A stretch of 64,000 bases of DNA from contig CALXXY010000002.1 of assembly GCA_944392815.1 (NCBI GenBank), positions 152,257-216,256 on the forward strand. The letters run 5' to 3'. The notes beneath the pieces were generated by a model. The model worked only from the letters and a program-made list of their open reading frames with translations. It searched no databases and was not told where the DNA came from. Below are positions 1 to 64,000 of this stretch, in pieces. The DNA comes from an uncultured Alphaproteobacteria bacterium (GTDB taxonomy: Bacteria; Pseudomonadota; Alphaproteobacteria; Rs-D84). The number at the start of each line of letters is the position of its first letter. The stretch's first letter is position 1. The translations under genes were made by a program, and so were the position numbers.

Positions 1-67
1 AAATCCAGACGCCGATGTATCAAAACTGGTACCAATGGCATTAAAACAAATCAGCGGGAATAAATAA
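1..67 (+). CDS. 3' end of an upstream gene (partial), possibly the RuvA C-terminal domain
   Basis: Frame 2 reads NPDADVSKLVPMALKQISGNK* and ends just before mnmE. It resembles the RuvA C-terminal 'D.E.LI..ALK' helix, but only 21 codons are visible. Confidence 0.35.
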   Translation, partial: NPDADVSKLVPMALKQISGNK

Positions 68-69
68 AT

Positions 70-1380
70 ATGAACAATAACGAAACAATTTTTGCGCTGT
101 CGTCGGGACATGGAAAATCCGGTGTCGCAGTCATACGTGTATCGGGCGACGATTTGTATAATCTGTTTTTGCAAATCACAAATCGCAAATCTGCGGACAG
201 TCGCCACGCATATTTTGCAAATTTTCGCGACACCGCCGGCGATTTAATTGACCAGGTTATCGCCGTGTACTTTGCCGCCCCCCACTCTTTCACCGGCACA
301 GATGTTATTGAAATACATTCCCATGGCGCGCCGGCCGTTGTTGAAAAAATATTTGAATACCTGCGTGATATGGGCGCCCGCATGGCGGTGCCGGGCGAAT
401 TTTCACGTCGCGCATTTTATAATAACAAAATGGATTTGGCGGACATAGACGGCCTGGCGGCACTGCTGGACGCACAAACAGACGCCCAACGAAAATCGGC
501 ACTGGCGTCTATGTTGGGCGGCGACAGTGAAATATATAACGCATGGCGGGGGCAGATGATTGAAATTTCCGCGTATGCGGCGGCAATCCTGGATTACGCA
601 GATGATGAATTACCCGCAAACATCGGGGAAACAATCCACATCAAAACAAAAAAATTATACGATGAAATTACCACCGCCATTTCGCGCTATGCGGCGGTTC
701 GCGCCATACGCAGCGGTTTTAACGTTGCATTGGTTGGGCGCACAAACGTTGGAAAATCATCGCTGTTTAATGCGATTCTGGGTGCAAATCGCGCCATAGT
801 ATCAGACACCCCCGGCACCACCCGCGACGTAGTTTCCGCCACTATCGACATGGGCGGATATATGGTGAACTTATCAGACACGGCCGGAATCCGCCGCGCC
901 ACCGACACGGTTGAAAAACAGGGAATCGAACGCACAAAAACCGAAATCGAAAACGCAGACATTATAATATATGTACAAAGCGCAACGAACAAAATCACAA
1001 TCCCGCCACGCCACGCACAAAACGAAATTTATGTTGTAAACAAATCGGACGTCGGCAAAAATCCACCCGCCCACGGCGCTGTGTATGTATCCGCCAAAAC
1101 GGGCGATGGGATAAAAAAATTAATCACCGCAATAAACAAAAAAATCGCACGCATCGCCATGACGGCCGAATCCGGCGTTGCAGTAAACGCCCGCACACGC
1201 GAATTGTTAACCACAGCGGCCACAGAATTAAAATCTGCCCTGGCCGCGCCAACGGGCAATTATGACATATTCGCCGAACACACCCGTCGCGCAGCGGACG
1301 CAATTGGAAAAATCCTGGGCACTATTACAGCGGCCGATGTTCTGGACGCCACATTTTCACAATTATGTTTAGGAAAATGA
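70..1380 (+). CDS. mnmE: tRNA modification GTPase MnmE/TrmE
   Basis: ETIFALSS...GVAVIRVSG N-terminus, SFTGTDVIEIHSHG, GEFSRRAFYNNKMDL, G1 GRTNVGKSS, PGTTRD, DTAG, NKSD, C-terminal CLGK. Confidence 0.97.
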   Translation: MNNNETIFALSSGHGKSGVAVIRVSGDDLYNLFLQITNRKSADSRHAYFANFRDTAGDLIDQVIAVYFAAPHSFTGTDVIEIHSHGAPAVVEKIFEYLRDMGARMAVPGEFSRRAFYNNKMDLADIDGLAALLDAQTDAQRKSALASMLGGDSEIYNAWRGQMIEISAYAAAILDYADDELPANIGETIHIKTKKLYDEITTAISRYAAVRAIRSGFNVALVGRTNVGKSSLFNAILGANRAIVSDTPGTTRDVVSATIDMGGYMVNLSDTAGIRRATDTVEKQGIERTKTEIENADIIIYVQSATNKITIPPRHAQNEIYVVNKSDVGKNPPAHGAVYVSAKTGDGIKKLITAINKKIARIAMTAESGVAVNARTRELLTTAATELKSALAAPTGNYDIFAEHTRRAADAIGKILGTITAADVLDATFSQLCLGK

Positions 1381-1443
1381 AATATTAATTTGATTTTACA
1401 TAAATTTTCACAAAGTTATAAAAACACTTTAACTTTATTTACA

Positions 1444-1492
1444 GGGGGTGAACTCATGCAGTATTTATACACTACATGAGTTCGTTGCCCCC
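1444..1492. other. Long imperfect hairpin between convergent mnmE and acyl-CoA synthetase genes
   Basis: GGGGG-TGAACTCATG...CATGAGTTCG-TTG-CCCCC pairing read directly from the sequence. Confidence 0.5.
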
Positions 1493-1519
1493 ACAGCAGG
1501 TGTGCCGTTATATTTGATT

Positions 1520-3100
1520 TTACTCGTGACGATTGGGATATTTGCCCTCTATCAAATTCTGACGCACCACGTGATGCTTTACCTTTTGCGTACTGGTGGT
1601 GGGTAAATCATCGGTTGTCATGGCGAAATGCGTCACCCATTTATATGAAGCGACTTTTTTATTCGCCTGGGCAACGGCCGCAGCCAATTTTTCCATGGTC
1701 ATATCGGGTTCGACACTAAACACGCCATATGTGACGGTTTTGTTTTTAACCTTGTGTTCGAACACGGCGACATTTTTAACACCGGGGATTTCGATAAACA
1801 TGCCCTCTAATTCATCAGGATACACGTTTTTACCGGAATCCAACACAATGACCTGTTTTTTACGTCCGGCGAAATGCAGTTCACCATTTTTATCCATGGT
1901 CACCATATCGCCAGTGTTAAAGAACCCACGATCATCAAACACTTCGGCATTTACGGCCGGATTATTCATATATCCGCCAAACACCTGGTGACCGCGCACC
2001 CACAAAACACCGACGCCATCTTCGTTTTTATCACGAATTTCGCATTCGTTATTAATGGTCGGTCCACCAAAGGCGAACGGGAAACGTTTTTTTGTTGGCT
2101 TTGAAATACAGATTGGCCCCACAGTTTCGGTCAAACCATATCCCTGAATAAACGTCAATCCCAACCGTTCATAGAACGTTTCAACCTCGGGCTTGGTGGC
2201 GGCACCACCGGCAATCAACAATCGTGCACGTCCGCCAAACACGTCCAGCACAGGTTTTTGAACCTTTTTCACCAACCCGCCCAGGCCGATTTTCTGCAGT
2301 ATTTTGCCATATTTTAATACCACAGACACCAACCACCATTTATGTTGGGCTTTGATATTTTCTATGATGCGATTACGCAGAACCTCCCACAATCTGGGGA
2401 CAGCCGGAATAACATGCGGGCGATACGCTTTGAAATCGGCCATGATTTCCTTTGGATTAATGCTGGGCTGCAACAGAACGCCGGCGCCATAATGCAGCGT
2501 TGCCAACAATTCCACCGCGAACCCGAAAATATGATACATTGGCAAAAATCCATACATCACAAATCCGGGCTTAATCCAGTGATGCATGTCTTCCAATGAA
2601 TTGGAACATTCCACCAAATTAAAATGCGTCAGTGGCACAACCTTTGGCGTACCAGTTGAACCCGACGTAAACGACAGCGTCGCAACATCAGTCGCGTCCA
2701 ACGCCACAGGTTTTAACCGCGCGTCCAGTTTTTCGTCCGGCTGCGTAATATCATAAAATTTAAACTTTTTCGTTTTATAGAAAAATGACGGTTCAGCGCA
2801 CACCAAATGACACTTGGTGATTTCCGTCATATTATCATATTCAAACGGTGTTAAATTGGTATCCAGCAACAACGCAGTCCCGCCCAAATACCAGATTGCA
2901 AACAAAGTAATCGGAAATTCTGGGATATTATGCGCCAGCACACCAACCACATCACCCTGCTTTACACCGGCGGCATGCAGCGAGGTTGCGCGTTTTTTCA
3001 CCAATTCCACAAATCCTGTGAACGTGACCCCTTCGCGGACCAGGAATAAATTATCCGGCCATTTTGCTGTGGTCTGTTCCAGCAATTGATACATATTCAT
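1520..3100 (-). CDS. Long-chain acyl-CoA synthetase (AMP-binding family)
   Basis: FTSGSTGTPK AMP-binding loop, QGYGLTET, FNTGD, GRKKQVIVLDSGKNVYP. Confidence 0.92.
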   Translation of the reverse strand: MNMYQLLEQTTAKWPDNLFLVREGVTFTGFVELVKKRATSLHAAGVKQGDVVGVLAHNIPEFPITLFAIWYLGGTALLLDTNLTPFEYDNMTEITKCHLVCAEPSFFYKTKKFKFYDITQPDEKLDARLKPVALDATDVATLSFTSGSTGTPKVVPLTHFNLVECSNSLEDMHHWIKPGFVMYGFLPMYHIFGFAVELLATLHYGAGVLLQPSINPKEIMADFKAYRPHVIPAVPRLWEVLRNRIIENIKAQHKWWLVSVVLKYGKILQKIGLGGLVKKVQKPVLDVFGGRARLLIAGGAATKPEVETFYERLGLTFIQGYGLTETVGPICISKPTKKRFPFAFGGPTINNECEIRDKNEDGVGVLWVRGHQVFGGYMNNPAVNAEVFDDRGFFNTGDMVTMDKNGELHFAGRKKQVIVLDSGKNVYPDELEGMFIEIPGVKNVAVFEHKVKNKTVTYGVFSVEPDMTMEKLAAAVAQANKKVASYKWVTHFAMTTDDLPTTSTQKVKHHVVRQNLIEGKYPNRHE

Positions 3101-3169
3101 AATAAAAATTCCTTGTTGTTTTTATATTGGACAACCACTATTATATCCACCAAGGAAAAGATTGCAATT

Positions 3170-3940
3170 ATGAAAATACTTACACTGAACATCAATTCTA
3201 TACGTGCCCACGCAGAAAGTTTTATTGATATTTTGCGTGCTGGTGAATACGACACTATCCTGGTCCAGGAATTAAAGGTTGATAACGCCAATTTCCCATA
3301 CAATATATTTGACGATTTTGGGTATAATATAAAAGTTTTCGGCCAAAAATCCTGGAATGGCGTGGCCGTATTTTCCAAATATTCTATCGAAGATGTCACA
3401 TGTGGCATGCCGAATTTCCCGGACACAAACGCCAGATTTATCGAATGCGTAATTGACGGTCATGTGCGGATAATCAACGTATACATGCCAAATGGCGACA
3501 CAGTCGATTCCCCGAAATTCCCATATAAATTGGATTGGATGCGCGCATTTACCGAATACATCAAACAATACACCGCGTCCCCAGAACAGGTTATAATCGG
3601 CGGGGATTTTAACGTGGCCCTGACCGACGCAGACGTATGGAAACCCGCAAATTATGTCGGAATTGCCATCGCCGCACCGGCCGCCCGCGAAATAATGCAA
3701 TCGTGGATTGATATGGGCTGGGTGGACGTATGGCGCACCCTGCACCCGGATACGATTGGATACACATGGTACGGATATCGTGGCGGTGATACAGTCGGCA
3801 AAAACATGGGATTACGCCTGGATTATTTTCTGGCAAATGCCGCGGCGATGAGTGCGGTAAAATTCTGCGAAATAGATACAGCCCCGCGCATGGCCCCAAA
3901 ACCCACAGACCATTGCGGATTAATGATAAAACTGGATTAA
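3170..3940 (+). CDS. xth: Exodeoxyribonuclease III
   Basis: MKILTLNINSIR (start moved to ATG 3170), VQELK, GQKSWNGVA, VYMPNG, GDFNVA, GLRLDY, TDHC. Confidence 0.95.
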   Translation: MKILTLNINSIRAHAESFIDILRAGEYDTILVQELKVDNANFPYNIFDDFGYNIKVFGQKSWNGVAVFSKYSIEDVTCGMPNFPDTNARFIECVIDGHVRIINVYMPNGDTVDSPKFPYKLDWMRAFTEYIKQYTASPEQVIIGGDFNVALTDADVWKPANYVGIAIAAPAAREIMQSWIDMGWVDVWRTLHPDTIGYTWYGYRGGDTVGKNMGLRLDYFLANAAAMSAVKFCEIDTAPRMAPKPTDHCGLMIKLD

Positions 3941-6466
3941 TTAATCGTCCACCCGCGCCAGGTCATCATACACTTTGTATTTAATATCACCCGTTGGCCT
4001 GTATTCATACGGCGCGCCCCCAACCAGGAATATATCAATCATTTCCTTGGCCCGGCCAACCGCAGCATTCATCATTTCCTGGGTGGTGGCGGCATCAAAA
4101 TCAATTACCCGCGCGTCATTGTGTTTCAATTGCAAAAATTTCATAACAGGCGCATTGGATTTTTCCGTCACATTTAACGAAAAACCCCCGTTTTGCAGCA
4201 TATACGCCTCGATAGGCAACTGTGGCATATTACCTTTGTCCAATTGTGATTTTGTGGGTGCGGCCCCAGTTTTAATGTCCATCACACCGCCGTCCCACAC
4301 GCGGTCAGCGCGCGCACGAATAACATGCCCATCAATCACCATTTTACCGGGCACTTCGGCCACACTGTGCGGAATTTGCGCCATAAAATTGGAAATCACA
4401 GGCGCAATTTCGACAAACCGCCTGTGCCAAAAATGAAACAGAACACTGTCTGTGCCCAATTTTTCCAACGCACGCGCGTCCATTTGTCGCACCAGATTAT
4501 CAACTGAAAAATCACGTGACGTTTCAATTACACTGTGCACCAGATTTCCAAAATCCCGCACGTCTGGCCCCACCCAATAATCGTCCAACACGCGCAAACG
4601 CAACATATGCCGCACATAGAACGCGTATGGATTGTGAATTAACAATTCCAATTCGGTCACATACACGTCACCCCAATCTTGGTCAACAGACGGTGGCGAA
4701 TAATCCAATGGCCGCGCGTCAACCGCGTCGCGCCCACGCACAGCACCCAAAATATCGGCCGCCGCATTCGACACATCAAACGCACCACGTCGCACAATTA
4801 CACGTGATAGAAATCGCGATGCGGTCGTTTTAACCCCACCGGCCGTGGCACTGCGGGTCCAATACACTTCTGGTCCACATGATAAATTCATAAAATCCAA
4901 TGATTGCAAAGATACTTTTCTGTCGGGCGACGGCAATCCAATTTGTTCGGCAACCGCACGCGGCAACCACGCGTTTTCATAACCCCGCGCCGGGAACATG
5001 CCGTCATTTAACCCGGTCAGTATCACAACATCAGCCGTCTGCATACGCGATTCGATCGTCCCCAACACAATGATTTTAGCCGCGTCATTCATGGGGTTGC
5101 GCACCTGGACACCGGAAATCGCGTCCGCCAACAACGCCCGTGCACCGGGCAAATCAATTTGCACCCCCGCGCGCGCCACACACTCAGACAATTCAGAAAT
5201 CGCCCCCCATACCTGAACAGACGCCGCGTCCGCCACCTCAAATGCAGGCGTAAAATTAATTTCACCACCATCAACCAAATTAATTATCAAATTCATCAAA
5301 TTACAATCGGCCGCCATATACAGCGCATCAAACACAGAATTTTTACCCTGTTGCAGCCAATCATCAAACAAATTTAAAATTGCACGCCCCGCGGGCACCA
5401 TGGTTCCAGGCACCCCACCCGAAAAATCCGCGTCCAACCCGCGCCCCGCCAGCGCAGACGCAATACGCTGATTCCCCGCCGCGTCCGGCGTTATCACCAA
5501 CACAGATTTATCATCGCGCACAGCGCGCGCAGCAATTTCAGCAACTGCGGCGGCTTCCTCGCTTTCGCGGTCGCACACAATTAAATGGCAATTGCGCACA
5601 GAATCCGTTCCATGGGCGGGCGCAGGCGAATTTCCAAACGCATGATTTAAAAATTCAATTGGCGACGCGCCCACATCAATTGGGATTAAATCAGCCGGCC
5701 GCACCCCAATCCGCGATAAAAATTTATATTCGGCATTATACGGATTTGTATACAATTCAAAATCAGACACGTCCCCCGCAATATGCCCAGACATTATAAT
5801 CCGCCCATGTGCCGCGCCCGCCACCGCCGCCATTAAATCAGCCGTCGCCGGCACCGACGCAGTCGACGCACAAACAATAACCAATTTATATTGATTTAAA
5901 TGCCCAATCCATGCGCGAATATCGGCATTACGCTTTTGCGTCACAGTTGGCCGATTATCAGATATTTCATTTTGTACACCGGCCAAAATTCCTAAAATTT
6001 CCGCTTTGTGCTGAAAATGCGCGGCATATTTTTCATCGACCAAACCCGCCCAGTCAATTGTTGTGGCGTCAATTCCTTCGTTTTCCAGATAATTTTGCAT
6101 ACGCAATAAATCATGCGCCACCGGCAACGCAGTCGCCAAATTTCCAATACTGCTGTCCGCGGTCAACAGTTTGGCAACCGTCACCACACGCAAAGTATCC
6201 GACACAGCGTCCGTATTTTCCGCGTCATTATCTGCATCATCATCGGGGTCATCGGTACCCTCGCCCAGTGCGACCAAACGTGGCAAAATAATGCTGTGGC
6301 CCGCCCGCGCAACCAAATATTTTTCCACCCCACGCACAGCACGTCTGCTGGGCAAAAAAATCAGCATATCTGCCATATCCACCCCGGACATATCCATCAC
6401 GCGCACCAACGCGTCCATCATTCGTCCAGGATTAGTTGCATAAAAAATATTTTTATTTGATTCCAA
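3941..6466 (-). CDS. addB: Double-strand break repair protein AddB (PD-(D/E)xK nuclease)
   Basis: IFLPSRRA, ILPRL, EA.AVA, LGTIESRMQTAD, VTELELLIHNPYAFY, RARADR...DIKTG, PQLPIEA, YDDLARV. This is the alphaproteobacterial AddB pattern. Confidence 0.88.
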   Translation of the reverse strand: MESNKNIFYATNPGRMMDALVRVMDMSGVDMADMLIFLPSRRAVRGVEKYLVARAGHSIILPRLVALGEGTDDPDDDADNDAENTDAVSDTLRVVTVAKLLTADSSIGNLATALPVAHDLLRMQNYLENEGIDATTIDWAGLVDEKYAAHFQHKAEILGILAGVQNEISDNRPTVTQKRNADIRAWIGHLNQYKLVIVCASTASVPATADLMAAVAGAAHGRIIMSGHIAGDVSDFELYTNPYNAEYKFLSRIGVRPADLIPIDVGASPIEFLNHAFGNSPAPAHGTDSVRNCHLIVCDRESEEAAAVAEIAARAVRDDKSVLVITPDAAGNQRIASALAGRGLDADFSGGVPGTMVPAGRAILNLFDDWLQQGKNSVFDALYMAADCNLMNLIINLVDGGEINFTPAFEVADAASVQVWGAISELSECVARAGVQIDLPGARALLADAISGVQVRNPMNDAAKIIVLGTIESRMQTADVVILTGLNDGMFPARGYENAWLPRAVAEQIGLPSPDRKVSLQSLDFMNLSCGPEVYWTRSATAGGVKTTASRFLSRVIVRRGAFDVSNAAADILGAVRGRDAVDARPLDYSPPSVDQDWGDVYVTELELLIHNPYAFYVRHMLRLRVLDDYWVGPDVRDFGNLVHSVIETSRDFSVDNLVRQMDARALEKLGTDSVLFHFWHRRFVEIAPVISNFMAQIPHSVAEVPGKMVIDGHVIRARADRVWDGGVMDIKTGAAPTKSQLDKGNMPQLPIEAYMLQNGGFSLNVTEKSNAPVMKFLQLKHNDARVIDFDAATTQEMMNAAVGRAKEMIDIFLVGGAPYEYRPTGDIKYKVYDDLARVDD

Positions 6467-7013
6467 TTATTGCCCTGATTGGTTCAATTCCAGTTTTCTT
6501 TTCCGCCGACGTTTCCAAAATATCGGCCGCCATTGCCGGGTGATTTTCATGTGAAATTTGTTGCTGATTTTGTTCACGTACCCGCTTGTCACGTTTGGTG
6601 TATACAACCTGATACGCAATACCATGCGCATCGCAAAAATCCATTAAATCCAAATCAGCCGGCCGCACCCCAATCCGCGAATCCACCAACACAAACAATC
6701 GTCGCAATTGACTGCGCGTCATCAAATATTCTTCCAGTCGGCGCACCCATTGCATGGCCACATCGCGTGAAACCCGCGCATACCCGTATCCAGGCAAATC
6801 GACAATCATTACCCTGTCGTCAATATTAAACAGGTTCAACGTCTGGGTCCGCCCGGGTGTATTTGACGTCCGCGCCACATTTTGCCCCAACACAGCATTT
6901 ATCAATGACGATTTGCCAACATTACTGCGCCCAACAAACGCATATTCAGGAAATTGCGTATTCGGCAAATCAGCCACCCGTTCAAATCCGCCAACGAATT
7001 TAATCATCTGCAT
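6453..7013 (-). CDS. engB: Ribosome biogenesis GTPase EngB/YihA/YsxC
   Basis: EYAFVGRSNVGKSSLINA, ARTSNTPGRTQ, VDLPGYGYA, TKRDK. Confidence 0.96.
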   Translation of the reverse strand: MQMIKFVGGFERVADLPNTQFPEYAFVGRSNVGKSSLINAVLGQNVARTSNTPGRTQTLNLFNIDDRVMIVDLPGYGYARVSRDVAMQWVRRLEEYLMTRSQLRRLFVLVDSRIGVRPADLDLMDFCDAHGIAYQVVYTKRDKRVREQNQQQISHENHPAMAADILETSAEKKTGIEPIRAIIGIK

Positions 7014-7800
7014 TCCCCTGGTTTAATAATCGTTTGTACGCTTCTTTTTTTGAAATTCCTGTTCGCTGGGCCAATTGTGCCGCCGCAGATTTAGTATTTT
7101 CCCCCGCGATATCATTGATAATTTCAGATATTTCCGCGTCCGACATTTTATGTTCAGGCGCCGGTGCAACAACAATAACAATTTCACCCCGTGGCGGTTC
7201 TATGTGCAATAAATCCGCGGGATATCCGATAATTGCCTGTTCATGAATTTTGGTAATTTCGCGAACAAGTGCAATCTGACGTTCAGGCATAACCCGCGCC
7301 AGCGCAGCAATCGTTGTCATAATGCGATTTGGACTTTCGTAATAAATAATAGTATGACGAATTTTGTTATCATCACGCAGTTTTTTTTCATCAAAAAATC
7401 CACAAAACGTAAATCTGTCGGTTGCAAACCCAGACAACACCAGCGCAGAAATCGCCGCCACCGGCCCCGGCACAACGTACACAGGAATATTTGCCGCCCG
7501 TGCCGCACGCACCAATCGAAACCCCGGGTCACTTATCCCCGGCATACCCGCATCAGACACAGCCGCAATTGTCACACCATTTTGCAATTTTTCAATTAAT
7601 TGTGGCACCACATCACGTTCATTGTGTTCATGACATGAAACGCGCGGTGTTTTGATATCAAAATGCGTGGCCAATTTGGCAAACACCCGCGTATCTTCGG
7701 CCGCAATTAAATCAACCCCACGCAACACATCGACCGCCCGCGGCGACATATCAGCCAAATTTCCAATCGGCGTTCCAACAATATAAAGCCCAGATTGCAT
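7000..7800 (-). CDS. rsmI: 16S rRNA (C1402-2'-O)-methyltransferase
   Basis: LYIVGTPIGNLADMSPRA, AEDTR, SDAGMPGISDPG, YESPNR, REITKIHE. Confidence 0.96.
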   Translation of the reverse strand: MQSGLYIVGTPIGNLADMSPRAVDVLRGVDLIAAEDTRVFAKLATHFDIKTPRVSCHEHNERDVVPQLIEKLQNGVTIAAVSDAGMPGISDPGFRLVRAARAANIPVYVVPGPVAAISALVLSGFATDRFTFCGFFDEKKLRDDNKIRHTIIYYESPNRIMTTIAALARVMPERQIALVREITKIHEQAIIGYPADLLHIEPPRGEIVIVVAPAPEHKMSDAEISEIINDIAGENTKSAAAQLAQRTGISKKEAYKRLLNQGNADD

Positions 7801-7854
7801 TACAAATCCTTTTATAGTAAAATAATACAGAAATAAATGGATTTTTCAATGCAT

Positions 7855-9465
7855 ATGAACAGATTTTTTGGATTTTTGGCAGTTTTATTAATGGCGGGCT
7901 GCGCCGGTGACACCACCCCAAAAACAGATTGGTACGGTGAATACGGCGCACTGGAAACTGGCACCCCGGTGGCATTGCAGTATGGCTCGCCCGATTTGCA
8001 ACCCGGCACCGCCACAGATAACCTGTTGGGCGCCCCAGTGCACCGCATGGCTGTAATGTTGCCAATGTCTGGTGACGCGGCGGATACAGGCCGCGCAATC
8101 CAAACAGCGATAGAGGCCGCCACCCTGCAATCCGCACCACAAAATCTGTCGGTTGCATTTTATGACACTGCATCTGATATAAATACCGCAATCACAGACG
8201 CATTGGCCACAGAACCAGAAATCATTATTGGTCCAGTATTTGCAAATGACGTGCGCGCACTGCGCAATGCAAAACCCGCCAACACACCGGTATTATCATT
8301 CACATCTGATGCGTCCGCACTGGGGGACGGCGTTATGACAATGGCATTATTACCCACCAACGGGACCGAGGCCATAGTCCGCGAAATGTCAGCCGACCGT
8401 GTCACTGGATTTATAATTTTGGCCCCAGATACAGAATCGGGCCACCTGATGGCGGGCGCGGCACAAAGTGCGGCTGAAATTTACAATATCCCGGTATCTG
8501 GAATCTTTTATTACACCGAACATGATTCAGAATCCATAAAATCCGCCACATTGGCCGCGTCAATGAACGCTGCGCGCAGTGCGGCCAACACACGTGCACG
8601 CGAAATATTGTCCGACATATTAACAAACGAACGTTTAACAGTGATTGAAAAATCATCGCTGACCATACAATTGGATCGCATGTCAAAAATGGACGTAATC
8701 GGCGAATTACCATATGACGCCGTTTTATTCCTGGGCAACGGTGACGACACAGAAAGTTTGGCATCATTCATGCGTTATTACGGTGTTGGGACACGCGACG
8801 CCCGTTTTTATGGCACAGCCCTGTGGGACGGATCTGATATAACAAACGATTTAACAATGATTGGCGCAAAATATTCTGCATTACCAGATATGGCACCATC
8901 ATTTACAAATCTGTACGAACGCATATCAGGTGAATTTCCAAACCGCCTGGCCGGATTCGGATACGACGCCGCCAACATGGCGATGGGCATGATATATTCC
9001 CACAAATCAGACGCAGCATACCTGTTGGACCCCAGCGGCTATGCTGGTACAGCCGGCCTGTACAGATTGGAACCAAACGGCGAAAACGAACGCGCATTGC
9101 AAATTATGCAGTTAACTGGAAACGGCACACCGATTGTTGTACGCAACGCGCCAATAAATTTCATGACGCCAATTTACCATCTGCAACAGGATAAAATCAA
9201 ACCGGCTGCGGCGATGGATTTGGAAACACCGGGCGTAAATCCAAATGATTACATCAGTATTCCCACGCGTCTGGCCGACAAATATGAATCAGAAACATAC
9301 GGCGCACATATAACCAAACGCGCCACGCCGACGCACCCATTTGAAACAATAACCATTTTACCCGAAGACGACCGGGACATCGTCATCACCACCCCAGATT
9401 TTCAACCCGTAAATCTGGAAACGGTTAACCGTACATATATCGACAGTGTGGAAATAGAAGAATAA
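7855..9465 (+). CDS. Penicillin-binding protein activator LpoA/LppC-like lipoprotein
   Basis: Lipobox LMAG-C, AVMLPMSG, IIGPVFA, YGTALWD, GYDAA, YAGTAGLYRL. Divergent from rsmI, which is the conserved context for this family. Confidence 0.8.
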   Translation: MNRFFGFLAVLLMAGCAGDTTPKTDWYGEYGALETGTPVALQYGSPDLQPGTATDNLLGAPVHRMAVMLPMSGDAADTGRAIQTAIEAATLQSAPQNLSVAFYDTASDINTAITDALATEPEIIIGPVFANDVRALRNAKPANTPVLSFTSDASALGDGVMTMALLPTNGTEAIVREMSADRVTGFIILAPDTESGHLMAGAAQSAAEIYNIPVSGIFYYTEHDSESIKSATLAASMNAARSAANTRAREILSDILTNERLTVIEKSSLTIQLDRMSKMDVIGELPYDAVLFLGNGDDTESLASFMRYYGVGTRDARFYGTALWDGSDITNDLTMIGAKYSALPDMAPSFTNLYERISGEFPNRLAGFGYDAANMAMGMIYSHKSDAAYLLDPSGYAGTAGLYRLEPNGENERALQIMQLTGNGTPIVVRNAPINFMTPIYHLQQDKIKPAAAMDLETPGVNPNDYISIPTRLADKYESETYGAHITKRATPTHPFETITILPEDDRDIVITTPDFQPVNLETVNRTYIDSVEIEE

Positions 9466-9470
9466 AAACA

Positions 9471-9488
9471 CCCCGCCAAATGGCGGGG
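9471..9488. terminator. Bidirectional intrinsic terminator
   Basis: CCCCGCCA-AA-TGGCGGGG with A/T-rich flanks between convergent genes. Confidence 0.75.
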
Positions 9489-9496
9489 ATTAATTT

Positions 9497-9832
9497 TTAT
9501 CGCTGTTTATAATGATCACAATACGTCGCGATTCTGCGGGCCAATTTAATCGTCGCGATACAATGCTGGGGCGAACCAAAATCCCGTTCGAAATCCAACC
9601 CTTTATATTCAGGCACATTATAAAAACGTTCACTACATTCACTTGACTGATGGGATATCACCCTTTCACCATTTGGATCAATATACTCTTCTATACAGCA
9701 CCCATCAATAGTCGGCCACATTTGCACCAATGGCAACCCAGGCATTTTGTCTCTTAACGCATATCCCAATTCACAACGATATTCACAACCATCACACGTT
9801 TTAATCTTGTGTCCGTTTCTTTGTGTAAACAT
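9497..9832 (-). CDS. Hypothetical Cys-rich small protein
   Basis: 111 aa with CxxCxxxCxLG at the N-terminus and ARRIATYCDHY at the C-terminus; SD-like AGGGGG upstream. Confidence 0.6.
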   Translation of the reverse strand: MFTQRNGHKIKTCDGCEYRCELGYALRDKMPGLPLVQMWPTIDGCCIEEYIDPNGERVISHQSSECSERFYNVPEYKGLDFERDFGSPQHCIATIKLARRIATYCDHYKQR

Positions 9833-9939
9833 AATAACCCCCTTTAATCACCCCCAGCATACCGCAAAACCCCATACAATCAACAAAAAACAAATTTACC
9901 CGCGATTAACCTGTGGTTCTCATCTCACCCGTCCAACAC

Positions 9940-9970
9940 AAAATAAAAATGCCCCATTCGGGACATTTTT
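9940..9970. repeat. 31-bp direct repeat copy 1 (terminator-like hairpin)
   Basis: AAAATAAAAATGCCCCATTCGGGACATTTTT, identical to 10876-10906. Confidence 0.9.
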
Positions 9971-10347
9971 TAACACATTGCGGCATCGGCAAACCCAAAT
10001 TGTGTCAGCGAATTTTCACGCGCCTGGATACAAATAAATTGCATTTCGCTGGAACCTGTATTTTCAATCGTACGCGCTGCACCGGTTGCAACACGAACCG
10101 CACTGCCCGCGACAACCGGGATTTGTTCACCGTCAACGGTTATAATACCCGCGCCAGACAAGATTATATAAACTTCTTCGTTTTGATGATGCAAATGATT
10201 AAACGGAACCTTGAACCCGATCGGTACCACGTTTATCGACACTTCACAACTGGTCAGATTCAGCGCATCGTGCAAAAACGCCTTGCCGTTTTCACGCTTT
10301 GCAATTTCAGACATAGAACCAAAATCAGATTTAGTGTATTTAGACAT
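9970..10347 (-). CDS. Cupin domain protein
   Basis: PFNHLHHQNEEVYIILSGAG cupin motif 1; GSAVRV...R.IEN motif 2. Confidence 0.88.
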   Translation of the reverse strand: MSKYTKSDFGSMSEIAKRENGKAFLHDALNLTSCEVSINVVPIGFKVPFNHLHHQNEEVYIILSGAGIITVDGEQIPVVAGSAVRVATGAARTIENTGSSEMQFICIQARENSLTQFGFADAAMC

Positions 10348-10528
10348 TTATTTCCCCTTTTGTTAAAAACTGTGCTTAAAATATATGGCTAAAAAACAAT
10401 TCTGTAAAGTACGCACAAAAATGTAAGCATACATACACATTGGTAACTTTTGCCGGATTTCCAGCACATAGGACGCCAAAAAAATTTTTTTAATTGTCAT
10501 TTTTGTATGTTACTGTATAATTTGCAGT

Positions 10529-10864
10529 ATGAAACACAAAACCAAAGAAATTATATCCGCGCAATGCCCTGTTGCCCTGACGGTGTCACTGATTGGCAAC
10601 AAATGGAAATTGATGATTATGCGCAATTTGCTGACACGCCCGTGGCGATTTAACGAACTGCAAAAAAGTATCGGAATTATTAGTCAAAAAGTGTTGGTCG
10701 ATAACCTGCGCGCGATGGAATCGGACGGCCTAATAATCAGAACGGTGTTTCCGGCGGTTCCACCGCACGTTGAATACTCGCTGTCCGAACTGGGCCAGTC
10801 AATGCGTCCGATATTACGGGCAATGGAAAAATGGGGCACCGAATACCAAAAAAAACGTTTATAG
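10529..10864 (+). CDS. HxlR-family winged-helix transcriptional regulator
   Basis: CPVALTVSLIGNKWKLMI, RFNELQK, ISQKVL, VPPHVEYSLSELG. Confidence 0.93.
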   Translation: MKHKTKEIISAQCPVALTVSLIGNKWKLMIMRNLLTRPWRFNELQKSIGIISQKVLVDNLRAMESDGLIIRTVFPAVPPHVEYSLSELGQSMRPILRAMEKWGTEYQKKRL

Positions 10865-10875
10865 AATAAATATAT

Positions 10876-10906
10876 AAAATAAAAATGCCCCATTCGGGAC
10901 ATTTTT
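10876..10906. repeat. 31-bp direct repeat copy 2 (terminator just downstream of tRNA-Tyr)
   Basis: Identical to 9940-9970; lies 4 nt beyond the tRNA-Tyr CCA end. Confidence 0.9.
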
Positions 10907-10910
10907 ATTT

Positions 10911-10997
10911 TGGTGGGAGTGGGTGGATTCGAACCACCTCAGGCTTAAGCCAACAGATTTACAGTCTGCCCCGGCTCTCCAACTCCGGCGCACGCCC
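10911..10997 (-). tRNA. tRNA-Tyr(GTA)
   Basis: Reverse complement GGGCGTG...GCAGA-CTGTAAA-TCTGT, long variable arm, GGTTCGAATCC, ACCA end. Confidence 0.95.
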
Positions 10998-11076
10998 AAT
11001 CTCTATTCCGCCCGCCTTCGCCAATGGCTTCGGTGGGCAATGGATTTTCAGCCCTTGCTTCGCTGCGGTGAAAATC

Positions 11077-11095
11077 CTTGGTGCGGGCAGCGGGA
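11077..11095 (-). repeat. Duplicated tRNA-Gly 3' end (att-like 19-bp direct repeat)
   Basis: CTTGGTGCGGGCAGCGGGA, identical to 11192-11210. Confidence 0.85.
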
Positions 11096-11193
11096 AACCG
11101 CGCGTATAAAAACACAACGAGTTGCGTTATTAGCAACGAGTTGATGTTTGCGTCGCAAGGTTACCCAACTCAACTGCACCTTACCTATTCTCT

Positions 11194-11268
11194 TGGTGCG
11201 GGCAGCGGGACTCGAACCCGCATTTCAAGCTTGGAAGGCTTGCATACTAGCCCTTGTACTATGCCCGC
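11194..11268 (-). tRNA. tRNA-Gly(TCC)
   Basis: Reverse complement GCGGGCA...CAAGC-CTTCCAA-GCTTG...GGGTTCGAGTCCC...TGCCCGC-A-CCA. Confidence 0.96.
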
Positions 11269-11345
11269 AACAAATTCAAAGCCCTGTGATTATATACTAA
11301 TTTTACCTAAACGCAAGTATTTTTCACAGGGCTGATTTAATTATA

Positions 11346-12176
11346 TTACCGCATTCCGTGGATAATATCCTCCATTTCCAACAGGAATTCCATATCATAC
11401 CCACGGGCCTTTAACCGTTGCAGCATGATATGTGCGGCCTCGGCTACACCCAAACTTTTGCAAATTTCGACCACAGTCACAATTTCGTCGCGATTCATTT
11501 TATCGGTTGGCATTAACGCCACCGCAACACCCAACTCACGCAACGCCGCACGCATATATACCGCCCTGTTCCCGCGGCACCCGTATTCATACAGCGCCGC
11601 ATATGTATTTGCATTATCCAAAAATTCATCATACAGATACGCATTCGTATTTATGTTTTGCAACACGCGTTTTTCAATGGTTTCGCAAACTTTTTCATCA
11701 GAATACAAATATTCGATTGATGTCATGGCATTGCTGTTTGGCGAAAACGCGGCCTCCAGACCATCAGCAATCTGCTGTTTCCGCACAGCCATATCGGTAA
11801 AGAACTGGGCATTTTCAGCACACCCATACTGTGCCAGCACAGTATATATATGTGCAGAATCCGCCTGCACCAACGCATCGGGCACATTATCATCAACAAT
11901 TTGTTTCAGCAAAGCATCTTCGACAACCGCGCAGGCCGGACGAATTGTGTTTTCTGTATCCGCGTCACTGGCCACAGTGTCGACCGGCGCCGCAACCACA
12001 GCATCGGCCACAAAACCACCATTTTGTGCGCCGCGTTTGCCAATAATACCACCATCATACAGCACCCAGGCGGTTGCCCCCGCAACAATCAACACCACAA
12101 AAAACAGCCACCACCACACACGACGACGATGCCGTTTTTGTTGTGCAACATTTGAATTTGATTTTTTCTCTCTCAT
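11346..12176 (-). CDS. Membrane-anchored hypothetical protein with two copies of a ~60-aa Cys-pair helical repeat
   Basis: N-terminal TM; two repeats C..E..L.Q...A..Y..L..YGC..N; paralogous to 13107-13835. Confidence 0.8.
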   Translation of the reverse strand: MREKKSNSNVAQQKRHRRRVWWWLFFVVLIVAGATAWVLYDGGIIGKRGAQNGGFVADAVVAAPVDTVASDADTENTIRPACAVVEDALLKQIVDDNVPDALVQADSAHIYTVLAQYGCAENAQFFTDMAVRKQQIADGLEAAFSPNSNAMTSIEYLYSDEKVCETIEKRVLQNINTNAYLYDEFLDNANTYAALYEYGCRGNRAVYMRAALRELGVAVALMPTDKMNRDEIVTVVEICKSLGVAEAAHIMLQRLKARGYDMEFLLEMEDIIHGMR

Positions 12177-12197
12177 CTTTCGCCTTTTTTTGTTTTT

Positions 12198-12449
12198 TTA
12201 TTTAATTGGCGGAAAACAATCGCCATCGGCCGGACAGCAATTGAACCCCAAATCACCCATATCGGTATATACCTCGCCCGCACAGCAACCGTTTTCATCA
12301 ACCGCCCCACCGTCAGGACATGTAATTGTATAATCCGCGCTGTGTGCATGATTTCCTGCATACAGGGCGATTCCGTATCCACAAAATCCACCCACCAAAA
12401 ACCATACAACACATATTAAAATTATTTTCCAATTTAATTTTATTTTCAT
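12198..12449 (-). CDS. Small membrane-anchored Cys-rich protein
   Basis: TM plus CPDG...GCC.GE.YTDMG....CCP.DG.C.PPI module shared with 12446-13114; overlapping start/stop. Confidence 0.8.
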   Translation of the reverse strand: MKIKLNWKIILICVVWFLVGGFCGYGIALYAGNHAHSADYTITCPDGGAVDENGCCAGEVYTDMGDLGFNCCPADGDCFPPIK

Positions 12450-13114
12450 AACGCATTACCATCATTTATCGGTGGATAGCACGTTCCGCCATCATCTGGA
12501 CAACATGCAAATACTAAATTCCCCATATCGGTAAAAGTTTCTCCATCGCAACAACCAAATTGATTGGGTTTGCTGCCGTCCTCGCACAGGCCAGACGCAA
12601 CATTTCTGGCGGCTGTCTCGGCGTCCACCTGGACAGATTTTGATTTATCAATTTCATTACAATCGGCATCATATTGATTCTGTAATAATTCCGTATCTGT
12701 ATCCGACACACCATTTGCAACCAATGTATCTATATCAGATTTTAATTCATTACATAAATTCTGACGCCCAATTAAATATTCGTCCAACGCAGATTGCGCC
12801 GTCATAACAACAGTTTCCACAACGGTTGTCACCGCGGGCGCCGCCGCCACCACCGCAGACGACGCAGACACACGCCCCGTACTGGTATTGCGCCGCCCAG
12901 TGGCCGAACGCGAACAGTCACTGCGATATTGCGCCTGTAAACTGGTCAATTCGGAACTTTGCGCATCTGTTGGCGATTTAATCGCGGACAGTTCATTTAT
13001 GCGCGCCTGGATATCCGCACAACTGGCGCGTTCAGACACAGCCGCCGCATGCGCGCCACCGGCCATCACACACGCAATTATTAATGCCGAAAAATATTTG
13101 CGAATTTTATTCAT
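12446..13114 (-). CDS. Secreted Cys-rich hypothetical protein
   Basis: Signal peptide (AHA-A), two C-x~30-Y-x3-C helical repeats, C-terminal six-Cys module. Confidence 0.8.
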   Translation of the reverse strand: MNKIRKYFSALIIACVMAGGAHAAAVSERASCADIQARINELSAIKSPTDAQSSELTSLQAQYRSDCSRSATGRRNTSTGRVSASSAVVAAAPAVTTVVETVVMTAQSALDEYLIGRQNLCNELKSDIDTLVANGVSDTDTELLQNQYDADCNEIDKSKSVQVDAETAARNVASGLCEDGSKPNQFGCCDGETFTDMGNLVFACCPDDGGTCYPPINDGNAL

Positions 13115-13835
13115 TTATAATTTGTTCCATTTTTAATATGAAATCAGTTGCCGGATCAATCAGTTGTTCAACTTTATCCAAAAATTCCTGGGCCTCGTGC
13201 TGCATATCCAGTTTTTTAAACGTATCTATGACAATTTCCGCATCACGCGTTCCCATATTTTCAGTCGGCTGCAACGCACTGGCAATTTCCAATTCCCGCA
13301 ACGCCAACGTTTTATACATATCCGTATTATCCGCGCACCCCCTGTCCGCCAAAGTGCTGTATGTATCCGCATTTGATAAATGGTTCACATAACTTGCGCT
13401 GTCTTCGGGAAACAGTCGTTGTTTCAACAATTGTTCAATACGCACACACGTGGCCATAACCTCTGGCTGCGATTCCGCCACAGGCGATGCGACCACTTCG
13501 CGTTCAATCACAACCAACCGCCCCGCACAGCCGTTTGAATATGCGGTATTTAAATCCTGCAAAGTTTTTGCATCGTCCGGTGTTGCACCACGTTGGGTAA
13601 TAGACACAATTTCATTGGCGATGGCATCACACTGTTGCGCATTCAACGCATTGCGCGCCGCACCATCATCACGATACGACAATCCCAAAATTAATCCACA
13701 CGCAAACAGCCCAGCCAATGCAACGGCACTCCACACTTTATGCCCCACGCTGCAACAATTAATTGGGCACGCCTGTGCGGATTTTGCCACCCGCACTGTT
13801 TTATTTGACGATTTTTTTGCAACTGATTTTTTCAT
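13107..13835 (-). CDS. Membrane-anchored hypothetical protein (paralog of 11346-12176)
   Basis: TM; one C-x~30-Y-x3-C module; one ~60-aa NADTY..LA..GC..N module; SD GGGGGA upstream. Confidence 0.8.
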   Translation of the reverse strand: MKKSVAKKSSNKTVRVAKSAQACPINCCSVGHKVWSAVALAGLFACGLILGLSYRDDGAARNALNAQQCDAIANEIVSITQRGATPDDAKTLQDLNTAYSNGCAGRLVVIEREVVASPVAESQPEVMATCVRIEQLLKQRLFPEDSASYVNHLSNADTYSTLADRGCADNTDMYKTLALRELEIASALQPTENMGTRDAEIVIDTFKKLDMQHEAQEFLDKVEQLIDPATDFILKMEQIINE

Positions 13836-13879
13836 AAATCCCCCCTGCTGTTTATGACATTATACTATTTTTTAAAACT

Positions 13880-14590
13880 TTATTCCACAATCCCGTTATT
13901 GATTGTAATTGTTCTGTCTGCACGCGCAGCCAAATTCATATCATGCGTCACAAATAACATAGCCATTTTTTTATCACGCACCAAATTCAACAATAAATCA
14001 AACACAGCCACCGCATGTGCAGGATCCAAACTGCCGGTTGGTTCGTCCGCCAACAAAATTTCCGGCGAATTCGCCAACGCCCGCGCCACAGCCGTACGCT
14101 GTTGTTCCCCGCCCGACATTTCACCCGGGAAATGCGACGCACGATGCGCCACATTCGCGGCCCGCAACAATTTCATCGCCCGCGCATTTGCATTGCGTTC
14201 GTCCACGCCATTTGCCAACATAGGCAACGCAACATTTTCCACCGCTGTAAAATCAGCCAACAAATTATGCCGCTGATAAACAAATCCTATTTTACGCCGC
14301 CGCACAGCCGTACGCATTTCATCGTCCATTTTCTGCACAGGCGTCCCCGCCAACAATATACTGCCGCTGGTCGGTTTATCCAACAACCCGACACATTGCA
14401 ATAACGTAGATTTCCCACTGCCCGACGGTCCAACCAACGCAACAATTTCCCCACGCCGCAGGTCAAATCCCCCACCACGCAAAATGTGCAACGGTTGACC
14501 GCCTTCAATAAACGTTTTTTTAATATCACGCACAGACAACACAACGTCATCATTTGATATTTTCGACAAAGATTTCAATATATTCGCCAT
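13880..14590 (-). CDS. lolD: Lipoprotein-releasing ABC transporter ATPase LolD
   Basis: GPSGSGKST, IGFVYQRHNLL, MSGGEQQR, LLADEPTG, VTHD; directly follows lolC/E. Confidence 0.9.
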   Translation of the reverse strand: MANILKSLSKISNDDVVLSVRDIKKTFIEGGQPLHILRGGGFDLRRGEIVALVGPSGSGKSTLLQCVGLLDKPTSGSILLAGTPVQKMDDEMRTAVRRRKIGFVYQRHNLLADFTAVENVALPMLANGVDERNANARAMKLLRAANVAHRASHFPGEMSGGEQQRTAVARALANSPEILLADEPTGSLDPAHAVAVFDLLLNLVRDKKMAMLFVTHDMNLAARADRTITINNGIVE

Positions 14591-14605
14591 GGGTCAAAAT
14601 TCCCC

Positions 14606-15859
14606 TTATTCATTTCTTAATACCTCGACCGGGTCAGTACTGGCCGCTTTCCACGCTGGATACAGCGTTGCCAAAAACGCCAACAATACCGCAATCAGCG
14701 CAATTCCCACGACGTCCCCCACCACCAATTTCGACGGCAATTCAGACAAATAATATAACTCGGCCGGGAATAAATCGCGTCCTGTCGCCCATTGGAAAAA
14801 TTGCCGTATGGGTTCGATATAAATCGCAATAACAACCCCCAGCCCCGTTCCAATCAGTGCACCCAACACACCGATACTGGTGCCCGACAAAATAAATATT
14901 TTCATCATAGATTTGCGCGAAACACCAAACGTACGCAACACAGCAATATCAGTCGATTTATCTTTGACCAACATAACCAAACTGGACACTATGTTAAACG
15001 CAGCAACGATAACGATTAACATCAATATCAAAAACATAACATTGGATTCCACCTGTAATGCGCCAACAAATCCGCGATTTAAATCACGCCAATCGCGCAC
15101 CACAAATCCGTCCGGCAATAAATTGGCCAACGCATCACGCACATCTGTCGTCTGTTCGGGATCACGCAGGAACAAATCAATATGCGTGACAGCATTTGGG
15201 ATATTCAAATATTTTTGTGCCGTTTCCAATGGCATAAAAATATATCCTGAATCATATTCATACATACCCATGAAAAACGAAGACATCACCGGATACGACA
15301 TGATCCGCGGCATAGACCCAAACGGTGTTGGCGTTGCATTATTTGCCGACACCAACGAAATCTGGTCACCCATACCCACGCGCAACGCCCGCGTCAGCGA
15401 CGCCCCAGCCACCAATTCGCCATCATTAATTTTATCCAGCGGTTTTCCGTAAATTTTCGTACCTGTTTCCGTTTTCGCCGCCAAATCAGACATACGTATT
15501 CCACGTATCATCGCCCCGGTATTATTACCATTGGCGGTGGCCATAACCTGGCCCTCGGCAATGGGGACGATACCAGTTGCATGTTCTGCGACAATTTTAT
15601 TTTGGCGCATTTTATCAATTAAAAAATCATAATCAGTTATTGCGCCGTCCTGGTAATAAACAACCACATGCCCATTCATTCCAACAATACGCGACAACAA
15701 CGTATCATGAAATCCGCCCATCACAGACATCACAACAATCAGCGTTGCCACCCCCAGCGTAATACCGATTAACGACACCCACGACACAACCGAACCAAAC
15801 CCACGACGTTTGGCCCACAAATATCTGAATGCAACTTTTCTTTCCAGACGTGAAAACAT
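14606..15859 (-). CDS. lolE: Lipoprotein-releasing ABC transporter permease LolC/E
   Basis: GITLGVATLIVVMSVMGGF, GMYEYD, VAAFNIVSSLVMLVKDK, LATLYPAWKA...PVEVLR. Confidence 0.92.
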   Translation of the reverse strand: MFSRLERKVAFRYLWAKRRGFGSVVSWVSLIGITLGVATLIVVMSVMGGFHDTLLSRIVGMNGHVVVYYQDGAITDYDFLIDKMRQNKIVAEHATGIVPIAEGQVMATANGNNTGAMIRGIRMSDLAAKTETGTKIYGKPLDKINDGELVAGASLTRALRVGMGDQISLVSANNATPTPFGSMPRIMSYPVMSSFFMGMYEYDSGYIFMPLETAQKYLNIPNAVTHIDLFLRDPEQTTDVRDALANLLPDGFVVRDWRDLNRGFVGALQVESNVMFLILMLIVIVAAFNIVSSLVMLVKDKSTDIAVLRTFGVSRKSMMKIFILSGTSIGVLGALIGTGLGVVIAIYIEPIRQFFQWATGRDLFPAELYYLSELPSKLVVGDVVGIALIAVLLAFLATLYPAWKAASTDPVEVLRNE

Positions 15860-15876
15860 GTATTACCCCTGTTGGA

Positions 15877-17220
15877 TTAACCTTCTAAAAATGCGCGCAA
15901 CGCATCGCCAACGAGTGGTGCGTCCGCCCCGGACGGCAATTGCCCCGCATCAACAATAGATATAATACGCGGCGACATAAACACCACCAATTCAGCAAAC
16001 GGACTGATTAACGTTTCAGGCGTCGTCACAAACGAATGTGTTGGAATACCAATAATTACATAATTATCCCCAACATCAGACGGTATATTAAACGAAGACA
16101 ATTCCCCATTGCTGGTACGCAAAACTATTTTGGCGTCTATTTTATTTTTACCACCCCAATCGCCATATGTACCGGTTGCACCGATTACCAAATCGGTTTC
16201 CAATCTGTCTTCTTTGCTGCATTGTCCAATATCAAAACGCGATTGCCAACCATTGGGAATCACGAACGTACCCTGGGAAATCAAAACAACATTGGATTGC
16301 TGTGCCAAAAATTCCTGTAAAGTTTTTGTATTAATCTCAGGACTGACCACCAGCGCACGCCCCACAACACCCGGAATTGACATTTTAATATTTTTATCCC
16401 CGAACGCAGGCAATAAATTCATCCAGATAATTGGATTGTCCGTCCGCGGATACACACGATACACATCAATGTCCCACGCAATCATATATTTTTTGGACGC
16501 AACATCAGAAATAATTTTGGCCACTTCGCGTTCTGTTTGATAATTACCCTCGAACACCATGGTTTTATCCTGCCAATCAACCAATAAATTACGCACATCA
16601 GCCCCATGCATAGCGTCCAACAATGCCATAATAATACTTTCGTTTTTTGGCATTTTAATCAACCATTTGCCCCGATTATCCAAATGAATTTCTGCATTTT
16701 CTGCATCATATGAATAATACGCACGCCCCATTTTCGCCATCAGTTCCACACTGTCGGCCAAATTTCCCGCGGTAATGGTGCCCGATATAGTATCATTCAA
16801 TTCACCATCTTCGACAACGGCAATATCAGTCCCCTGCAACAGTTTATCCAATGCCTCTTTGACGGTTAACTGTTCAAATTCGTAATCAGACACCTGTAAT
16901 TCTGGCAACGCATCACCCGTGCCCAACCGTATCATTTCTATTTTTTCTTCGGGTACAACGGACACAACAGTTTGATTATCCCAATCCACAGTGCACCGCT
17001 TTGGTAATTCGATGGAAAAACGCTGGGCGGTATCAGTTGTCAACGCGGCCTTTTTCGGGAAAATAGGCACAGAATTTTCATCAATCACAAAATTTTCAAC
17101 AACATTTATGGTGTCGTATTGCGGAATATTTTCCTGGGCATTTTTCTGTGTGCACCCCAAACATACCAGCGCAGTCACAATCAACGCCCCGCCGCCAAAC
17201 AATTTGTTTAATATTTTCAT
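15877..17220 (-). CDS. Outer-membrane lipoprotein, secretin-like (possible type IVb pilus PilN/BfpB homolog)
   Basis: Lipobox CLG-C; secretin N-domain-like segment (TVKEALDKLLQGTDI); beta-rich C-terminus ending ELVVFMSPRII, like secretin C-termini. Confidence 0.6.
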   Translation of the reverse strand: MKILNKLFGGGALIVTALVCLGCTQKNAQENIPQYDTINVVENFVIDENSVPIFPKKAALTTDTAQRFSIELPKRCTVDWDNQTVVSVVPEEKIEMIRLGTGDALPELQVSDYEFEQLTVKEALDKLLQGTDIAVVEDGELNDTISGTITAGNLADSVELMAKMGRAYYSYDAENAEIHLDNRGKWLIKMPKNESIIMALLDAMHGADVRNLLVDWQDKTMVFEGNYQTEREVAKIISDVASKKYMIAWDIDVYRVYPRTDNPIIWMNLLPAFGDKNIKMSIPGVVGRALVVSPEINTKTLQEFLAQQSNVVLISQGTFVIPNGWQSRFDIGQCSKEDRLETDLVIGATGTYGDWGGKNKIDAKIVLRTSNGELSSFNIPSDVGDNYVIIGIPTHSFVTTPETLISPFAELVVFMSPRIISIVDAGQLPSGADAPLVGDALRAFLEG

Positions 17221-17257
17221 GTTGTCCCCTTGCCTTTCGTTATCGCCTGTGGTCAAA

Positions 17258-17584
17258 CTATATGTTCATTATACGTTCGAATTCCTCCAGCGTCATTTCA
17301 TAAATAGGTTTTTGTGTTGGCGTGGTCAATTCACGCACATGTTCATATTGTTCACCAAATTTTTTTATCACCGCCGCAACGTTTGCCGGCACAGCATTTT
17401 TATTTGCGTCCAACAACCGCCGCCCGTATTCATAAACATATTCCAACACGTCCGCCAAAAAGAATCGCCCAACATAGTTTTCCATTGCGATTCCGCCCTT
17501 TTGCACGCATATTGCAGACATGACCATTGTCATCTGGTTATACAAATTCGCCAGTTTAATAAAATTTTGAACTGTCAACGCCAT
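17258..17584 (-). CDS. Hypothetical protein
   Basis: 108-aa ORF with SD AGGAA, co-oriented with and adjacent to the secretin-like gene. Confidence 0.6.
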   Translation of the reverse strand: MALTVQNFIKLANLYNQMTMVMSAICVQKGGIAMENYVGRFFLADVLEYVYEYGRRLLDANKNAVPANVAAVIKKFGEQYEHVRELTTPTQKPIYEMTLEEFERIMNI

Positions 17585-17660
17585 ATGTGTTTCCTATATT
17601 CCCATTACTGCATTATAAAAACTATTGCCCCCCAAAGGCAATTAAATTATAATACAAAAT

Positions 17661-18041
17661 ATGAGAATTAAATACATAGCGTTTGCATTAATATTGACCG
17701 CATGTGCGTCCGCCAATCGCGGCAGTATTGATGACGCCACAATATTGAATTGGGAAAACGAATCCGTCACCATGGAACAATTCGTCCGCGATCACAAATC
17801 GTGCCTGGGCATAGATAAACCATCATACATGCCCCGTTCCCGTATTGCGAAACTGCTGTCCCCGAACCAAAGCAGTATTATGCCCGATTGGGACGGCCTG
17901 TGGGTGACATTCCAATCCAATGAATACAGGGACGTTGGCCAACGCGCATTGTTATCAGTGCCACGAAACACCACGTCTAAATCGGTTGGTGCATATCGTA
18001 AATGTATGTTCCGCCGCGGGTATTTGTTGCGCGCGATGTAA
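17661..18041 (+). CDS. Hypothetical lipoprotein
   Basis: Lipobox LTA-C; D...C ... Y..CM..RGY pattern. Confidence 0.7.
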   Translation: MRIKYIAFALILTACASANRGSIDDATILNWENESVTMEQFVRDHKSCLGIDKPSYMPRSRIAKLLSPNQSSIMPDWDGLWVTFQSNEYRDVGQRALLSVPRNTTSKSVGAYRKCMFRRGYLLRAM

Positions 18042-18092
18042 TTTTTTCATGTACGCTTTTCAATTTCATAAATTTATGATATAATCAGCCAC

Positions 18093-18773
18093 ATGAAACG
18101 TTCCATATGGTTTTGGCTGTATTTTGTTATCGCAATTATTTTGGCGGTATATTTCGCAACCCAGATTATAATTACCTGCACGGGTCGTGGCGATTTATCA
18201 TATGTGCGCAACATTTCCATTACCGCGGACGTCGCAAACAAAGATTTAACCCCCATCGCGGCCGCGGCGGCGGTGGCCCCGGGCACACGTGCATTTGGCC
18301 ACACACTGGACGAAATAAATGCCCGCATTGCGGCAACCCCGGGCGTTAAAAACAGCGCTGTGCGCCGTTTACCAAACGGGAATCTGTCTGTACATGTTGA
18401 ATTATATCAACCTGTTGCCCAATGGACAGATGGGTTGCAGTATTATCCACTGTCGGCCGACGGCACAATTGTAAACAAACCAACGGACACGCGTGATGAA
18501 AACACGGTCGTTTTTCGTGGCGACGTACCGGACAACATTGGTGATATAACCGCCGCCGCCCATAATATTATCGCTGATTTGAATTATTTGGAATTTATCG
18601 AACACAGACGCTGGAATTTGCATACAACAGGCGGCATTACTGTAATGTTGCCTGAACATAACCCAGCGGACGCGATTGCACGCCTGAACGTATTGAACCA
18701 AAATCACCAGATTTTATCCCGGGACATCGATATTTTGGACATGCGTGACGATGCGCGAATATTGGTAAAATAA
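18093..18773 (+). CDS. ftsQ: Cell division protein FtsQ/DivIB
   Basis: TM, POTRA segment PGVKNSAVRRLPNGNL, PVAQW, RRWNL, C-terminal DMR. Confidence 0.85.
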   Translation: MKRSIWFWLYFVIAIILAVYFATQIIITCTGRGDLSYVRNISITADVANKDLTPIAAAAAVAPGTRAFGHTLDEINARIAATPGVKNSAVRRLPNGNLSVHVELYQPVAQWTDGLQYYPLSADGTIVNKPTDTRDENTVVFRGDVPDNIGDITAAAHNIIADLNYLEFIEHRRWNLHTTGGITVMLPEHNPADAIARLNVLNQNHQILSRDIDILDMRDDARILVK

Positions 18774-18780
18774 ACACGAA

Positions 18781-20565
18781 ATGAATTTGCTGGATTCATC
18801 TTTTTTATGCTTGGACATTGGGACGGGCGGTGTCCGCGGTATTGCGCACCACGTGCGAAATGGTCGCATTGCAAAATCGGCCGTGTATTCTGTGGACAAC
18901 ACGGATACAGTATTTGCATTAAAATCTGTAATCGATGAATTGGAAAATCAAATTGGCGATCATTTTGATAACGCGTATATCACAGGCAACCTGGGGCCAA
19001 CCATATTTAAAATCAGTCCCAAAACAAAAAATTGGCGTGGCGAACATAAAATAGTCCCATCGGACGTGACGGCACTGGTTTCACAAATTACCCCGCCTGA
19101 TGGATATTATCCGTTGCATATAATTCCATTACGATACAAAACAACAAACATTCAAAAATTATATTCGCCCATTGGATATACAGACACGTCCCTGACCGCG
19201 ATATTCAGCGCAATATTTTATTCCACCGAATCCACGGAAAAAATCACATCCATTTTGCGCGCTGCACATATACAACCATATTCTTTTTATGATCCCCAAT
19301 TTTTACAGGCGATGGAACACCACGCAAAAAAATCTGCGGAACTCTATATTGATTTTGGCGCTGAATTCACCAGTATTTTAATCTGGTTGGATAACGGCCC
19401 GGTATTTCAACAAAAAATTCCATTTGGCGGGACAAACATTACAAATGACATTTCTGAAAAATTGGGAATTGATTTTAACGTCGCTGAACAAATAAAACGT
19501 CGCGTTGCATGTATGATGCCAAACGAAATGGACAGATTTACCCCCGCCGACGCCGCATACGATTTTTCACGTGCGGACGTAAATGGAATAATTGTCCCAC
19601 ACATGGTTGACATTTGCGCCCGTATCAAGGACGCCTGTGCCGCCCCATTCAAACACCGCATGCCGAACAAAATATTTATATCTGGTGGCGGGGCAGAAAT
19701 TGAATCAATATCCGATTTTATTGAAAATGTGTTCGGATTACCCGTGGAAAACATTCATGTATCGGCCAGTGTCCAGTCACTGTCCACATACATCTGGAAC
19801 GCGGAATCGGCACACCGCAACGCATACAGCGCACGCAGCGAACGCATAAATAACATACGCACACGCATCGTATCATTGTTTACACCGCGTCCCAAAAAAC
19901 GGATTCAATTTATCCCTGTAATGCCCAGCACCCTGTGTTTTGATATGAAAAGTCCGGAAACATATTCCATGTTTCGTTCGGGTGGAATATCAATGATACA
20001 CGTTGATATAATGGACGGGCTGTATGTGGAAAATATCCGTGGCAGTATTGCTGAATTAAAATATATCCGCACGCATACAAATGCCCACCTGCATGTACAT
20101 TTAATGACCGAAAGTCCGACCGTCTGGGCATCAGACGCCATTGCCGCCGGCGCCAACACAATTATTGTATCAACGAACACATCAGGCGTGCGTGCAGCCA
20201 TTCGTCAAATTCACGCGGCGGGCCGCCGTGCGGGCGTTGCGTTAAATCCCGACTCGTCAGTCCAGATATTAAAACCAATCCTGCGCGAATTGGACGAGGT
20301 TATGGTCATGGCCGTCGCCCCCGGTGCCGCGGGCCAACCATTTGACGACAGTGTTTTGCACAAAATATCAGTATTGGCCGCAACGCGCAAAAAACACGGA
20401 TTAAAATATATAATTTCTGTTGATGGCGGAATAAATAACGAAACCGCCCAAAAATGCTGGGCGGCGGGCGCAGATTTATTGATCAGTGGTTCATACCTGG
20501 CACACAGTGCGGATTTCCCATTGGCCGTACAAAGTTTATTAAAACATACCGACAAAACAAATTAA
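18781..20565 (+). CDS. FtsA-like actin-fold domain fused to ribulose-phosphate 3-epimerase (Rpe)
   Basis: N-terminal part: LDIGT, IDFGAEFT, IPFGGTNITNDI...AEQIK, ISGGGA (FtsA). C-terminal part: IHVDIMDG, HVHLM, GVALNP, MAVAPGAAGQ, VDGGIN, GADLLISGS (Rpe). One uninterrupted ORF. Confidence 0.9.
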   Translation: MNLLDSSFLCLDIGTGGVRGIAHHVRNGRIAKSAVYSVDNTDTVFALKSVIDELENQIGDHFDNAYITGNLGPTIFKISPKTKNWRGEHKIVPSDVTALVSQITPPDGYYPLHIIPLRYKTTNIQKLYSPIGYTDTSLTAIFSAIFYSTESTEKITSILRAAHIQPYSFYDPQFLQAMEHHAKKSAELYIDFGAEFTSILIWLDNGPVFQQKIPFGGTNITNDISEKLGIDFNVAEQIKRRVACMMPNEMDRFTPADAAYDFSRADVNGIIVPHMVDICARIKDACAAPFKHRMPNKIFISGGGAEIESISDFIENVFGLPVENIHVSASVQSLSTYIWNAESAHRNAYSARSERINNIRTRIVSLFTPRPKKRIQFIPVMPSTLCFDMKSPETYSMFRSGGISMIHVDIMDGLYVENIRGSIAELKYIRTHTNAHLHVHLMTESPTVWASDAIAAGANTIIVSTNTSGVRAAIRQIHAAGRRAGVALNPDSSVQILKPILRELDEVMVMAVAPGAAGQPFDDSVLHKISVLAATRKKHGLKYIISVDGGINNETAQKCWAAGADLLISGSYLAHSADFPLAVQSLLKHTDKTN

Positions 20566-20966
20566 TCTGCAATTTCAATGTGACGACTGTCACCATCACC
20601 GGTAATATAAATATGAATTGTGTTTTCCGGCAACATATCAGCCGCAATATCAGGCCATTCGATTAATGTTATATCGTTCTGCACAGCATACGGCAAACCA
20701 ATTTCGACCAATTCTGATTTATCGTTTATTCTGTATAAATCGAAATGCGATATCCCGTCATAGTTCTGCACAATGGTAAACGTCGGACTGGGCACAACAG
20801 TATCAGCCCCGCGCAACGTTTGAATAATCGTGCGTGCAATTTCAGATTTTCCCATACCCAAATCACCATGCAGCGCAACAACACACGGCGCATGCAATTT
20901 TTTTGCAAACTCGCGCGCGAATTCGTGTGTTTCATTCAAATTTTTTAAATCGTATGTTTTTGACAT
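20562..20966 (-). CDS. tsaE: tRNA t6A37 biosynthesis ATPase TsaE
   Basis: LHGDLGMGKS, VPSPTFTIVQNY, HFDLYRI, LIEWP. Confidence 0.95.
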   Translation of the reverse strand: MSKTYDLKNLNETHEFAREFAKKLHAPCVVALHGDLGMGKSEIARTIIQTLRGADTVVPSPTFTIVQNYDGISHFDLYRINDKSELVEIGLPYAVQNDITLIEWPDIAADMLPENTIHIYITGDGDSRHIEIAD

Positions 20967-20969
20967 GTC

Positions 20970-22958
20970 TTACTCCAACAACAGCAAATCATCTTCCATT
21001 TTATGAATTGCATCGCGCAATTCAGCCGCATGTTCGAATTCCAGATTTTCTGCCGCATCGCGCATTTGCTTGGTTAATTTTTTGATTTCTTTGCGCAAAG
21101 TTTCTGCGTCCATTACGCCATCAGTGGTATATACAAATTTGCGCTTTTTATCTGTTTTTTCCTGTTTGTCGCCAACCTCGGCAAAAACGGCCTTGGTCAC
21201 AGTTTTCGGCGTAATATTGTGTTCACGATTATACGCCATTTGCTTTTCCCGGCGTCGCGCCGTTTCGTCCAGCGCAAACCGCATAGAATCTGTAATCGTA
21301 TCGCCATACAATATCACACGCCCATTGGCATTACGCGCCGCGCGCCCAATTGTCTGAATCAACGACCGCGCAGAACGTAAAAATCCCTCTTTATCGGCGT
21401 CCATAATGGCCACCAATTCACATTCAGGCACGTCCAACCCTTCGCGCAGCAAATTAATCCCAACCAACACATCAAATTTACCCAAACGTAAATCGCGCAA
21501 TAATTCGATACGTTCCAACGTTTCGATATCACTGTGCAAATATTTGGCCCGCACACCATTTTCAACGAAATAATCAGTTAATTGCTCTGCCATTTTTTTG
21601 GTCAGGGTCGTCACCAAAACACGCCCATGCACCTTTTTCACTTCGTCCAGCAAATCGTCCACCTGGTGTGCTGTGGGTCGAACCTCGCACGCGGGATCCA
21701 ACAATCCAGTTGGTCGAATAACCTGTTCAGACACAATCCCGCCCGATTGATTTAATTCCCATTCAGCCGGCGTCGCGGACACAAAAATCGTTTGCGGACG
21801 CAGCGCGTCCCATTCATCAAACGTCAACGGCCTGTTATCGATACACGCAGGCAACCGAAATCCATATTGTGACAAAGTTTCCTTGCGCGCCCTATCCCCA
21901 CGTGACATGGCCGAAATTTGCGGCACAGTCACATGACTTTCGTCAATAAACAAAACTGCATCGCGTGGCAAATATTCAAACAAAGTCGGTGGCGGCTGTC
22001 CAGGTGCCCGCCCAGACAAATACCGCGAATAATTTTCAATCCCGCGACATGTGCCTGTTGATTCCATCATTTCGATATCGAAATTGACACGTTCGCGCAA
22101 ACGCTGTTCTTCTATATATTTCATATTATCATGAAAATATTTCAACCGCTGTTCCAAATCAGCGCGAATTTGCCCAATCGCCTGCAAAATACTGGGCATA
22201 GGTGTCGCATAATGCGTATTCGGGTACACCGCCACCCTGTCCAATTTTTGTAATTTCGCACCAGTCAGCGTATCAAATTCCCATATTTCTTCTATTTCAT
22301 CACCCCAAAACGAAATTTTCCAACCCCTGTCCTGGGAATGCGACGGAAACACGTCCAGCGTATCGCCACGCACACGAAAATCGCCACGTTCAAACGCCAT
22401 ATCGTTGCGCTTGTACTGAATATCAACCAACGAATGAATTACGTCATTAACACCCAATTTGTCCCCGACGTGCAAAACAACCTTCATTCCAGAATATTGT
22501 TCCGGCGACCCCATACCATAAATAGACGACACAGACGACACGACGACAACATCGCGTTCCTCCAGCATAGCGCGCGTAGCGCTGTGCCGCATACGATCCA
22601 ATTGTTCATTTATGGACGCGTCTTTATCTATATACGTATCGGTTGTGGGTAAATACGCCTCGGGCTGATAGTAATCATAATACGACACAAAATATTCGAC
22701 ATGATTATTCGGGAAAAAAGATTTCATTTCGGTATACAACTGCGCCGCCAAAATTTTATTTGGCGCCATAATCATAGCCGGCCGGCCCAATTCAGCAATT
22801 ACATTCGCCATAGTGAATGTTTTCCCAGACCCCGTCACCCCCAACAATACCTGGCTGCGGCGCCCATCACGCACGCCGGCCACCAATTCAGATATTGCCT
22901 GGGGCTGATCACCCATTGGCTTGTAATCACTTTGAAGATCGAATATTTTTTTATTCAC
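20970..22958 (-). CDS. uvrB: Excinuclease ABC subunit B
   Basis: [44 protein letters not shown]-terminal UVR domain. Confidence 0.98.
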
Positions 22959-23005
22959 AAGGCATAATATAATTCATTATAATCAAAATACAAGGGAATA
23001 GAGAA

Positions 23006-25480
23006 ATGGCATTAAAACCCCGTTATAAACGCAGAATCTTTTGGTCCGCGCTGGTTGTCGTGGGATTGTTTATCATGGCCATTGCCATTATCCCACCATT
23101 AATTACATTGAATAATCTGAAACCGAAAATCCAGCAAACTATTGCGGAACAAACCGGTATCACGGCCCAGATAAACGGCGACGTACATTTCAGCTTACTG
23201 GGGCGCACAACGATTGTCGCGCACGATGTCACGATATCAAATGGCACCATTGGCGCATTAATGTTTTCGGTTCCCATCACACATATATTTGACCTGGATA
23301 ACGCCCCGCTGTCTGGGAAAATCACGATATATAATGCAAATTTATCAATTGGCAATTTGATACCTGGACAATTTAATCATGCAATTGAAATACATAATTC
23401 AGAAATAAATTTCAAAAACCGCGAATTTGAAATTATCGATGCCACATTGGACAACGGCCATCTGGTTGGGGTAATTCGCACAAAACAACATAAATATGAC
23501 ATAGATTTCGAAAACGATGTTTTTTACGTCCGCAATCAAAACGATAAATTGGAAATATCCGGCAATATATTCACAGACGGTTCTGTGCGTGGCACAATTT
23601 CCATGGAAACAGACAATATCAATCGTTGGTTCGGATTTGCTGAACCTAAAATAGACAAAACAATCGCATTGACCATGCAATTTGATTGGGACGGTGGTCG
23701 TGGTTGGAAATTCACAAACATAAAAATGCCAAAAATTTCTGGCAACATTACAATCAACCCCGACGGCAGTAAAATTGTTGAATTGCGTGGACATGATTTA
23801 ATATATGATTTGTCATTTTTAACCCGCCCATCGCGTATATTTTACCAAACCCAATTTGATTTGGATTTCACAGGCCAATTACAATTCGGTACGCGTACAT
23901 TCAAACACCTGGCGGTTAATGCAATTGGTACACGCAACGAAATACAAATCGAAAATATCATCGCAGACGATATCGCAATCAATGGCGGCACCATCGATGC
24001 AAACGGCGCACACAATTTAATGATAACTATGCCGTACCACAGCGCACCCGCTGTATGCACGTTTTCTGGCACCCCAGACGTATGGCGTTGTGATAAATTT
24101 GCATACGATGATTACGTTGGCACGATATCTGTATCGCCCGAATATTTTGATTTGGTTGTATTTTCAGAACGCCCATCACCAAACCGCGCAAACGCAATTC
24201 GCGATTTATTAAAATTCGCCCCACGTGGAAAAATAGATTTTGAATTCGCAGACATTGCGGGCACATATGAAATCGACGGCGATAAAATAATACCACAATA
24301 CAGATTTGCAAACGGAAAAACTTTGTATTGGTTAAACCCAAACATGAAACAAATACCACAATTCATGCGCGACACAATTGGTAATTTCACATGGCGCAAC
24401 GATGTAATGTATTTCACCCCTGATTCAGGACGTTGGAATCTGGCTTTGACAGACACATATTTTCGTATTTCCGGAACAAATATCAAAGAATGGTTCCCAG
24501 GCATCGATTTAAATGCGTTTAATAACCTGCCCTATGTTATGTCTGGCACATACCGCGGCGACACAGTATCAAAACTGGAATTAAAAATCGCAGGTCATGA
24601 ATTTACTGGCACAATATCAAACAACAATATCACATTGCACACCGATATATTCGATTTGAATTCATTTATCAACCAAAATTACATTGATAATTACGAAGAA
24701 TTATCGTTTTTAACCCTGCCCCCGATTACGGTTCCATTCAGTTTTCCTATGACTGTTTCGCTGTCTGCGGACGCATTGATATTTGATGGGAATATGTTTA
24801 AAAATTTTGTGTATTCATTAAAACCAAACATTCAAACTTTTTCAATCACAGACCGCGAACGTGGCAATTTGTTGGCAACATTATCACGCGATGGCAACAA
24901 ATACAAAATATTCGCACAATTAAATAAATTCTTGTTAAACGGCACAATTCTGGGCACACAAATGCCACTGAATATCCGCGACAGCATGATAACAGGCGAA
25001 ATCAACATGCGCACATTTGGCAATATCACACATGATTTAGAATACAATCTGCGCGGCGATGTTGATTTAACATTTAATGGCGGATATTTAATCGGCATTG
25101 GCGTTGACTATTTATTTGCGTCCGCAAATCAAATCAACACATTTAACGCAGAATATGCATTGTCATATGCACTGGACGGCGGCGAATCAGCAATCAAAAC
25201 AATGCGTATAATTGGCGAATACAACAGTGGCGATTTTATCACCACCGCCCCGATTGAATTGCGCCTGCGCCACACAGATGTCACCGGCGAATTGGAAATA
25301 ACCGACGGCGCAATGCAGGCAACATTTAACTTAACACTGCGTGGTACATCACCCGTACCGGCGCCAATTGATTTGACCATAAACCCAAATGGCACACGTG
25401 AATATTCACTGTCGGAAATTATGATGAATTTCGACGCAACATATATGCGCGATTTTGTTCGCACACACGACAGATTTTAA
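23006..25480 (+). CDS. Large AsmA-like envelope protein (hypothetical)
   Basis: N-terminal TM followed by KPKIQQTIAEQTG...INGDVHFSL (AsmA N-terminal pattern); beta-rich body. Confidence 0.6.
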   Translation: MALKPRYKRRIFWSALVVVGLFIMAIAIIPPLITLNNLKPKIQQTIAEQTGITAQINGDVHFSLLGRTTIVAHDVTISNGTIGALMFSVPITHIFDLDNAPLSGKITIYNANLSIGNLIPGQFNHAIEIHNSEINFKNREFEIIDATLDNGHLVGVIRTKQHKYDIDFENDVFYVRNQNDKLEISGNIFTDGSVRGTISMETDNINRWFGFAEPKIDKTIALTMQFDWDGGRGWKFTNIKMPKISGNITINPDGSKIVELRGHDLIYDLSFLTRPSRIFYQTQFDLDFTGQLQFGTRTFKHLAVNAIGTRNEIQIENIIADDIAINGGTIDANGAHNLMITMPYHSAPAVCTFSGTPDVWRCDKFAYDDYVGTISVSPEYFDLVVFSERPSPNRANAIRDLLKFAPRGKIDFEFADIAGTYEIDGDKIIPQYRFANGKTLYWLNPNMKQIPQFMRDTIGNFTWRNDVMYFTPDSGRWNLALTDTYFRISGTNIKEWFPGIDLNAFNNLPYVMSGTYRGDTVSKLELKIAGHEFTGTISNNNITLHTDIFDLNSFINQNYIDNYEELSFLTLPPITVPFSFPMTVSLSADALIFDGNMFKNFVYSLKPNIQTFSITDRERGNLLATLSRDGNKYKIFAQLNKFLLNGTILGTQMPLNIRDSMITGEINMRTFGNITHDLEYNLRGDVDLTFNGGYLIGIGVDYLFASANQINTFNAEYALSYALDGGESAIKTMRIIGEYNSGDFITTAPIELRLRHTDVTGELEITDGAMQATFNLTLRGTSPVPAPIDLTINPNGTREYSLSEIMMNFDATYMRDFVRTHDRF

Positions 25481-25487
25481 AACAATA

Positions 25488-25844
25488 TTAATGTTGCGTT
25501 TCACGTAAAAACGTGGCGCGTGTAATAATATTTCCATCGCCATCGGCATAGTATCTGTATTGTCCAATTGGCGCACTGTAAAATCCATGTGCACGAAAAT
25601 CTATGCCGCGTCCACGCCGAACCAGCATTTTATTTTCACCAATTAAATCCGCACTGCGTCCATAAAATATACGCCCCAAAAAATTCAAAAACACATGTGA
25701 TGTGGCCACGCGTGGCGCATACAGCACAGCCCCACGTTTAATCAATCCAGACAATTTATATGCATCTGGATTTGATTTCAATACATTTTCCTGATACACA
25801 CTTAAATTCAGCGCACGTGCCAATTTATCAATTTCTGGATTCAT
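25488..25844 (-). CDS. Hypothetical protein
   Basis: ORF from ATG 25844 with GGGGAA SD. Confidence 0.6.
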   Translation of the reverse strand: MNPEIDKLARALNLSVYQENVLKSNPDAYKLSGLIKRGAVLYAPRVATSHVFLNFLGRIFYGRSADLIGENKMLVRRGRGIDFRAHGFYSAPIGQYRYYADGDGNIITRATFLRETQH

Positions 25845-25922
25845 TACATTCCCCCACAATGTTATCCAAAAATTATACGCACCCACACCGCACGATTTAA
25901 CAGGTATGATTTCCCACAAAAA

Positions 25923-25951
25923 AATACAGACGCCGCAATAGCGTCTGTATT
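25923..25951 (-). terminator. Intrinsic terminator after aspS
   Basis: AATACAGACGC-loop-GCGTCTGTATT followed by a T-run on the minus strand. Confidence 0.8.
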
Positions 25952-25968
25952 AAATGCGCAGCGCAATA

Positions 25969-27738
25969 TTATCCTTTTTTGCGAATTTGAATATGAACCT
26001 CGCGCAGTTGTTTTTCTGTGACAGCACTGGGCGATCCCATCATCAAATCCTGGCCACGTTGGTTGGTTGGGAACGCGACCACAGCACGCAAATTCGGTTC
26101 GCCCAACATTATTTGAACCAATCTGTCCAAACCAAACGCACATCCACCGTGCGGTGGCGCGCCATATTGGAACGCAGTATACATACCACCGAATTTTTGT
26201 TTTACGATTTCTTCGTCATACCCAGTAATTTCAAAACAACGCAACATAATGTCCGGATTAAAATTACGCAACCCGCCACTGCAGATTTCCGCACCATTCA
26301 AAACCATATCGAATTGCGCGGCCTTGATAGACAACGGATCTTTTGTTTTTAATTCGTCCAAAGTCGCCATCGGGTACGAAAACGGATTATGGGTAAACGC
26401 CAACCCAGTCGGCGATTCTTCGTCAACCTCGAAAAATGGGAATTCTTCTATCCAGCACAGACGGAATTCTTTTTCATCGATTAATCCCAAATCTTCGCCC
26501 AACTTTGTACGTAATTTCCCGGCGGCCTTGGCTGCATTTTCCGCAGTATCACAGATAAAGAACAACGAAGAATTATCCCCTGCAATTTCATGCAGTTTTG
26601 CAATTCTGTCCGCATCTAATTTTTTGGCAACAGGACCTTTGGCCTCGGCGGCGAACACGATATATCCCAATCCGCCCAGTCCCAATTCTTTGACCGCATA
26701 GTCCCCCAATTTATCGAACCAAGAACGTGGCTTGTCCGCGCTGTTTGGCGCAGGCACTGCACGCACAACACTGCCATTGTCAATTGCATTGGCAAATATA
26801 CCAAAATCAGACCCACGGAACACATCTGTCACATCAGAAATGACAATAGGATTGCGTAAATCCGGCTTGTCCGTGCCATATTTCAACATGGCCTGTTCAA
26901 ACGGAATGTGTGGAATGTCGGCACAGATTTTTGCGTCCGGCACAAATTCACGAATGATTTGCGGCATCAAAGTATCACCAACGGCCTGGATATCCGGCAA
27001 ATCCACGAACGACATTTCCAAATCCAATTGATAAAATTCCAACAATCTGTCCGCACGCAAATCTTCGTCACGGAAACAGGGCGCAATTTGAAAATAACGA
27101 TCAAACCCAGAAATTTGCAACAATTGTTTAAATTGCTGTGGTGCCTGGGGCAACGCATAAAACATACCATGATGATTACGCGATGGCACGATAAAATCAC
27201 GTGCACCTTCGGGACTGGACGCAGTCAACACAGGCGTCTGGAATTCAGAAAATCCCATTTCCCACATTTTGTCGCGAATAAATTTAATCATGCGATTACG
27301 CATTAAAATATTGTTATGCAATGTTTCACGCCGCAAATCGATATAGCGATATTTTAAACGCAAATCTTCGGACACAGTGTCATCATCGCCAAACACCTGG
27401 AACGGCAACACATCAGAATTCGTTAACACATGCCAATCATTCACATGAATTTCGATTTCGCCGGTTGGAATTTTATCATTAACCGCATCGGCCGCACGCG
27501 CAACAACAGTACCCGTGATTTGAATCACGGATTCAGGCCGCACACGTTCCATTTCTGCATTACCACCATCAAACACGCATTGCGTAATACCGTAATTATC
27601 ACGCAAATCAACAAACAATAACGCACCATGGTCACGCTTGCGATGCACCCACCCCGACAAAGTCACAGTTTCACCAACATTTGATTTGTTTAATTCACCA
27701 CATGTATTGGTTCTGTATTTAGATTTCAACGATAACAT
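25969..27738 (-). CDS. aspS: Aspartate-tRNA ligase (probably non-discriminating Asp/Asn type)
   Basis: YRTNTCGEL, RDHGALLFVDLRD, PEGARDF, YALPQAPQQFKQLL, CFRDED, GAPPHGG. His in RDHG is typical of ND-AspRS. Start at ATG 27738 after AAGGGA. Confidence 0.97.
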   Translation of the reverse strand: MLSLKSKYRTNTCGELNKSNVGETVTLSGWVHRKRDHGALLFVDLRDNYGITQCVFDGGNAEMERVRPESVIQITGTVVARAADAVNDKIPTGEIEIHVNDWHVLTNSDVLPFQVFGDDDTVSEDLRLKYRYIDLRRETLHNNILMRNRMIKFIRDKMWEMGFSEFQTPVLTASSPEGARDFIVPSRNHHGMFYALPQAPQQFKQLLQISGFDRYFQIAPCFRDEDLRADRLLEFYQLDLEMSFVDLPDIQAVGDTLMPQIIREFVPDAKICADIPHIPFEQAMLKYGTDKPDLRNPIVISDVTDVFRGSDFGIFANAIDNGSVVRAVPAPNSADKPRSWFDKLGDYAVKELGLGGLGYIVFAAEAKGPVAKKLDADRIAKLHEIAGDNSSLFFICDTAENAAKAAGKLRTKLGEDLGLIDEKEFRLCWIEEFPFFEVDEESPTGLAFTHNPFSYPMATLDELKTKDPLSIKAAQFDMVLNGAEICSGGLRNFNPDIMLRCFEITGYDEEIVKQKFGGMYTAFQYGAPPHGGCAFGLDRLVQIMLGEPNLRAVVAFPTNQRGQDLMMGSPSAVTEKQLREVHIQIRKKG

Positions 27739-27912
27739 TTTGGTCCCTTTGTTTTTACCGGGCACCATAAACGAAAAAATCGGAAACGGCACCCATATTT
27801 AAATTTCAGGGGCGCAATGGAATCACTGCGCGGTGCCACCCTGATTTATCACTTTGATTGGGATTTGCGAACTCCGTGGTTGTCAGTCACATCATCGTCC
27901 CCGCCCCCGAAA
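27739..27912 (-). promoter_or_regulatory. T-box riboswitch (Asp specifier, ultrashort Stem I) in the aspS leader
   Basis: Minus strand antiterminator TCAGGG-[TGGCACC]-GCGCAGTG-ATTC-CATTGCGC-CCCTGA (27844-27806). Upstream K-turn hairpin GAC-GAT-GA-TGTG-ACTGACAAC-CACG-GA-GTT (27899-27870) has GAC in its loop. Confidence 0.85.
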
Positions 27913-27985
27913 AATATCAGATGTCTATACAACACTAATACAAGCTATCTAAATATCTTTTCTTAAGACATCTTACAACAGTAAG

Positions 27986-28014
27986 ATTCTATAATTAGAA
28001 TACTTGAAAAGCAA
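27986..28014 (-). promoter_or_regulatory. Candidate sigma70 promoter reading toward the T-box and aspS
   Basis: TTGCTT-N17-TAGAAT on the minus strand. Confidence 0.5.
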
Positions 28015-28046
28015 GTAATATTCAACAGTCATATACACAAACAAAA

Positions 28047-29105
28047 TTATGTTTTTAAAATATACAATAATTCACTAACATATTGTTTTTTCGTGTTTTT
28101 TTTATTGATATGACTATTATATCTCGGGTATTTTAATCTTACCACTTCAACATTACCATATTTAGATAACACAGATTTTATATCTTTTTCTGACATTATA
28201 CCTTCTGAACTATAAGATAAAATAAGATACTTATACTTTGCAGAACTAGCTATTCTATCAAGATCCTGTAATGCTGTTTTTTTATTACAAAAAGACGATT
28301 TTTGATGTTCATATCCCCTTATCCCCGTAATTCCATGTATAACAGGATTATCATACTTTGCTATTGTTTCCAATAAATGATAATTAGGTGCATATTGTCT
28401 GGCATTATACGGCGGATCTAAATACAAAATATCTGTATTTATATTTTCTAATAAAGTTAAACTATCAACATTAAATGCCATATTTTTTGACTTATTAAAT
28501 ACTAAATCAATAGGTTTAATTATAAATGGTTTTAATGCTCTGGGGTCCCATTTTTTATTAAATGCCGCATACACCCCAGATATATTGGCAAACAATCCAA
28601 CACTTTCAATCAAACAGGCCAACAAAATATAATATTCATCATCTGTTAATAAATTTTTACTTTTCCATTTTTCTATCTGAATTCGTATCGCATCTATTTT
28701 CTGTGCATTCGCATCAGACAAATACATTCTGGGAATTTTTAAATCTTTGGTTCCACCAACAGAGTAATTATTATAAATAAACCCAGAAACAGGTTCCAAC
28801 TTGTTCAAATACGCAAGAACTATATCTAACGGAGATTCTAACAATACCTTCTCAGCTTTTGCTATTTCTGGTATAATTTGTGCGAATTTTGGTTCCGAGT
28901 TATTTACAATATATGCCCGTTGCAAACAATACGATAAATATAAAAAATCGCAAGAGGTTACCGAATAGCCTTTTCTTTTAAAGAATTTTGCAACACTGGC
29001 AGTTCCGCTAAAAAAATCAAAGAATGTTTTGCCACTGACATTTTTTTGTTCCAAAGCCAGATATATTTTATCAAGCAAACTTTCTTTGTTTCCTATAAAC
29101 CTCAT
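28047..29105 (-). CDS. N6-adenine DNA methyltransferase (D12/FokI-like class)
   Basis: MRFIGNK, DFFSGTASVA (motif I), LYLDPPYNARQY (motif IV), YHLLETIA. Confidence 0.92.
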   Translation of the reverse strand: MRFIGNKESLLDKIYLALEQKNVSGKTFFDFFSGTASVAKFFKRKGYSVTSCDFLYLSYCLQRAYIVNNSEPKFAQIIPEIAKAEKVLLESPLDIVLAYLNKLEPVSGFIYNNYSVGGTKDLKIPRMYLSDANAQKIDAIRIQIEKWKSKNLLTDDEYYILLACLIESVGLFANISGVYAAFNKKWDPRALKPFIIKPIDLVFNKSKNMAFNVDSLTLLENINTDILYLDPPYNARQYAPNYHLLETIAKYDNPVIHGITGIRGYEHQKSSFCNKKTALQDLDRIASSAKYKYLILSYSSEGIMSEKDIKSVLSKYGNVEVVRLKYPRYNSHINKKNTKKQYVSELLYILKT

Positions 29106-30060
29106 ATTCTGACTCTTTTGTAGACAACAATGACTCGTTCGCTATATTACGACATTCTGGGATATAATTAGTTATCAAAACTTCTCGGGTTGCGGTTTTA
29201 TCACGTATCTTTAAATGATAATTTGAATTCGAATAATCCATATCTATCTCTGTCACACAATAATCAGAATGCAACATCAGCCAATTCATTAAAATCTCAT
29301 TGACTCTACCTTTGTGCATTAAAACATTCGACAAAGCAAACCTAACACCTTTTCTTGTCAAATTATCCAATAAATTTAATAATTTTAATTCTTCCGACTC
29401 ATTCCAACCCTTGAACCCACGTTTACCATCGTTATACGTGCCAGTCGTTATAAGATACGGCGGATCTGCATACACAAAATCACTTGTCCCCAGGCCGGAC
29501 ACATCGAATACAGCAAAATCTTTATCACTAAACTCTATATCAATTTTGTGCAACCTGTCTATAAACGCCAGTAAATTTTTTTCCATACATGGATTATAAG
29601 CACTTCTATTTTTGCCAAATGGATTATTAAATTCATGCGAATTATTAAATCTGATTTGATGATTAAATGAATATGCTACTAAAACAAATAAGTCCAACGG
29701 ATTTTTATATTTATTATATAATAATCTTAATTCGTTATATCCGGACACATTGGTCAAAGACAAATCAAATTCCGATATTCTGCCATATATATGATTTAAA
29801 ACATCTTGTTGTGATAATTTTTTTAAAACACTATACAGATCAACAAGATACGTTAAATTATCATTTAATATAATTTTCCCAGCGGAAACATTTACCCCAA
29901 CATTTCCACCGCCCGCAAATAAATCAACAAAACAATTTATGTTATCCGGAAACAACGGCACCAATTGGGGTAACAGTTTATATTTACCACCTATGTAGTT
30001 CAATGGTGACTTTACAAAAACATCTGCTGTTCTACTCACTTCCTGCCGCCGCTGTTTCAA
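29071..30060 (-). CDS. Dam-family (D12) N6-adenine DNA methyltransferase
   Basis: KSPLNYIGGKYKLLPQL, DLFAGGGNV, FVYADPPY, FALSN, EVLITNY; start codon uncertain. Confidence 0.93.
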   Translation of the reverse strand: MKQRRQEVSRTADVFVKSPLNYIGGKYKLLPQLVPLFPDNINCFVDLFAGGGNVGVNVSAGKIILNDNLTYLVDLYSVLKKLSQQDVLNHIYGRISEFDLSLTNVSGYNELRLLYNKYKNPLDLFVLVAYSFNHQIRFNNSHEFNNPFGKNRSAYNPCMEKNLLAFIDRLHKIDIEFSDKDFAVFDVSGLGTSDFVYADPPYLITTGTYNDGKRGFKGWNESEELKLLNLLDNLTRKGVRFALSNVLMHKGRVNEILMNWLMLHSDYCVTEIDMDYSNSNYHLKIRDKTATREVLITNYIPECRNIANESLLSTKESEYEVYRKQRKFA

Positions 30061-31432
30061 TTGCTTTTTTGATTAAACTTGGGGGATTTGGCCCCAAAAT
30101 CAAATCTCCATTTTCATTTAACAAAAATCCGACATCCAGTTCAACAACTTTCGTATTATTACTTCCATATAAAACAACCGTCCTGACTGTTTGAATCCCA
30201 GGATAATATTTATTAACATACTCTTCATCAAACGCATCATACAGTTTTATTTGATTCACCCCATTGATTCTTTTGGAATATTTTTTTCCTTCTATTTCAA
30301 CAATAAACCCAGATTGCACATCAAACATAACCAAATCAGGAATATGTATAATTTTTGCTTTATTTCCTGACTTATATTCTACCCTGTTTTCATATTTTTG
30401 CAATGGAACAGGCCCGTCATTTGGGGTCAAAAAATACCCTTTTTCACACCCAGCATGATTTTCAAAAATTAATTTACCATTTGCATAATTTTCAATAGCT
30501 AAATGTAAAAATATCGTTGCCAGTTTTTCACCACTATTCTCATAATGCCAGTATTCTTTTTCTATATCTGCCTTTGGTACATCAATCCCATCTAGTTTAA
30601 TATTTAACTTATTCGCTATTTGAACAAATTTATTGTTTTTACCCACATGTTTTTGTTCCAAACCATGTTTTGTTATAATAATATCTTTATCCCAACCTAA
30701 TTTCCGTAACACGCACGAAATAGCTGACAGTGCCCCTATATTCGGATCATGCGCTAAACTACCATTTTTATATAATCTGCCGGAAATTTCTATTCGGTCA
30801 TCTTTTTTTGTAATACTAATTGGTACATTAGTCACAGGCGCATTTCTCATACACGATTTAAAATCTATTAATTCGTCTACAGAACTAAATGGAGCATATC
30901 GTTCTTTAATTATTTTTTCATCTACTACCTGTATATCTACACCCATAGTCAGCAATAATCGTGTTCCAAATATATTCGTTTGTGTTGGTTTCTTTGACGG
31001 CGTTATCTGTAAATTGTACAGCATAATTTTACGAATACCTGGATACACATAATTTATATATACAAATTTTGTACACCTTTGATATATAGCAGTATTACGA
31101 CTTTCACTATCATCTGTTTTGGTTTCTTCTATCGCACATACAGGTATATCATCTAATTTTGGTTCTGTATCCTGATAAAATACTAAAAAATCAACAAAAC
31201 TAGATTTTCCAGATACAATTTTAATAAATACGTCACTTACCACACAATTTGTAAAGCCAACCAATGTGTATACAAATGTAAATTTACCGTCTTTTAATAT
31301 CGGGACTATTCTTGTATCTTTATTAAAAACAGTATCACCACAAACACCTTGTAATATTTTACATACCACAGCCACCTTTGGCCTTTCTTCGGTCAATATC
31401 CAAACACAAGATTTCTTATACGCTTTACACAT
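30032..31432 (-). CDS. Putative type II(S) restriction endonuclease
   Basis: First gene of the MTase operon; two candidate PD-(D/E)xK sites (VDFL...IEETK and IPDL...EIEGKK). Confidence 0.65.
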   Translation of the reverse strand: MCKAYKKSCVWILTEERPKVAVVCKILQGVCGDTVFNKDTRIVPILKDGKFTFVYTLVGFTNCVVSDVFIKIVSGKSSFVDFLVFYQDTEPKLDDIPVCAIEETKTDDSESRNTAIYQRCTKFVYINYVYPGIRKIMLYNLQITPSKKPTQTNIFGTRLLLTMGVDIQVVDEKIIKERYAPFSSVDELIDFKSCMRNAPVTNVPISITKKDDRIEISGRLYKNGSLAHDPNIGALSAISCVLRKLGWDKDIIITKHGLEQKHVGKNNKFVQIANKLNIKLDGIDVPKADIEKEYWHYENSGEKLATIFLHLAIENYANGKLIFENHAGCEKGYFLTPNDGPVPLQKYENRVEYKSGNKAKIIHIPDLVMFDVQSGFIVEIEGKKYSKRINGVNQIKLYDAFDEEYVNKYYPGIQTVRTVVLYGSNNTKVVELDVGFLLNENGDLILGPNPPSLIKKAIETAAAGSE

Positions 31433-31532
31433 GCCGTTTCCTCTTCAAAAATATTATAACATTCTTCAATACTCATAACACATACAAGTAAAAACAACCA
31501 AGCATAAATTTATAACGCCACACTCTATCATC

Positions 31533-31976
31533 ATGCAACAAATTCAAAAATTAAATGAGCAAAAATCTAAGATGGAGTTGGAATGCAGCATTGAAAAAAA
31601 AGATGATATGCCATTTGACCAGGCACTAGCTACAGTATTGTACTTCGTCACCGACCTTGCTGGTATATGGTCAAAGGCAACTCTACAAGAAAAAAGAACC
31701 ATTTTATCAATAGTTTTTACAGATAATTTATATTATTCAAAAGATAACAAGTTCCAAAATCCGCCAATTTCACCAATATTTCAAATATCAGATGAACTTA
31801 AACATTCAATCACAAACATAACCGAAATATATAATTTTTCAGACAAAGTCCCAGATCGTGAAAAAAATGACAAAATAAAAGATGAAAAAAATACAAAATC
31901 TGGGACTGGCTGTGACCCGCACAAATCAAATGATTTTATAACAAAAATGGGGGTAAACAATCATCTGGTGCCCTAA
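31533..31976 (+). pseudogene. Probable C-terminal remnant of an integrase/large serine recombinase
   Basis: Coiled coil followed by W..A...EKR.IL..VF...L.Y pattern; the ORF runs into the tRNA-Thr 3' end and has no catalytic N-terminus. Confidence 0.5.
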
Positions 31977-32039
31977 GCAAGAATCGGACTTGCGACTCGT
32001 CCTTACCAAGGACGTGTTTTACCACTAGACTATTAGGGC
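31966..32039 (-). tRNA. tRNA-Thr(GGT)
   Basis: Reverse complement GCCCTAA...CGTCC-TTGGTAA-GGACG...GCAAG-TCCGATT-CTTGC-TTAGGGC-ACCA. Confidence 0.93.
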
Positions 32040-32131
32040 AATCGTCACCCGCCAATTATAAATGCCCCACGCCAAAAATCAAGGATAAAAAACACCCCGC
32101 ACAACGCGGGGCGATTCAACAGACACCAAAA

Positions 32132-32707
32132 CTATTCAATACAGCAATTAACTGCGTTTTTTACCCAATTTTTTAACTTGGACATTTTGCCGGCCCCGGC
32201 CACATCAACCGACGCGTCCGCCACTTTTTCAGTTGCACGCGGCATGGCTGTGGCTGCGGCTTTATTTTTTGTTTTAACCCATTTCACATCGGTCCCGCCG
32301 TTAATCATGCCCATATTCAAACCCCAAAATATACAATACAGCCCATACGACCGGTCAAACAAATCGTACGCACCGTCTTTGTCCCCCGCGGCCAGGGCCT
32401 TGGTACCGACCTCGAATAAACGCATAGACGCGGCCAACAAATGTTTTGAAATGCACCAAACTTCACCCTCGTACGAAGGAATAATTTTTTGCATCATTTG
32501 TTTGCGTTGTTCGCGCACTTCGTCAATCAAATCATAAAATTCATGTTTGCCGGTTTTCGCCCCAGAAAACATCAAATGTTCTTCGATTGAAATCAGATTC
32601 ATAATCCCAATAGTCAAATCCTGGTCAGACGATAAATCTTTGGGATTTACTTTTTTCGCAGCGTCCAATTTTTCCACAAATTCTTTTACATTTTTTATTT
32701 TTTCCAT
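32132..32707 (-). CDS. Conserved hypothetical helical protein ending in CCxE
   Basis: MNLISIEEHL, WCISKHLL, terminal VNCCIE; SD GGGGGA. Confidence 0.75.
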   Translation of the reverse strand: MEKIKNVKEFVEKLDAAKKVNPKDLSSDQDLTIGIMNLISIEEHLMFSGAKTGKHEFYDLIDEVREQRKQMMQKIIPSYEGEVWCISKHLLAASMRLFEVGTKALAAGDKDGAYDLFDRSYGLYCIFWGLNMGMINGGTDVKWVKTKNKAAATAMPRATEKVADASVDVAGAGKMSKLKNWVKNAVNCCIE

Positions 32708-32728
32708 GTGCTGTCCCCCTTTTTTATT

Positions 32729-33238
32729 TTAATAACAAAAACAAATCAGCCAACTGCACAACGCCAACGCCACCACAGGCAACACCACGCGTTCAAACGG
32801 GAAATGTGCATGTCCACCGTTTTTGAGTTTCATAAACTCATACAGTTTTTCAACCAATATAAACACCACCATACCAACCAAAGCGCCAAATATTATCGGA
32901 TCCAGATATAACACATTCCAAATCCACACAGGGCTGTAATCCAAATCACCCACATACGCAAATCCAATCATCGCAACCGACAGCCCAATCAGCAACGCAT
33001 TACGCCCCGGAAAATTCCACCCCCGCGAATCACAAAATTTGGCCGCCCAATATCCCAACAGTGTCAACAAAGCCCCGGCCCAAATTCCAACCACAGCCGT
33101 CGGCACCCCCAATTGTTCTGCGACCCCAACGCCCGCCCCAATTGCAATCGTACATATCGGACACGCCGGATTCGCCACCGCAGCCCCCGGCACAACGGTC
33201 AAACACACACCCAACAATTTACGCAAAAACGATTTCAT
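32729..33238 (-). CDS. Integral membrane protein with an N-terminal CxxC motif
   Basis: Signal-like N-terminus, then NPACPICT, several TM segments and AHFPFERV. Confidence 0.75.
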   Translation of the reverse strand: MKSFLRKLLGVCLTVVPGAAVANPACPICTIAIGAGVGVAEQLGVPTAVVGIWAGALLTLLGYWAAKFCDSRGWNFPGRNALLIGLSVAMIGFAYVGDLDYSPVWIWNVLYLDPIIFGALVGMVVFILVEKLYEFMKLKNGGHAHFPFERVVLPVVALALCSWLICFCY

Positions 33239-33368
33239 ATTACAATACCCCCTTTCCTGTATATTAAAAATATAATACATATGAATTTCAATATATATTA
33301 TTTATGATACATATCAAAAAGTCAAATAATTTATTTACGAAATAAAAAAATCGTGTTATATTAACAAT

Positions 33369-34037
33369 ATGTCAAACACAGTTTTACCAGACGTAAAAAT
33401 CAAAAACATATTACCCCGCGAAATAATGGAACGCGCGACACGTGGCCTGACATATATCGCGCACCCATTGCGCCTGCGCATATTGGAATTTTTGGACGTA
33501 TACGGCATGTCATCGGTATCCGCAATCGCGCGCGGTGTCGACGCAGAACAAATGATTGTATCCCAATCGCTGCGAAAAATGCGCGATGCAAATCTGGTAC
33601 AAACCCACAGACGCGGCATATTTGTATACTATGAAATTTGTCGTGATTACCCCGCGAGTATATTTGTATGCATGCGCAAACTGTTCGGCCACATGACCGA
33701 CCAGTTGAAATTTTTACGCGCCACACACAAAGAAATTCTGCCCACAGATTACACAACCATGGTCGCCAACAGGATAAAATTATTTGCAAATTTTGATAAA
33801 ATGCGCATATTGGAATACCTGACATATAACGGCGAATCATGTGTATCAGAAATCGTGTCTGGCACCCAGATTCCACAAATCAAAGTATCCCAGTATTTAA
33901 AAAAATTATTGGACGACGATTTTGTAAAATCCCGTCGTGACGGCAGACATGTGTATTACGACATAACCCCTGGGGTACACAAAACAACAATCGGCTGTAT
34001 ACATAAACGTTATGACAACGTCGGCCCGGCGTTTTAA
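33369..34037 (+). CDS. Tandem (double) ArsR/SmtB-family regulator
   Basis: Two repeats: AHPLRLRILE..VSAI..VSQSL..R.G.FVYY and ANFDKMRILE..CVSEI..VSQYL..RDGRHVYY. Confidence 0.85.
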   Translation: MSNTVLPDVKIKNILPREIMERATRGLTYIAHPLRLRILEFLDVYGMSSVSAIARGVDAEQMIVSQSLRKMRDANLVQTHRRGIFVYYEICRDYPASIFVCMRKLFGHMTDQLKFLRATHKEILPTDYTTMVANRIKLFANFDKMRILEYLTYNGESCVSEIVSGTQIPQIKVSQYLKKLLDDDFVKSRRDGRHVYYDITPGVHKTTIGCIHKRYDNVGPAF

Positions 34038-35005
34038 TCATTCGCCCGTTTTATGCGACATATTGGAATTATCCCAAACAGATAGCATTTAATATCGTTT
34101 TGTCGCATTTTAATTTTCATAACATTTATGCAATTAAGCACCTTGACATATTTTACAACCACATCAGGCATCTGTCTGATACGCGCCAAAAACGCGGCAT
34201 AAAACGGTGTCATTGCACAATACCGCCACCAAACATCGCCGCATAAATTCGCACGCCCCAACCAAGGTTGACGTAAAATATAATGAATTATTACCGGATT
34301 TTTTGTCGCGTCCATAAATTCAGATTCCGAATAAATCCCCTGTGCCACGGCAGGTTGCAACCAATTACCCGCCCCAGGCATATAATTAAACTTTAACGGC
34401 AAATACAAAATTCGCCCATCACAGGTTTTATTCAAAATATCCTGATCAGGATACATAAATTGATCACATTTTGATAATTCAATCCATTTTTCATATAATC
34501 CCAACCGACGGATTTTATCCAAATCCATAACCAGCACACCACTGTTTATATACCCGTTTTTCTGGCTGGGCCACGCGCGTCCCTGTGACGCATCACGTAC
34601 CCCGGCTATGACATTATCGCCCATATCACAATTATACAATTCGTCCAAACAATCATTAAAAGCGACATCGACATCAGCATAAATAATACGTTTTATTTTC
34701 GGCAACATTTTTGCCAACATAAAACGATAATAAATCCCAACCGTATATTGATGTGTCACAGAATCATCAAAATCATTGTTTGCGTTTAAAAAACTGATTT
34801 TGCTGTTCGGGTCTATATTGGCAACGACACTGGTTAATTCGCGACGTTTTGACCCACCAAAATCAGACGGTACAACACAATAAATATCATAAGCACACAC
34901 GCCCCGACCATGATACAACAACGAAGTAATTGCCACCCCAGCGTGCGTCCACATATTATTATCGAAACAAAATGCTATTGAAATTTTTTTATTCGTCATG
35001 TTCAC
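34034..35005 (-). CDS. Glycosyltransferase family 8
   Basis: IAFCFDNN, YYRFML, IIYADVD, YINSGV, PDQDILN, IIHY...PW. Confidence 0.92.
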   Translation of the reverse strand: MNMTNKKISIAFCFDNNMWTHAGVAITSLLYHGRGVCAYDIYCVVPSDFGGSKRRELTSVVANIDPNSKISFLNANNDFDDSVTHQYTVGIYYRFMLAKMLPKIKRIIYADVDVAFNDCLDELYNCDMGDNVIAGVRDASQGRAWPSQKNGYINSGVLVMDLDKIRRLGLYEKWIELSKCDQFMYPDQDILNKTCDGRILYLPLKFNYMPGAGNWLQPAVAQGIYSESEFMDATKNPVIIHYILRQPWLGRANLCGDVWWRYCAMTPFYAAFLARIRQMPDVVVKYVKVLNCINVMKIKMRQNDIKCYLFGIIPICRIKRAND

Positions 35006-35082
35006 CTGCCAAATGAATTATAAATACACAAAACATCAAATACAATAAAAAACAAAATCGGGTTCGCACCCGATTTGATTTT

Positions 35083-35159
35083 TGGTAGCGGGAGAGGGAC
35101 TTGAACCCCCGACACGCGGATTATGATTCCGCTGCTCTAACCGGCTGAGCTATCCCGCC
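35083..35159 (-). tRNA. tRNA-Met(CAT), elongator type
   Basis: Reverse complement GGCGGGATAGCTCAG...GCGGA-ATCATAA-TCCGC...GGTTCAAGTCC...CCGCT-ACCA. Confidence 0.92.
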
Positions 35160-35295
35160 AATGCCCCGCATTATATCAAACAATTTCGCAATTGCAAGTA
35201 AAACAATCCTGTATGAATTTATTCATGTAAAAAATCATTATATTTTTTAATAAATTGTTGTTGCAAAAAATTTCTATATAGTATATATTTCGCGT

Positions 35296-35856
35296 ATGAA
35301 AAAAATCGCTGTTTCTTTCTTTACGTTGATTTTCGCCACATACGGGGCAATGGCCGACACAAATCCATTCATGGGCGAATATAAAAATCAAATCGCACTG
35401 AACATCGGCGCGGGCGTAAACAGCGGTTTTATTATTCCGCCACCAACCCAATTTGTACCATTTGTACTGTTGCATGTGCAATATTCGCAACCAACCACTT
35501 TTTTCAAAGTGCCCGCCCGTCAATCGATTAATATCGGTCAAACATTGGGATTCGGCAGTAAATATGGTTGGGATTGGGATAAATTTACAATCCCTATGAT
35601 TTTTTTATCCGAAGATATCGCCCTGGCCCATGGTGACAATTGGTACGTTTCCGTCGGTCCCGGCGTCGGTCTGCAGGCACAGCAAAACGAACGTCTGGGC
35701 GCAAAATTATTGTTTCAATTTAAAATAATCGGTGGATACAGAATAAATGACCACTGGGGCGTGGAATTATTTGTCCAGCATTTTTCCAACGCCAACACTG
35801 CACGCGAAAATTATTCATACGCATTTTACGGCGTCGGATTCACGTATAGTTTCTAA
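35296..35856 (+). CDS. Outer-membrane beta-barrel, PagL-like lipid A deacylase / acyloxyacyl hydrolase family
   Basis: Signal peptide, alternating beta pattern, catalytic-like QHFSNA...N, C-terminal aromatic YSF. Confidence 0.7.
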   Translation: MKKIAVSFFTLIFATYGAMADTNPFMGEYKNQIALNIGAGVNSGFIIPPPTQFVPFVLLHVQYSQPTTFFKVPARQSINIGQTLGFGSKYGWDWDKFTIPMIFLSEDIALAHGDNWYVSVGPGVGLQAQQNERLGAKLLFQFKIIGGYRINDHWGVELFVQHFSNANTARENYSYAFYGVGFTYSF

Positions 35857-35860
35857 CCCG

Positions 35861-36523
35861 TCACCATTCAATTGGTGTCTTGTCATGCGCGATTAAATAT
35901 TCATTTGCGCGCGAAAAATGATGATTTCCAAAAAATCCACGACTGGCCGACAGTGGCGACGGGTGAACACTTTTCAAAATTAAATTTTTATCCGGGTCAA
36001 CAAATTCTGCCTTGCGTTGGGCATAACTGCCCCACAGCATATACACAATATTTTCACGCGCTGCAACCGTGCGTATAACCGCATCAGTAAACTGTTCCCA
36101 CCCGCGTCCAACATGCGACGCCGCCCTGTGCGCAGCCACAGTCAAAGTAGAATTCAATAACAACACACCCTGCTGGGCCCAACTAGTTAAATCACCATGC
36201 GTCACCGACGGCCGCCCCAAATCATTTTGAATTTCTTTGTAAATATTCACCAAAGACGGCGGAATCGGCGTTGGCGGCAACACAGAAAAACACAGTCCAT
36301 GTGCCTGCCCTGGTTCGTGATACGGATCCTGGCCGATAATGACAACCTTTACATTATCCAACGGACACAGATTAAACGCATTGAAAATATTCCCAGGCAC
36401 CGGATACACCGCATGCCCAGCCAAATATTCGCCCCGTACAAAATCAGTCAGTTTAATAAAATAATCTTTGTCGAATTCGGACGCCAACGCATCTTTCCAT
36501 GTCTGTTCAATCTTTACATTCAT
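35861..36523 (-). CDS. ung: Uracil-DNA glycosylase (family 1)
   Basis: GQDPYH, GLCFSV, PPSLVNI, GVLLLN, LWG, HPSPLS. Confidence 0.97.
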   Translation of the reverse strand: MNVKIEQTWKDALASEFDKDYFIKLTDFVRGEYLAGHAVYPVPGNIFNAFNLCPLDNVKVVIIGQDPYHEPGQAHGLCFSVLPPTPIPPSLVNIYKEIQNDLGRPSVTHGDLTSWAQQGVLLLNSTLTVAAHRAASHVGRGWEQFTDAVIRTVAARENIVYMLWGSYAQRKAEFVDPDKNLILKSVHPSPLSASRGFFGNHHFSRANEYLIAHDKTPIEW

Positions 36524-37175
36524 ATTTTAATTCCTTTATCAAACCAACCTGTGAACTTTTCCACAAAACGACATCAATATACCCACGTGGTAATCCTGTT
36601 CGCGCACACAAATCATCAAACATCGCATCACATGCGCATTTTATATCGGGGCATAATTTTTTATTATCTATTTTCGCGCTTAATGCCGGATTTCGTGCAT
36701 ACAGCGCGCCCAGACGTTGAATCCAAATATCATATTTCACAACATTTTCACCCAAATTGCGTGCCAGATGATTTGCTGTAATTTTTCCAATATGCGGCAA
36801 TTGCGATAAAAAATCCACCCGCGCCTCTGTTGTTTCCAACGCATAATATTGCCGCGTCAAATCATCGCGATTATCCCAAATTTTACACAGGGCACTGATT
36901 TTGTTTTTATTATGAAATAACGCAAACAGCCCATCAAAATCCGCGCCATACGTGCGCAGAAAATCCATAATTTGCGCATGAATTTTTTTTGCCGTTTTTT
37001 GAGAAAACCCACCCGCCAAAATCACATATACGCAATTTTCAGCAAACTCGTCGGGCGATAAAATACGCCGATTGGATAAATTCGCGCGAATTTCATCAAA
37101 CGATTGCGCATCGGAATCCAATCCCATTTCGCGCAACCGTTTATCCAGCGCAAAAAACCAATCGGCATCAAACAT
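36507..37175 (-). CDS. Hypothetical HhH-GPD-like DNA glycosylase
   Basis: YVILAGGFS, HhH motif LSQLPHIGKITANHL, VKYDIWIQRL, DVVLW. Confidence 0.55.
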   Translation of the reverse strand: MFDADWFFALDKRLREMGLDSDAQSFDEIRANLSNRRILSPDEFAENCVYVILAGGFSQKTAKKIHAQIMDFLRTYGADFDGLFALFHNKNKISALCKIWDNRDDLTRQYYALETTEARVDFLSQLPHIGKITANHLARNLGENVVKYDIWIQRLGALYARNPALSAKIDNKKLCPDIKCACDAMFDDLCARTGLPRGYIDVVLWKSSQVGLIKELKYECKD

Positions 37176-37180
37176 ATATA

Positions 37181-40126
<2,946 letters not shown>

Positions 40127-40130
40127 TACC

Positions 40131-40700
40131 ATGAGATTTAAATTATTATATTTCGGCGATATTCTGATTAATCCGAAAAAACGGTCACAGCATATATCTG
40201 ATATCCGTATGCAGTTCCACCCACAGTTAAAAAAACTGTTGGAACACCAGCCATGGGATAACATGACAAAATACATGATTCCAACCGCCACCAAAAGTCC
40301 CATTACCACACGTCACGTTGGTGGCATTGATTGGAATCCGATTATTACGCCAAATTTAAAATTACTGGCGGAAATCGACATACAAATGATGCACCCTGAA
40401 ATCGTGGGATTACCACACAGTGATATCGACAACCGTGTAAAAACGATACTGGACGGCCTGCGTTGCCCACAAAACGAACACGAAATTGGCGAAAACACAC
40501 CACGTGACCAGGGCCCAATTTACACATTATTGGACGACGACCATTTAATAACCCGCCTGTCCGTTAATACGAGCCACCTGTTATCCACAGAAATGTTCAA
40601 TCCGAACATTGCCCACACATCTGACACGATATTTATGCTGTTGGACGTAAACGTCCGCATCGCCGAAGGCACTCTGGAAAACCTGCCGTTCATGGTATAA
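40131..40700 (+). CDS. Hypothetical protein with RusA-like acidic motif
   Basis: SDIDNRVKTILDGL...LLDDD..I resembles the RusA DxDNxxKxxxDxL...DD pattern. Confidence 0.55.
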   Translation: MRFKLLYFGDILINPKKRSQHISDIRMQFHPQLKKLLEHQPWDNMTKYMIPTATKSPITTRHVGGIDWNPIITPNLKLLAEIDIQMMHPEIVGLPHSDIDNRVKTILDGLRCPQNEHEIGENTPRDQGPIYTLLDDDHLITRLSVNTSHLLSTEMFNPNIAHTSDTIFMLLDVNVRIAEGTLENLPFMV

Positions 40701-40757
40701 AACACCTTTGGTGTTTTATACCAGAGTATAGAGTGAAGAGTATAGAGTGTAGAGTAT
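40693..40757. repeat. Perfect hairpin followed by five AGAGTRW heptads
   Basis: TGGTATAAAACACC-TTT-GGTGTTTTATACCA, then AGAGTAT AGAGTGA AGAGTAT AGAGTGT AGAGTAT. Confidence 0.85.
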
Positions 40758-40763
40758 AAAAAC

Positions 40764-41120
40764 ATGCCAGAAAAAACAGCAAAAGACAAAAGCGAACAAT
40801 TTGCACTGCGTATAATAAACCTGTACAAATATTTAACAAACACAAAACAAGAATTTGTAATATCAAAACAAATATTACGTTCAGGAACCAGTATAGGCGC
40901 CAACTTGGCAGAATCAGCATACGCCATAACCAAAAACGATTTTTTATCAAAAATATATATCGCATTAAAAGAATGCGCAGAAACAACGTATTGGCTGAAA
41001 TTATTAAAAAATTCCAAATATATAACAGAAAAAGATTTTACAAGCATAAATTCCGATTGTTGTGAATTATTAAAAATATTAAATAAAACAACCAAAACGA
41101 TTAAATCACAACTATCTTAA
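40764..41120 (+). CDS. Four-helix-bundle protein (TIGR02436 / 23S rRNA IVP / bAvd-like)
   Basis: KSEQFALRII.LY.YL, SKQILRSGTSIGAN..E, DF..K..IALKE..ET.YWL.LL. Confidence 0.93.
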   Translation: MPEKTAKDKSEQFALRIINLYKYLTNTKQEFVISKQILRSGTSIGANLAESAYAITKNDFLSKIYIALKECAETTYWLKLLKNSKYITEKDFTSINSDCCELLKILNKTTKTIKSQLS

Positions 41121-41155
41121 TAAATAATGCGCACATTTGTGCGCATACATTATCT

Positions 41156-41205
41156 ACACTCTATACTCTACACTCTGTTATAAAACGCCCCTGCGTTTTA
41201 TAACA
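41156..41205. repeat. Three AYACTCT heptads followed by a hairpin (mirror of 40693-40757)
   Basis: ACACTCT ATACTCT ACACTCT, then TGTTATAAAACGC-CCCT-GCGTTTTATAACA. Confidence 0.85.
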
Positions 41206-41221
41206 TAACTCTGCCATGGCA

Positions 41222-42295
41222 TTATGTCAGGGCATTTGTAATTTGATCCTGCATTTGGAATGTGCCCAGCACGACCCATGCAATTATCGCGGAAACCAGC
41301 AAAATTCCAAAACTGTTCATAACATTGGACACAGATTCCATTTTCCGCACAGATTCGTCCAAATAATCGTTCGCCACACGCGACAAATTTTCATCAAACC
41401 CATTCATATCGGCATAAATCGCCAAATCGCCTATTATTTCAGCATTTGGAAAATCACGCCCTGTATTATTTAACGCATTTCCCAAATTCGCACCATTCGC
41501 GATATAGTGCAGCGTATCTTCCAAAATACTGCGCAGATATTTATTTGAACTGTCGGCCAACATACGCATCGCGTCCGGTATAGTTATTCCGGCCGCAACC
41601 ATGGACGACAAACTCATCAGCCACCCAACAGACATCTGAATTTTATACACATTCCACGGCGGCAATTTATCAAACAGTGTACGCAACCGCCCCGTCCAAT
41701 TCGGTAAACTAATCCACACCACACCAACCAGCGCAGCAAACGCGCCCAAAATAATATACCAATATTTAATTGAAAAATCAGACAACCATATCAACGACGA
41801 CGCCATTCCGCGCCACACAACGCTGTCGCCCGCAATTTCCGCCAACGGCGGCACCAGGTATATCCCAACCAACATAATAATACCAAACGTCAACAGCAAT
41901 AAAAATAATGGGTACGCAATAGCACTTATCATGGCGCGCCGCATACGCGTTGTTCCATCAACAACTCTGCTTACATTTTCCAGCGCAATCACCAAATCAG
42001 ACAAATTCCCAGATGTCACCAACAACGTTTCTTCGGGTGGCACCCAACCACGTGTTGCATCAGAAAAACTCATACCGCGTTCCAGATTTTTTTGCCATTC
42101 ACGCATAACAATGGCAAACGGTTCGTTTGGCTTTTTCCCACCATGTGATTCAATGGATTCCAAACGTCCCAACGCGTCCATCAACGTAAAATCATTACGC
42201 AACAACGACGCCAATTTGCGCGCCGTCGCCATACGTTTATTCGTATCCAACCGAAACACCAGGCGCGCATACCACAAATCCATTTTGGTTGTCAT
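41222..42295 (-). CDS. Type IVb pilus inner-membrane platform protein (PilR/BfpE, GspF family)
   Basis: Two GspF-like repeats, YPLFL TM, KLPPWNVYK...GWL (R64 PilR-like). Confidence 0.8.
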   Translation of the reverse strand: MTTKMDLWYARLVFRLDTNKRMATARKLASLLRNDFTLMDALGRLESIESHGGKKPNEPFAIVMREWQKNLERGMSFSDATRGWVPPEETLLVTSGNLSDLVIALENVSRVVDGTTRMRRAMISAIAYPLFLLLLTFGIIMLVGIYLVPPLAEIAGDSVVWRGMASSLIWLSDFSIKYWYIILGAFAALVGVVWISLPNWTGRLRTLFDKLPPWNVYKIQMSVGWLMSLSSMVAAGITIPDAMRMLADSSNKYLRSILEDTLHYIANGANLGNALNNTGRDFPNAEIIGDLAIYADMNGFDENLSRVANDYLDESVRKMESVSNVMNSFGILLVSAIIAWVVLGTFQMQDQITNALT

Positions 42296-42296
42296 A

Positions 42297-43934
42297 TTAA
42301 TACACCCCCGGTCTGTCCAATAACCCAACCCAGCGTTCCAGTTCATCAACACCGATTATGCCCTGCAACATTAACGACGTGGCGGCCTCTTTCAATGTGC
42401 GGCCGTCCATTTCTTCCAGCCAATATTTGTACGCCCCATCAGTGTTGCCAGACAAAGCCATACGTAAAAATTCACTGTTGGTAATAATGATTTCGCCCGC
42501 CTTTACACGACCCAAAGTACCGGTTCCTTTGCATTCCTCGCACCCGGCACCACGGATATACACCTGGCGCAGACCCAATTCACCAAACGCGTCCAACACA
42601 CGATTGTATTCTGGGGCCTCGGGGTGGTCAATCAAACGTTCACGACAATGCGGGCACAGTTTTTTAAACAACCGCATAGATATTAATCCGCGCATTAACG
42701 TTTCTTCTTTTAATTTAAACGCCTCTATCCCCAAATCCAGCAATCGGGTCAACGCAGACATTGCCGAATTCGCGTGCAAAGTCGTCCACACATTATGCCC
42801 AGACAACGCCCCACGCACAGTCAACTGTGCCGCCGCCAGCGTACGAATTTCCCCCACCATCAGCGTATCAGGGTCACTGCGTAATGCCGCGGCCAGTGCC
42901 TCGGTATACTTTTCTTCGCGTTGTTCTTCGTTCATGGTGTTCACCACAGGCATCTGATGTGCACCGAATATTTTTTGTTCAACGGGATCTTCGACCGTAA
43001 TCATATTTATTTCATAATGATGCTCTTTTAACATCAATGACATATTACGAACCAAAGTGGTCGATTTACCAGAACTGGTGGGCCCCGCCACAATCACCAA
43101 ACCGGTCGGAAAAGAACGCAGGCGCATTAACAATTTTTGTTCATATTCACCAAATTCCTGTTCTGTTTTTATTCCCTCGGACGGGTTATCGTACAACAAA
43201 CGCATAACGACATAACGGCTGCCGAACGCGATGGGATTAAATTGCATACGAATACTTAATATTCCCCGTGGCAAATATAAATCTTTGGTTCCACGCAGTG
43301 GAGTCCGCCCATCTTTCTGTGCAAATTGATATTCATTTTGTGCATAGTTCGCATTCGACATATCAGACGACGCAAACGCAGCACGAACAAACGATTCCCC
43401 CCACCCAGAATTATATTCCAACACAGGTTGCATACTGCCATCAATACGGAAATATATGGTTGTTTGGTCGGCAACCTCTATATGAATATCAGACACCTTT
43501 TGCGCGGCGGCTTTGGCGATAATATCGACAAAATCCTTTTGCATTTGGTTGTCGTAATCCTGGCGCGAACGTGTCACACCACCCAACCGATTTTCATATG
43601 CTTTATAAATACTGGAAACTAATCCCAGATCAGAATAAAACGGCACCCGCATTGGACGCGCACGCTTTTTCAATAAATCCAAAAACGCCAGCACACGCCC
43701 ATCATATCGATGCGTACGCGAAATAATAATTTCACCACCGGAAAAATATGCAATCAAACCCTGGGTTTCTTTTGGTAATTCCTGTTCTGCCCCGGTGGCG
43801 GTTAATAACCTATTTCCGTTTGAAAACAGAAAATCCACAATATCTTTGTTATCAGCATTTTCCAACCCGGCCGGAACAGACGGCCGTTCGATATCTGGGA
43901 TATTGTTTAATGCATTGTTTTCTGCTTCGTTCAT
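42297..43934 (-). CDS. Type IVb pilus assembly ATPase (PilQ/BfpD, GspE family)
   Basis: SDIHIE, RIDG, GPTSSGKST, TVEDPVE, LRSDPD..MVGEIR, GH.VWTTLHAN, CxxC...CxxC. Confidence 0.9.
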   Translation of the reverse strand: MNEAENNALNNIPDIERPSVPAGLENADNKDIVDFLFSNGNRLLTATGAEQELPKETQGLIAYFSGGEIIISRTHRYDGRVLAFLDLLKKRARPMRVPFYSDLGLVSSIYKAYENRLGGVTRSRQDYDNQMQKDFVDIIAKAAAQKVSDIHIEVADQTTIYFRIDGSMQPVLEYNSGWGESFVRAAFASSDMSNANYAQNEYQFAQKDGRTPLRGTKDLYLPRGILSIRMQFNPIAFGSRYVVMRLLYDNPSEGIKTEQEFGEYEQKLLMRLRSFPTGLVIVAGPTSSGKSTTLVRNMSLMLKEHHYEINMITVEDPVEQKIFGAHQMPVVNTMNEEQREEKYTEALAAALRSDPDTLMVGEIRTLAAAQLTVRGALSGHNVWTTLHANSAMSALTRLLDLGIEAFKLKEETLMRGLISMRLFKKLCPHCRERLIDHPEAPEYNRVLDAFGELGLRQVYIRGAGCEECKGTGTLGRVKAGEIIITNSEFLRMALSGNTDGAYKYWLEEMDGRTLKEAATSLMLQGIIGVDELERWVGLLDRPGVY

Positions 43935-43957
43935 AATACGATTATTCCCCGTATTTA

Positions 43958-44677
43958 TTAATTAGATTTGCTGACATTTAACGCCTGGACATCTGCACCA
44001 TTACTGAACACAACCCCATCGTCCAACGATATAGATTGCACAGTATAACCATCTACAACCTTGCCTACACTTATGGTTTTATTTTGCCCAGTTGATAAAT
44101 TTTCAATCGTTGCCTGTAATTGGGAACCCGCCCCAATAACATTCACCAAACGATATTGGTCATCGAAATTAACCGCGGGCGCGGCCACTTCTGTGGTGGT
44201 GGCTGGCGCACTGGTCACAGCGGTATATGTTGCACGGCGCGCTTCTAATTCTTCGGTTTGTGCCTCAAGTTCTTCTTTTTCGCGTTCCAGACGTGCGGCC
44301 TCGGTTTCCAACTTTGCCTGGGCATTTTCCAATTCCTGTTGCTGTTGTTCGGCCCGCCCGGACAATTCGTCAATTTCCATATGCAGTTTTATTTTTTCTG
44401 CGGCCAATCTGTCCAGTTCCAAATCCAACTGTGCGCGTTCTTTTTCCAATTCCATTAAAACTTTTTCCTGTTCCAAATCAGTTATCTGTTGAAACACGGA
44501 CCCGGCCGGATTATACGCAGCCACAGCGTCGGCGGACACGGCCTCCATCTGGGCGGCAATATCCACATCATCTGATGCCGCAACATCTGTTTCTGCGTCC
44601 GCCGCAAACACGTACATCGGCATAAACATAAACACAGAAAACAACACACCTGATATAAATTTAATTTTATTTCGCAT
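43958..44677 (-). CDS. Putative pilus biogenesis protein (PilP-like)
   Basis: Signal peptide, long coiled coil, C-terminal beta domain (LVNVIG...ATI...G..VDGYTVQSI..DGV); located between pilO and pilQ. Confidence 0.6.
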   Translation of the reverse strand: MRNKIKFISGVLFSVFMFMPMYVFAADAETDVAASDDVDIAAQMEAVSADAVAAYNPAGSVFQQITDLEQEKVLMELEKERAQLDLELDRLAAEKIKLHMEIDELSGRAEQQQQELENAQAKLETEAARLEREKEELEAQTEELEARRATYTAVTSAPATTTEVAAPAVNFDDQYRLVNVIGAGSQLQATIENLSTGQNKTISVGKVVDGYTVQSISLDDGVVFSNGADVQALNVSKSN

Positions 44678-45929
44678 AGATTATCACCTCATAGTTCCAA
44701 TTACGTCGTGACGCGTCCCATGCGCAGCGCGTCATATACACCCCGCCAAATTCGGAAAATATATGCATAAACTGCACAGGATTTAATTTTGATTCCGCCG
44801 CAACCTCTACTATATCCAGTTGCACAGTATCAACACCATTGGTCAGTGTATCTGTCACCATTTGAACATCTGCCGTCATATTTGCATTTTGAAACGCAGT
44901 CAACACATCACGCGCAACCGTTTCGACATCGCGTTCGTCCAACGACGCACGTATCGCCACATTTGGCAAAGTCGCACGCACATACAGCGAATTATCAGAT
45001 TCCTGTTGCACAAATGACCCAGGCATAATTTCAGTTGCGGTCATGTAAAAATCATTTAACGAACCAAACGTACGCTGAAATACAGCACTGGCATGTGTTT
45101 CCCCACATTCAGCCGATTTTTGTTCCCAACCGGTAATCGGCTGCATTAAAAACGCAATTGCCTGATAACACGTACGTGCACGCGCGTCCATATCCGGTAA
45201 ATATTCATACGGTAAAACAATCGGTTCGGGCTCTGGCGCACGTTCAATTTCGAATTGCGCGTCCAGTTCACGTGCCTTTTCTTCGACCTGGCGTTCATAT
45301 TCGGCCGCAACCTCGGGACTAATTTTTGTCACATCGGGCTGTGGCATAATCATCTGATTAATTGGATTACGGAAAAACCATAAAATTCCAATTAAAAACG
45401 CAAACAATAAAACAAAAGAAACAATACCCGCACGTGCACGACTGATTGGACGCAAAGTCGCACGCACACTGCGATTTACAACATCAGAAATATTACGTTC
45501 CACAGAACGCGGCATTCCCCACGCCCCAGGCGCAAACAACGCACCCCAATCGGGAATTTCTGATAATTTGAAATATTCGGCCCGTGCAGATTGCGCATCA
45601 TCAAACAGTTTATCTTCCAGTATAACGCCATTACGCACCGCAACCAGATAAAAACCCTTGTCAACTGCGAACACGGCCAAAAACGATGTATATTCCCCCA
45701 TCGCATCGGCCACAGCCGCCGCCGCACTGTCCATACCACTGCGATGACCCAACTTTTTGGACCCCAGTCCAACCATCGCGCGATATTCAGTATACAGATT
45801 TAATTTTTTATCAACACTGCGTGCCAACGTACGCGCATACGCACGCGCGACATAGCCCGCCCCTGTTGGTTGCCAAAACAATCCAACAGCATATTTTTTC
45901 CTGTCAACGGTAATTATTTGACCTGGCAA
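44667..45929 (-). CDS. Type IVb pilus accessory protein PilO2-like
   Basis: KYAVGLFWQ, SAAAAVA, YLVAVRNG...D, central TM; R64 PilO-like layout. Confidence 0.7.
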   Translation of the reverse strand: MPGQIITVDRKKYAVGLFWQPTGAGYVARAYARTLARSVDKKLNLYTEYRAMVGLGSKKLGHRSGMDSAAAAVADAMGEYTSFLAVFAVDKGFYLVAVRNGVILEDKLFDDAQSARAEYFKLSEIPDWGALFAPGAWGMPRSVERNISDVVNRSVRATLRPISRARAGIVSFVLLFAFLIGILWFFRNPINQMIMPQPDVTKISPEVAAEYERQVEEKARELDAQFEIERAPEPEPIVLPYEYLPDMDARARTCYQAIAFLMQPITGWEQKSAECGETHASAVFQRTFGSLNDFYMTATEIMPGSFVQQESDNSLYVRATLPNVAIRASLDERDVETVARDVLTAFQNANMTADVQMVTDTLTNGVDTVQLDIVEVAAESKLNPVQFMHIFSEFGGVYMTRCAWDASRRNWNYEVIIYAK

Positions 45930-46002
45930 TTTCCCTCTCTACCCTGATTTTAAGTAATTATAACATAAAAACATATTCTTTGGCAAACACAGAATAACAA
46001 AA

Positions 46003-46027
46003 CCCGTCGCATTTTTAGTGCGACGGG
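46003..46027. terminator. Intrinsic terminator after the lpx operon
   Basis: CCCGTCGCA-loop-TGCGACGGG with T-runs on both strands. Confidence 0.75.
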
Positions 46028-46049
46028 GAATTTTTTTTGCATGCGCAGA

Positions 46050-46490
46050 TTAACAACCGCCCATACCACCATACATAGTTTCAGCACAATTAATCTGATG
46101 TTCCACCAACACAGGCGTCGCCGTTATACTGGAACCACCATCTTTGGCCGTGCGAACATTGTTCGGGTGCGGGCAATCATAAACATTTGCAACCAACACA
46201 AATGCACGTTCAGGCCCAAACACCACCCATTCATTCGGGCGTGTACGCTGGCTGGTTATCCAATACGCATTTCCGGGGCGCGCCTGGTCAACAATTCTGT
46301 TTTCCAGATACACGCGCGCGTCATCTGCGTCGTATACAGAAACCTCGGATTCTATTTTATACAAAAACGTACAACCAATTGGTTCAGCGTCCAACTGTGT
46401 TAAATATTGACTGCCGTTTTCGGGCTTTACCAAACCACCACATGCGGCCAATCCCAATAACACAGCGGTAAATATAAACTTTTTTTTCAT
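46050..46490 (-). CDS. Lipoprotein (DUF4156-like)
   Basis: Lipobox LAA-C, GC.FL..I, GNA, A.VY.C. Confidence 0.6.
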   Translation of the reverse strand: MKKKFIFTAVLLGLAACGGLVKPENGSQYLTQLDAEPIGCTFLYKIESEVSVYDADDARVYLENRIVDQARPGNAYWITSQRTRPNEWVVFGPERAFVLVANVYDCPHPNNVRTAKDGGSSITATPVLVEHQINCAETMYGGMGGC

Positions 46491-46517
46491 TTTAACCACC
46501 CTGGAAATATATTTATT

Positions 46518-47453
46518 TTATTCAATTATATCATAATTTGCACTGTCACTGAACAATTTTTTCAACACCAGGTTATTCAACGCATGACTGCCCTTGAACG
46601 AAGTTAATTTACCAACCACAAAACCACCCGATGTATACATATCACCAATTGCGTCAATTATTTTATGACGAACAAATTCGTCCGGCCAAATAGTTTTATT
46701 TAATGTCCCGTCCCCTGCGTTATTCAGTGCGATAACATTGTTTTCGTTTGCCCCACGCGCCATGCCGTGCTTTTTTAAATATTCCCATTCAGAATATTTT
46801 CCAAACGTACGCGCACGCGCAATATTTGATTCAAACACAGATATTGATTTTTTGGTTCCATTAAAACTGTACGAATATGTCTGGGCCCCAATAATTTTTT
46901 CAGGATAAATTAACGTCGCAATTATGTCCAAAGATTTCCCGTCATTCGGTTCCAGTTTTACATACCCATTACTTTTACGACCACTGACTGTATTTATAAT
47001 CCACCATTTTATACGTGAAAACACGTTCATATTACGCCGAATTTCGGCCGCATACGCAACAACAGGCCGCCGCACAACTATCTTTTTTATTTTTCCGCCC
47101 GTGACACCGGCGCGTACAAAATCTTTATAAAATTCAGCCGCACTGCCGTCCAATATTGGTGTTTCAGCCCCATCAATTTCAATCAATGCACTGTCAACGC
47201 CCGCCATAAATAACGCAGCCATCAAATGTTCAACCGTCTGTACATGCGCCCCAGATATATCCCCAATTGTGGTATTACGCATCTTGGTTTCACCGACATT
47301 ATCATACGTTGCACACACAGGCACACTGTTTTCTATATCAGTTCGTTTAAAATAAATCCCATATTTATCATACGGCCGCACCACCATATTCACAGGCGCC
47401 CCCGAATGAATTCCATGCCCTGATATTTTTACAGTTTTTTTCAACGTTGACAT
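46518..47453 (-). CDS. lpxC: UDP-3-O-acyl-GlcNAc deacetylase
   Basis: G.GIHSG, TVEHLMAAL, PILDGSA, ARARTFG, EFVRHKIIDAIGD, GSHALN. Confidence 0.95.
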   Translation of the reverse strand: MSTLKKTVKISGHGIHSGAPVNMVVRPYDKYGIYFKRTDIENSVPVCATYDNVGETKMRNTTIGDISGAHVQTVEHLMAALFMAGVDSALIEIDGAETPILDGSAAEFYKDFVRAGVTGGKIKKIVVRRPVVAYAAEIRRNMNVFSRIKWWIINTVSGRKSNGYVKLEPNDGKSLDIIATLIYPEKIIGAQTYSYSFNGTKKSISVFESNIARARTFGKYSEWEYLKKHGMARGANENNVIALNNAGDGTLNKTIWPDEFVRHKIIDAIGDMYTSGGFVVGKLTSFKGSHALNNLVLKKLFSDSANYDIIE

Positions 47454-48355
47454 TTTAATTTTTCCCCCAACCAATTCCAAAAATCATTATCAATCACAGT
47501 ATCCAAACGCGCATATTTAATTTCATCGCGCACGGCCGCCGGCAAACGCACCCAATCTTTTTCAGTGGTGATTAATTTCGCACCCAACTTTTCGGCCTGT
47601 TCCATTAATTTTTTCAAATCTTCGTCGGTATATTGATAATGATCACCGAACGATTTTTTTCCCACAACATTTGTTAACGAATTAAAAAATTTTTTCGGAT
47701 ATCCAATACCCGCAAACGCGAACAATTTTTCATTTTCTGGATACGGCGAAAAAGTTTTATTCGTCGCATAAAACACAGGAATATCCGTCGGCAAAGTAAA
47801 ATGTTTACACGGCCGCGCCCCACGAATAACTATTATCGCGTCCGCACGACGAACAGCCCGCCGCGGTTCACGCAGTGGCCCGGCCGGCAACATAAAACCA
47901 TTTCCATAACCAATATTTTGATCAAATACCAATACAGATATATTTTTGTGTATTTTCGGATTTTGTAATCCGTCGTCCATAATAATTGGCGTGGTATCAT
48001 TAACTTGCTTGTCTAATAACATGATATTGCTTTTTCTGTCACCAACATGCACCTGAATACCATCGCGGGATAACATAGTCGCCTCGTCCCCGATATATCC
48101 TGTTTTTTCCCCGCGTTTATACCCGCGCATAACCACAGGCGCATCAAAATATTTCGCAATTTGTCGCACTATTGGTGTTTTACCAACACCACCCGCCAAT
48201 ATATTACCAATACAAACAACAGGCCTGCGCGATTTGTACACACGCATTTTGCGAAACATATACACAACCCGTCCCATCAAATAATACAACCATGACACAG
48301 GCACCAACAACCATGCCACAGGCGTTTTATGCATAAACCACCACGGTGTTTTCAT
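47441..48355 (-). CDS. lpxK: Tetraacyldisaccharide 4'-kinase
   Basis: CIGNILAGGVGKTP, RGY, GDE, MDDGLQ, LPAGPLREP, FAGIG.P, TTEKD. Confidence 0.95.
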   Translation of the reverse strand: MKTPWWFMHKTPVAWLLVPVSWLYYLMGRVVYMFRKMRVYKSRRPVVCIGNILAGGVGKTPIVRQIAKYFDAPVVMRGYKRGEKTGYIGDEATMLSRDGIQVHVGDRKSNIMLLDKQVNDTTPIIMDDGLQNPKIHKNISVLVFDQNIGYGNGFMLPAGPLREPRRAVRRADAIIVIRGARPCKHFTLPTDIPVFYATNKTFSPYPENEKLFAFAGIGYPKKFFNSLTNVVGKKSFGDHYQYTDEDLKKLMEQAEKLGAKLITTEKDWVRLPAAVRDEIKYARLDTVIDNDFWNWLGEKLKCQR

Positions 48356-48358
48356 TTT

Positions 48359-49150
48359 TTATTTCCGACGTTTTGTTGTTTTGTTTTTATCTGCCTGGGC
48401 GCGCATTTTATCTTTGAACCCGGCGGCGGTTAAATCCTGTTCCACTTTAAATAAATTAAACTCGCCGTCCATCTCACGTACCTGGCGCACCATCAGATTT
48501 TCTATTTTTTTACGCAGTTTTTCAAAATCTTCTGCACTGATTTTTGAATCGATAAATATCGGATTTCCTATTTTGCACGTAATGGTTGAAAAAGGCAATG
48601 CGACCAAATACCTGTCCCAACGATTTTGAAACCACGCCCGCGAAGACGAATAACACACCGGTATAATCGGCGCGCCAGTCATTTTTGCAAAATATAACGC
48701 CCCGTCCTGGACCCGCAAAGACGGCCCGCCCGGCCCATCAGGTGACAAACACATAGAATAATCACCACGCCGCAAAATACGCACCCCTTCGCGCAGGACG
48801 GAAATTCCGCCCTCGGACGTGCTGCCGTAAATAGATTTTAATCCGAACAAACGCTGTAATTTTGCCATCATACGCCCGTCTTTGTGACGTGACGCCACAG
48901 CATACGCGCGCATTCCACCCAAACAAACAATCGGTGATAACATCATGCTGCGCCCATGCCAGAATATAAACACAGCCGGCCGTCTGCGATATTTTTTAAA
49001 CACGTCCCAATTAGTAATTTTTTTACGACATGTAAAATATACAAACCAAATCGCCAACGCCATCAATCCAGCCAAAATCCACTGAAAAAATGGCAAGCGT
49101 AAAATAGGTTCCCAAAATTTTTTCCACAGTTTTCTAAATTTCTGATACAT
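48359..49150 (-). CDS. DUF374 lysophospholipid acyltransferase-family protein
   Basis: FWHGR, S.HKDG, GSTS.GG, PDGPGGP, WDRY..ALPFS. Confidence 0.85.
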   Translation of the reverse strand: MYQKFRKLWKKFWEPILRLPFFQWILAGLMALAIWFVYFTCRKKITNWDVFKKYRRRPAVFIFWHGRSMMLSPIVCLGGMRAYAVASRHKDGRMMAKLQRLFGLKSIYGSTSEGGISVLREGVRILRRGDYSMCLSPDGPGGPSLRVQDGALYFAKMTGAPIIPVCYSSSRAWFQNRWDRYLVALPFSTITCKIGNPIFIDSKISAEDFEKLRKKIENLMVRQVREMDGEFNLFKVEQDLTAAGFKDKMRAQADKNKTTKRRK

Positions 49151-49259
49151 GATTTAAAATACCTCTGCGACAGGCATTCTAGCAATAAAAGAATAAGATT
49201 TCAACAATCTATAGGAATCAGTTCACGCACCCCAAAAAACAAAAAAAATCATAAAAACC

Positions 49260-49288
49260 TTGACAAAAGCATATAAAAGTTATACAAT
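49260..49288 (+). promoter_or_regulatory. Sigma70 promoter of tRNA-fMet
   Basis: TTGACA-N17-TACAAT. Confidence 0.8.
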
Positions 49289-49301
49289 ACAGCCCGTTCG
49301 C

Positions 49302-49378
<77 letters not shown>

Positions 49379-49523
49379 AGATTCCGCCCAGTTTTCTGGG
49401 CTTTTTTAGTACAAATTTTCCCAACACCAAATCGCCAAATTAAATCGGGGCAACCCAGGGGCAACCTTTTTTATGGAACCAGTACATTCAACCTGTTAAT
49501 ATTCATAAAAAAAGAGGGCTGAA

Positions 49524-50303
49524 ATGTTTAAACCACAACGACAGCACATTTATGAATTTATATCCGAAGATTGCGATTGGAGACAAGCATGCGAATGGCT
49601 GGAAACTGCTTGGGTGCCATTACCCCCCGGATACGAACATTTTGATAAAAAAAGAGATAACAGAATACCAATTGAAGAAACATACAAACATCCCTCTTAT
49701 TGGAGAAGAAGCCAAGTATTGGCCCAAGCCATAAAACAAGAGGTTTTAAGACCAATATACTATGACCGGGTGCTAATCAATATTTTAAATAACTTAACAT
49801 CCAATCCAGATTCAAGAGGGTCTTATGAGATTCAAGAGACAGTTAGACATTTAATGCATAGTCCCTTTATGGTTAGCTTTAAACATCTGGCGGAAGTATT
49901 CAAATGCGGCAGTTATAAAATAATTTTGGATAAAACCGAATTAATTTACAGTGGATATTATCTTTACTTGGAAAACAATGACCTTATGTTTTATGTAAAA
50001 GGTGAATCAAAAAAAATTTATAGCCTAAACAGATCAAACAGCACAATAGCAGATGTACTAAAATATCTGATTACCAAGGCACCAAATGAACCTGTATCTT
50101 TTGCAAGACTAGCCGAATATTCTGCACGAATTCGAAACAGCTGTTATGCAGACCAAGGCCTAAGAAAACTCCGTGAAGCAGTCATACAAAATATAAAAAA
50201 TGCCAAATATTCAAGATTAACCAAAGATGAAATGGATATGTTCAAGTCAATATTCATATATAAAGACGGAACATTGTCAATTAAAGCAAACCCTTATCAA
50301 TGA
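49524..50303 (+). CDS. Hypothetical protein (possible C-terminal winged helix)
   Basis: SD GAGGG; C-terminal VLKYLI...PNEPVSF..L pattern. Confidence 0.6.
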   Translation: MFKPQRQHIYEFISEDCDWRQACEWLETAWVPLPPGYEHFDKKRDNRIPIEETYKHPSYWRRSQVLAQAIKQEVLRPIYYDRVLINILNNLTSNPDSRGSYEIQETVRHLMHSPFMVSFKHLAEVFKCGSYKIILDKTELIYSGYYLYLENNDLMFYVKGESKKIYSLNRSNSTIADVLKYLITKAPNEPVSFARLAEYSARIRNSCYADQGLRKLREAVIQNIKNAKYSRLTKDEMDMFKSIFIYKDGTLSIKANPYQ

Positions 50304-50397
50304 CAAATGTCACCTTAATTAATGACACTGATATATTCATATTTTGATTTAGCCCGCATTTCCCTGCCCTTTGGGAAAAGGGCTTTTTCCTTATGTT

Positions 50398-50426
50398 TTG
50401 TCAGTAATTTTCTTCGTTGATAAAAT
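50398..50426 (+). promoter_or_regulatory. Sigma70 promoter of the island xis-int-rep operon
   Basis: TTGTCA-N17-TAAAAT. Confidence 0.6.
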
Positions 50427-50505
50427 TAAAAAATTCCCCATAATGTATCGTGAAGTTAACAAAAGCTTCAAAAAAATTCGAAACTTTCTATTAAAAGTTT
50501 TGAAT

Positions 50506-50577
50506 AAAAAAATTGGGCAAGAAACACCTGCCCAAACAAAGTAGATACAGACAAAATCTATATCAACCTTACTGACA
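50506..50577 (-). ncRNA. Predicted ~70-nt antisense countertranscript (ctRNA)
   Basis: Minus-strand promoter TTGCTT(50611-50606)-N17-TATCAT(50588-50583); terminator TTGGGCA/TGCCCAA plus T7 at 50535-50506. Confidence 0.65.
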
Positions 50578-50697
50578 TAAGAATGATAATGGATTTTAAA
50601 TTTAAAAGCAACTGATTTCTTTTAATTGTCTGTATCTCCTTTTTTTGCCGAGTCAGCCCTTCGGCAAGGCAATGTGACAAAAAAAAGGAGAAAAACC

Positions 50698-51354
50698 ATG
50701 TCACAAATTCTTAACAAAATAAAAAAACATTATATTGGGGCACAAGCAGAATACCTGATTCGCGAAAGAGAAAACCAGGGACACTATGGACCACAATGGG
50801 CGAAAAACAAAACATTGCACAACTATACAGACAGCCTGATATTAAGTTGTTTAACTGAACAAGAAAGACAAACCTTTCGGCAAAAGGCATGGCAGTGCAA
50901 GGAGTTTGACACCTATGTGGCTCTAGACCCTGTGAATCGAGCACAACGGTTATTAGAGGTAATAAACACCAACGAGTGCCCCGACAACATCTTGGAACCA
51001 CTGATTTGTGATTCTTGGTGTTATTCAGAACACGATTTAAACAGCAGACAAATTTTCGCGAAAATATTTGCAGAGTTTAAAAACTGCACACATTTTCTGA
51101 AAACGAAAAGACGGTTGCCACAGCTTTTCACTGTATATCGTGCTGGTTCAGAAGACGGAATATGTTGGACTATTGATAAATCAATAGCAATCCGATTGCA
51201 AAACAGACCGCCACTTTTCAGACTGCCAAAACCAGAATTTCTGCAACGAGAAGTATCGCGGGATGATGTAATTTGCTACATGTATAACACAGAAGAAAAG
51301 GATATTATCATTTTACCACAAAGCGATAAAAAAGGTGAATCCCATGCGGAATAA
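50698..51354 (+). CDS. Hypothetical protein with a degenerate ADP-ribosyltransferase-like C-terminal domain
   Basis: Strong SD AAGGAG before ATG 50698; TVYRAG...CWT...EEKDIII mirrors the ART R / S-x-T / ExE motifs. Confidence 0.55.
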   Translation: MSQILNKIKKHYIGAQAEYLIRERENQGHYGPQWAKNKTLHNYTDSLILSCLTEQERQTFRQKAWQCKEFDTYVALDPVNRAQRLLEVINTNECPDNILEPLICDSWCYSEHDLNSRQIFAKIFAEFKNCTHFLKTKRRLPQLFTVYRAGSEDGICWTIDKSIAIRLQNRPPLFRLPKPEFLQREVSRDDVICYMYNTEEKDIIILPQSDKKGESHAE

Positions 51355-51529
51355 AAATAAAAAGCCGCAGGCGATACAGTTGGAATTTGATTTTAATATC
51401 CAAAATCCAAATCAGAATCCTAAAAAAACGAAAAAAAAGAAGTGGGGGAATAAAAATCCCCCACACAAAGAAGCTGTACAATTAGAATTTAATTTTACCA
51501 AGGATTTAAGCCATGATCGAATCAAATAA
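51344..51529 (+). CDS. Small basic protein with two QLEFxF motifs
   Basis: Overlaps both neighbours; AIQLEFDF and AVQLEFNF flank a Lys-rich linker. Confidence 0.55.
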   Translation: MRNKNKKPQAIQLEFDFNIQNPNQNPKKTKKKKWGNKNPPHKEAVQLEFNFTKDLSHDRIK

Positions 51530-51713
51530 AACAATTGAGACATATATAACAACAAAAGAATTCGCCCAAATAATAAGATACAAGCCAAATACATTGGCTA
51601 AATGGCGAATCACACACCAAGAAAAAATACCATATATAAAAACTGGTGGGCGAATTTTATACCCATTAAGCAGTGTTATGGAATGGATTGAGAGCAAGGA
51701 AACCAACGGATAA
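51513..51713 (+). CDS. Excisionase-like helix-turn-helix protein (HTH_17/AlpA-like)
   Basis: YITTKEFAQII...TLAKWR...IPYIKTGGRILY....V.EWI. Confidence 0.85.
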   Translation: MIESNKTIETYITTKEFAQIIRYKPNTLAKWRITHQEKIPYIKTGGRILYPLSSVMEWIESKETNG

Positions 51714-51769
51714 AAAGCTTGATTTTCTTGGTGTTCGAGTAAACATGTCACAAATTAAAACAAAACCAA

Positions 51770-52903
51770 ATGTCTGCCAATAAGCATCATTTTACAAAAG
51801 AATATTTGAACAGTTTGCAGCCAGCACAACCCAAAAAACGATATGTTGTGTATGATTCAACACAAACATGTCTGTCTGTACGGGTATCTGACAACAATGT
51901 CAAATCGTTTGTGGTATTAAAAAAACACAATAATAAAGTGGTAAGAATAACATTGGGACATTACCCAGAAATGTCTATTCAAGAAGCACGAAAACAAACA
52001 ATAAACATTCTGTCAAAATTCCATGCCGGCGAAAACCCAAATCAAACAAAGCACGAGTATCGCATACAGAAAACTTTGGGTGATTTATTCGCCGAATTTA
52101 TGGAAAGATATTCTAAACTGGAAAAGAAATCTTGGCGACAAGACGAACAAGAAATACCAAAGTTTCTTGGACATTGGTTTAATCGTAAAATTGGTGATAT
52201 CTGCAAGCCAGAAATCCAAGCATTATTTGATAAAATTTCTGCTAATAATGGCAAATACCAAGCTAATCATACATTAGAACGGTTGCGGGCAATGTATAAC
52301 AAAGCCATTGAATGGGATTGGATTGCTCAAAATCCTACAAATAATATAAAGAAACATCGTACAACAAAACGAGATCGTTATATGACCAAGGAAGAATTTA
52401 TAAAATTCAAAAAAGCCCTATCCCAAGAGCCCCAAATATATCAGGCATTTTTCCTGCTGTTATTATACACAGGTGCAAGAAAAAGCAATGTATTGGCTAT
52501 GCGGTGGTGTGATATTGATTTAGAACAAAAAATTTGGCACATCCCAGATACCAAAAACGGCGAACCTGTCACCGTTCCTTTGATAGACCAAGCCATACAA
52601 ATATTAAATAAATTGCCACATATCAGCGAATGGGTATTTCCAAATCCTGAAAATCCATCACGACATTATGTCTATTTTACCAAAGCATGGAAACGAATCT
52701 TGAAACAATCGAACTTGGATAATTTAAGGGTTCACGACCTTCGCAGGACAATGGCTTCATGGCAGGCAATTCAAGGCACCAGTTTATTGACAATCGGAAA
52801 ATCATTGGGACACAAATCTATGCAATCCACTGAAATTTATGCCCGATTATCAACGAAAGCCGTCAGAGATGCTATGCAAAAAGCAATAGATAGCAATCAA
52901 TAA
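51770..52903 (+). CDS. Tyrosine integrase with arm-binding N-terminal domain
   Basis: RITLGHYPEMSIQEAR arm domain; TGARKSN (R), TKNG (K), HDLRR (HxxR), LGH, TEIYA (Y). Confidence 0.95.
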   Translation: MSANKHHFTKEYLNSLQPAQPKKRYVVYDSTQTCLSVRVSDNNVKSFVVLKKHNNKVVRITLGHYPEMSIQEARKQTINILSKFHAGENPNQTKHEYRIQKTLGDLFAEFMERYSKLEKKSWRQDEQEIPKFLGHWFNRKIGDICKPEIQALFDKISANNGKYQANHTLERLRAMYNKAIEWDWIAQNPTNNIKKHRTTKRDRYMTKEEFIKFKKALSQEPQIYQAFFLLLLYTGARKSNVLAMRWCDIDLEQKIWHIPDTKNGEPVTVPLIDQAIQILNKLPHISEWVFPNPENPSRHYVYFTKAWKRILKQSNLDNLRVHDLRRTMASWQAIQGTSLLTIGKSLGHKSMQSTEIYARLSTKAVRDAMQKAIDSNQ

Positions 52904-53014
52904 CACCTAATTTTAATCCAAACATAAACGGCACAAAAATAAATATATCTGTTGTGTATATCCAACAGGTACATGGGATTTTTATGCAAAAACACACATA
53001 AATATGGAATAAAA

Positions 53015-54145
53015 ATGATAGATACTATAAAAATAGCAGTTCCATTAAACCTGGTAACTTTCAGAAGTTATGATAATTTCAATATAGATGCTTTATATCT
53101 GGAAAGGGTGCTGTCGTGGCAAGCAGCCCCCATAAAAGCCCCATTCAAACCGTACCGCGAGCACACAACAGATGAAAAAAATACACACGGATATTTACCA
53201 GAAATATCTATATCAATGTATCCGAATCAAATAGGTTTTTGTGTTATACGATTTTCTGCCCCTATTATGTTATATGGAAACAATATCCGAGAAATAAAAG
53301 AAACTGACTTTACTTGTTTAATAATAACATTACAGGCAAAATTAAAACACCTGAATATCGATATATCTCTGGACGATATAAGCAATGCTTATGTTTGGGA
53401 AGTTCATACCTGTAAAAACATAGACCTTACAAACTATTCTTCTACTGACACCGTTTTATCCACACTGAACAAATTGCATTTTGCCAAAATAATACAAAAA
53501 GGAGAAACGAAGTTTTACAACACAGAAATACAAAAAGAATCCAAAGATGGTCGCAAGGTCAATATAGTTTGTTACAAACCAGGATCAAAAAGCACACCAT
53601 CATACGAAATATGTTTTTATGACAAACTAGAAGAATTAAAAAAAACAGCCGCAGGAACAGAGATATTAAATAATAACCCAGAATTATCAACAAAAACAGA
53701 TATTATTCGGTTTGAATACAGAATATATCGCACACAAATGTTGAGATCTAAACTGAGCCAATGCGAATTAGATCAAGATATATCATTTAAAAATATATTC
53801 AAAAATCAAATTATCAAAAAATTAAACAAAAATATATGGTCTCGCATAATAGACCCTGCCTTGTATATATTACCATATTTGAACCGAAAAACTGACTCTT
53901 TATGGGAAAAAATAGAAAAACTAAACCTGAAACCAATGAAAAGTCTTTATGCATACAGCATATATAAAACCTTTTCCAAAGAAGGGTTTGACAGCATACC
54001 CCAATATATAATCAACCCAAAAACCAAAGTGTTAAATAAAATCAAAACACAAATGGCACAAATATACAATATTAAACCAACAAAAATACAAACAACCATA
54101 TATCACATAAAAAATGAAATATTAAATAACAATCCGTTTATATAA
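53015..54145 (+). CDS. Putative replication initiator (phage gpII/X / CRI-like rolling-circle Rep)
   Basis: MIDTI, FSAP..LYGNN, FYDK..E, IRFEYR motifs typical of this family. Confidence 0.6.
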   Translation: MIDTIKIAVPLNLVTFRSYDNFNIDALYLERVLSWQAAPIKAPFKPYREHTTDEKNTHGYLPEISISMYPNQIGFCVIRFSAPIMLYGNNIREIKETDFTCLIITLQAKLKHLNIDISLDDISNAYVWEVHTCKNIDLTNYSSTDTVLSTLNKLHFAKIIQKGETKFYNTEIQKESKDGRKVNIVCYKPGSKSTPSYEICFYDKLEELKKTAAGTEILNNNPELSTKTDIIRFEYRIYRTQMLRSKLSQCELDQDISFKNIFKNQIIKKLNKNIWSRIIDPALYILPYLNRKTDSLWEKIEKLNLKPMKSLYAYSIYKTFSKEGFDSIPQYIINPKTKVLNKIKTQMAQIYNIKPTKIQTTIYHIKNEILNNNPFI

Positions 54146-54394
54146 CCATGCCCCAACATATATAATATATATAATATTAACTTTTATAGATATATTTTCT
54201 ATATAAATATATATATATGCATATATAAGATAAATAGTTTTAGAACTGTTTATAACTAAATGGACAAGATATGAGTATTAACATATATGCCAAAGTTTCA
54301 GAAATAGCAAATATCATAGAAGTTATATCTAAACTGGATAACAGTATTAAAATATCAGTTTATATTGAACACGAATAATCACAGGAATAATACA

Positions 54395-55063
54395 ATGGAA
54401 ATAGTGCTGAATAATGCATCCAATTTTAATTTAATGAGAGAATTACTGAATGATTTAGATTATATAACTTTGTCATATCAATATGATTCCAGCAAAGTAT
54501 CTGATTATCGCGGTAATAATACAATTATAACTGGTGATGATTCCAGCCAACATTATCAATTTGAATTATTAACCAATAAAATACAGGAACTGGACGAAGC
54601 TGTATTAAAAATGGGATATGAATGTTGGAATAATATGATTATAGACATCAGAACACCATCAAAATGGTCAGAGATAGGTGGATTATCTAATATAATTGGA
54701 ACCAGTCCAGAAGCAATAGAAGCATTGAAAACAATCAGACAAAAATACGAAGATAAACAAGTCATAGTTGCCATAATGAATTCAGGGCAATTATTTTTTG
54801 ATTATCCAATGGAATTAACAGAACTGATATATCAAATAACATCAGACCCAAACAGCCATCTGCTTATGGCCACTGGTGATGTATCAGGAATGGATTGTTT
54901 AACATCAGATGTAGTAAATTGTTTTGAGAACAGAATAGTATTCCAAACAGAAAACCCAATGTTTTCAAATATGTTAATTGGTAATGACGAAGCCACACAT
55001 TTACCATCCCCAGACCATTATTGCCAATATTCCACCAAAACAAATCAGATTATAATTGTGTAA
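54395..55063 (+). CDS. Degenerate FtsK/SpoIIIE-like domain protein
   Basis: HLLMAT...LTSDVVNCFENRIVF......S..LIG...A..L matches the FtsK C-terminal strand pattern; no Walker A. Confidence 0.5.
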   Translation: MEIVLNNASNFNLMRELLNDLDYITLSYQYDSSKVSDYRGNNTIITGDDSSQHYQFELLTNKIQELDEAVLKMGYECWNNMIIDIRTPSKWSEIGGLSNIIGTSPEAIEALKTIRQKYEDKQVIVAIMNSGQLFFDYPMELTELIYQITSDPNSHLLMATGDVSGMDCLTSDVVNCFENRIVFQTENPMFSNMLIGNDEATHLPSPDHYCQYSTKTNQIIIV

Positions 55064-55065
55064 GA

Positions 55066-55644
55066 TTATTCGTTTATATTGGTTTTAATTGTATCAGACA
55101 ACGAATTCTGTAAAGCCACTTTTTTTGTGGCATCTTTTAATTTTTTCGTTTTTGATTTGTTTTTCAATACCTGTTTAGCCGCTAATAATTGTTGTGTTTT
55201 TAATTGCCCAAACATTCCCCGCGGTTCATTTTCCCAGAATTTATCACTGGCTATATCTTCTGTTAAACAATCGCCAACTTGGAAATGACCGTGCGGAAAC
55301 TTTTTAAGACAGAATTCTATCGCCCTGTGATCTATATCAACACCATAAATATCTTCTTCTTCAATCCATTTATAAACATTCAATGCCGCAGCCAATAAAT
55401 TTCCAGTTCCACAACAAGGATCTATTAAATTAAAATGTTTTATAAATTCCGCAGATTCCGGACTTAAAGCAGCAATTTCCGCCTTAGTTTTATATTTTAT
55501 ATATTCTGGGTATAACCGTTTAGCCATTTCCATAGCCAATGGCTTTGGTGTATGAAAAGCACCCGCCGCCTGTCGTTCTTCTTTGGTTAAATTCAAATCA
55601 TCAGCGGAATTATTACAATTATAAAATCCCTTTTTTCTGGTCAT
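55066..55644 (-). CDS. Stand-alone SAM-binding half of an N6-adenine methyltransferase
   Basis: Motif X GAFHTPKPLAMEM, motif I LIDPCCGTGNLL, motif II YGVDID, motif III GDCL; no NPPY/DPPY. Start coupled to the upstream stop (TAG-TA-ATG). Confidence 0.8.
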   Translation of the reverse strand: MTRKKGFYNCNNSADDLNLTKEERQAAGAFHTPKPLAMEMAKRLYPEYIKYKTKAEIAALSPESAEFIKHFNLIDPCCGTGNLLAAALNVYKWIEEEDIYGVDIDHRAIEFCLKKFPHGHFQVGDCLTEDIASDKFWENEPRGMFGQLKTQQLLAAKQVLKNKSKTKKLKDATKKVALQNSLSDTIKTNINE

Positions 55645-55646
55645 TA

Positions 55647-58600
55647 CTATGCAAATTGTTCCATATAGTTTCTTGCCGGTTCCCATTCATCTTGACCAGA
55701 AGGTCTTGTAAAGCATTCTATTTTTGAATAATCTATTCCTAATCCATCAAACCCTAAATATTTTTCCATTTCTTGCTGATTGTATTTCTTATCTACAGGT
55801 ATCTTTGGTAAAACATCAAAAGGATTTGCCCGACCATCCTTAATCAAAATCATAGCCGCTATAACTGGCAATAATTTAGAATTATGTACAAAATTTCTTG
55901 CTTCTTGTTCTGTATTAAATTCAAACCCAAGAATTTTTGGAACTTGTTTGTTATGATTAGTCTGCGGATTACTATAATAGGCTTCTTGTGGTGTTAAACC
56001 TTCATCGGTTTTACCATTTATTATGGCCCCCATATAATTAACTAATAGATATGTCCACCATCGATCCATATGCCCATCCTTTCTTACCGCAACAAAATAC
56101 GGTTGGTTTTCATATTCTTTGGGGTGTCCTTGGTGTTCATAATCCATTATAAAGCGATCTTTAGTATTCGTCTTTGCTAAAAATACATTACAATCAAAAG
56201 GGCAACTATCATCTGATGGAGCTAAATGATATATTCCCATATCATGTTCCTGTAAAATGTTAAAAGCAGCACTAGCATCTTTTGCAGATAGATATGTAAT
56301 ATTCGCACAATATTGCCTTAAATCTCTATATTTCTCATGATCAGAACGATACTTATCCTGTAACCATTTTATCGGTTGCAAACTAACTCCTATTCCTCCA
56401 TTCTTTACAATTAAATCAACCATTTTCTGTAATATCGGTAAATGTAATTTCCCATATGGTGGGTTCATTATAAAGGATTGGAATTTCATAATTGTATCCT
56501 TGTTATTATCCAATGTTTCCAAAATATTATCGCTGTATATGACCATAATATTTGGTCGCAGTTTTTTCATAATCTCGGCATCACTAAAATTATCTGTAAT
56601 ATACATTTTTGTTGTATCATCAGTCAGATAATAACCACCACAAACAACTATATCGTAATTACCGTTTTTTCGCATTTTGGTGGCTAATTCTTGGGGCACG
56701 GGGCGACTGCCGTCTTTTTTATAAACTATTGGTAATTTCAAAACTTCTGCGGGAATAATATTGCCATTTTTATCAAAGCATTTATTTACCTTGGCATTAC
56801 AAAATGCGATTATCTGTTCACGACTGCCAGCATCACAGGCTTGTAAGATTTCTATAATATATCTATAATCTATACCTATTCCGATAAATTTACGAAACAA
56901 CTGTCTTTCTATATAGTTTTCTGCATGATTACGGCGACCAAATCTGGCAACAAAATCATCAAACCCATTTGGTACCCCAGATACCAAGAAATATGCCGGC
57001 AAATATCGCACAACCGCATTTACAAATGCACGAACTTTTTTCTCGTTCGTTGTACCTTCACCGTGGGCTTTTTCCCCTGTAATTTTAACAAATCGTCTAT
57101 TTTTCAAATATTTCCAACGAATAGCAGATGGATTATCACTAAATTCATCAATATAAATATCGTCTGCATTACCAGTTCCGCCTATATACGACCAAACTGT
57201 AACCATTTCATTATTTTTGCCAACTGGTAATTCTCGCTGTTGTATATCTGAACGATTTATCCCTCTTATTCTGTCGTTTTCTGTCATATTCCAGGGAACA
57301 TAACCATATTTTACTAAATCATCTTTTAATTGTTCTATGATGCCAACAAAATTCGCTTCCAGTGGCGATGGATTTAATTTATCTTCTGTTGGGTGCAAAC
57401 CCAATTCTTGATTTTCCAGTTCTTCATAATCGTCCCCACGGTCAGATAACTGTAATTGCAGTGTATGTGGTTTTTGTAAATCACTTAATTTTACATTTGA
57501 TAAATCTATTTTACTGGCAATTCGTGCAATATCAAAATCAACAGAATCTGTAATTTTTTCTATTTTCCAACTGGAAGTAAAAGTATTGAAAATTTCTTCA
57601 AAAGTATAATTCTGACGAGTCAGTGTATGATCACGAATTTGAATTGTTGATAATGCTTTTTCGTATTCTTGTTTATAATTATTATCACAAGCCCTGACAT
57701 ACAAATGATTTTTAATAAATGTATCTATCATTTGCAAGGTTCTACCCTTATTATAGTCAATTACATATGCTTCTGTTTTTACTCCGTTTGGGGTTTTACA
57801 ACGAAATGCTGCCTGAATATAACTTTCTGGCGAAGTCATATCAGAAATCATTATCACCGAATGACAATCTGGAAAAGAAACAGCCTGTAACCCTTTACCT
57901 ATTGTCACCAATAAATGTATATTTTGTTTATCTATTTTGCATTCACGATTCCATTCCCTGAACCGTAATTCATTATCAGATATGTATGTATCATCATCTT
58001 CGTCTGTTGTTGATGTTCTGGTGCATATTATAGATAAATGTTCATCCCGTGCCAATTCATTGACCGCATTTGCAAACAAATCGCAATACCGTTTTCTGGG
58101 CGGCACAACAACGATTGCATTCTGAACATTCAGCGATTGACCTTCTATATGTAATTTGCCTCCCCAAAATGTAGCCTTGACCCATTTTTTAATTTGTTCG
58201 TTTGCACCATCTGAATCAAAAAAATCAGAAAAACTACTATCCGTATTAAAGAATTCATTTTCAGGTGTTATGTATATCAATTCCGGATTTTTTAATCTGA
58301 ATTCTTTTTTATTTGTCGTCCGTTCAAAATCTTCTGCTTCATCCAATACACTATATACATACGAATTATTATCATTATAATCTTCATTGGATTTTAATCT
58401 GAACGGAGTTCCTGTTATATCTATTTTCACCTTTGGGTTTAGTATATCAATCGTTCTGGTTGCCCGCGGAGTTAATCTGGAAAAATGAGCTTCATCAAAC
58501 AATACCGCGGCACAATCATCCGAATTTACTGACGGAAATATTTTATGTATATCATCTATACTCTTATTATCAAACCATTGCTTGCTGGCAAAAAACAACC

Positions 58601-59336
58601 ATTTATCAGTTCCCAATTCCGCAGGTCCAGCAATCTGATCAGAATCATATATAAACAATTTGAATTTGCACGACTGATCAAATTTATAATAATCTTCACG
58701 AACCGCTTGTTTAGCATCCAGTTTAGCGGATATAAAAAATACATATTTTTTATCTGGGAATTTCTCGAACAAATAATTTATCATTTCAAACGATACCACT
58801 GTTTTGCCGAATCTGGGCATAGCAAATAAACCAAATCTATCTTGATTGCTATCAATTGTCTGTTTGAATTTATCAATGGCTTCTTGTTGTCTGGCTCTTA
58901 ATGTATATGTTCCGCCTAATGGTTCGCCAGTTTCTATATGCCTTAATACCCGTTTAATTTCATCTGGCGAAGTATTAAACCATTCCGTAGAAATCTGCCG
59001 ACAATTTATATGTCTTAAAACAGCAAATACATCTTTATCAAAATGATTTTCTTTATTTTTAGGATTAGGAAAATCAACCAACTGATAGCCAATATTTTCA
59101 ATATCACTGTACCGTATTCTGGCACCATCTTTGGCTGAACGACCTAATTCTTCTTTTATTCTGGCAATAACGGCATTTTCATTTGACATTCCAAAATATT
59201 TTTTCGCATACGGATCAACTTCACCCAAACAATATGTTGTCCAAGGTTCAATATCTTGAAATGGTTTATTTGTGGTATACCAATAAATAAGCATTTTCCT
59301 TGACATAGCAGCCAGATTCCCCTTTTTGAAATCCAT
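55647..59336 (-). CDS. Nuclease-SF2 helicase-methyltransferase fusion (type ISP/IIG-like restriction enzyme)
   Basis: N-terminal GIY-YIG/T5orf172-like region (IYWY...LGE...R...EWF); LRARQQEAI, MPRFGKT, FDEAH, TGTP, YIQAAFR; C-terminal IMNPPY plus TRD-like region. The real start may be ATG 59306. Confidence 0.8.
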   Translation of the reverse strand: MDFKKGNLAAMSRKMLIYWYTTNKPFQDIEPWTTYCLGEVDPYAKKYFGMSNENAVIARIKEELGRSAKDGARIRYSDIENIGYQLVDFPNPKNKENHFDKDVFAVLRHINCRQISTEWFNTSPDEIKRVLRHIETGEPLGGTYTLRARQQEAIDKFKQTIDSNQDRFGLFAMPRFGKTVVSFEMINYLFEKFPDKKYVFFISAKLDAKQAVREDYYKFDQSCKFKLFIYDSDQIAGPAELGTDKWLFFASKQWFDNKSIDDIHKIFPSVNSDDCAAVLFDEAHFSRLTPRATRTIDILNPKVKIDITGTPFRLKSNEDYNDNNSYVYSVLDEAEDFERTTNKKEFRLKNPELIYITPENEFFNTDSSFSDFFDSDGANEQIKKWVKATFWGGKLHIEGQSLNVQNAIVVVPPRKRYCDLFANAVNELARDEHLSIICTRTSTTDEDDDTYISDNELRFREWNRECKIDKQNIHLLVTIGKGLQAVSFPDCHSVIMISDMTSPESYIQAAFRCKTPNGVKTEAYVIDYNKGRTLQMIDTFIKNHLYVRACDNNYKQEYEKALSTIQIRDHTLTRQNYTFEEIFNTFTSSWKIEKITDSVDFDIARIASKIDLSNVKLSDLQKPHTLQLQLSDRGDDYEELENQELGLHPTEDKLNPSPLEANFVGIIEQLKDDLVKYGYVPWNMTENDRIRGINRSDIQQRELPVGKNNEMVTVWSYIGGTGNADDIYIDEFSDNPSAIRWKYLKNRRFVKITGEKAHGEGTTNEKKVRAFVNAVVRYLPAYFLVSGVPNGFDDFVARFGRRNHAENYIERQLFRKFIGIGIDYRYIIEILQACDAGSREQIIAFCNAKVNKCFDKNGNIIPAEVLKLPIVYKKDGSRPVPQELATKMRKNGNYDIVVCGGYYLTDDTTKMYITDNFSDAEIMKKLRPNIMVIYSDNILETLDNNKDTIMKFQSFIMNPPYGKLHLPILQKMVDLIVKNGGIGVSLQPIKWLQDKYRSDHEKYRDLRQYCANITYLSAKDASAAFNILQEHDMGIYHLAPSDDSCPFDCNVFLAKTNTKDRFIMDYEHQGHPKEYENQPYFVAVRKDGHMDRWWTYLLVNYMGAIINGKTDEGLTPQEAYYSNPQTNHNKQVPKILGFEFNTEQEARNFVHNSKLLPVIAAMILIKDGRANPFDVLPKIPVDKKYNQQEMEKYLGFDGLGIDYSKIECFTRPSGQDEWEPARNYMEQFA

Positions 59337-59370
59337 CTGGGAACGGCAATAAGAAAACCGCCAAAGGAAA

Positions 59371-59466
59371 GGCGGTCGGGAAAGTTAGCTGAGCAGTTTA
59401 AATCAATGTTGCTCCTGATTGCCTTCGAATTTAATTCTGTTGTATAACAATCAGCTCCCCGACCAT
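59371..59466 (-). ncRNA. C4/CI-like cloverleaf antisense RNA
   Basis: ATGGTCGGGG...CCCGACCGCC closing stem with two internal hairpins; exposed GATTTAAAC and CAGCTA are complementary to upstream 59530-59538 and 59543-59548. Confidence 0.7.
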
Positions 59467-59495
59467 CAGTCAGGGGTATTTAACGGTGCAAAAAC

Positions 59496-59580
59496 ACCAA
59501 AAAAACACCGGATCGATGCTTCTGCACCGGATTTAAACAAGCCAGCTACGGCCCCGAACCCAATTCCCATTGGATTCAAG
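59496..59580 (-). promoter_or_regulatory. c4-a1b1-like target leader
   Basis: Hairpin GAATCCAAT/ATTGGGTTC, then GGGCC-GTAGCT-GGCTT, GTTTAAATC, hairpin GGTGC-AGAA-GCATC, then a T7 run. Confidence 0.65.
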
Positions 59581-59661
59581 GTGAATTTTTACACAAGAAC
59601 TAAGAAAACACAAGAACCATTTTTTAGTTAAAAAAATGAAAAAAATTGCATTTTTTACAAT

Positions 59662-59715
59662 TAAATGTGAAAAAATCACATTTATCTTGACTTTTTAGTC
59701 GTTTTTTGATAATAT
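59662..59715 (+). promoter_or_regulatory. Palindromic operator plus sigma70 promoter of the rloA-rloB-KAP operon
   Basis: TAAATGTGA-AAAAA-TCACATTTA (59662-59684) abutting TTGACT-N17-TAATAT. Confidence 0.7.
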
Positions 59716-59737
59716 GGCATCAAACAAGAGGTAAAAT

Positions 59738-61009
59738 ATGCTTATAAACTTCTCTGTTTCTAATTTTTCATCTTTCAAGGACAAAATTACATTATCTATG
59801 GAAAAAACACCCATCCAGAAACACCCTGAACACATATTAGACAAAGGGTTATTGTCTGGGGTTGGTATCTATGGTGCAAATGCCAGCGGAAAAAGTAATT
59901 TATTACACAGCATCAGAATGCTGCCAGAATTCACTGTCGTAGGTGATAGAGATTTAGTTGCCGTATTAAATTCTAACCGCTTTATGTTAAACAACAAAGA
60001 ACCAATAGAATTTGAAGTCAATTTCATATCTAATAATATCAGATATTGTTATAAAATATCTGTCACAGAGACAGAAATCAGCAATGAAGAACTGTATTTT
60101 GCTGAAAAGAACAAAGAACATCTGGTATTCAAACGAAGTGGTATAGAAAAAGAATTTGGTAAAAACTTTACAGACAAGTTCTACAAGAATTGTACTTTTG
60201 CCAAAAACAGAACGGTTATATCAAAATTATTGATAGATGGTATCGCTGACAATAATGTTGAAAATAAACAACATATATTGAATACCGTACAATTCTTGCG
60301 GGGTATCGGATATTTTGATCCCAAAACTAATATCAACCCAGTGAATATTTACCACAATTTTAAATTTCCAGAATTCAAAAAGTTCTTGATGAATTTATTG
60401 GTACAGGCCGATTTTGGGATAACAGATATAGATTTCAAAGAAGTTGATTTTCCACATTCTAAATTGATGTCTATTAATCTATCACCTTTAACCCAAGGAA
60501 GTGTTTTATGCCACCAAGCTGATGAAGATTACTTCTTCTTCTCGTTTGAAAATGGTAAAATCATAAGTCGTCAATTGGTTATGTACCACGGAGATGCAAC
60601 ATTTCCAACAAATCGCGAATCTGCTGGAACAATGAAACTGTTCAAGCTTGGCTTTATGCTGTATTCATTCAAAAAAAGTGAAGGCAGCAAGTTATTATTA
60701 CTGGACGAATTTGACAGTTTATTCCACCCATTTCTATCCAAAGTATTGTTACAAAGTTTATTAAACAATCCTATGGGCGGTCAAATAATAGCCGTTCTAC
60801 ATAATACCCTGCTCTTATCACACGAGATTTGGAGAGTTGATGAAATATGGTTTACAGAAAAAGACCAAGAAGGTGTAAGCCGCCTGTACCCATTAACAGA
60901 TATTAATCCCAGATTTGATAAAAATCTGGAACGAGATTACATCAATGGTCGTTATGGTGCTGTTCCATTCCTGGGGGGTGAACAAGTATGGCAAGAAATT
61001 ATAAAATAA
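59738..61009 (+). CDS. AAA_21 / RloA-like ABC-type ATPase
   Basis: NFSSFKD, IYGANASGKSN, ESAGT, LLDEFD...HP, H-loop, DEIWFTEK, YINGRYGAVP. Confidence 0.9.
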   Translation: MLINFSVSNFSSFKDKITLSMEKTPIQKHPEHILDKGLLSGVGIYGANASGKSNLLHSIRMLPEFTVVGDRDLVAVLNSNRFMLNNKEPIEFEVNFISNNIRYCYKISVTETEISNEELYFAEKNKEHLVFKRSGIEKEFGKNFTDKFYKNCTFAKNRTVISKLLIDGIADNNVENKQHILNTVQFLRGIGYFDPKTNINPVNIYHNFKFPEFKKFLMNLLVQADFGITDIDFKEVDFPHSKLMSINLSPLTQGSVLCHQADEDYFFFSFENGKIISRQLVMYHGDATFPTNRESAGTMKLFKLGFMLYSFKKSEGSKLLLLDEFDSLFHPFLSKVLLQSLLNNPMGGQIIAVLHNTLLLSHEIWRVDEIWFTEKDQEGVSRLYPLTDINPRFDKNLERDYINGRYGAVPFLGGEQVWQEIIK

Positions 61010-61641
61010 ACAATACCAGAACTGGCCGCCCAATAAAAAAACAGGTGATTTATGTTGCCTGCGAAGGGGGCTCTAATGGAACAGAAGGGACATACATCAA
61101 ACAATTATGCGATCATTATAATTGCTCAATTGTTTGGGTATATCCCAAACCATTAAATGATCCTTTACAACTTGTACAAACTGCGATTAACTTCTCTAAA
61201 TTACAGGAAGCCAGACCAAATTCCCACTTATGGGTTATATTTGATAATGATATTCCTGACAGGGTTCATATGGCATTTGAAGCCGCGGAACAATATAACA
61301 ATTCATTAAAAAACAATTCGACCAAATATTTGAATATAAATATTGCATTTAATGCACCAAGTATTGAAACATTTGGTCTGTTATGTTGTGGGATTACTAA
61401 AATATCCACAAATGCCAAAACAAACCAACAACAGTTATGCCACCCAACAATGCTTAATTACAGCCATAAAAAATCACCTAAAACCAGCCCACATTTTGAT
61501 TTTAATACAATGGAATCTGGTTATGATTTTGCAATCACACAGGCAAAGCAATGGGAACATTCACTAAATGGCGATCCAGAATACACAGCACATATATTCG
61601 CCGGTATTTACAAATTAACAGAACAAATCAAAAACAGCTAA
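60988..61641 (+). CDS. RloB-like (TOPRIM-fold) protein
   Basis: VACEG...TE..Y, WVIFDND, NAPSIE; overlaps the ATPase stop. Confidence 0.82.
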   Translation: MARNYKINNTRTGRPIKKQVIYVACEGGSNGTEGTYIKQLCDHYNCSIVWVYPKPLNDPLQLVQTAINFSKLQEARPNSHLWVIFDNDIPDRVHMAFEAAEQYNNSLKNNSTKYLNINIAFNAPSIETFGLLCCGITKISTNAKTNQQQLCHPTMLNYSHKKSPKTSPHFDFNTMESGYDFAITQAKQWEHSLNGDPEYTAHIFAGIYKLTEQIKNS

Positions 61642-61657
61642 ACACACAGGATTATAT

Positions 61658-63712
61658 ATGTCTTTTTCCATTCTTAATCACACAAAACAGTCACAGGAGG
61701 AACAGACAGATATTATTACAGATATTTTAACTTCTGGACCAAAAAAAGAAGGAATATGTGTATCTCTAACCGGTAATTTGGGAATTGGAAAAACATACAG
61801 ATGGAACAATGTTATTGCACAAGAAATAAAAGCAAAAAAATTCAAAACCGTTTATATATCTTGCTTCGGGAAAAGTCGGTTATGCGATATTAAATTGGAA
61901 CTATTGTATCAAATTATAAAAATACAACATCCAGGTATCCAGTTTATTATTTGTTTTATCTTAGCGATTATATTGTGTATACTTACTTGTGGCATTATTT
62001 TTAATATGAATGGTTTGACTTTTTCCTTTGGTGCCAGCTTAATTATATTTGCTTTATATTGTTTATTAGTGGGTTCTTTATATGACACTCTAGTAAAATA
62101 TCTCGCAAATAAATTCATTGGGGTAGATAACAATAACATAGATTTTTCAAATTTTTATAAAAATAACATTGTCTTGTGTTTTGATGATATAGAAAGAATC
62201 AGATCTAAACAAACTAGCGACAATATTTTTGGTTTTATAGAAGAACTAAAAAATATTGGATACCCAATATTACTCATTTTAAACCCAAATCAAATTCCAA
62301 AAAATGAAGACAGACAAAATATCTGGAATATTTTCAAAGAAAAAGTAATAACAGATGATTGTATACAAACAGATAATCCAAGCATATTAAATTCTATTTT
62401 GAGTGAATATTCTCTCAATGAACAAGAAATAAAATATCTACATAATATTTATAATAACTTATCACTTTTTGATAATGATATTCAAAATTATTCTGAAGAA
62501 GAAAAATCATTAATCCAGGAGAAAATAAAAATTAATTACAGATTAATAAAAATAATTATAAAAAATATACTATTTGTACGAAAATATCTAAAAGAATACG
62601 ATTCTTTGCAACAAAACACCATAGAATCAATACTATCTTTTATCGGTTTTTATACTGTATATAGTTATTTTGAAGAATTACAAACATCTTTAAAGAAAAA
62701 TGATACACCTGATAATGAAAATTCAAACGAAAAAAATAAATATTTTATAGAAATCAACGAAATAAAAACATTATATGATGCATACTATACACAACCTATA
62801 AACTTTAAATTAGGAAATAAAAAACATATAGGTAATATATTTATTATTCAACAACCATTAAAATATGAACAATTATTACAAATAAAACAATTATTAGATA
62901 GCAAACAATTGAACGGTTCCATAACCATTAACGAGTATATCACCGATACAGAAAAATTTGCTATGTTTAGACCAATAGAATGCAGAACGAATGAAATCAA
63001 ATCAAAGATTCAACAAATATACGAATCTATGATAAAAGAAGAAAATCCATTTACTTCTATGTCAAGCATGGGAGGAGTATTAGGACTTTATTGCAGCTGT
63101 AAATATGAATTATTAAATGATAAATTTTCTGAAAAAGATTTTGTAAATATATTAAAAGTTATGGAAAAGTTTATAAAACAAAACCAATCTAACCTAAAAT
63201 TAAATGAATTTATTCATCCATACAATAATCTAATATTTATAACTGACACAACAAAAAGGGACAAAAAACAGCAAGAATATCCCAAAGCTGTTGAATATCT
63301 AAACAAAGAATTCAAACGACTTGGACTAAAAAATGCTATAGAATTAGCCAAAGCCGACAAAAACTTCTTTGATACTTACCAAGACATCTATACAGATAGT
63401 ACTGGTCTTATTTATCTTTTTGTTTTGGCAACTGATACAAAATACCAAAAAGATTTATCTAATATGAAAAAGAATGAATATTCAAAATTCATCAACATTA
63501 TGCGATATTTAGCATATGGAGTCACTATCACATATCACGATTCCACGATAAAACTTCTGGATAACTCAAATACTTTTTTAAACAAATTAAAAAGATTCCT
63601 AATAAAAGAAATTAATTCAATAAGCAAATTACCAGATGCTGGTATATCAGAAAATAATGCGAAATCTGAATTACTAAAACTAATAAAAAATTCTACACAA
63701 AATGAGATTTAA
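61658..63712 (+). CDS. KAP-family P-loop NTPase with two TM helices
   Basis: GNLGIGKT, YISCFG, hydrophobic insert, VLCFDDIER, FKEKVI. Confidence 0.82.
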   Translation: MSFSILNHTKQSQEEQTDIITDILTSGPKKEGICVSLTGNLGIGKTYRWNNVIAQEIKAKKFKTVYISCFGKSRLCDIKLELLYQIIKIQHPGIQFIICFILAIILCILTCGIIFNMNGLTFSFGASLIIFALYCLLVGSLYDTLVKYLANKFIGVDNNNIDFSNFYKNNIVLCFDDIERIRSKQTSDNIFGFIEELKNIGYPILLILNPNQIPKNEDRQNIWNIFKEKVITDDCIQTDNPSILNSILSEYSLNEQEIKYLHNIYNNLSLFDNDIQNYSEEEKSLIQEKIKINYRLIKIIIKNILFVRKYLKEYDSLQQNTIESILSFIGFYTVYSYFEELQTSLKKNDTPDNENSNEKNKYFIEINEIKTLYDAYYTQPINFKLGNKKHIGNIFIIQQPLKYEQLLQIKQLLDSKQLNGSITINEYITDTEKFAMFRPIECRTNEIKSKIQQIYESMIKEENPFTSMSSMGGVLGLYCSCKYELLNDKFSEKDFVNILKVMEKFIKQNQSNLKLNEFIHPYNNLIFITDTTKRDKKQQEYPKAVEYLNKEFKRLGLKNAIELAKADKNFFDTYQDIYTDSTGLIYLFVLATDTKYQKDLSNMKKNEYSKFINIMRYLAYGVTITYHDSTIKLLDNSNTFLNKLKRFLIKEINSISKLPDAGISENNAKSELLKLIKNSTQNEI

Positions 63713-63752
63713 AATACACTTTTAAGATTTTTACACAATATTTCTTAAAAAC

Positions 63753-63774
63753 AATAGGGGAAAATCCCCCTATT
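63753..63774. terminator. Bidirectional terminator
   Basis: AATAGGGG-AAAATC-CCCCTATT between convergent genes. Confidence 0.7.
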
Positions 63775-64000
63775 TTACCCATTCAAATAATTATACACGG
63801 ATGCACGGCTGATGGAATATCGTTTCATCAGTTCTGATATTGGCCAAACAATCCTGTTCTGTGCCAGTTCTTTTAATTCCTGAATCTGTGCCGCGGTCAA
63901 TCGTTTCTTAGTTCCCTTGAACTTGCCATTGGCTTTGGCGATTGCTATGCCTTCCCGCTGGCGGGTTCGTATCAAAGTCCTTTCAAATTGTGCAATAGAT
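63775..64000 (-). CDS. Serine resolvase/invertase, C-terminal part (truncated by the window edge)
   Basis: IAQFERTLIRTRQREGIAIAKANGKFKG, HTH ISRASVYNYL. Confidence 0.9.
   Translation of the reverse strand, partial: SIAQFERTLIRTRQREGIAIAKANGKFKGTKKRLTAAQIQELKELAQNRIVWPISELMKRYSISRASVYNYLNG

Follow-up and report, generated by a model that had tools for sequence, protein, structure and literature searches.

In an entire family within the order Rs-D84, ftsA and rpe, the gene for ribulose-phosphate 3-epimerase, are joined in a single reading frame, and the family, judged from genome searches, appears FtsZ-less with one dubious exception. The covalent FtsA–Rpe link is real and old, and the fusion is confirmed as genuine rather than an assembly artefact. 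The members of the family are reduced-genome gut Alphaproteobacteria, and one close match bears the name Ca. Enterousia. Almost all walled bacteria have FtsZ, which FtsA is understood to anchor to the membrane; that ftsZ was found neither in the source genome nor, with that exception, in the family alters the range of roles open to the FtsA half. We consider it probable that an ancient gene fusion was fixed throughout this family by streamlining, with its FtsA half serving as a scaffold that works without FtsZ.

The fusion gene lies in the window, the 64,000-nt stretch of DNA that was analysed, as a single frame of 594 amino acids plus a stop codon, and its predicted product is a polypeptide of roughly 66 kDa. 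Its coordinates and its Pfam and NCBIfam matches agree with an earlier sequence-only reading, which had placed one 594-amino-acid frame directly after ftsQ. In an AF2 model the protein is laid out as an FtsA core, a helix, a tether and an Rpe barrel, and the locus comprises the following features:

18093..18773, + strand: ftsQ, 226 aa (Pfam FtsQ_DivIB_C PF03799, E 1.5e-9)
18781..20565, + strand: ftsA-rpe fusion ORF (ORF list, Pfam, NCBIfam, relatives, spanning contig)
18781..19803, + strand: FtsA core, residues 1–341, subdomains 1A, 1C, 2A and 2B (AF2, Foldseek, collinear with outgroup FtsA)
19429..19656, + strand: FtsA subdomain 2B, residues 217–292 (model-derived, approximate boundaries)
19807..19881, + strand: long basic helix, residues 343–367, which includes RINNIRTRIVSLF (DSSP helix)
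19882..19917, + strand: junction or tether, residues 368–379, TPRPKKRIQFIP (no stop codon; low pLDDT)
19918..20562, + strand: Rpe (beta/alpha)8 barrel, residues 380–594 (PF00834, NF004076, Foldseek)
20562..20966, − strand: tsaE, convergent (Pfam TsaE PF02367, E 8.6e-33)

The ftsQ stop (18773) lies 7 nt before the ATG of the fusion, and the ftsQ–ftsA order recurs at two outgroup loci (L032 and L033). Downstream, the convergent tsaE shares its last 4 nt with the end of the fusion, stop codon included. That ftsZ does not come next had been remarked from the letters of the locus, and ftsZ is moreover undetected genome-wide. The existing annotation names the protein ‘ribulose-phosphate 3-epimerase’, a name that hides the FtsA domain.

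Of 201 genomes sampled from the same GTDB family, 200 contain a full-length, collinear match, across 18 genera and down to 29% identity, as do 23 of the 24 genus relatives. The 150 family rows listed cover the query from residue 1 or 2 to about 588–594 in frames of 590–634 aa, and the ten most divergent genomes examined (29–46% identity) carry single open frames of 575–625 aa. Both Pfam domains are present in 119 of 120 database proteins among the matches listed, and row-by-row inspection of 160 family matches revealed no reversion to split ftsA and rpe. Flags reading ‘1 TAA/TAG inside’ in genus relatives were considered as split genes and rejected, the stop being the natural terminal one at all eight loci checked. 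A contig from a separate study (X5) covers the entire gene, showing 19 substitutions and no gaps; a further contig piece (X11) covers 19561–20000, also without gaps, and its tether substitutions are one V to M and one synonymous change. Indels are absent in four sequencing runs. The sequence-only reading had proposed looking for the fusion in relatives and for read support across the junction, and had named a stop codon or indel there, or relatives with uniformly separate genes, as evidence against it; the relatives share the fusion, and the junction is spanned by contigs with neither stop nor indel. Two further data sets touch the gene: raw reads from X21 (10 reads in 8 of 30 bins, 90–99% likeness) come from a relative and were left out of the evidence, and RNA-library contigs (X19) overlap parts of both halves, with DNA carry-over possible.

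Outside the family, ftsA (frames of 412–443 aa) and rpe (199–252 aa) are separate at all six outgroup loci, from families f2, f3, f5 and f6. The two genes overlap or abut at L032 and L036, and an ABC-transporter-like gene lies between them at L033. Because rpe sits directly behind ftsA in sister families, the fusion is concluded to have arisen by loss of the ftsA stop. Among the best 150 matches of an exhaustive search, no FtsA–Rpe fusion outside the collinear clade rose above the score level of stand-alone Rpe. Two proteins considered as independent fusions, P0212 and P0263, were rejected: they carry other extensions. In P0263, a RuvX–Rpe protein, Rpe likewise takes an N-terminal fusion to an unrelated neighbouring-gene product, with a different partner.

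The presence of FtsA motifs in the first 350 or so residues, proposed earlier, is upheld by profiles and by predicted structure. Pfam FtsA (PF14450) matches residues 189–323 (E 7.5e-15), and NCBIfam ftsA (TIGR01174) matches residues 30–337, equivalent to model positions 38–356 of 371, at 81.7 bits, under the cut-off of 175.85. The core is modelled with a mean pLDDT of 92.5 and, in the model, has the complete actin-like FtsA fold including 1C, the SHS2 insert. The top Foldseek matches are all FtsA (3wt0, 3wqt, 1e4g, 7q6f and 4a2a; TM(target) 0.70–0.74), and the canonical proteins of Thermotoga maritima (1E4G/4A2A), S. aureus (3WQT) and Vibrio/E. coli (7Q6F/7Q6D) share the fold and the 1C insert over 346–390 columns; PilM (5eox) reaches only 0.55. 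The half is collinear with outgroup FtsA and sits in the same ftsQ–ftsA–rpe order, which identifies it as an orthologue. The FtsA nucleotide motifs (phosphate-1 DxG, phosphate-2 DxG and adenosine GGG) are present in the source genome, and both DxG motifs and the GGGA form of the adenosine motif persist in most orthologues; the phosphate-1 Asp survives in 27 of the 30, the divergent lineages L039, L042 and L047 having lost it. The best-conserved columns are the ATP-site glycines G14, G193, G302 and G304, each at least 90% conserved in the orthologue alignment, and the 1C motif H113, P116 and Y119.

One subdomain departs from this pattern. The C-terminal peptide of FtsZ docks on FtsA subdomain 2B (PDB 4A2A). 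Subdomain 2B measures 76 aa in the source as against 85–86 aa in five of six outgroups, and its family-to-outgroup conservation ratio is 0.78, compared with 0.98–1.05 for 1A, 1C and 2A (bootstrap conservation difference −0.25, 95% CI −0.42 to −0.06). Among the FtsA subdomains, only 2B, the predicted docking site of the FtsZ tail, is relaxed and shortened; no relaxation of the FtsA half as a whole following the loss of FtsZ was seen.

Beyond the core, the helix at residues 343–367, assigned by DSSP on the AF2 model, aligns with the C-termini of outgroup FtsA proteins. It contains 9–15 Lys and Arg residues in 20 sequences of genus g1 and 6–12 in other genera, and it is deleted in genus g23. Its composition and position are consistent with a strongly basic helix standing in place of the membrane-targeting C-terminal helix of outgroup FtsA. 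The description of RINNIRTRIVSLF as amphipathic is not supported: its hydrophobic moment (muH 0.47) is indistinguishable from that of shuffled sequence, 91% of shuffles scoring at least as high. The tether that follows (368–379) is basic and Pro-containing, with residues 369–374 disordered (pLDDT <50 in AF2), and the first Rpe strand begins at 380. This places the junction at about nt 19882–19917, close to the 19890–19925 suggested by the sequence-only reading, which was also right that no stop lies there, as sequence and independent contigs agree, and that no internal Shine-Dalgarno-like sequence is visible upstream of codon 380.

The second half is a complete Rpe barrel with its metal and catalytic residues, as had been proposed. 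Pfam Ribul_P_3_epim (PF00834) matches residues 392–573 (E 1.1e-43), and the subfamily model NF004076 (NCBIfam rpe) matches residues 380–587 at 170.3 bits, over its cut-off of 165; on the equivalog model TIGR01163 the half scores 151.4 bits, under the cut-off of 212.6. Stand-alone Rpe from S. pyogenes (2FLI) and human (3OVQ) has the same barrel, at TM(target) 0.84–0.92, rmsd 1.4–2.2 and 25–34% identity, the closest fit being to 2fli (0.92, rmsd 1.4). The source motifs are HVDIMDG (residue 407), HVHLM (438) and VDGG (547), and H407, D409, D412, H440, M442 and D548, which we take to be the metal-binding and catalytic residues of Rpe, are present in the source and at least 90% conserved. Of 30 orthologues, 29 carry intact HxDxxD, HxHLM and VDGG motifs. 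L039, the exception, has lost them in a 589-aa frame that is still open and that remains its genome's only Rpe homologue; its loss of the Rpe motifs and of the phosphate-1 Asp means that enzymatic activity of the two halves is not universal in the family. Profile searches of the source genome, made with the earlier question of other copies in view, identified no second ftsA or rpe. The fusion is the single PF00834 match, and the ftsA profile has secondary matches on contigs C8 and C14 (the latter a 655-aa frame, E 5.4e-5), of which the C8 candidate was rejected as MreB. A transketolase gene is present, and passages of PMC12306168 describe Rs-D84 genomes as mostly encoding the non-oxidative pentose-phosphate steps except transaldolase.

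Two pairs of orthologues, most others being saturated at synonymous sites, gave dN/dS values of 0.128 (FtsA) and 0.092 (Rpe) for L026/L027 and of 0.035 and 0.053 for L016/L017. Within the genus, the FtsA half is 44–71% identical and the Rpe half 60–83%, so that FtsA evolves faster; the FtsA-to-Rpe identity ratio is 0.58–1.06 in the family as against 0.61–0.89 in FtsZ-bearing outgroups. By these sequence comparisons both halves are under purifying selection, which argues that both work.

That FtsZ is not found is a more surprising result than the fusion itself. In the source genome, no match to PF00091 was found; the best match to TIGR00065 (E 0.03) falls in a 93-aa frame; tblastn with six outgroup FtsZ proteins gave a best E of 1.2; a clade FtsZ HMM, run with --max on 9013 frames, gave a best E of 2.4; and a tubulin-signature regex occurs only in a spurious 58-aa frame. 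Among the 201 sampled family genomes, ftsZ was found in none. An order-wide search recovered it in 1 of 298 other family genomes as against 25 of 29 in sister families, where matches reach E 1e-35 to 1e-51 in genomes of similar size and quality, and the negative family genomes include assemblies listed as single contigs (G102 and G070). The one positive, G305, has a contig of 2238 bp that ends in a fragment of 225 aa, 50–53% identical to outgroup FtsZ. We judged it unconvincing as a true family ftsZ, the MAG being listed at 7% contamination, though contamination is unproven. All of the genomes are metagenome-type assemblies, the source being 96.8% complete in 18 contigs, and absence of ftsZ is here to be read as ‘not found’. 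The source retains FtsQ, FtsK, FtsI, ZapA, MreB, two SEDS proteins and two bPBPs (with a RodA-type SEDS and a bPBP on contig C6) and mraY–ftsW–murG. FtsB and FtsL were undetected in this genome, a result of little weight, as the FtsL control was positive in E. coli only. ZapA occurs in 24 of 25 genus genomes, the source included; because it normally acts through FtsZ, one would not expect a lineage that has really lost FtsZ to retain it.

That retention of the FtsZ partners FtsA and ZapA, together with the MAG-type assemblies and the G305 fragment, would be accounted for if FtsZ were hidden, being too divergent or always unassembled, with division conventional and the FtsA half an ordinary FtsZ anchor. 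We find this scarcely credible, given four independent search methods negative in the source genome, 297 of 298 other family genomes without ftsZ, single-contig assemblies among them, its recovery from 25 of 29 comparable sister-family genomes, the short contig and listed contamination behind the G305 fragment, and the selective relaxation of 2B. If the usual partner is gone, the FtsA half might be a non-functional relic, a translated leader that supplies rpe with a promoter and start codon; its score under the TIGR01174 cut-off, its faster evolution than Rpe and the degenerate ATP-site motifs of L039, L042 and L047 point that way. The relic reading is nevertheless disfavoured, and we hold it highly improbable: FtsA dN/dS (0.035–0.128) is as low as that of Rpe, a frame of some 345 codons stays open and length-conserved across 18 genera despite reductive pressure, the FtsA fold is confidently predicted, its ATP-site glycines and 1C motif are the top conserved columns, and 1A, 1C and 2A are as conserved as in FtsZ-bearing outgroups, 2B alone being relaxed.

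One gene could also yield two proteins, through cleavage of the disordered, basic, Pro-containing tether or internal initiation near Met380, the products then acting like any separate FtsA and Rpe. The source has an ATG at codon 380, and the database cluster P0137 (209 aa) starts exactly at the equivalent MPSTLCF. However, Met380 is shared by only part of the set of 30 orthologues, Leu and Ala occurring in others, leaving an internal start unconserved and, as noted, without a visible Shine-Dalgarno-like sequence. Other short matches start at 159, 211, 277 and 437, which suggests contig-edge fragments, probably P0137 too, and a fusion persisting over 18 genera argues that separation at the gene level is unneeded; we regard this reading as quite improbable. 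A functional coupling, with Rpe as an oligomerisation hub or pentose-phosphate sensor for an FtsZ-independent scaffold and the fusion selected at FtsZ loss, draws on the mapping of both the fusion (in 200 of 201 genomes) and FtsZ loss (FtsZ in 0 of 201) to one family stem, in an order whose other families bear FtsZ (25 of 29 genomes) and unfused genes (all six outgroup loci examined). Rpe enzymes are oligomers, none of the 160 inspected matches has reverted, and the L039 frame, open without Rpe motifs, hints at a non-catalytic role of the whole polypeptide. Yet a single co-occurrence on one branch is one event and not a correlation; the adjacency of ftsA and rpe is older than the fusion and occurs in FtsZ-bearing relatives, leaving a functional rationale unneeded; with a disordered tether and a pTM of 0.61, a fixed interdomain interface is unpredicted; and 29 of the 30 orthologues retain the Rpe catalytic residues, as an ordinary enzyme would. 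We think such coupling doubtful.

The explanation we favour remains an opportunistic, streamlining fusion, because rpe already sits behind ftsA in sister families. In the ancestral order ftsQ–ftsA–rpe, rpe overlapped the end of ftsA or lay directly against it, and the two genes were welded when the ftsA stop was lost and the frame slightly adjusted. The former C-terminal membrane-targeting helix is now internal and strongly basic, with about 12 residues of flexible tether after it, and it may still bind the membrane. The family would have lost FtsZ while FtsQ, FtsK, FtsW, FtsI, MreB and ZapA stayed. The FtsA half would then still serve division, scaffolding the divisome at the membrane in place of any FtsZ ring, with 2B, where FtsZ would dock, relaxing as the other subdomains stay constrained; the Rpe half, probably active as an epimerase, would carry out the usual non-oxidative pentose-phosphate reactions, tethered to FtsA. 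The fusion itself was probably selectively near-neutral rather than regulatory. Of the two meanings offered by the sequence-only reading, a divisome–metabolism link or streamlining, the covalent link stands and the evidence leans towards streamlining; regulatory coupling does not find support.

Set beside known systems, the protein resembles canonical FtsA in its gene position after ftsQ, its nucleotide motifs and its basic helix after the core. Unlike canonical FtsA, its would-be C-terminal helix is internal with an enzyme after it, there is no FtsZ found for it to anchor, its 2B lacks about 10 aa and is less conserved, and it scores under the TIGR01174 cut-off. It keeps the motifs of stand-alone Rpe and passes the NF004076 cut-off, and differs in a 379-residue N-terminal FtsA-plus-helix extension, a score under the TIGR01163 cut-off and the motif-free L039. 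OpgH, UgtP and KidO/GdhZ act on FtsZ as proteins in their own right. The fusion is conceptually like them, a metabolic enzyme physically tied to the division machinery, and unlike them in being joined covalently, and to FtsA, in a lineage where FtsZ is not found.

Known FtsZ-less groups are the PVC bacteria, Mollicutes and intracellular endosymbionts, and Chlamydia is not known to have FtsA. Lack of ftsZ is shared with Chlamydiae, Planctomycetes, some Mollicutes, reduced endosymbionts and Wolbachia supergroup J, and the reduced source genome keeps MreB, RodA and PBP2. It is a parallel to the MreB-dependent division that passages of PMC10591338 and PMC4164004 propose for Chlamydia and Wolbachia supergroup J; those of PMC10591338 describe the loss of almost all divisome genes from the latter; unlike Wolbachia supergroup J as described there, the Rs-D84 family keeps FtsA, ZapA, FtsQ, FtsK, FtsW and FtsI. 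Unlike intracellular PVC bacteria, the Rs-D84 lineage is a gut-associated alphaproteobacterium, and the family is distinct from the known FtsZ-less groups. We found no paper that connects FtsZ or FtsA to Rs-D84 or Enterousia, and the supplement of a dcw/FtsZ survey could mention the clade.

There is an outside chance that this whole peptidoglycan-bearing gut family divides FtsZ-free through the Rpe-welded FtsA, with Rpe as an oligomerisation or metabolite-sensing module that, together with ZapA, would take over from the ring the gathering and timing of FtsQ, FtsK, FtsW and FtsI. If true, bacterial cytokinesis would have a new mode, centred on FtsA and gated by the state of the pentose-phosphate pathway. 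The fusion is in any case a clean, easily scored marker of the clade and a ready-made construct for asking whether tethering an enzyme to the divisome has a function. With hundreds of sampled species from animal guts, the clade has apparently discarded FtsZ while purifying selection still maintains its FtsA, ZapA and late divisome, and so offers a natural experiment on FtsA and ZapA without FtsZ.

The FtsA–Rpe (ribulose-5-phosphate 3-epimerase) fusion is a single open reading frame (ORF) of 594 amino acids without an internal stop. As the sequence-only reading had described, it follows ftsQ and is not followed by ftsZ:

Window 18093..18773: ftsQ (PF03799), ending 7 nt 5′ of the fusion
Window 18781..20565 (+): the ftsA–rpe fusion ORF
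Downstream of the fusion: convergent tsaE, then uvrB

Pfam places FtsA (PF14450) on residues 189–323 (E = 7.5e-15) and ribulose-phosphate 3-epimerase (PF00834) on residues 392–573 (E = 1.1e-43). Among the NCBIfam models, the ftsA equivalog TIGR01174 aligns to residues 30–337 (model positions 38–356 of 371) at 81.7 bits, below its cut-off of 175.85; the rpe subfamily model NF004076 covers residues 380–587 and, at 170.3 bits, exceeds its cut-off of 165, and the rpe equivalog TIGR01163, at 151.4 bits, falls short of its cut-off of 212.6. The metal-binding and catalytic motifs of Rpe that had been read from the sequence are all found: HVDIMDG at residue 407, HVHLM at 438 and VDGG at 547.

Upstream of ftsQ lie ORFs of 458, 107, 126, 221 and 241 amino acids to which no Pfam family could be assigned, and ftsQ is thus without its usual preceding ddl or mur genes. 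The 126-aa ORF has a lipoprotein-like signal at its start (…LILTAC…). Elsewhere in the window, an ABC ATPase is paired with a MacB/FtsX-like permease, and the two resemble a transporter of the LolCDE or MacB type more than FtsEX:

Window 12446-13835 (−): ORFs without Pfam family
Window 13880-15859 (−): ABC ATPase (PF00005) and permease (PF02687 with PF12704)
Window 15877-17256 (−): ORF without Pfam family
Window 17258-17584 (−): ORF without Pfam family
Window 17661-18041 (+): ORF without Pfam family
Window 23006-25480 (+): 824-aa protein with an AsmA match at its N terminus only (PF05170, residues 17–133)

An AlphaFold2 model of the fusion, built from a 64-sequence alignment (A1; mean pLDDT 92.5), comprises a folded N-terminal domain (residues 1–341), a long helix (residues 343–367), a disordered tether with pLDDT below 50 at residues 369–374 and a barrel beginning at residue 380. 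The pTM of 0.61 indicates that no fixed interdomain orientation is predicted. In Foldseek searches, the N-terminal half is closest to the FtsA crystal structures 3WT0, 3WQT, 1E4G, 7Q6F and 4A2A (target-normalized TM 0.70–0.74 over 346–390 columns), with the PilM structure 5EOX scoring lower (0.55), and the C-terminal half matches Rpe structures with TM 0.84–0.92 and r.m.s.d. 1.4–2.2. The helix includes the segment RINNIRTRIVSLF, which had been described as amphipathic. That description was not borne out: 91% of shuffled sequences reach the same hydrophobic moment (0.47), so amphipathicity is not demonstrated. The linker helix segment is, however, consistently very basic, and in one genus (g23) the helix is deleted.

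The fusion is not an artefact. X5, an independent study, provides one contig that covers window positions 18700–20600 unbroken, with 19 substitutions and 0 gaps, and an X11 piece covers 19561–20000, again gap-free. None of four runs showed an insertion or deletion, and three substitutions near the junction amount to a V to M change and a synonymous Arg change. Relatives share the architecture. With the protein as query, 23 of the 24 further genomes in its genus gave full-length matches (49–75% identity), and '1 TAA/TAG' flags on eight of these proved to be natural terminal stops rather than split genes. Across the GTDB family, 200 of 201 genomes (the source genome counted; 18 genera) and 179 of 179 high-quality genomes have a match, 160 of the 200 being inspected individually. 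The best 150 of the 200 matches run from query residue 1 or 2 to about 588–594, in frames of 590–634 amino acids, and the ten weakest-scoring genomes of other genera (29–46% identity) each have one open frame of 575–625 amino acids containing both halves. In a collection of 5.8 billion proteins, both Pfam domains were found in 119 of the 120 best matches; the source names for such proteins are just 'ribulose-phosphate 3-epimerase' (Candidatus Enterousia intestinigallinarum; Alphaproteobacteria bacterium). The fusion is real, and the finding is better than first described.

The origin of the fusion lies in neighbouring genes. In all six outgroup loci examined, from sister families f2, f3, f5 and f6, ftsA and rpe are both present as separate genes. 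One locus (L032) has the order ftsQ-ftsA-rpe, with the rpe start overlapped by the ftsA 3′ end; in another (L036) rpe begins at the stop of ftsA, and in a third (L033) an ABC-transporter-like gene separates the two. The outgroup FtsA C terminus is a typical helix (...KVKKWIDDNF, ...LHRWIKEYL), to which the fusion helix (343–367) aligns, and the basic stretch after the helix, together with FIPxMPSTL, aligns to the Rpe N terminus. The gene arrangement and these alignments indicate that two closely packed genes were joined when ftsA lost its stop. When 1.84 billion representative proteins were searched exhaustively with phmmer, proteins of the collinear fusion type, whole or fragmentary, extended down to E = 5e-54, and ordinary Rpes of 210–230 amino acids followed from E = 3e-35; among the 150 best matches, no independent FtsA–Rpe fusion surfaced. 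The longer matches that we checked were a RuvX–Rpe fusion and proteins with FtsA-unrelated extensions. The former (P0263, 362 amino acids, from a public protein collection) joins Rpe to a Holliday-junction resolvase-like domain, and Rpe seems prone to N-terminal fusion with its neighbours.

For each of its two functions the fusion is the single copy. It is the only PF00834 match in the source genome, and likewise in each of five divergent genomes of the family. No further FtsA-like gene is established in the source genome: the other TIGR01174 matches are MreB, which we rejected as a second ftsA, and a weak one in a 655-aa frame. Both halves are constrained, as judged from the two pairs of loci with unsaturated dS, the remaining pairs being too saturated to trust:

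dN/dS in the two halves of the fusion
L026 / L027: FtsA half 0.128, Rpe half 0.092
L016 / L017: FtsA half 0.035, Rpe half 0.053

Within the genus, the FtsA half diverges more than the Rpe half (44–71% versus 60–83% identity), as stand-alone FtsA likewise does in relatives that have FtsZ; FtsA/Rpe identity ratios are 0.61–0.89 in 15 outgroup pairs and 0.58–1.06 in 36 inter-genus pairs of the family. Of 30 orthologues, 29 have intact Rpe catalytic motifs and 27 keep the FtsA phosphate-1 Asp, which is lost in L042 and L047, for instance. The most conserved FtsA columns of A1 are the ATP-site glycines (G14, G193, G302 and G304) and a 1C motif (H113, P116 and Y119). One orthologue lacks catalytic motifs in both halves, with YTT replacing HxD and VCGD replacing VDGG in Rpe and the phosphate and adenosine motifs gone from FtsA, yet its 589-aa frame is open and it is the genome's only Rpe homologue:

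L039:1498-3264 (−; G049:C1): degenerate fusion

We did not find FtsZ in the source genome (927 kb, 18 contigs, 96.8% complete). PF00091 gave no match there, TIGR00065 a best E of 0.03 in a 93-aa frame, tblastn with six sister-family FtsZ proteins a best E of 1.2, and a profile HMM built on these same proteins, searched with filtering disabled against all 9013 frames of 50 amino acids or more, a best E of 2.4; the sole tubulin glycine signature falls in a spurious 58-aa frame. PF00091 was likewise found in 0 of 201 family genomes and 0 of the 179 of high quality, and order-wide in 1 of 298 other genomes of the family (a sample that takes in assemblies listed as single contigs, G102 and G070) versus 25 of 29 genomes in other families (f3, 17/19; f2, 3/4; f6, 3/3; f5, 2/2; f4, 0/1). 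The lone family match is an N-terminal fragment of 225 amino acids, 50–53% identical to sister-family FtsZ, in a metagenome-assembled genome (G305) listed at 89% completeness and 7% contamination:

L053 (G305:C168:1-2238): FtsZ fragment preceded by ORFs and running off the end of a 2238-bp contig

This match, whether a contaminant, a mobile element or genuine, is unconvincing but not disproven. Outside the family, G027 (f4, 93% complete) has no match to FtsZ or to either fusion half, and G034 (f2, 92% complete) has no FtsZ match, although the same-genus G037 does; these absences may reflect additional, independent losses within the order or gaps in assembly.

Most other divisome components are still present. 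The source genome keeps FtsQ (PF03799), MreB, two SEDS proteins, one in an mraY-ftsW-murG context, and two class-B penicillin-binding proteins, and FtsK occurs in 40 of 41 relatives, the source genome included. FtsB and FtsL were not detected in the source genome, a result of little weight for proteins so small; immediately 5′ of the gene for the FtsI-like penicillin-binding protein, where ftsL usually lies, a 100-aa ORF without a Pfam family is a candidate for a divergent FtsL. ZapA, which normally works through binding to FtsZ, is surprisingly present in 24 of 25 genomes of the genus, the source genome included, despite FtsZ not being found, and also in G027, where FtsZ was likewise not found.

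L051:2083-2382 (−; contig C2): candidate ftsL
G000:C1:150567-150755 (source genome, outside the window): zapA

We compared FtsA subdomains between 13 family sequences and six FtsZ-bearing outgroups of similar overall divergence. The ratio of mean pairwise identity, family to outgroup, is 1.05 for 1A, 1.05 for 1C, 0.98 for 2A and 0.78 for 2B, the subdomain on which the FtsZ C-terminal peptide docks (4A2A, titled 'FtsA:FtsZ(336-351)'). Subdomain 2B is also shorter in the source genome (76 amino acids versus 85–86 in five of six outgroups). The 2B-minus-rest difference is −0.25 (95% CI −0.42 to −0.06, column bootstrap), a value to be read with the phylogenetic relatedness of the sequences, the few outgroups and the model-derived boundaries in mind; 3 of 265 sliding windows of 2B width are as low, with the minimum starting at residue 214, essentially 2B. 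This pattern is as expected if FtsA lost its FtsZ partner and kept its other jobs.

Of the covalent link between division and pentose-phosphate metabolism proposed by the sequence-only reading, the physical part stands: one polypeptide is encoded, and both of its domains are foldable as well as constrained. The FtsA domain probably still acts in division, as a membrane-proximal scaffold for FtsQ, FtsK, FtsW and FtsI without a Z-ring, perhaps with MreB and ZapA, and the basic helix would still touch the membrane. The Rpe domain is probably an ordinary epimerase serving a truncated non-oxidative pentose-phosphate route; transketolase is present in the source genome, and the sections of PMC12306168 covered here describe the non-oxidative steps except transaldolase as encoded by most Rs-D84 genomes. 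Functional coupling of division to metabolism is a hypothesis, and a role of the Rpe moiety in regulation or structure is conceivable but unsupported; post-translational separation of the two halves is a less probable alternative. The simplest reading of the fusion itself is a change that was neutral or served streamlining, made permissible by the close packing of the operon.

In a literature search outside supplements, we found nothing linking Rs-D84 with FtsZ and nothing on a fusion of FtsA with ribulose-phosphate 3-epimerase; division is not the subject of any title among the Enterousia papers listed, and FtsZ, FtsA and 'division' have 0 occurrences in the sections covered of the main Rs-D84/Enterousia genome description (PMC12306168). 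Known FtsZ-less bacteria, in the portions of the sources covered, include Mollicutes, Chlamydiae, Planctomycetes and reduced endosymbionts such as Carsonella (PMC4164004), as well as Wolbachia supergroup J, in which almost all divisome genes are missing and MreB, RodA and PBP2 are kept (PMC10591338). In contrast to these bacteria as described there, the fusion-bearing family keeps FtsA, ZapA and the late divisome. Fusion of neighbouring genes and FtsZ-independent division are both known kinds, and the system is not categorically new. The domain architecture of the fusion is new and is fixed in a single family, and the fusion is the mark of an FtsZ-less clade, until now unremarked, in which FtsA has been kept.

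Follow-up and report, generated by a model that had tools for sequence, protein, structure and literature searches.

T-box riboswitches are the model case of RNA reading RNA, and in the current picture they do so through three contacts with the tRNA and several accessory domains. The leader of the aspartyl-tRNA synthetase gene aspS in a gut alphaproteobacterium raises the question of how far this architecture can be reduced. The leader lies in a window of 64,000 nucleotides, by which we mean the whole stretch of DNA that was analysed. A first-pass annotation had read it as a T-box specific for Asp, with an ultrashort Stem I and no Stem II, and had suggested that this may be a new minimal architecture in an unexpected lineage.

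The host genome, of ~0.93 Mb, is assigned to Candidatus Enterousia (gut Alphaproteobacteria, order Rs-D84), and the relatives of its AspRS are from Candidatus Enterousia and uncultured gut Alphaproteobacteria. The gene and its leader are placed as follows.

25969 to 27738, minus strand: aspS, encoding by translation a bacterial-type aspartyl-tRNA synthetase of 589 aa; the putative regulated gene
27739 to 27915, minus strand: the whole aspS leader, its conserved part running from ~27915 down to the start codon

The aspS product matches NF001750 (NCBIfam aspartate--tRNA ligase) at 744.7 bits against a cut-off of 443, and the ATG is at 27738 on the minus strand. In the alignment, the match to 79 related leaders begins at ~27915, and the contigs of other strains part from the window exactly at 27915, running into the 3' end of tRNA-Thr. 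In many relatives tRNA-Thr directly precedes the leader. A promoter scan found no sigma-70-like promoter on the minus strand. A candidate picked out by eye, TTAGAT-17-TATAGA at 27952-27924, is weak, falls below the criteria of the scan and was rejected. Contigs of two metatranscriptome libraries, X5 (27761-27915) and X6 (27841-27915), continue into the tRNA-Thr 3' end. They derive from strains in which tRNA-Thr abuts the leader, may represent DNA carry-over and provide no evidence of transcription. The expression runs were kept as assembled contigs, from which starts, ends and levels are not readable.

Conservation and structure of the leader

Folding of the single sequence gave z-scores of -0.79 and -0.46, no better than shuffles. 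A genome-wide search with the 12-nt core, allowing one mismatch, was uninformative, with 33 matches versus 49 in a reversed control; a stricter motif matched the aspS locus and one site in contig C3, inside an ORF that we take to be a ybgC-like thioesterase. The single sequence does not by itself rise above chance in these tests, and it is the comparison of leaders that marks the element as more than a chance arrangement.

Of 80 related loci, one (L108) is cut at its 5' end; the other 79 have upstream sequence, and in every one of them the core GGTGGCACCGCG is found 63-114 nt upstream of the aspS start. From an unguided MAFFT alignment of the 78 distinct leaders, RNAalifold predicts a basal stem, an upper stem and two further helices, A1 and A2, with double changes in 12 of the 20 predicted pairs. 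In the structure that we propose, 86.0% of cells pair, compared with 36-48% in slid controls, and the observed covariation score was reached by none of 500 shuffles. Compensatory changes in the helices are seen across species whose AspRS sequences are 80-94% identical; spacers and loops drift. The covariance model R1 has matches in 118 of the 121 sampled genomes of the family, with one true copy in each; two of the 118 are weak (22 and 26 bits) and are fuller T-boxes. A second R1 match in genome G116 (L150) was rejected as a false positive, being inside a coding region and without a UGGN bulge. The distance from the core to the aspS start downstream is 94-111 nt in 30 of 30 loci.

The 5' part of the element, up to the antiterminator, contains the following features.

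27860 to 27908, minus strand: Stem I in the form found here, made up of outer helix, internal loop, basal helix, K-turn, upper stem and specifier loop
27908-27906 with 27862-27860, minus strand: outer helix GGG/CCC, its pairs 68-79% paired across leaders
27902-27897 with 27872-27867, minus strand: basal helix, 90.5% paired, with double changes in 6/6 pairs
27892 to 27896, minus strand: bulged strand of the K-turn, a 3-nt bulge GAU (27896-27894) and then G27893 and A27892
G27874 and A27873, minus strand: opposite strand of the K-turn, G in 77/78 and A in 78/78
27891-27888 with 27878-27875, minus strand: upper stem of 4 bp, 96.1% paired
27887-27879, minus strand: 9-nt terminal loop ACUGACAAC, holding the specifier
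27882 to 27884, minus strand: specifier codon GAC (Asp), complementary to the GUC anticodon of the genome's tRNA-Asp
27848 to 27858, minus strand: candidate 'Stem III' AUCA-AAG-UGAU, present in the sequence and outside the conserved element
27845 to 27855, minus strand: purine-rich linker AAAGUGAUAAA, consensus AAGUUAUAAA, conserved and single-stranded, without a hairpin

The hairpin GAC-GAU-GA-UGUG-[ACUGACAAC]-CACG-GA-GUU occupies 27899-27870, as verified on the minus strand; the window's own basal helix carries one G-G mismatch, at 27901/27868. The K-turn pattern, a 3-nt bulge followed by tandem G-A/A-G pairs, is present in 77 of 78 leaders, with the G and the A of the bulged strand each conserved in 78/78, and the helices on both sides of it are supported by covariation. 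The position after the G-A pairs is non-Watson-Crick, U-G in 66 leaders and C-C in 8. A non-Watson-Crick position at this site is usual in K-turns. In the upper stem, pair 22/36 is G-C in 39 sequences and A-U in 33. The loop conforms to the pattern Y-U-[G/A]AC-R-A (Y and R in 78/78, U in 76/78 and A in 75/78) and is closed by an A-C mismatch in 75/78; Y-U-NNN-R-A is the signature of the 7-nt anticodon loop. The kinked three-dimensional fold of the K-turn and the U-turn fold of the loop are both inferred from sequence alone. The specifier is GAC in 75 and AAC (Asn) in three of the 78 distinct leaders; a further 30 loci all have GAC. In the 78 leaders the second and third codon positions do not vary, position 1 is solely G or A, and a purine follows the codon in 78/78.

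Several parts of a canonical T-box are missing. The distal Stem I, with the AG bulge and distal loop that make up the platform for the tRNA elbow, is absent: above the 4-bp upper stem there is just the specifier loop, and when cmscan aligns the leader to the Rfam T-box model RF00230, most of the model's distal Stem I positions are deleted. A stretch of ~17 nt links the Stem I helix to A1, and in it RNAalifold predicts no helix that could represent Stem II, and the minimal leaders have neither a Stem IIA/B pseudoknot nor the F-box CCGUUA. Their codon-to-bulge spacing is 44-51 nt, as against 74-151 nt in fuller relatives. As for the tiny Stem III proposed at first pass, 49.5% of its cells are paired, close to the 36-48% of slid controls, and we rejected it. 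We conclude that it is a chance hairpin of this one genome and that the element is even more reduced than first proposed. What is conserved here is the linker, in which three positions (A87, A94 and A95) never vary and four more (A88, G89, T90 and A92) reach at least 90% conservation. Stem III of a T-box is flanked by the purine string 5'-RRRxG ... AA-3'. In the cmscan alignment the linker is set against the purines on either side of Stem III in RF00230, and the Stem III positions of the model are deleted. The linker retains these purines as one unbroken conserved strand, AAGU[U/G]AUAAA.

Downstream of the linker lies the antiterminator.

27806 to 27844, minus strand: antiterminator or anti-sequestrator, consisting of A1, a 7-nt bulge and A2
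27844-27839 with 27811-27806, minus strand: helix A1, UCAGGG/CCCUGA, 93.7% paired
27838-27832, minus strand: 7-nt bulge UGGCACC, invariant in 78/78
27831-27824 with 27819-27812, minus strand: helix A2, GCGCAGUG/CAUUGCGC, with its loop at 27823-27820, 97.8% paired

The core GGG-UGGCACC-GCGC...GCGC-CCC is invariant in all 78 distinct leaders. Double changes are seen at pairs of both A1 and A2, and the outermost positions of A1 vary in a compensatory manner. UCAGGG-UGGCACC-GCGC...GCGC-CCCUGA is aligned by cmscan with the T-box core of RF00230 at high posterior probability. The closing pair of A2 beside the bulge is G-C in 77/77 distinct rows, the U of RF00230 being aligned to C.

The tRNA-Asp(GUC) and tRNA-Asn(GUU) of the host genome both end in G73-CCA, and UGGC complements G73 of both. 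The lineage offers one amino-acid class, so there is no covariation evidence for the N of UGGN. No asnS was found above the cut-off in the genome (best 127 versus 342.6 bits) and gatB is present at 487 bits, from which it is likely that AspRS charges both tRNA-Asp and tRNA-Asn, the latter by the indirect Asn pathway. Because AspRS would charge both tRNAs, the specifier would be free to be GAC or AAC with the discriminator fixed as G.

These results bear out most of the first-pass annotation. Its coordinates for the antiterminator, the bulge, the hairpin, GAC and ATCA-AAG-TGAT were all confirmed on the minus strand, as was the agreement on Asp of the gene (aspS downstream), the specifier (GAC in the loop) and the discriminator (UGGC versus G73). 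The alphaproteobacterial affiliation is upheld by the AspRS relatives, and the absence of a long Stem I and of Stem II by the short codon-to-bulge spacing. It had been stated that a lack of conservation or covariation of the K-turn hairpin and its GAC loop would refute the proposal; both are conserved and covarying, and on this point the claim survived. Covariation of the loop codon and the UGGN base with the amino acid had been suggested as a further check; across the related leaders the codon is GAC or AAC and the bulge is always UGGC. To the Asp specifier we add that some relatives switch to AAC, and the long covarying basal helix beneath the K-turn hairpin had been missed.

Fuller relatives and known T-box classes

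The search with RF00230 suggested in the first-pass annotation scored the leader at 24.1 bits, below the gathering cut-off of 93 (E 0.002 on 501 nt). At gathering level, Rfam identified five tRNAs alone in the window, and no T-box in the window or the genome. The seven weaker R1 matches (L143-L149) are aspS leaders from sister lineages within Rs-D84 and are fuller T-boxes, scoring 32-52 bits on RF00230. They possess the same K-turn and loop together with a Stem II S-turn, and the F-box is present in most of them. One more fuller aspS T-box (L154) comes from another alphaproteobacterial family and was the one further case in a sample of 150 other families. To the description of the lineage as unexpected we add that it is not isolated, there being fuller aspS T-boxes in sister families of the order and in one other family.

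The fuller aspS T-boxes (L143-L149 and L154) share with the minimal leaders the K-turn, the 4-bp stem, the loop C-U/A-[G/A]AC-A, the UGGC bulge and the family of the downstream gene, and several of them are likewise without a Stem III hairpin and have an AAGU..AA linker. They differ in having a Stem II with an S-turn-like AGAA/UAGAA, which the minimal leaders lack, and most join the antiterminator straight to the Shine-Dalgarno (SD) region. G-C at the A2 closing position is also common in fuller relatives that have Stem III (L147, L154). One genome, G096, contains a minimal GAC element before a bacterial-type aspS and a fuller AAC element before an aspartate--tRNA(Asn) ligase gene. The presence of fuller aspS T-boxes in sister lineages suggests that the minimal form probably arose by loss.

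Among described systems, the translational ileS T-boxes of Actinobacteria (Mycobacterium, Nocardia; PMC7583486, PMC7778990) share with the aspS leader the K-turn and ultrashort Stem I, a specifier in the terminal loop without the distal double T-loop platform for the elbow, the module of A1, 7-nt UGGN bulge and A2, and SD sequestration without a terminator, which for aspS is a predicted output. They retain the Stem II S-turn, the IIA/B pseudoknot and Stem III, which PMC7583486 regards as essential in this setting, whereas the aspS leader has none of the three. The aspS leader differs, moreover, in the long covarying helix below its K-turn, in its gene and its GAC/AAC specifier, in its alphaproteobacterial host and in an extra hairpin, termed A:B below, that sits between the antiterminator and the SD. 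With class II of TBDB (translational, ultrashort Stem I, Actinobacteria) the ultrashort Stem I is shared, Stem II, IIA/B and Stem III being missing here and the host being an alphaproteobacterium. The glyQS T-boxes of Bacilli are the known natural class without Stem II and, as here, have a short linker from Stem I to the 3' domain; their long Stem I with elbow platform, Stem III, terminator and G+C-rich GGC specifier are all absent from the aspS leader. Anticodon-anticodon kissing complexes also present a 7-nt loop of U-turn signature that offers three bases to an anticodon loop. They are much more stable than a bare triplet, exceeding the prediction from stacking by ~7.7 kcal/mol (Grosjean, Soll and Crothers 1976, via PMC4138328), and lend plausibility to a bare kissing contact, but they are tRNA-tRNA complexes studied in vitro and not regulatory RNAs. 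Older surveys (PMC2494555) had found proteobacterial T-boxes in two deltaproteobacteria only. We found no prior description of the element in the literature searched, whose coverage excludes most subscription journals.

Predicted coupling to the Shine-Dalgarno region

No intrinsic terminator was found in the leader. The output predicted by the model is translational control by SD sequestration, and the support for it is in silico only. Three elements lie between the antiterminator and the start codon.

27787 to 27794, minus strand: element A, GGGUGCCG, at least 90% conserved
27760 to 27766, minus strand: element B, GGUGCCC, the 3' strand of the A:B hairpin and a candidate anti-Shine-Dalgarno
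27742 to 27750, minus strand: Shine-Dalgarno region AAAGGGACC (element C), conserved, 3 nt before the ATG at 27738

Possible partners of A are the antiterminator 3' strand (GCGCCC), element B and the whole 7-nt bulge. Its duplex with the antiterminator 3' strand has a mean energy of -11.5 kcal/mol and its duplex with B one of -14.2 kcal/mol; for the antiterminator 3' strand and the SD the figure is -7.2 kcal/mol. A and B covary, the sum for cognate pairs being matched or beaten by none of 2000 permutations. For B and the SD, 24 of 2000 permutations were as low, a modest result that is uncorrected for relatedness: 5 of 11 variant lineages have a B that matches its own SD more closely than almost any other, and in two of the 11 (L088, L056) the fit is poorer than that of non-cognate pairs. 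The ACC behind the G-run of the SD is conserved without a ribosome-binding reason, and in the short forms L060 and L111 the SD alone lies downstream of the antiterminator.

The ON and OFF folds of the window's leader are near-isoenergetic, at -38.4 versus -39.7 kcal/mol, and even in the absence of tRNA 36 of the 78 leaders have an ON fold no more than 1 kcal/mol above the minimum. In models that force the antiterminator to form, the SD becomes more accessible in 76 of 78 leaders, the mean going from 0.19 to 0.40; for the window, the modelled unpaired probability of the SD G-run goes from 0.07 to 0.79. The A:B hairpin is very stable and is found in nearly all minimum-energy folds.

The mechanism that we propose begins with the single 5' hairpin, comprising the long basal helix, the K-turn, the 4-bp stem and the 7-nt anticodon-loop-like loop. 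Through this loop GAC, in some species AAC, would meet the anticodon of tRNA-Asp or tRNA-Asn in a loop-loop 'kiss'. The bulge 5'-UGGC-3', ~46 nt downstream, would pair with GCCA, the free 3' terminus of that tRNA, and so stabilise A1 and A2. With A1 and A2 formed, the 3' strand GCGCCCCUGA would be occupied, A and B would pair, AAAGGGACC would be free and aspS would be translated. In the absence of uncharged tRNA, the A1/A2 3' strand would instead pair with A and B with the SD, blocking translation. Alternatively, translation would be blocked by the A1/A2 3' strand pairing directly with the SD across the A:B hairpin.

For leaders of the L058 group, energy minimisation gives precisely the OFF state of the relay. 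The model with an always-formed A:B hairpin and direct pairing of the A1 3' strand with the SD cannot be separated from the relay model, because the antiterminator 3' strand is invariant and its pairings allow no covariation test; both are kept as OFF states.

Reading of the element and its rivals

We conclude that the leader is likely, with a probability of roughly 0.7, to be a functional and strongly reduced T-box descendant that controls aspS translation. The basis of this reading is shown: the element is conserved and covaries, the tRNAs match it, it sits in front of aspS, and sister lineages carry fuller homologues. The binding of tRNA, the discrimination between its charged and uncharged forms, the regulation itself and the choice of OFF pairing are inferred, as is the notion that the purine linker and the basal helix make up for the absence of Stem II and Stem III. 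One objection is that the element lacks parts that the literature calls necessary. According to PMC7583486, Stem II is essential once Stem I is truncated, the antiterminator is unable to bind tRNA without Stem III, steric sensing of the 3'-aminoacyl group depends mainly on a G-U wobble at the base of A2, and a bend in the Stem III backbone rejects the 2'-aminoacyl group. Since the base of A2 is G-C in 77/77 rows and not G-U, it is possible that charge discrimination is weak or works differently. Further points count against the main reading: the SD G-run is on average only 0.40 unpaired even with the antiterminator enforced, and the state with antiterminator and A:B is at or near the minimum in 36/78 leaders without tRNA. 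The low RF00230 score, the single-sequence folding, the modest B:SD covariation and the lack of a promoter match weigh on the same side.

A bolder reading, which as a whole we consider as likely to fail as to hold, is that a ~105-nt domain senses tRNA identity and the free 3' end by two short contacts alone, the kiss between loop and anticodon and four base pairs to NCCA, spaced by the K-turn and a rigid basal helix. It would do so without an elbow contact, Stem II S-turn, pseudoknot or Stem III, its output would pass along a relay of five segments with alternating complementarity, and one G/A change would decide whether a single scaffold reads tRNA-Asp or tRNA-Asn, on behalf of a synthetase that charges both. 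If this is true, the element would be the smallest natural tRNA-sensing riboswitch, and parts supposed to be indispensable would be replaceable, perhaps by a pre-organised loop, the basal helix and an uninterrupted purine strand.

Of the alternatives, the two that keep tRNA sensing seem to us unlikely rather than excluded. The element may bind tRNA-Asp or tRNA-Asn through the codon loop and UGGC and yet be blind to charge, reporting tRNA abundance or availability or using the tRNA as a folding cofactor. Two parts of the steric sieve are indeed missing, with G-C at the base of A2 in 77/77 and no Stem III. However, the purine string that flanks Stem III is kept, the 7-nt bulge with its ACC is invariant, and G-C is perhaps tolerated, since fuller relatives that have Stem III often carry it (L147, L154); we infer, moreover, that a sensor of total tRNA would give no obvious feedback for a synthetase gene. 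Sensing of tRNA might, on the other hand, be coupled to Rho-dependent termination, RNase cleavage or mRNA stability. In favour of such an output are the mean SD accessibility of 0.40 in the model even with the antiterminator enforced, the great stability of the A:B hairpin with its near-constant presence in minimum-energy folds, and the position of the leader directly after tRNA-Thr in many relatives, from which processing of the RNA 5' end is inferred to occur. Against it, there is no intrinsic terminator, SD and B covary, the ACC behind the SD G-run is conserved, and L060 and L111 have the SD alone after the antiterminator.

The remaining two explanations we hold to be very unlikely. One regards the leader as the relic of a decayed T-box that no longer binds tRNA and persists as a constitutive structured 5' UTR. 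Consistent with this are the score below the Rfam threshold, the strongly reduced genome and the loss of distal Stem I, Stem II, the IIA/B pseudoknot and Stem III. Yet the best-conserved positions are the predicted tRNA contacts (the bulge and codon positions 2 and 3, each 78/78), codon position 1 is G or A, both giving substrates of a non-discriminating AspRS, compensatory changes maintain the helices, and 118 of 121 genomes of ~0.9 Mb still have the element. The other takes the hairpin as an operator that mimics the tRNA anticodon arm for autoregulation by AspRS. The E. coli thrS operator mimics a tRNA anticodon arm, and here a loop with the formal anticodon-loop signature Y-U-NNN-R-A does precede a synthetase gene. 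We rejected this explanation: AspRS recognises the anticodon GUC, whereas the loop holds the codon GAC; the downstream half is a T-box antiterminator with a bulge that complements the tRNA 3' end; and the fuller homologues are ordinary T-boxes.

On the preferred reading, that of a functional reduced T-box, a version without Stem II and Stem III that is under selection in more than 100 species provides a direct test of the least that charge sensing and the recognition of a tRNA require. Elements of this kind go unnoticed in current annotation pipelines, since their scores fall well short of the Rfam threshold. If functional, this one would be a compact natural scaffold for engineered tRNA sensors, and the fuller relatives in sister lineages would form a stepwise natural series of domain loss. 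T-box regulation would then extend into the Alphaproteobacteria.

Structure and conservation of the aspS leader

The aspS leader spans the 177 nt preceding the ATG at 27738 on the minus strand and contains two structured modules, followed by three further conserved segments.

Features of the aspS leader (A1 and A2, antiterminator helices; SD, Shine-Dalgarno)
27899-27870, minus: 5' module hairpin with a 3-nt bulge, tandem G-A/A-G, 4-bp stem and loop ACUGACAAC
27884-27882, minus: specifier codon GAC, inside loop ACUGACAAC
27844-27839, minus: 3' module, A1 5' strand UCAGGG
27838-27832, minus: 3' module, 7-nt bulge UGGCACC
27831-27812, minus: 3' module, A2 hairpin GCGCAGUG-AUUC-CAUUGCGC
27811-27806, minus: 3' module, A1 3' strand CCCUGA, closing the A2 hairpin
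27794-27787, minus: segment A, GGGUGCCG, conserved, downstream of the antiterminator
27766-27760, minus: segment B, GGUGCCC, conserved, downstream of the antiterminator
27750-27742, minus: SD region AAAGGGACC, conserved, downstream of the antiterminator

The 3' module has the A1, bulge and A2 arrangement of a T-box antiterminator. In cmscan, the core of the Rfam T-box model RF00230 aligns exactly to it with high posterior probability, while the whole match scores 24.1 bits, well below the gathering score of 93 bits. The evidence that the element is more than chance is comparative, and strong; the single sequence provides none. Its folding energy lies within one standard deviation of shuffles, and a genome scan for the short core pattern revealed no enrichment. 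Upstream sequence was available for 79 of the 80 related aspS loci fetched, and GGTGGCACCGCG occurs 63-114 nt upstream of the start codon in 79/79. RNAalifold, run on the 78 distinct leaders after MAFFT had aligned them without structural information, predicted a helix of 6 bp beneath the K-turn together with the upper stem, A1 and A2, with compensatory double changes in 12 of the 20 predicted pairs. When the trimmed alignment was scored on our own structure, 90.5% of cells were paired in the basal helix (double changes in 6/6 pairs), 96.1% in the upper stem (one pair being G-C in 39 and A-U in 33), 93.7% in A1 and 97.8% in A2, compared with 36-48% in slid controls. The observed covariation score was reached by 0 of 500 shuffles. 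We conclude that the element is conserved under selection.

The first-pass annotation had read this leader as a minimal Asp T-box. Its coordinates were all correct, its observation is confirmed and our results support its interpretation, except that Stem III has to be added to the missing parts. The proposed K-turn hairpin with a GAC loop held, its stem helices being conserved with compensatory changes among related leaders. The proposed Stem III, AUCA-AAG-UGAU, failed: with 49.5% of cells paired, it is at control level, and we reject it as an accident of this one genome.

Around the K-turn, the G and A of the bulged strand are invariant, and the opposite strand has G in 77/78 and A in 78/78 leaders. 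In Enterousia proper the basal helix includes an A-rich internal loop and, outside it, a GGG/CCC helix; in more distant members it runs on without a break for up to ~14 bp. The specifier loop atop the 4-bp stem follows the pattern A, Y-U-[G/A]-A-C-R-A, C, in which the closing A and C form a Watson-Crick pair in no leader and the inner seven positions obey the anticodon-loop rule (pyrimidine 78/78, U 76/78, three variable bases, purine 78/78, A 75/78). We infer from this sequence pattern, without binding data, that the triplet would be presented on a U-turn and form a kissing complex with the tRNA anticodon loop; complexes of complementary anticodons are ~7.7 kcal/mol more stable than predicted by stacking (PMC4138328). 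A conserved single-stranded linker, AAGU[U/G]AUAAA, is aligned by cmscan to the purines on either side of an ordinary Stem III, with Stem III deleted, and the codon-to-bulge spacing is 44-51 nt. Across the related leaders compared, the conserved element has no distal part of Stem I, no Stem II, no IIA/B pseudoknot and no Stem III, and in 77/77 rows A2 has G-C, not G-U, at its base.

At its G-rich 5' terminus (27909-27903; GGGCGC is the consensus in Enterousia proper), the leader is complementary to GCGCCC of the antiterminator 3' strand (27815-27808). Folded as a single sequence, the sensing domain uses this pairing at its energy minimum; the pairing is not conserved in more distant members.

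A putative translational switch

No intrinsic terminator is present in the leader. The antiterminator halves, A, B and the SD form a chain in which every segment is complementary to its neighbours, with mean duplex energies of -14.2 kcal/mol for A with B, -11.5 for the antiterminator 3' strand with A, -7.8 for B with the SD and -7.2 for the 3' strand with the SD. Covariation is clear for A:B (0/2000 permutations as low as the observed sum) and modest for B:SD (24/2000); among lineages with a variant SD, the lineage's own B fits best in 5/11, and two do not fit.

In the predicted ON state, the antiterminator and A:B would be formed and the SD free. The SD would be hidden in either of two OFF states, one pairing the 3' strand with A and B with the SD, the other keeping A:B and pairing the 3' strand with the SD; the model allows both and neither is preferred. 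ON and OFF are nearly isoenergetic in the window (-38.4 versus -39.7 kcal/mol), and in 36/78 leaders ON is no more than 1 kcal/mol above the minimum. Enforcing the antiterminator raises modelled SD accessibility in 76/78 leaders, from a mean of 0.19 to 0.40 and from 0.07 to 0.79 in the window. On this purely computational evidence, the leader probably regulates aspS at translation. Because A and B are missing from two loci (L060 and L111) and from most of the fuller leaders described below, the antiterminator there being joined directly to the SD, A:B may have been inserted later, inverting the signal two times over.

Segment A, through GGUGCCG within GGGUGCCG (27794-27787), is also complementary to the whole bulge UGGCACC (27838-27832), with six Watson-Crick pairs and one U-G; it could conceivably occupy the site of the tRNA 3' end as a built-in decoy. 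Two C's of A are dispensable for the A:B hairpin in some groups, yet are conserved, which is unexplained. The first codons, AUGUUAUCU (27737-27730), are nearly invariant, synonymous positions included, which may be mere codon bias. UGUUAUC is paired with GGUGGCA of the T-box (27840-27834) in many of the minimum-energy folds, through seven pairs of which three are G-U; if formed, this predicted pairing might hide the start codon as well.

Distribution, specificity and genomic setting

The genome (927 kb, 18 contigs, ~45% G+C, 97% complete) contains only one T-box-like element. Its nearest AspRS sequences are from Candidatus Enterousia and gut Alphaproteobacteria MAGs (80-94% identity over 589 residues). 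NCBI lists this genus as Alphaproteobacteria incertae sedis; in a 2025 paper it is assigned to Rs-D84, an uncultured order, all members of which have reduced genomes (PMC12306168).

R1, a covariance model built on the sensing domain, matches 118/121 sampled genomes of the window's family and 4/29 from other families of the order, the latter all weakly (26-33 bits). More than one copy per genome is seen only as two weak extras. In 30/30 loci, aspS lies downstream of the core, 94-111 nt away. Within the family, 6/118 matches fall below 60 bits, two of which (22 and 26 bits) are fuller T-boxes. The weak matches are not noise: 7/8 examined are leaders of aspS or of archaeal-type non-discriminating aspS.

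The fuller leaders are L143-L149 (in genomes G010, G001, G015, G005, G026, G118 and G096, respectively) and L154 (G255), those of G118 and G026 lying inside the window's own family. They share the K-turn, stem and loop (GAC or AAC) with the minimal element and add a Stem II with S-turn-like motifs, in most an F-box CCGUUA and in some Stem III; RF00230 scores are 32-52 bits for the leaders among the weak R1 matches and 32-56 bits over the whole set, all under the Rfam cut-off. In L143, L145 and L146 the Stem III hairpin is apparently missing too. Sampling of 150 other alphaproteobacterial families, at one genome per family, yielded one further aspS T-box, that of G255 (1.1 Mb), behind a perfect TTGACA-17-TATAAT promoter. 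Outgroup comparison, without a rooted tree, leads us to infer that the ancestral form was fuller, with an ultrashort Stem I, and that the Stem II domain was then lost to give the Enterousia form.

Of the 78 distinct leaders, 75 have GAC as their specifier and 3 have AAC; among further loci, GAC was read in 30/30. The earlier claim that gene, GAC specifier and UGGC/G73 discriminator agree on Asp held, with AAC as an addition. UGGC fits tRNA-Asp(GUC) and tRNA-Asn(GUU) of this genome alike, since both carry G73 and an encoded CCA. No asparaginyl-tRNA synthetase exceeds the model cut-off here (best 127 bits versus 342.6), and gatB is present (487 bits). The 127-bit match is a 351-aa class II synthetase-like ORF, matched in its catalytic part only; the coordinates given for the asnS/gatB search results are C1:208720-209652 and C2:85300-86793 (contigs of this genome, G000). 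Asn-tRNA can be made indirectly, by a non-discriminating AspRS and an amidotransferase. With asnS absent and gatB present, this route is probably the one used here, and GAC and AAC would then both be meaningful signals for aspS. G096, of the same genus, illustrates this within one genome, having two AspRS genes of differing type, each with its own T-box variant: a minimal GAC element (L125) precedes the bacterial-type aspS, and a fuller T-box with AAC (L149) stands before the gene of an aspartate--tRNA(Asn) ligase of 437 aa (NF003483, 451 bits).

The leader lies only 10-15 nt downstream of the end of tRNA-Thr(GGU) in many relatives; a promoter would not fit between them, and the two are therefore probably co-transcribed there. 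In the window, ~4 kb (27916-31965) is inserted exactly at this junction, and contigs from other strains diverge at 27915.

Features of the upstream neighbourhood
31966-32039: tRNA-Thr(GGU)
28047-29105, 29071-30060 and 30032-31432, minus: insert genes

Two of the products are D12-class N6-adenine DNA methyltransferases and the third, of 466 aa, has no Pfam match; the insert may be a restriction-modification island beside a tRNA gene.

Relation to known T-boxes

In a 2020 review, Stem I is obligate, the Stem II domain optional and the discriminator (Stem III plus antiterminator) essential, its core architecture being essentially identical across known members; without Stem III the antiterminator shows no appreciable tRNA binding, and the main steric sensor is a G-U pair at the base of A2 (PMC7583486). 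By comparison, the Enterousia element retains the K-turn and the two sequence-reading contacts, everything else having been dropped or changed. It works like a T-box on paper, yet fails several membership features of the current family definition. The fuller sister-lineage leaders have an ultrashort Stem I with Stem II, an architecture otherwise described for actinobacterial ileS.

An older survey found proteobacterial T-boxes only upstream of leuA in Geobacter and Pelobacter (PMC2494555). TBDB ran its translational (class II) model in Actinobacteria only and the Rfam model elsewhere (PMC7778990), on which the Enterousia element, at 24 bits, would have been missed. In the open-access literature searched, which excluded subscription journals and supplements, neither a T-box from Alphaproteobacteria or Enterousia nor any T-box lacking both Stem II and Stem III is described.

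The aspS leader element is thus most likely a new, minimal T-box variant, tRNA binding being inferred. Its interest lies in whether it binds tRNA tightly enough and whether, with Stem II, Stem III and the G-U sensor gone, it can still distinguish the charged form from the uncharged one.

What the first reader, a model, noticed from the sequence alone, without database searches (positions are those of the whole stretch)
59300..59585. P1-C4 / P4-CI-like antisense RNA switch in front of a restriction-type defence gene
Seen (minus strand, 5' to 3'): a hairpin; GGGCC-[GTAGCT]-GGCTT; GTTTAAATC; a small hairpin and T7; then a cloverleaf closed by GGTCGGG/CCCGACC. The cloverleaf's second loop has GATTTAAAC (59404-59396) and its following strand has CAGCTA (59391-59386). 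These are exact complements of the upstream GTTTAAATC (59538-59530) and TAGCTG (59548-59543), with the same 4-nt spacing. The cloverleaf 3' end overlaps a terminator-like ACCGCC/GGCGGT-TTTCTT, and CCCTGAC/GTCGGGG is a competing hairpin. Established: this target-then-cloverleaf layout is that of phage P1 C4 and P4 CI RNAs, which are RNase P-processed and shut off their own operon (antirepressor or replication genes). Inference: here the downstream cargo is a nuclease-helicase-MTase pair, so a phage-immunity RNA module may have been reused to time or limit expression of a defence enzyme after transfer to a new host.
Basis: partly seen in the sequence, partly recalled or inferred. Interest (0 to 1): 0.82.

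Follow-up and report, generated by a model that had tools for sequence, protein, structure and literature searches.

The report
Multicopy self-addressed C4-type leader RNA
The stretch is a real, structured leader RNA built like the phage P1 c4 immunity RNA, but it is one of many copies that this small gut bacterium places in front of surface-protein and other genes, not a device special to the defence gene.

Summary
On the minus strand, TAGCTG-N4-GTTTAAATC (59548-59530) is the exact complement of GATTTAAAC-N4-CAGCTA (59404-59386). The first lies in a 5' leader, the second in a three-helix tRNA-like RNA (59464-59374) that ends in GCC and an intrinsic terminator 20 nt before a 1229-aa ResIII gene.

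It is not a one-off. A covariance model finds 17 copies in this 0.93-Mb alphaproteobacterial genome and 1-51 copies in all 36 sampled genomes of the genus. It also finds relatives across Alphaproteobacteria. Each copy's loop and junction match its own leader better than other leaders (median rank 2 of 45). They do not match its downstream mRNA.

The part order matches P1 c4 plus c4-a1b1. One relative has the full canonical module in front of an AntA antirepressor. Rfam's C4 models do not score the window copy; the only weak hit is sRNA-Xcc1.

Cargo genes are mostly surface proteins. Only 1 of 4 orthologous ResIII genes has the leader. Verdict: a new alphaproteobacterial variant of C4-type RNAs, probably a self-addressed attenuator or processed sRNA. 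The defence-specific reading is only partly supported.

The parts
59585..59595 (-). Putative extended -10 (TGTGTAAAAAT), 7 nt upstream of the 5' hairpin. The transcription start is inferred.
   Evidence: Read. The consensus scan found no full sigma-70 site on this strand. 19 of 45 other copies have an exact TATAAT 68-162 nt upstream of S2, just before their 5' hairpin.
59556..59577 (-). 5' hairpin GAAUCCAAU-GGGA-AUUGGGUUC, conserved in type A copies.
   Evidence: (the compensatory change CCAAU/AUUGG to CCAAA/UUUGG in L003).
59539..59555 (-).
   Evidence: In the orthologue L203 the box is TTCATAA and the partner is TTATGAA.
59530..59538 (-).
   Evidence: The a-boxes I read out in the own-genome copies differ from one another.
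59484..59529 (-). Variable middle hairpin(s), including the terminator-like stem with T7 (59523-59501).
   Evidence: Many type A copies have CGGUGC-GAAA-GCAUCG here.
59469..59476 (-). S2 (CCCCUGAC), an upstream copy of the 3' closing strand. It pairs with S3 to form the alternative hairpin.
   Evidence: (S2:S3 is 7 of 7 complementary in 25 of 45 copies; P > 0.5 in 32 of 45). It covaries with S3 (UCCAAC/GGUUGGA; CCUGACC/GGUCAGG).
59374..59464 (-). tRNA-like three-helix RNA. P1 is GGUCGGG(G)/CCCGACC. P2 is 59454-59415, with the AUACAACAG...CGAAGG internal loop. P3 is 59414-59391, with loop box 2' GAUUUAAAC (59404-59396). The junction holds box 1' CAGCUA (59391-59386).
   Evidence: sRNA-Xcc1, 29.7 bits; 95.3% of cells paired; 20 of 25 pairs with double changes; slid controls 29-47%.
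59371..59373 (-). GCC directly after the closing stem (the RCC of an RCCA-like tail).
   Evidence: RCC in 31 of 47 genus copies. RCCA in 76 of 78 named alphaproteobacterial copies, where the A was not imposed by the search pattern. P1 c4 ends in ...GCCACC.
59351..59377 (-). Intrinsic terminator GACCGCC-UUUCCUUU-GGCGGUU plus U-run. Its 5' strand overlaps the last 4 nt of P1 (GACC, 59377-59374).
   Evidence: 7 pairs, 5 G-C. (predicted terminator pairing averages 4.8 bp in the full leader; 5.6 bp from S2 on; 4.3 bp once P1 forms).
55647..59336 (-). Cargo gene 1: a 1229-aa ResIII/SNF2-type helicase protein. Its ATG is 20 nt after the terminator stem.
   Evidence: ResIII, 1.5e-14; no PADLOC family; weak EcoAI R-subunit match, 23 bits against a cut-off of 550; orthologues of 1199-1224 aa.
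55066..55686 (-). Cargo gene 2: a 206-aa small SAM/N6-methyltransferase-like protein. It overlaps gene 1 by 40 nt.
   Evidence: (mad2, 3.5e-9). Partners of 175-178 aa follow the orthologues.

Best explanation
The stretch 59577-59351 (minus strand) is one copy of a multicopy leader RNA of the C4 type (phage P1 c4 plus its a1b1 leader; nearest Rfam relative sRNA-Xcc1). The family is widespread in Alphaproteobacteria and strongly expanded in this reduced-genome chicken-gut lineage.

Anatomy, which is shown:
- a promoter-proximal 5' hairpin;
- two short address boxes, one in a hairpin loop and one single-stranded;
- variable hairpins;
- a tRNA-like RNA that begins UAU|GGU, carries the complements of the two boxes in its P3 loop and 3' junction, and ends in RCC(A);
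- an intrinsic terminator that overlaps the 3' strand of the closing stem, 20 nt before the cargo gene.

An upstream copy of that 3' strand (S2) can pair with the 5' strand (S3). The RNA therefore has two exclusive folds. The closed fold has S2:S3, boxes paired to loop/junction, and a full terminator. The open fold is the cloverleaf (S3:S4), which weakens the terminator and exposes the address.

Mechanism, which is inferred:
- By default the nascent leader takes the closed fold and terminates, so the ResIII/methyltransferase pair gets only read-through transcripts.
- Released leaders are matured at UAU|GGU, most likely by RNase P as for P1 c4, into a roughly 95-110-nt RNA.
- The only perfect partner of that RNA in the genome is its own leader. 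It can therefore feed back, in cis or in trans, on folding and termination of transcripts from the same locus only.
- The sign of that feedback cannot be told from sequence.

The module is generic. It gates surface and contingency genes as well as this defence-like pair.
For: **Family**
- Model R1 finds 17 copies in the own genome.
- It finds matches in 55 of 61 genomes counted with G000, including 36 of 36 other genomes of the genus, with 1-51 copies each.
- R2 finds matches in 24 of 151 class-level genomes (this count includes the unpublished G100).
- R2 also matches 77 of 80 loci from named Alphaproteobacteria that were picked by a P1-strand pattern.

**Structure**
- 95.3% of cells are paired and 20 of 25 pairs have changes on both sides; slid controls give 29-47%.
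- G-U to A-U alternation (26 and 17 sequences) at a P3 pair fits an RNA on this strand.

**Self-address**
- For 45 copies, the 30 nt before S4 pair with their own upstream 150 nt at -20.5 kcal/mol on average. Against other copies' upstream regions the mean is -14.0 (sd 3.1).
- The cognate leader is rank 1 in 17 of 45, rank 3 or better in 32 of 45, and the median rank is 2.
- In 12 of 17 own copies the exact box1-gap-box2 pattern occurs nowhere else in the genome, apart from the trivial complement.
- The orthologous leader before the orthologous ResIII gene keeps box 2 and swaps box 1 on both sides.

**Likeness to C4**
- P1 has the same order of parts.
- P1 has the same UAU|GGU start context and an ACC tail.
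- Member L215 has boxes both upstream and downstream, the downstream one over the SD of an AntA gene.

**Switch**
- In full leaders P1 has a probability of about 0 in all 45 copies, and S2:S3 exceeds 0.5 in 32 of 45.
- Starting the RNA at S3, P1 exceeds 0.5 in 41 of 44.

**Other**
- RNase P RNA is present in the genome.
- There is no room for a promoter between the terminator and the ATG.
Against: - No RNA ends were seen. The only RNA-library evidence is one assembled contig covering 59356-59559, and it could come from DNA.
- Rfam C4 and c4-a1b1 do not score the window, and R2 does not score P1 c4 (3.3 bits). Common descent with P1 c4 therefore rests on architecture and short motifs.
- No promoter passed the consensus scan on this strand in the window.
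- RCCA is incomplete in the window copy (GCCU) and is found in only 20 of 47 genus copies.
- Thermodynamic prediction almost never forms the RNase P-competent cloverleaf in the precursor. Processing therefore needs a minority fold or a prior cut.
- Removing the boxes in silico does not by itself tip the balance to P1: from S2 onward, S2:S3 exceeds 0.5 in 28 of 44 and P1 in 8 of 44. A role for box pairing in termination is thus not shown.
- b-boxes are shared by some copies, so the addresses are not fully private.
Confidence: 0.6

Rival explanations
1. A purely cis-acting structured leader. The box:loop and box:junction pairings are architectural long-range helices (pseudoknots) of one folded RNA, a riboswitch-like or protein-binding attenuator. 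Their variety between copies is neutral compensatory drift. No processed trans-acting RNA exists.
For: - The minimum-free-energy and ensemble folds of full leaders contain the cis pairing: about 16 bp on average.
- No other target exists in the genome for 12 of 17 copies.
- There is no downstream target.
- Conserved internal-loop motifs in P2 (AUAMAACAG...CGAARG) could bind a ligand or a protein.
Against: - The boxes vary far more than P1 and P2 do within one genome, which suggests selection for distinct addresses.
- The tRNA-like end (UAU|GGU ... RCCA; 76 of 78 in the named set) has no role in a pure cis fold.
- The family includes L215, which has the canonical trans-type target over an SD.
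- C4-like RNAs in A. baumannii are reported to be processed (PMC5320573, passages read).
Confidence: 0.2
2. An independent small-RNA gene that ends at its own terminator and acts in trans on targets not yet recognised (imperfect pairing), like Bartonella Brt RNAs. The downstream gene is merely adjacent, or is served by rare read-through.
For: - There is a terminator directly after the RNA.
- Brt1-9 are 194-203-nt multicopy alphaproteobacterial RNAs that stop 10-18 nt before XRE genes, with little read-through (PMC5387305, passages read).
- One own-genome copy also precedes an XRE gene.
- Energy-based genome scans give many sites as good as the cognate one, so imperfect targets cannot be excluded.
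Against: - The cargo start codons lie 13-34 nt after the terminator in most copies, leaving no room for their own promoter.
- The cognate-leader signal is strong.
- Homology to Brt is untested. In the family of the Rhizobium record, 18 of 151 genomes had hits, nearly all a single copy and at most 4. No Brt-like multicopy pattern appeared.
Confidence: 0.1
3. One reading: a phage-immunity module recruited to time or limit a restriction-type enzyme after transfer to a new host.
For: - The locus lies in an integrative island (tRNA, integrase, Rep-like gene) next to AbiL genes.
- The leader plus ResIII arrangement is shared by two species.
- RNA-library contigs show the same leader joined to other downstream DNA at the terminator T-run, so the leader is modular.
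Against: - 16 of 17 copies in this genome precede other kinds of gene.
- 3 of 4 orthologous ResIII genes have no leader within 1.5 kb.
- There is no target in the cargo mRNA.
- The large protein matches no PADLOC family and no nuclease domain was found.
Confidence: 0.07
4. A DNA-level element: a recombination or attachment site, or a mobile promoter cassette that mimics a tRNA gene. The complementarities would be incidental inverted repeats.
For: - There is a junction at the T-run in other strains.
- tRNA genes and ICE genes lie near members in named genomes.
- Many hits lie near contig ends.
Against: - Compensatory changes include G-U pairs, which work only on one strand.
- The promoter and terminator have a consistent orientation relative to cargo genes.
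- Copies are 60-75% identical, not recent transposition copies.
Confidence: 0.03

Closest known systems
Phage P1/P7 C4 antisense RNA with its a1b1 leader (Rfam RF01695 and RF03163, clan CL00128)
   Same: The order of parts is the same: promoter, 5' hairpin, one target box in a hairpin loop, a second box single-stranded, a terminator-like hairpin, then an RNA that starts UAU|GGU. That RNA has a long closing stem, a structural hairpin, a second hairpin whose loop is one antisense element, a single-stranded junction that is the other, and an ACC after the stem (searches compared). The address elements define specificity. Processing by RNase P at GGW is reported for C4 (PMC5320573, passages read).
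   Different: - There is no a2/b2 target in the downstream mRNA.
- An intrinsic terminator directly follows the RNA.
- P2 carries a conserved internal loop that is absent from C4.
- The cargo is not an antirepressor.
- There are 17-51 chromosomal copies per genome.
- Rfam's C4 models do not detect it, and R2 does not detect P1 c4.
sRNA-Xcc1 (Rfam RF02221), a Xanthomonas RNA reported to be integron-, transposon- and plasmid-borne
   Same: It is the only Rfam model with a significant score: 29.7 bits (E = 0.004) on the window copy and 36.5 bits on two paralogues. It shares the closing stem that begins GG, the AUACAA...GAA motif in hairpin 1, a second hairpin, a junction, and ACC after the stem (alignment). 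It is multicopy and island-borne in Xylella, lying next to C4 and isrK hits (PMC12189769, passages read).
   Different: - The scores are below the gathering score of 53.
- No sRNA-Xcc1 hit was found at the gathering score in 16 named alphaproteobacterial loci.
- None was found at E <= 0.01 in 11 class-level loci.
- An upstream self-target has not been described for sRNA-Xcc1 in the passages I read.
A. baumannii 'Group 1' C4-like sRNAs
   Same: A large set of C4-type RNAs within one bacterial genome, processed from longer transcripts at a GGW motif and variable in the a' region (PMC5320573, passages read).
   Different: - They are gammaproteobacterial and are recognised by Rfam C4.
- They are not described as leaders that end at terminators in front of surface-protein genes.
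- Self-targets were not reported in the passages I read.
Satellite phage P4 CI RNA (seqA/seqB/seqC)
   Same: From recall, with no call made: an RNA processed by RNase P from the leader of its own operon. It pairs with a sequence upstream of itself in the same transcript and causes premature termination. This is the closest match in logic to a self-addressed terminating leader.
   Different: P4 also has a downstream target (seqC) and controls replication genes. This comparison rests on memory only.
Bartonella Brt1-9 RNAs
   Same: They are alphaproteobacterial, multicopy, about 200 nt long, highly expressed, and end at a terminator 10-18 nt before a gene (XRE), in plastic genome regions (PMC5387305, passages read). 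One own-genome copy precedes an XRE gene.
   Different: Homology was not tested because no named Bartonella genome was to hand. Sampling of the corresponding family gave mostly single hits. Brt RNAs are proposed to be a riboswitch or trans sRNA, and no self-address has been described.

Membership tests
C4 antisense RNA (RF01695) | Scores at or above Rfam's gathering score (45 bits). | tested here: not met
   No hit at E <= 10 in window 59200-59800, nor in the whole genome. As a positive control, P1 scores 68.8 bits.
C4 antisense RNA (RF01695) | Closing stem that starts GGW. It encloses a structural hairpin and a second hairpin whose loop, together with the following junction, forms the antisense elements. 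RCC follows the stem. | tested here: met
   compared with the P1 alignment.
C4 antisense RNA (RF01695) | Downstream target (a2/b2) in the regulated mRNA, covering its ribosome-binding site. | tested here: not met
   Window copy: -9.8 kcal/mol, rank 16 of 17. Across the family: rank 1 in 3 of 45, median rank 16. There is no second exact site in the genome. The feature is met in relative L215.
C4 antisense RNA (RF01695) | 5' end made by RNase P. | not testable with these tools
   Only assembled contigs of RNA libraries were available. RNase P RNA is present in the genome. The UAU|GGU context is shared with P1.
c4-a1b1 (RF03163) | Scores at or above the gathering score (46.7 bits). | tested here: not met
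   No hit at E <= 10. P1 scores 51 bits.
c4-a1b1 (RF03163) | Upstream copy of the two targets: a 5' hairpin, then one box in a hairpin loop and one single-stranded, complementary to the RNA downstream. | tested here: met
sRNA-Xcc1 (RF02221) | Scores at or above the gathering score (53 bits). | tested here: not met
   29.7 bits on the window copy and 36.5 bits at best in the genome. These are significant but below threshold.
Alphaproteobacterial family defined here (models R1/R2) | Full-length match to the three-helix model, with S2, RCC and a terminator. | tested here: met
   103.1 bits with R1 and 93.9 bits with R2. The window copy was one of the 6 seed sequences of R1, so its own score is partly by construction. 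The 11 non-seed copies in the genome, and those of other genomes, are independent.
Bartonella Brt RNAs | Sequence homology to Brt1-9. | not tested
   No Brt sequence from a tool was available. An indirect sampling gave no multicopy pattern.
tRNA gene | Recognised by tRNA models. | tested here: not met
   The Rfam tRNA model hits 5 other places in the window and none here.

The most novel reading that the evidence does not exclude
In these reduced-genome gut Alphaproteobacteria, C4-type leaders form a genome-wide system of 17-51 self-addressed RNA gates per megabase. Each surface or contingency gene (autotransporter, Opa-like porin, LicD, small secreted proteins, a helicase-methyltransferase pair) carries its own private RNA address. 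Through it, a processed tRNA-like RNA sets termination of its own locus only. The result would be gene-by-gene, heritable or stochastic ON/OFF control: an RNA-based counterpart of phase variation, descended from mobile-element immunity RNAs.
Probability: 0.15. Interest if true: 0.85.

Novelty: new variant of a known kind. Interest (0 to 1): 0.62.

Why it matters
- **It extends C4-type immunity RNAs to Alphaproteobacteria.** These include named Rhizobium, Brucella, Paracoccus and Sphingomonas records. Rfam's gathering thresholds annotated none of the 16 loci I tested, so many such RNAs are probably unannotated.
- **It shows the module without its classical downstream target.** Only the self-target remains, followed by a terminator. 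This makes the long-unexplained a1b1 copy of P1 c4 directly testable: what does pairing with one's own leader do?
- **It may be the commonest regulatory RNA in a 0.9-Mb gut bacterium.** There is one copy per 20-55 kb, and the copies sit before surface-protein genes.
- **It offers a natural set of address pairs.** The many distinct, co-varying pairs on a fixed scaffold could serve as orthogonal RNA-RNA parts.
- **For the defence gene itself the message is sober.** It is one cargo among many.

Tried and rejected
- **Whole-sequence RNAduplex** (cloverleaf interior against 150 nt) was too noisy. I replaced it with the 30-nt address segment.
- **Energy-based genome scan for trans targets** gave many chance sites stronger than the cognate one, so it can neither find nor exclude imperfect targets.
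- **An early idea that UCGGGG after the 5' hairpin (S1) duplicates S3** was dropped. Type B copies do not keep it, and the G-run is the stem of the box-1 hairpin.
- **MAFFT of full leaders** misaligned the 5' half. For that reason no column-wise covariation count was made for the box pairings or for S2:S3 (one search shows S2 out of register).
- **blastn (distant mode) of the leader** against plasmids and against phages gave no match.
- **ARAGORN** printed no tmRNA for contigs C1-C11; the listing I printed was cut off during C12. The Rfam alpha_tmRNA model found one.
- **RNA evidence.** Four runs were laid and all were assembled contigs. One RNA-library contig covers 59356-59559 and runs on into unlike sequence; other parts had no cover. 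This shows neither ends nor expression.
- **Brt homology** could not be tested.
- **Papers not held:** Chen 2011 on sRNA-Xcc1 and Hartmann 1995 on RNase P and C4. Their content is cited only through other papers' passages or titles.
- **Supplements are closed.** Additional file 1 of Weinberg 2010, which describes c4-a1b1, may bear on the comparison.
- **Printed-literature check.** The searches were 'sRNA-Xcc1', 'c4-a1b1', 'c4 antisense RNA' plus 'RNase P', 'Bartonella regulatory transcript', and a five-term Alphaproteobacteria/tRNA-like/antisense search. In the listings and passages I read, none describes this alphaproteobacterial family.
Full report
**What is in the window**

Read on the minus strand, the 400-nt gap between the divergent AbiLi/AbiLii genes (59738-61641, plus strand) and a 1229-aa ResIII-type gene (59336-55647, minus strand) holds these parts in order:

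- an A/T-rich stretch with a possible extended -10 (59595-59585);
- a 5' hairpin (59577-59556);
- a small hairpin that shows TAGCTG in its loop (59555-59539);
- single-stranded GTTTAAATC (59538-59530);
- a long hairpin containing a terminator-like stem and T7 (59529-59484);
- CCCCTGAC (S2, 59476-59469), then 4 nt;
- GGTCGGGG (S3, 59464-59457);
- hairpin P2 (59454-59415);
- hairpin P3 (59414-59391), with GATTTAAAC in its loop;
- junction CAGCTA (59391-59386);
- CCCGACC (S4, 59380-59374), then GCC;
- a terminator (59377-59356 plus U-run);
- the ATG, 20 nt after the terminator stem.

The two-box pattern has exactly two zero-mismatch sites in the window, the leader site and the complement of the loop/junction site. 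At up to 2 mismatches 0.15 sites are expected. The leader folds far better than shuffles (z = -5.78; 0 of 200 as good).

**The proposed Infernal test**

- At gathering thresholds Rfam finds only five tRNAs in the window.
- With permissive thresholds on 59200-59800, there is no hit to C4 or c4-a1b1 at E <= 10. The one meaningful hit is sRNA-Xcc1: 29.7 bits, E = 0.004, against a gathering score of 53, over 59464-59366.
- As a control I fetched phage P1. There C4 scores 68.8 bits and c4-a1b1 scores 51 bits. The models work, and the window is outside their reach.

**It is a family**

- BLAST and the sRNA-Xcc1 model showed further copies in the same 927-kb genome.
- A covariance model built from six copies (R1) finds 17 copies there.
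- R1 finds matches in 55 of 61 genomes counted with the own one. These include all 36 other sampled genomes of the genus, with 1 to 51 copies per genome of roughly 1 Mb.
- On 47 copies, the three-helix structure plus terminator has 95.3% of cells paired, and 20 of 25 pairs show changes on both sides. Slid controls give 29-47%. The alignment was fitted to the model, which favours it.
- The genome is alphaproteobacterial (two-piece tmRNA, 158.8 bits) and has RNase P RNA. The DNA occurs in chicken-gut metagenomes.
- A second model (R2) finds the RNA in 24 of 151 genomes drawn one per family across the class, mostly 1-9 copies each. One of the 24 is the unpublished G100.
Of the 80 listed, nearly all are Alphaproteobacteria, including records named Rhizobium leguminosarum, Brucella pseudogrignonensis, Paracoccus, Sphingomonas, Mesorhizobium and Hyphomicrobium.
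- R2 confirms 77 of those 80 loci.
- Rfam at gathering score annotates none of the 16 I tested. At E <= 0.01 it annotates none of 11 class-level loci.

**The self-address is real and specific**

- By eye, every copy I inspected keeps the complementarity with different letters. Examples are ACTGTATT/AATACAGT, CATAACAGT/ACTGTTATG and AAACTGG/CCAGTTT.
- A formal test used 45 copies: 17 from the own genome and 28 from relatives, with 2 dropped for short flanks. The 30 nt before S4 pair with their own upstream 150 nt at -20.5 kcal/mol on average. Against other copies' upstream regions the mean is -14.0 (sd 3.1).
- The cognate leader is the best partner in 17 of 45, among the best three in 32 of 45, and has a median rank of 2.
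- Against their own downstream 150 nt there is no such signal: -14.4 against -13.1, rank 1 in 3 of 45, median rank 16.
- In 12 of 17 own-genome copies, a strict script found two exact blocks 3-7 nt apart, and that pattern occurs nowhere else in the genome apart from its trivial complement.
- Four of the remaining five copies pair through shorter blocks or G-U pairs. One copy (C2:2815) has lost one of the two pairings.
- The clearest single case is the orthologue in another species. The same leader stands before the orthologous ResIII gene (63% identity) with box 2 unchanged, while box 1 is swapped on both sides: TAGCTG/CAGCTA becomes TTCATAA/TTATGAA.

**Comparison with P1 c4**

P1's own annotation and sequence give this order:

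- promoter;
- 5' hairpin;
- a1 in a hairpin loop;
- b1 single-stranded;
- a terminator-like hairpin with a U-run;
- then c4, which starts at UAU|GGUGGGG.

Within c4 there is a structural hairpin, a second hairpin whose loop is one antisense element, a junction that is the other, and the closing strand followed by ACC.

The window has the same parts in the same order. It also shares the UAU|GGU start context and an RCC tail.

- In the named alphaproteobacterial set, the base after RCC is A in 76 of 78, and the two bases before TGG are TA in 70 of 78. The search pattern imposed neither.
- In the genus itself, RCC is kept in 31 of 47 copies and RCCA in 20 of 47.
- One relative found by R2, in a 2.0-Mb genome, has the complete canonical module. 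Its boxes lie upstream (locus positions 1428 and 1444) and downstream (1614 and 1626), with the last box over the Shine-Dalgarno of an AntA/AntB antirepressor gene.
- Other members sit in an ICE-like backbone, upstream of a DUF2285/RovC-type regulator and near genes for replication initiator A and a lytic transglycosylase. The same 121-nt RNA is found in records labelled Sphingomonas, Cereibacter and Paracoccus.

The family is therefore a C4-type mobile-element RNA in origin or in form. R2 does not score P1 c4 (3.3 bits), so common descent with P1 rests on architecture and short motifs.

**What differs here**

The genus copies lack the downstream target, and they end in an intrinsic terminator whose 5' strand overlaps the last bases of the closing stem.

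They also carry S2, a copy of the 3' closing strand just upstream of S3.

- S2 is fully complementary to S3 in 25 of 45 copies, where roughly 1 would be expected by chance (my estimate).
- S2 follows S3 when S3 changes: CCYGAC/GGUCGGG, UCCAAC/GGUUGGA and CCUGACC/GGUCAGG.

Ensemble folding predicts the following:

| Transcript modelled | P1 (S3:S4) | S2:S3 |
|---|---|---|
| Full leader | about 0 in 45 of 45 | > 0.5 in 32 of 45 |
| RNA starting at S3 | > 0.5 in 41 of 44 | not applicable |
| RNA from S2 onward, without the boxes | > 0.5 in 8 of 44 | > 0.5 in 28 of 44 |

In the full leader the model also predicts about 16 bp of box-to-address pairing and a formed terminator.

These are thermodynamic predictions, not measurements. 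They do show two conserved, mutually exclusive partners for S3. They also show that the boxes alone do not explain the choice between them.

**Cargo**

In the own genome the genes after the 17 copies are:

- an autotransporter with Chlam_PMP repeats;
- the ResIII gene;
- an 80-aa membrane protein;
- an XRE regulator;
- a LicD protein;
- two OMP/Opacity-type barrels;
- a PAP2 protein;
- four or five small Cys-rich secreted proteins;
- several genes of unknown function;
- in one case, no gene.

Relatives show lipoproteins, OMPs and a glycosyltransferase-like N-terminus; I read these by eye.

The ResIII protein has orthologues of 1199-1224 aa in 4 of 60 other genomes of the genus. Where I listed open reading frames (L201 and L203), a small methyltransferase-like ORF of 175-178 aa follows it. 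The pair is therefore intact and not truncated. Only 1 of the 4 orthologues has the leader.

No PADLOC family and no nuclease domain were found for the large protein. 'Restriction-type' is plausible from the neighbourhood but is not shown.

**Expression**

Only assembled contigs were available. One contig from an RNA library covers 59356-59559 and then continues into sequence unlike the window. A second run has the same junction at the terminator T-run.

This shows that the leader is joined to other cargo in other strains. It does not show transcription, ends or processing.

**Reading**

Most likely (0.6) the stretch is a self-addressed C4-type leader.

- By default it terminates before the cargo.
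- It yields an RNA that is matured at UAU|GGU, probably by RNase P.
- Its only perfect partner is its own leader, so each locus can regulate itself without cross-talk.
- Whether box pairing promotes or relieves termination, and whether it acts in cis or in trans, cannot be decided from sequence.

The rivals are a purely architectural cis fold (0.2), an independent Brt-like sRNA gene (0.1), the defence-specific timing device (0.07) and a DNA-level element (0.03).

**Novelty**

C4-type RNAs, and their expansion within a genome, are known; the A. baumannii case is in PMC5320573, of which I read passages. Four things are new here:

- an alphaproteobacterial branch that Rfam did not annotate in the loci I tested;
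- expansion to 17-51 copies per megabase;
- loss of the downstream target with retention of the self-target, coupled to a terminator and an S2 mask;
- use in front of surface-protein genes.

In the searches and passages listed under Tried and rejected I found no description of this. Supplements were closed, and two key older papers were not held.

Noticed in passing
window 49302-63712: The leader lies in what looks like an integrative defence island. Its parts are a tRNA (49302-49375), a tyrosine integrase with an Arm-DNA-binding domain (51770-52903), a weak Phage_CRI-like replication protein (52952-54145), the ResIII plus small methyltransferase pair, AbiLi/AbiLii (59738-61641) and a 684-aa protein with no family hit (61658-63712).
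   Followed up: partly
window 59356 (T-run of the terminator): Contigs from two runs of two studies (X17 and X20) match the leader up to 59356. Both then continue into the same unlike sequence. In other strains the identical leader is therefore joined to a different downstream gene exactly at the terminator.
   Followed up: partly
relatives, e.g. G019 contigs C3, C4, C6, C13, C32: Many copies lie 40-300 nt from contig ends. Assemblies seem to break just beside these leaders, perhaps in paralogous cargo genes.
   Followed up: no
G000 C4:3-263, C3:90246-90689, C1:75691-76134, C4:89603-90034, C2:2943-3137: A family of small Cys-rich secreted proteins (signal peptide, then VTKCVA...). Each follows a type B leader, and none has a Pfam hit. 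The C2:2815 copy has a different reading frame after the signal peptide, and its leader has lost one address pairing.
   Followed up: partly
L079, L103, L157 (also L109, L148): The same or nearly the same 121-nt RNA (50.0 bits each) occurs in records labelled Sphingomonas, Cereibacter and Paracoccus. It lies upstream of a DUF2285/RovC-type regulator, near genes for replication initiator A and an SLT transglycosylase. This looks like a conjugative element shared across genera.
   Followed up: partly
L199 (phage P1) 48330-48352: By eye, the P1 c4 precursor also has a short upstream segment (ACGCCC) complementary to the 5' strand of the c4 closing stem (GGGCGU). This is a possible counterpart of S2.
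   Followed up: no
L199 (phage P1) 48230-48311: Rfam's isrK model matches the a1b1 region of P1 at 35.1 bits, below its gathering score of 50. IsrK-type RNAs may therefore resemble C4 leaders rather than C4 itself.
   Followed up: no
window 55647-55686: The ResIII ORF and the small methyltransferase-like ORF overlap by 40 nt. A small ORF of 175-178 aa also follows the large one in the two orthologous loci whose ORFs I listed (L201, L203); the 175-aa one gives the same methyltransferase hits. PADLOC's best hit for the small protein is mad2 (3.5e-9).
   Followed up: partly
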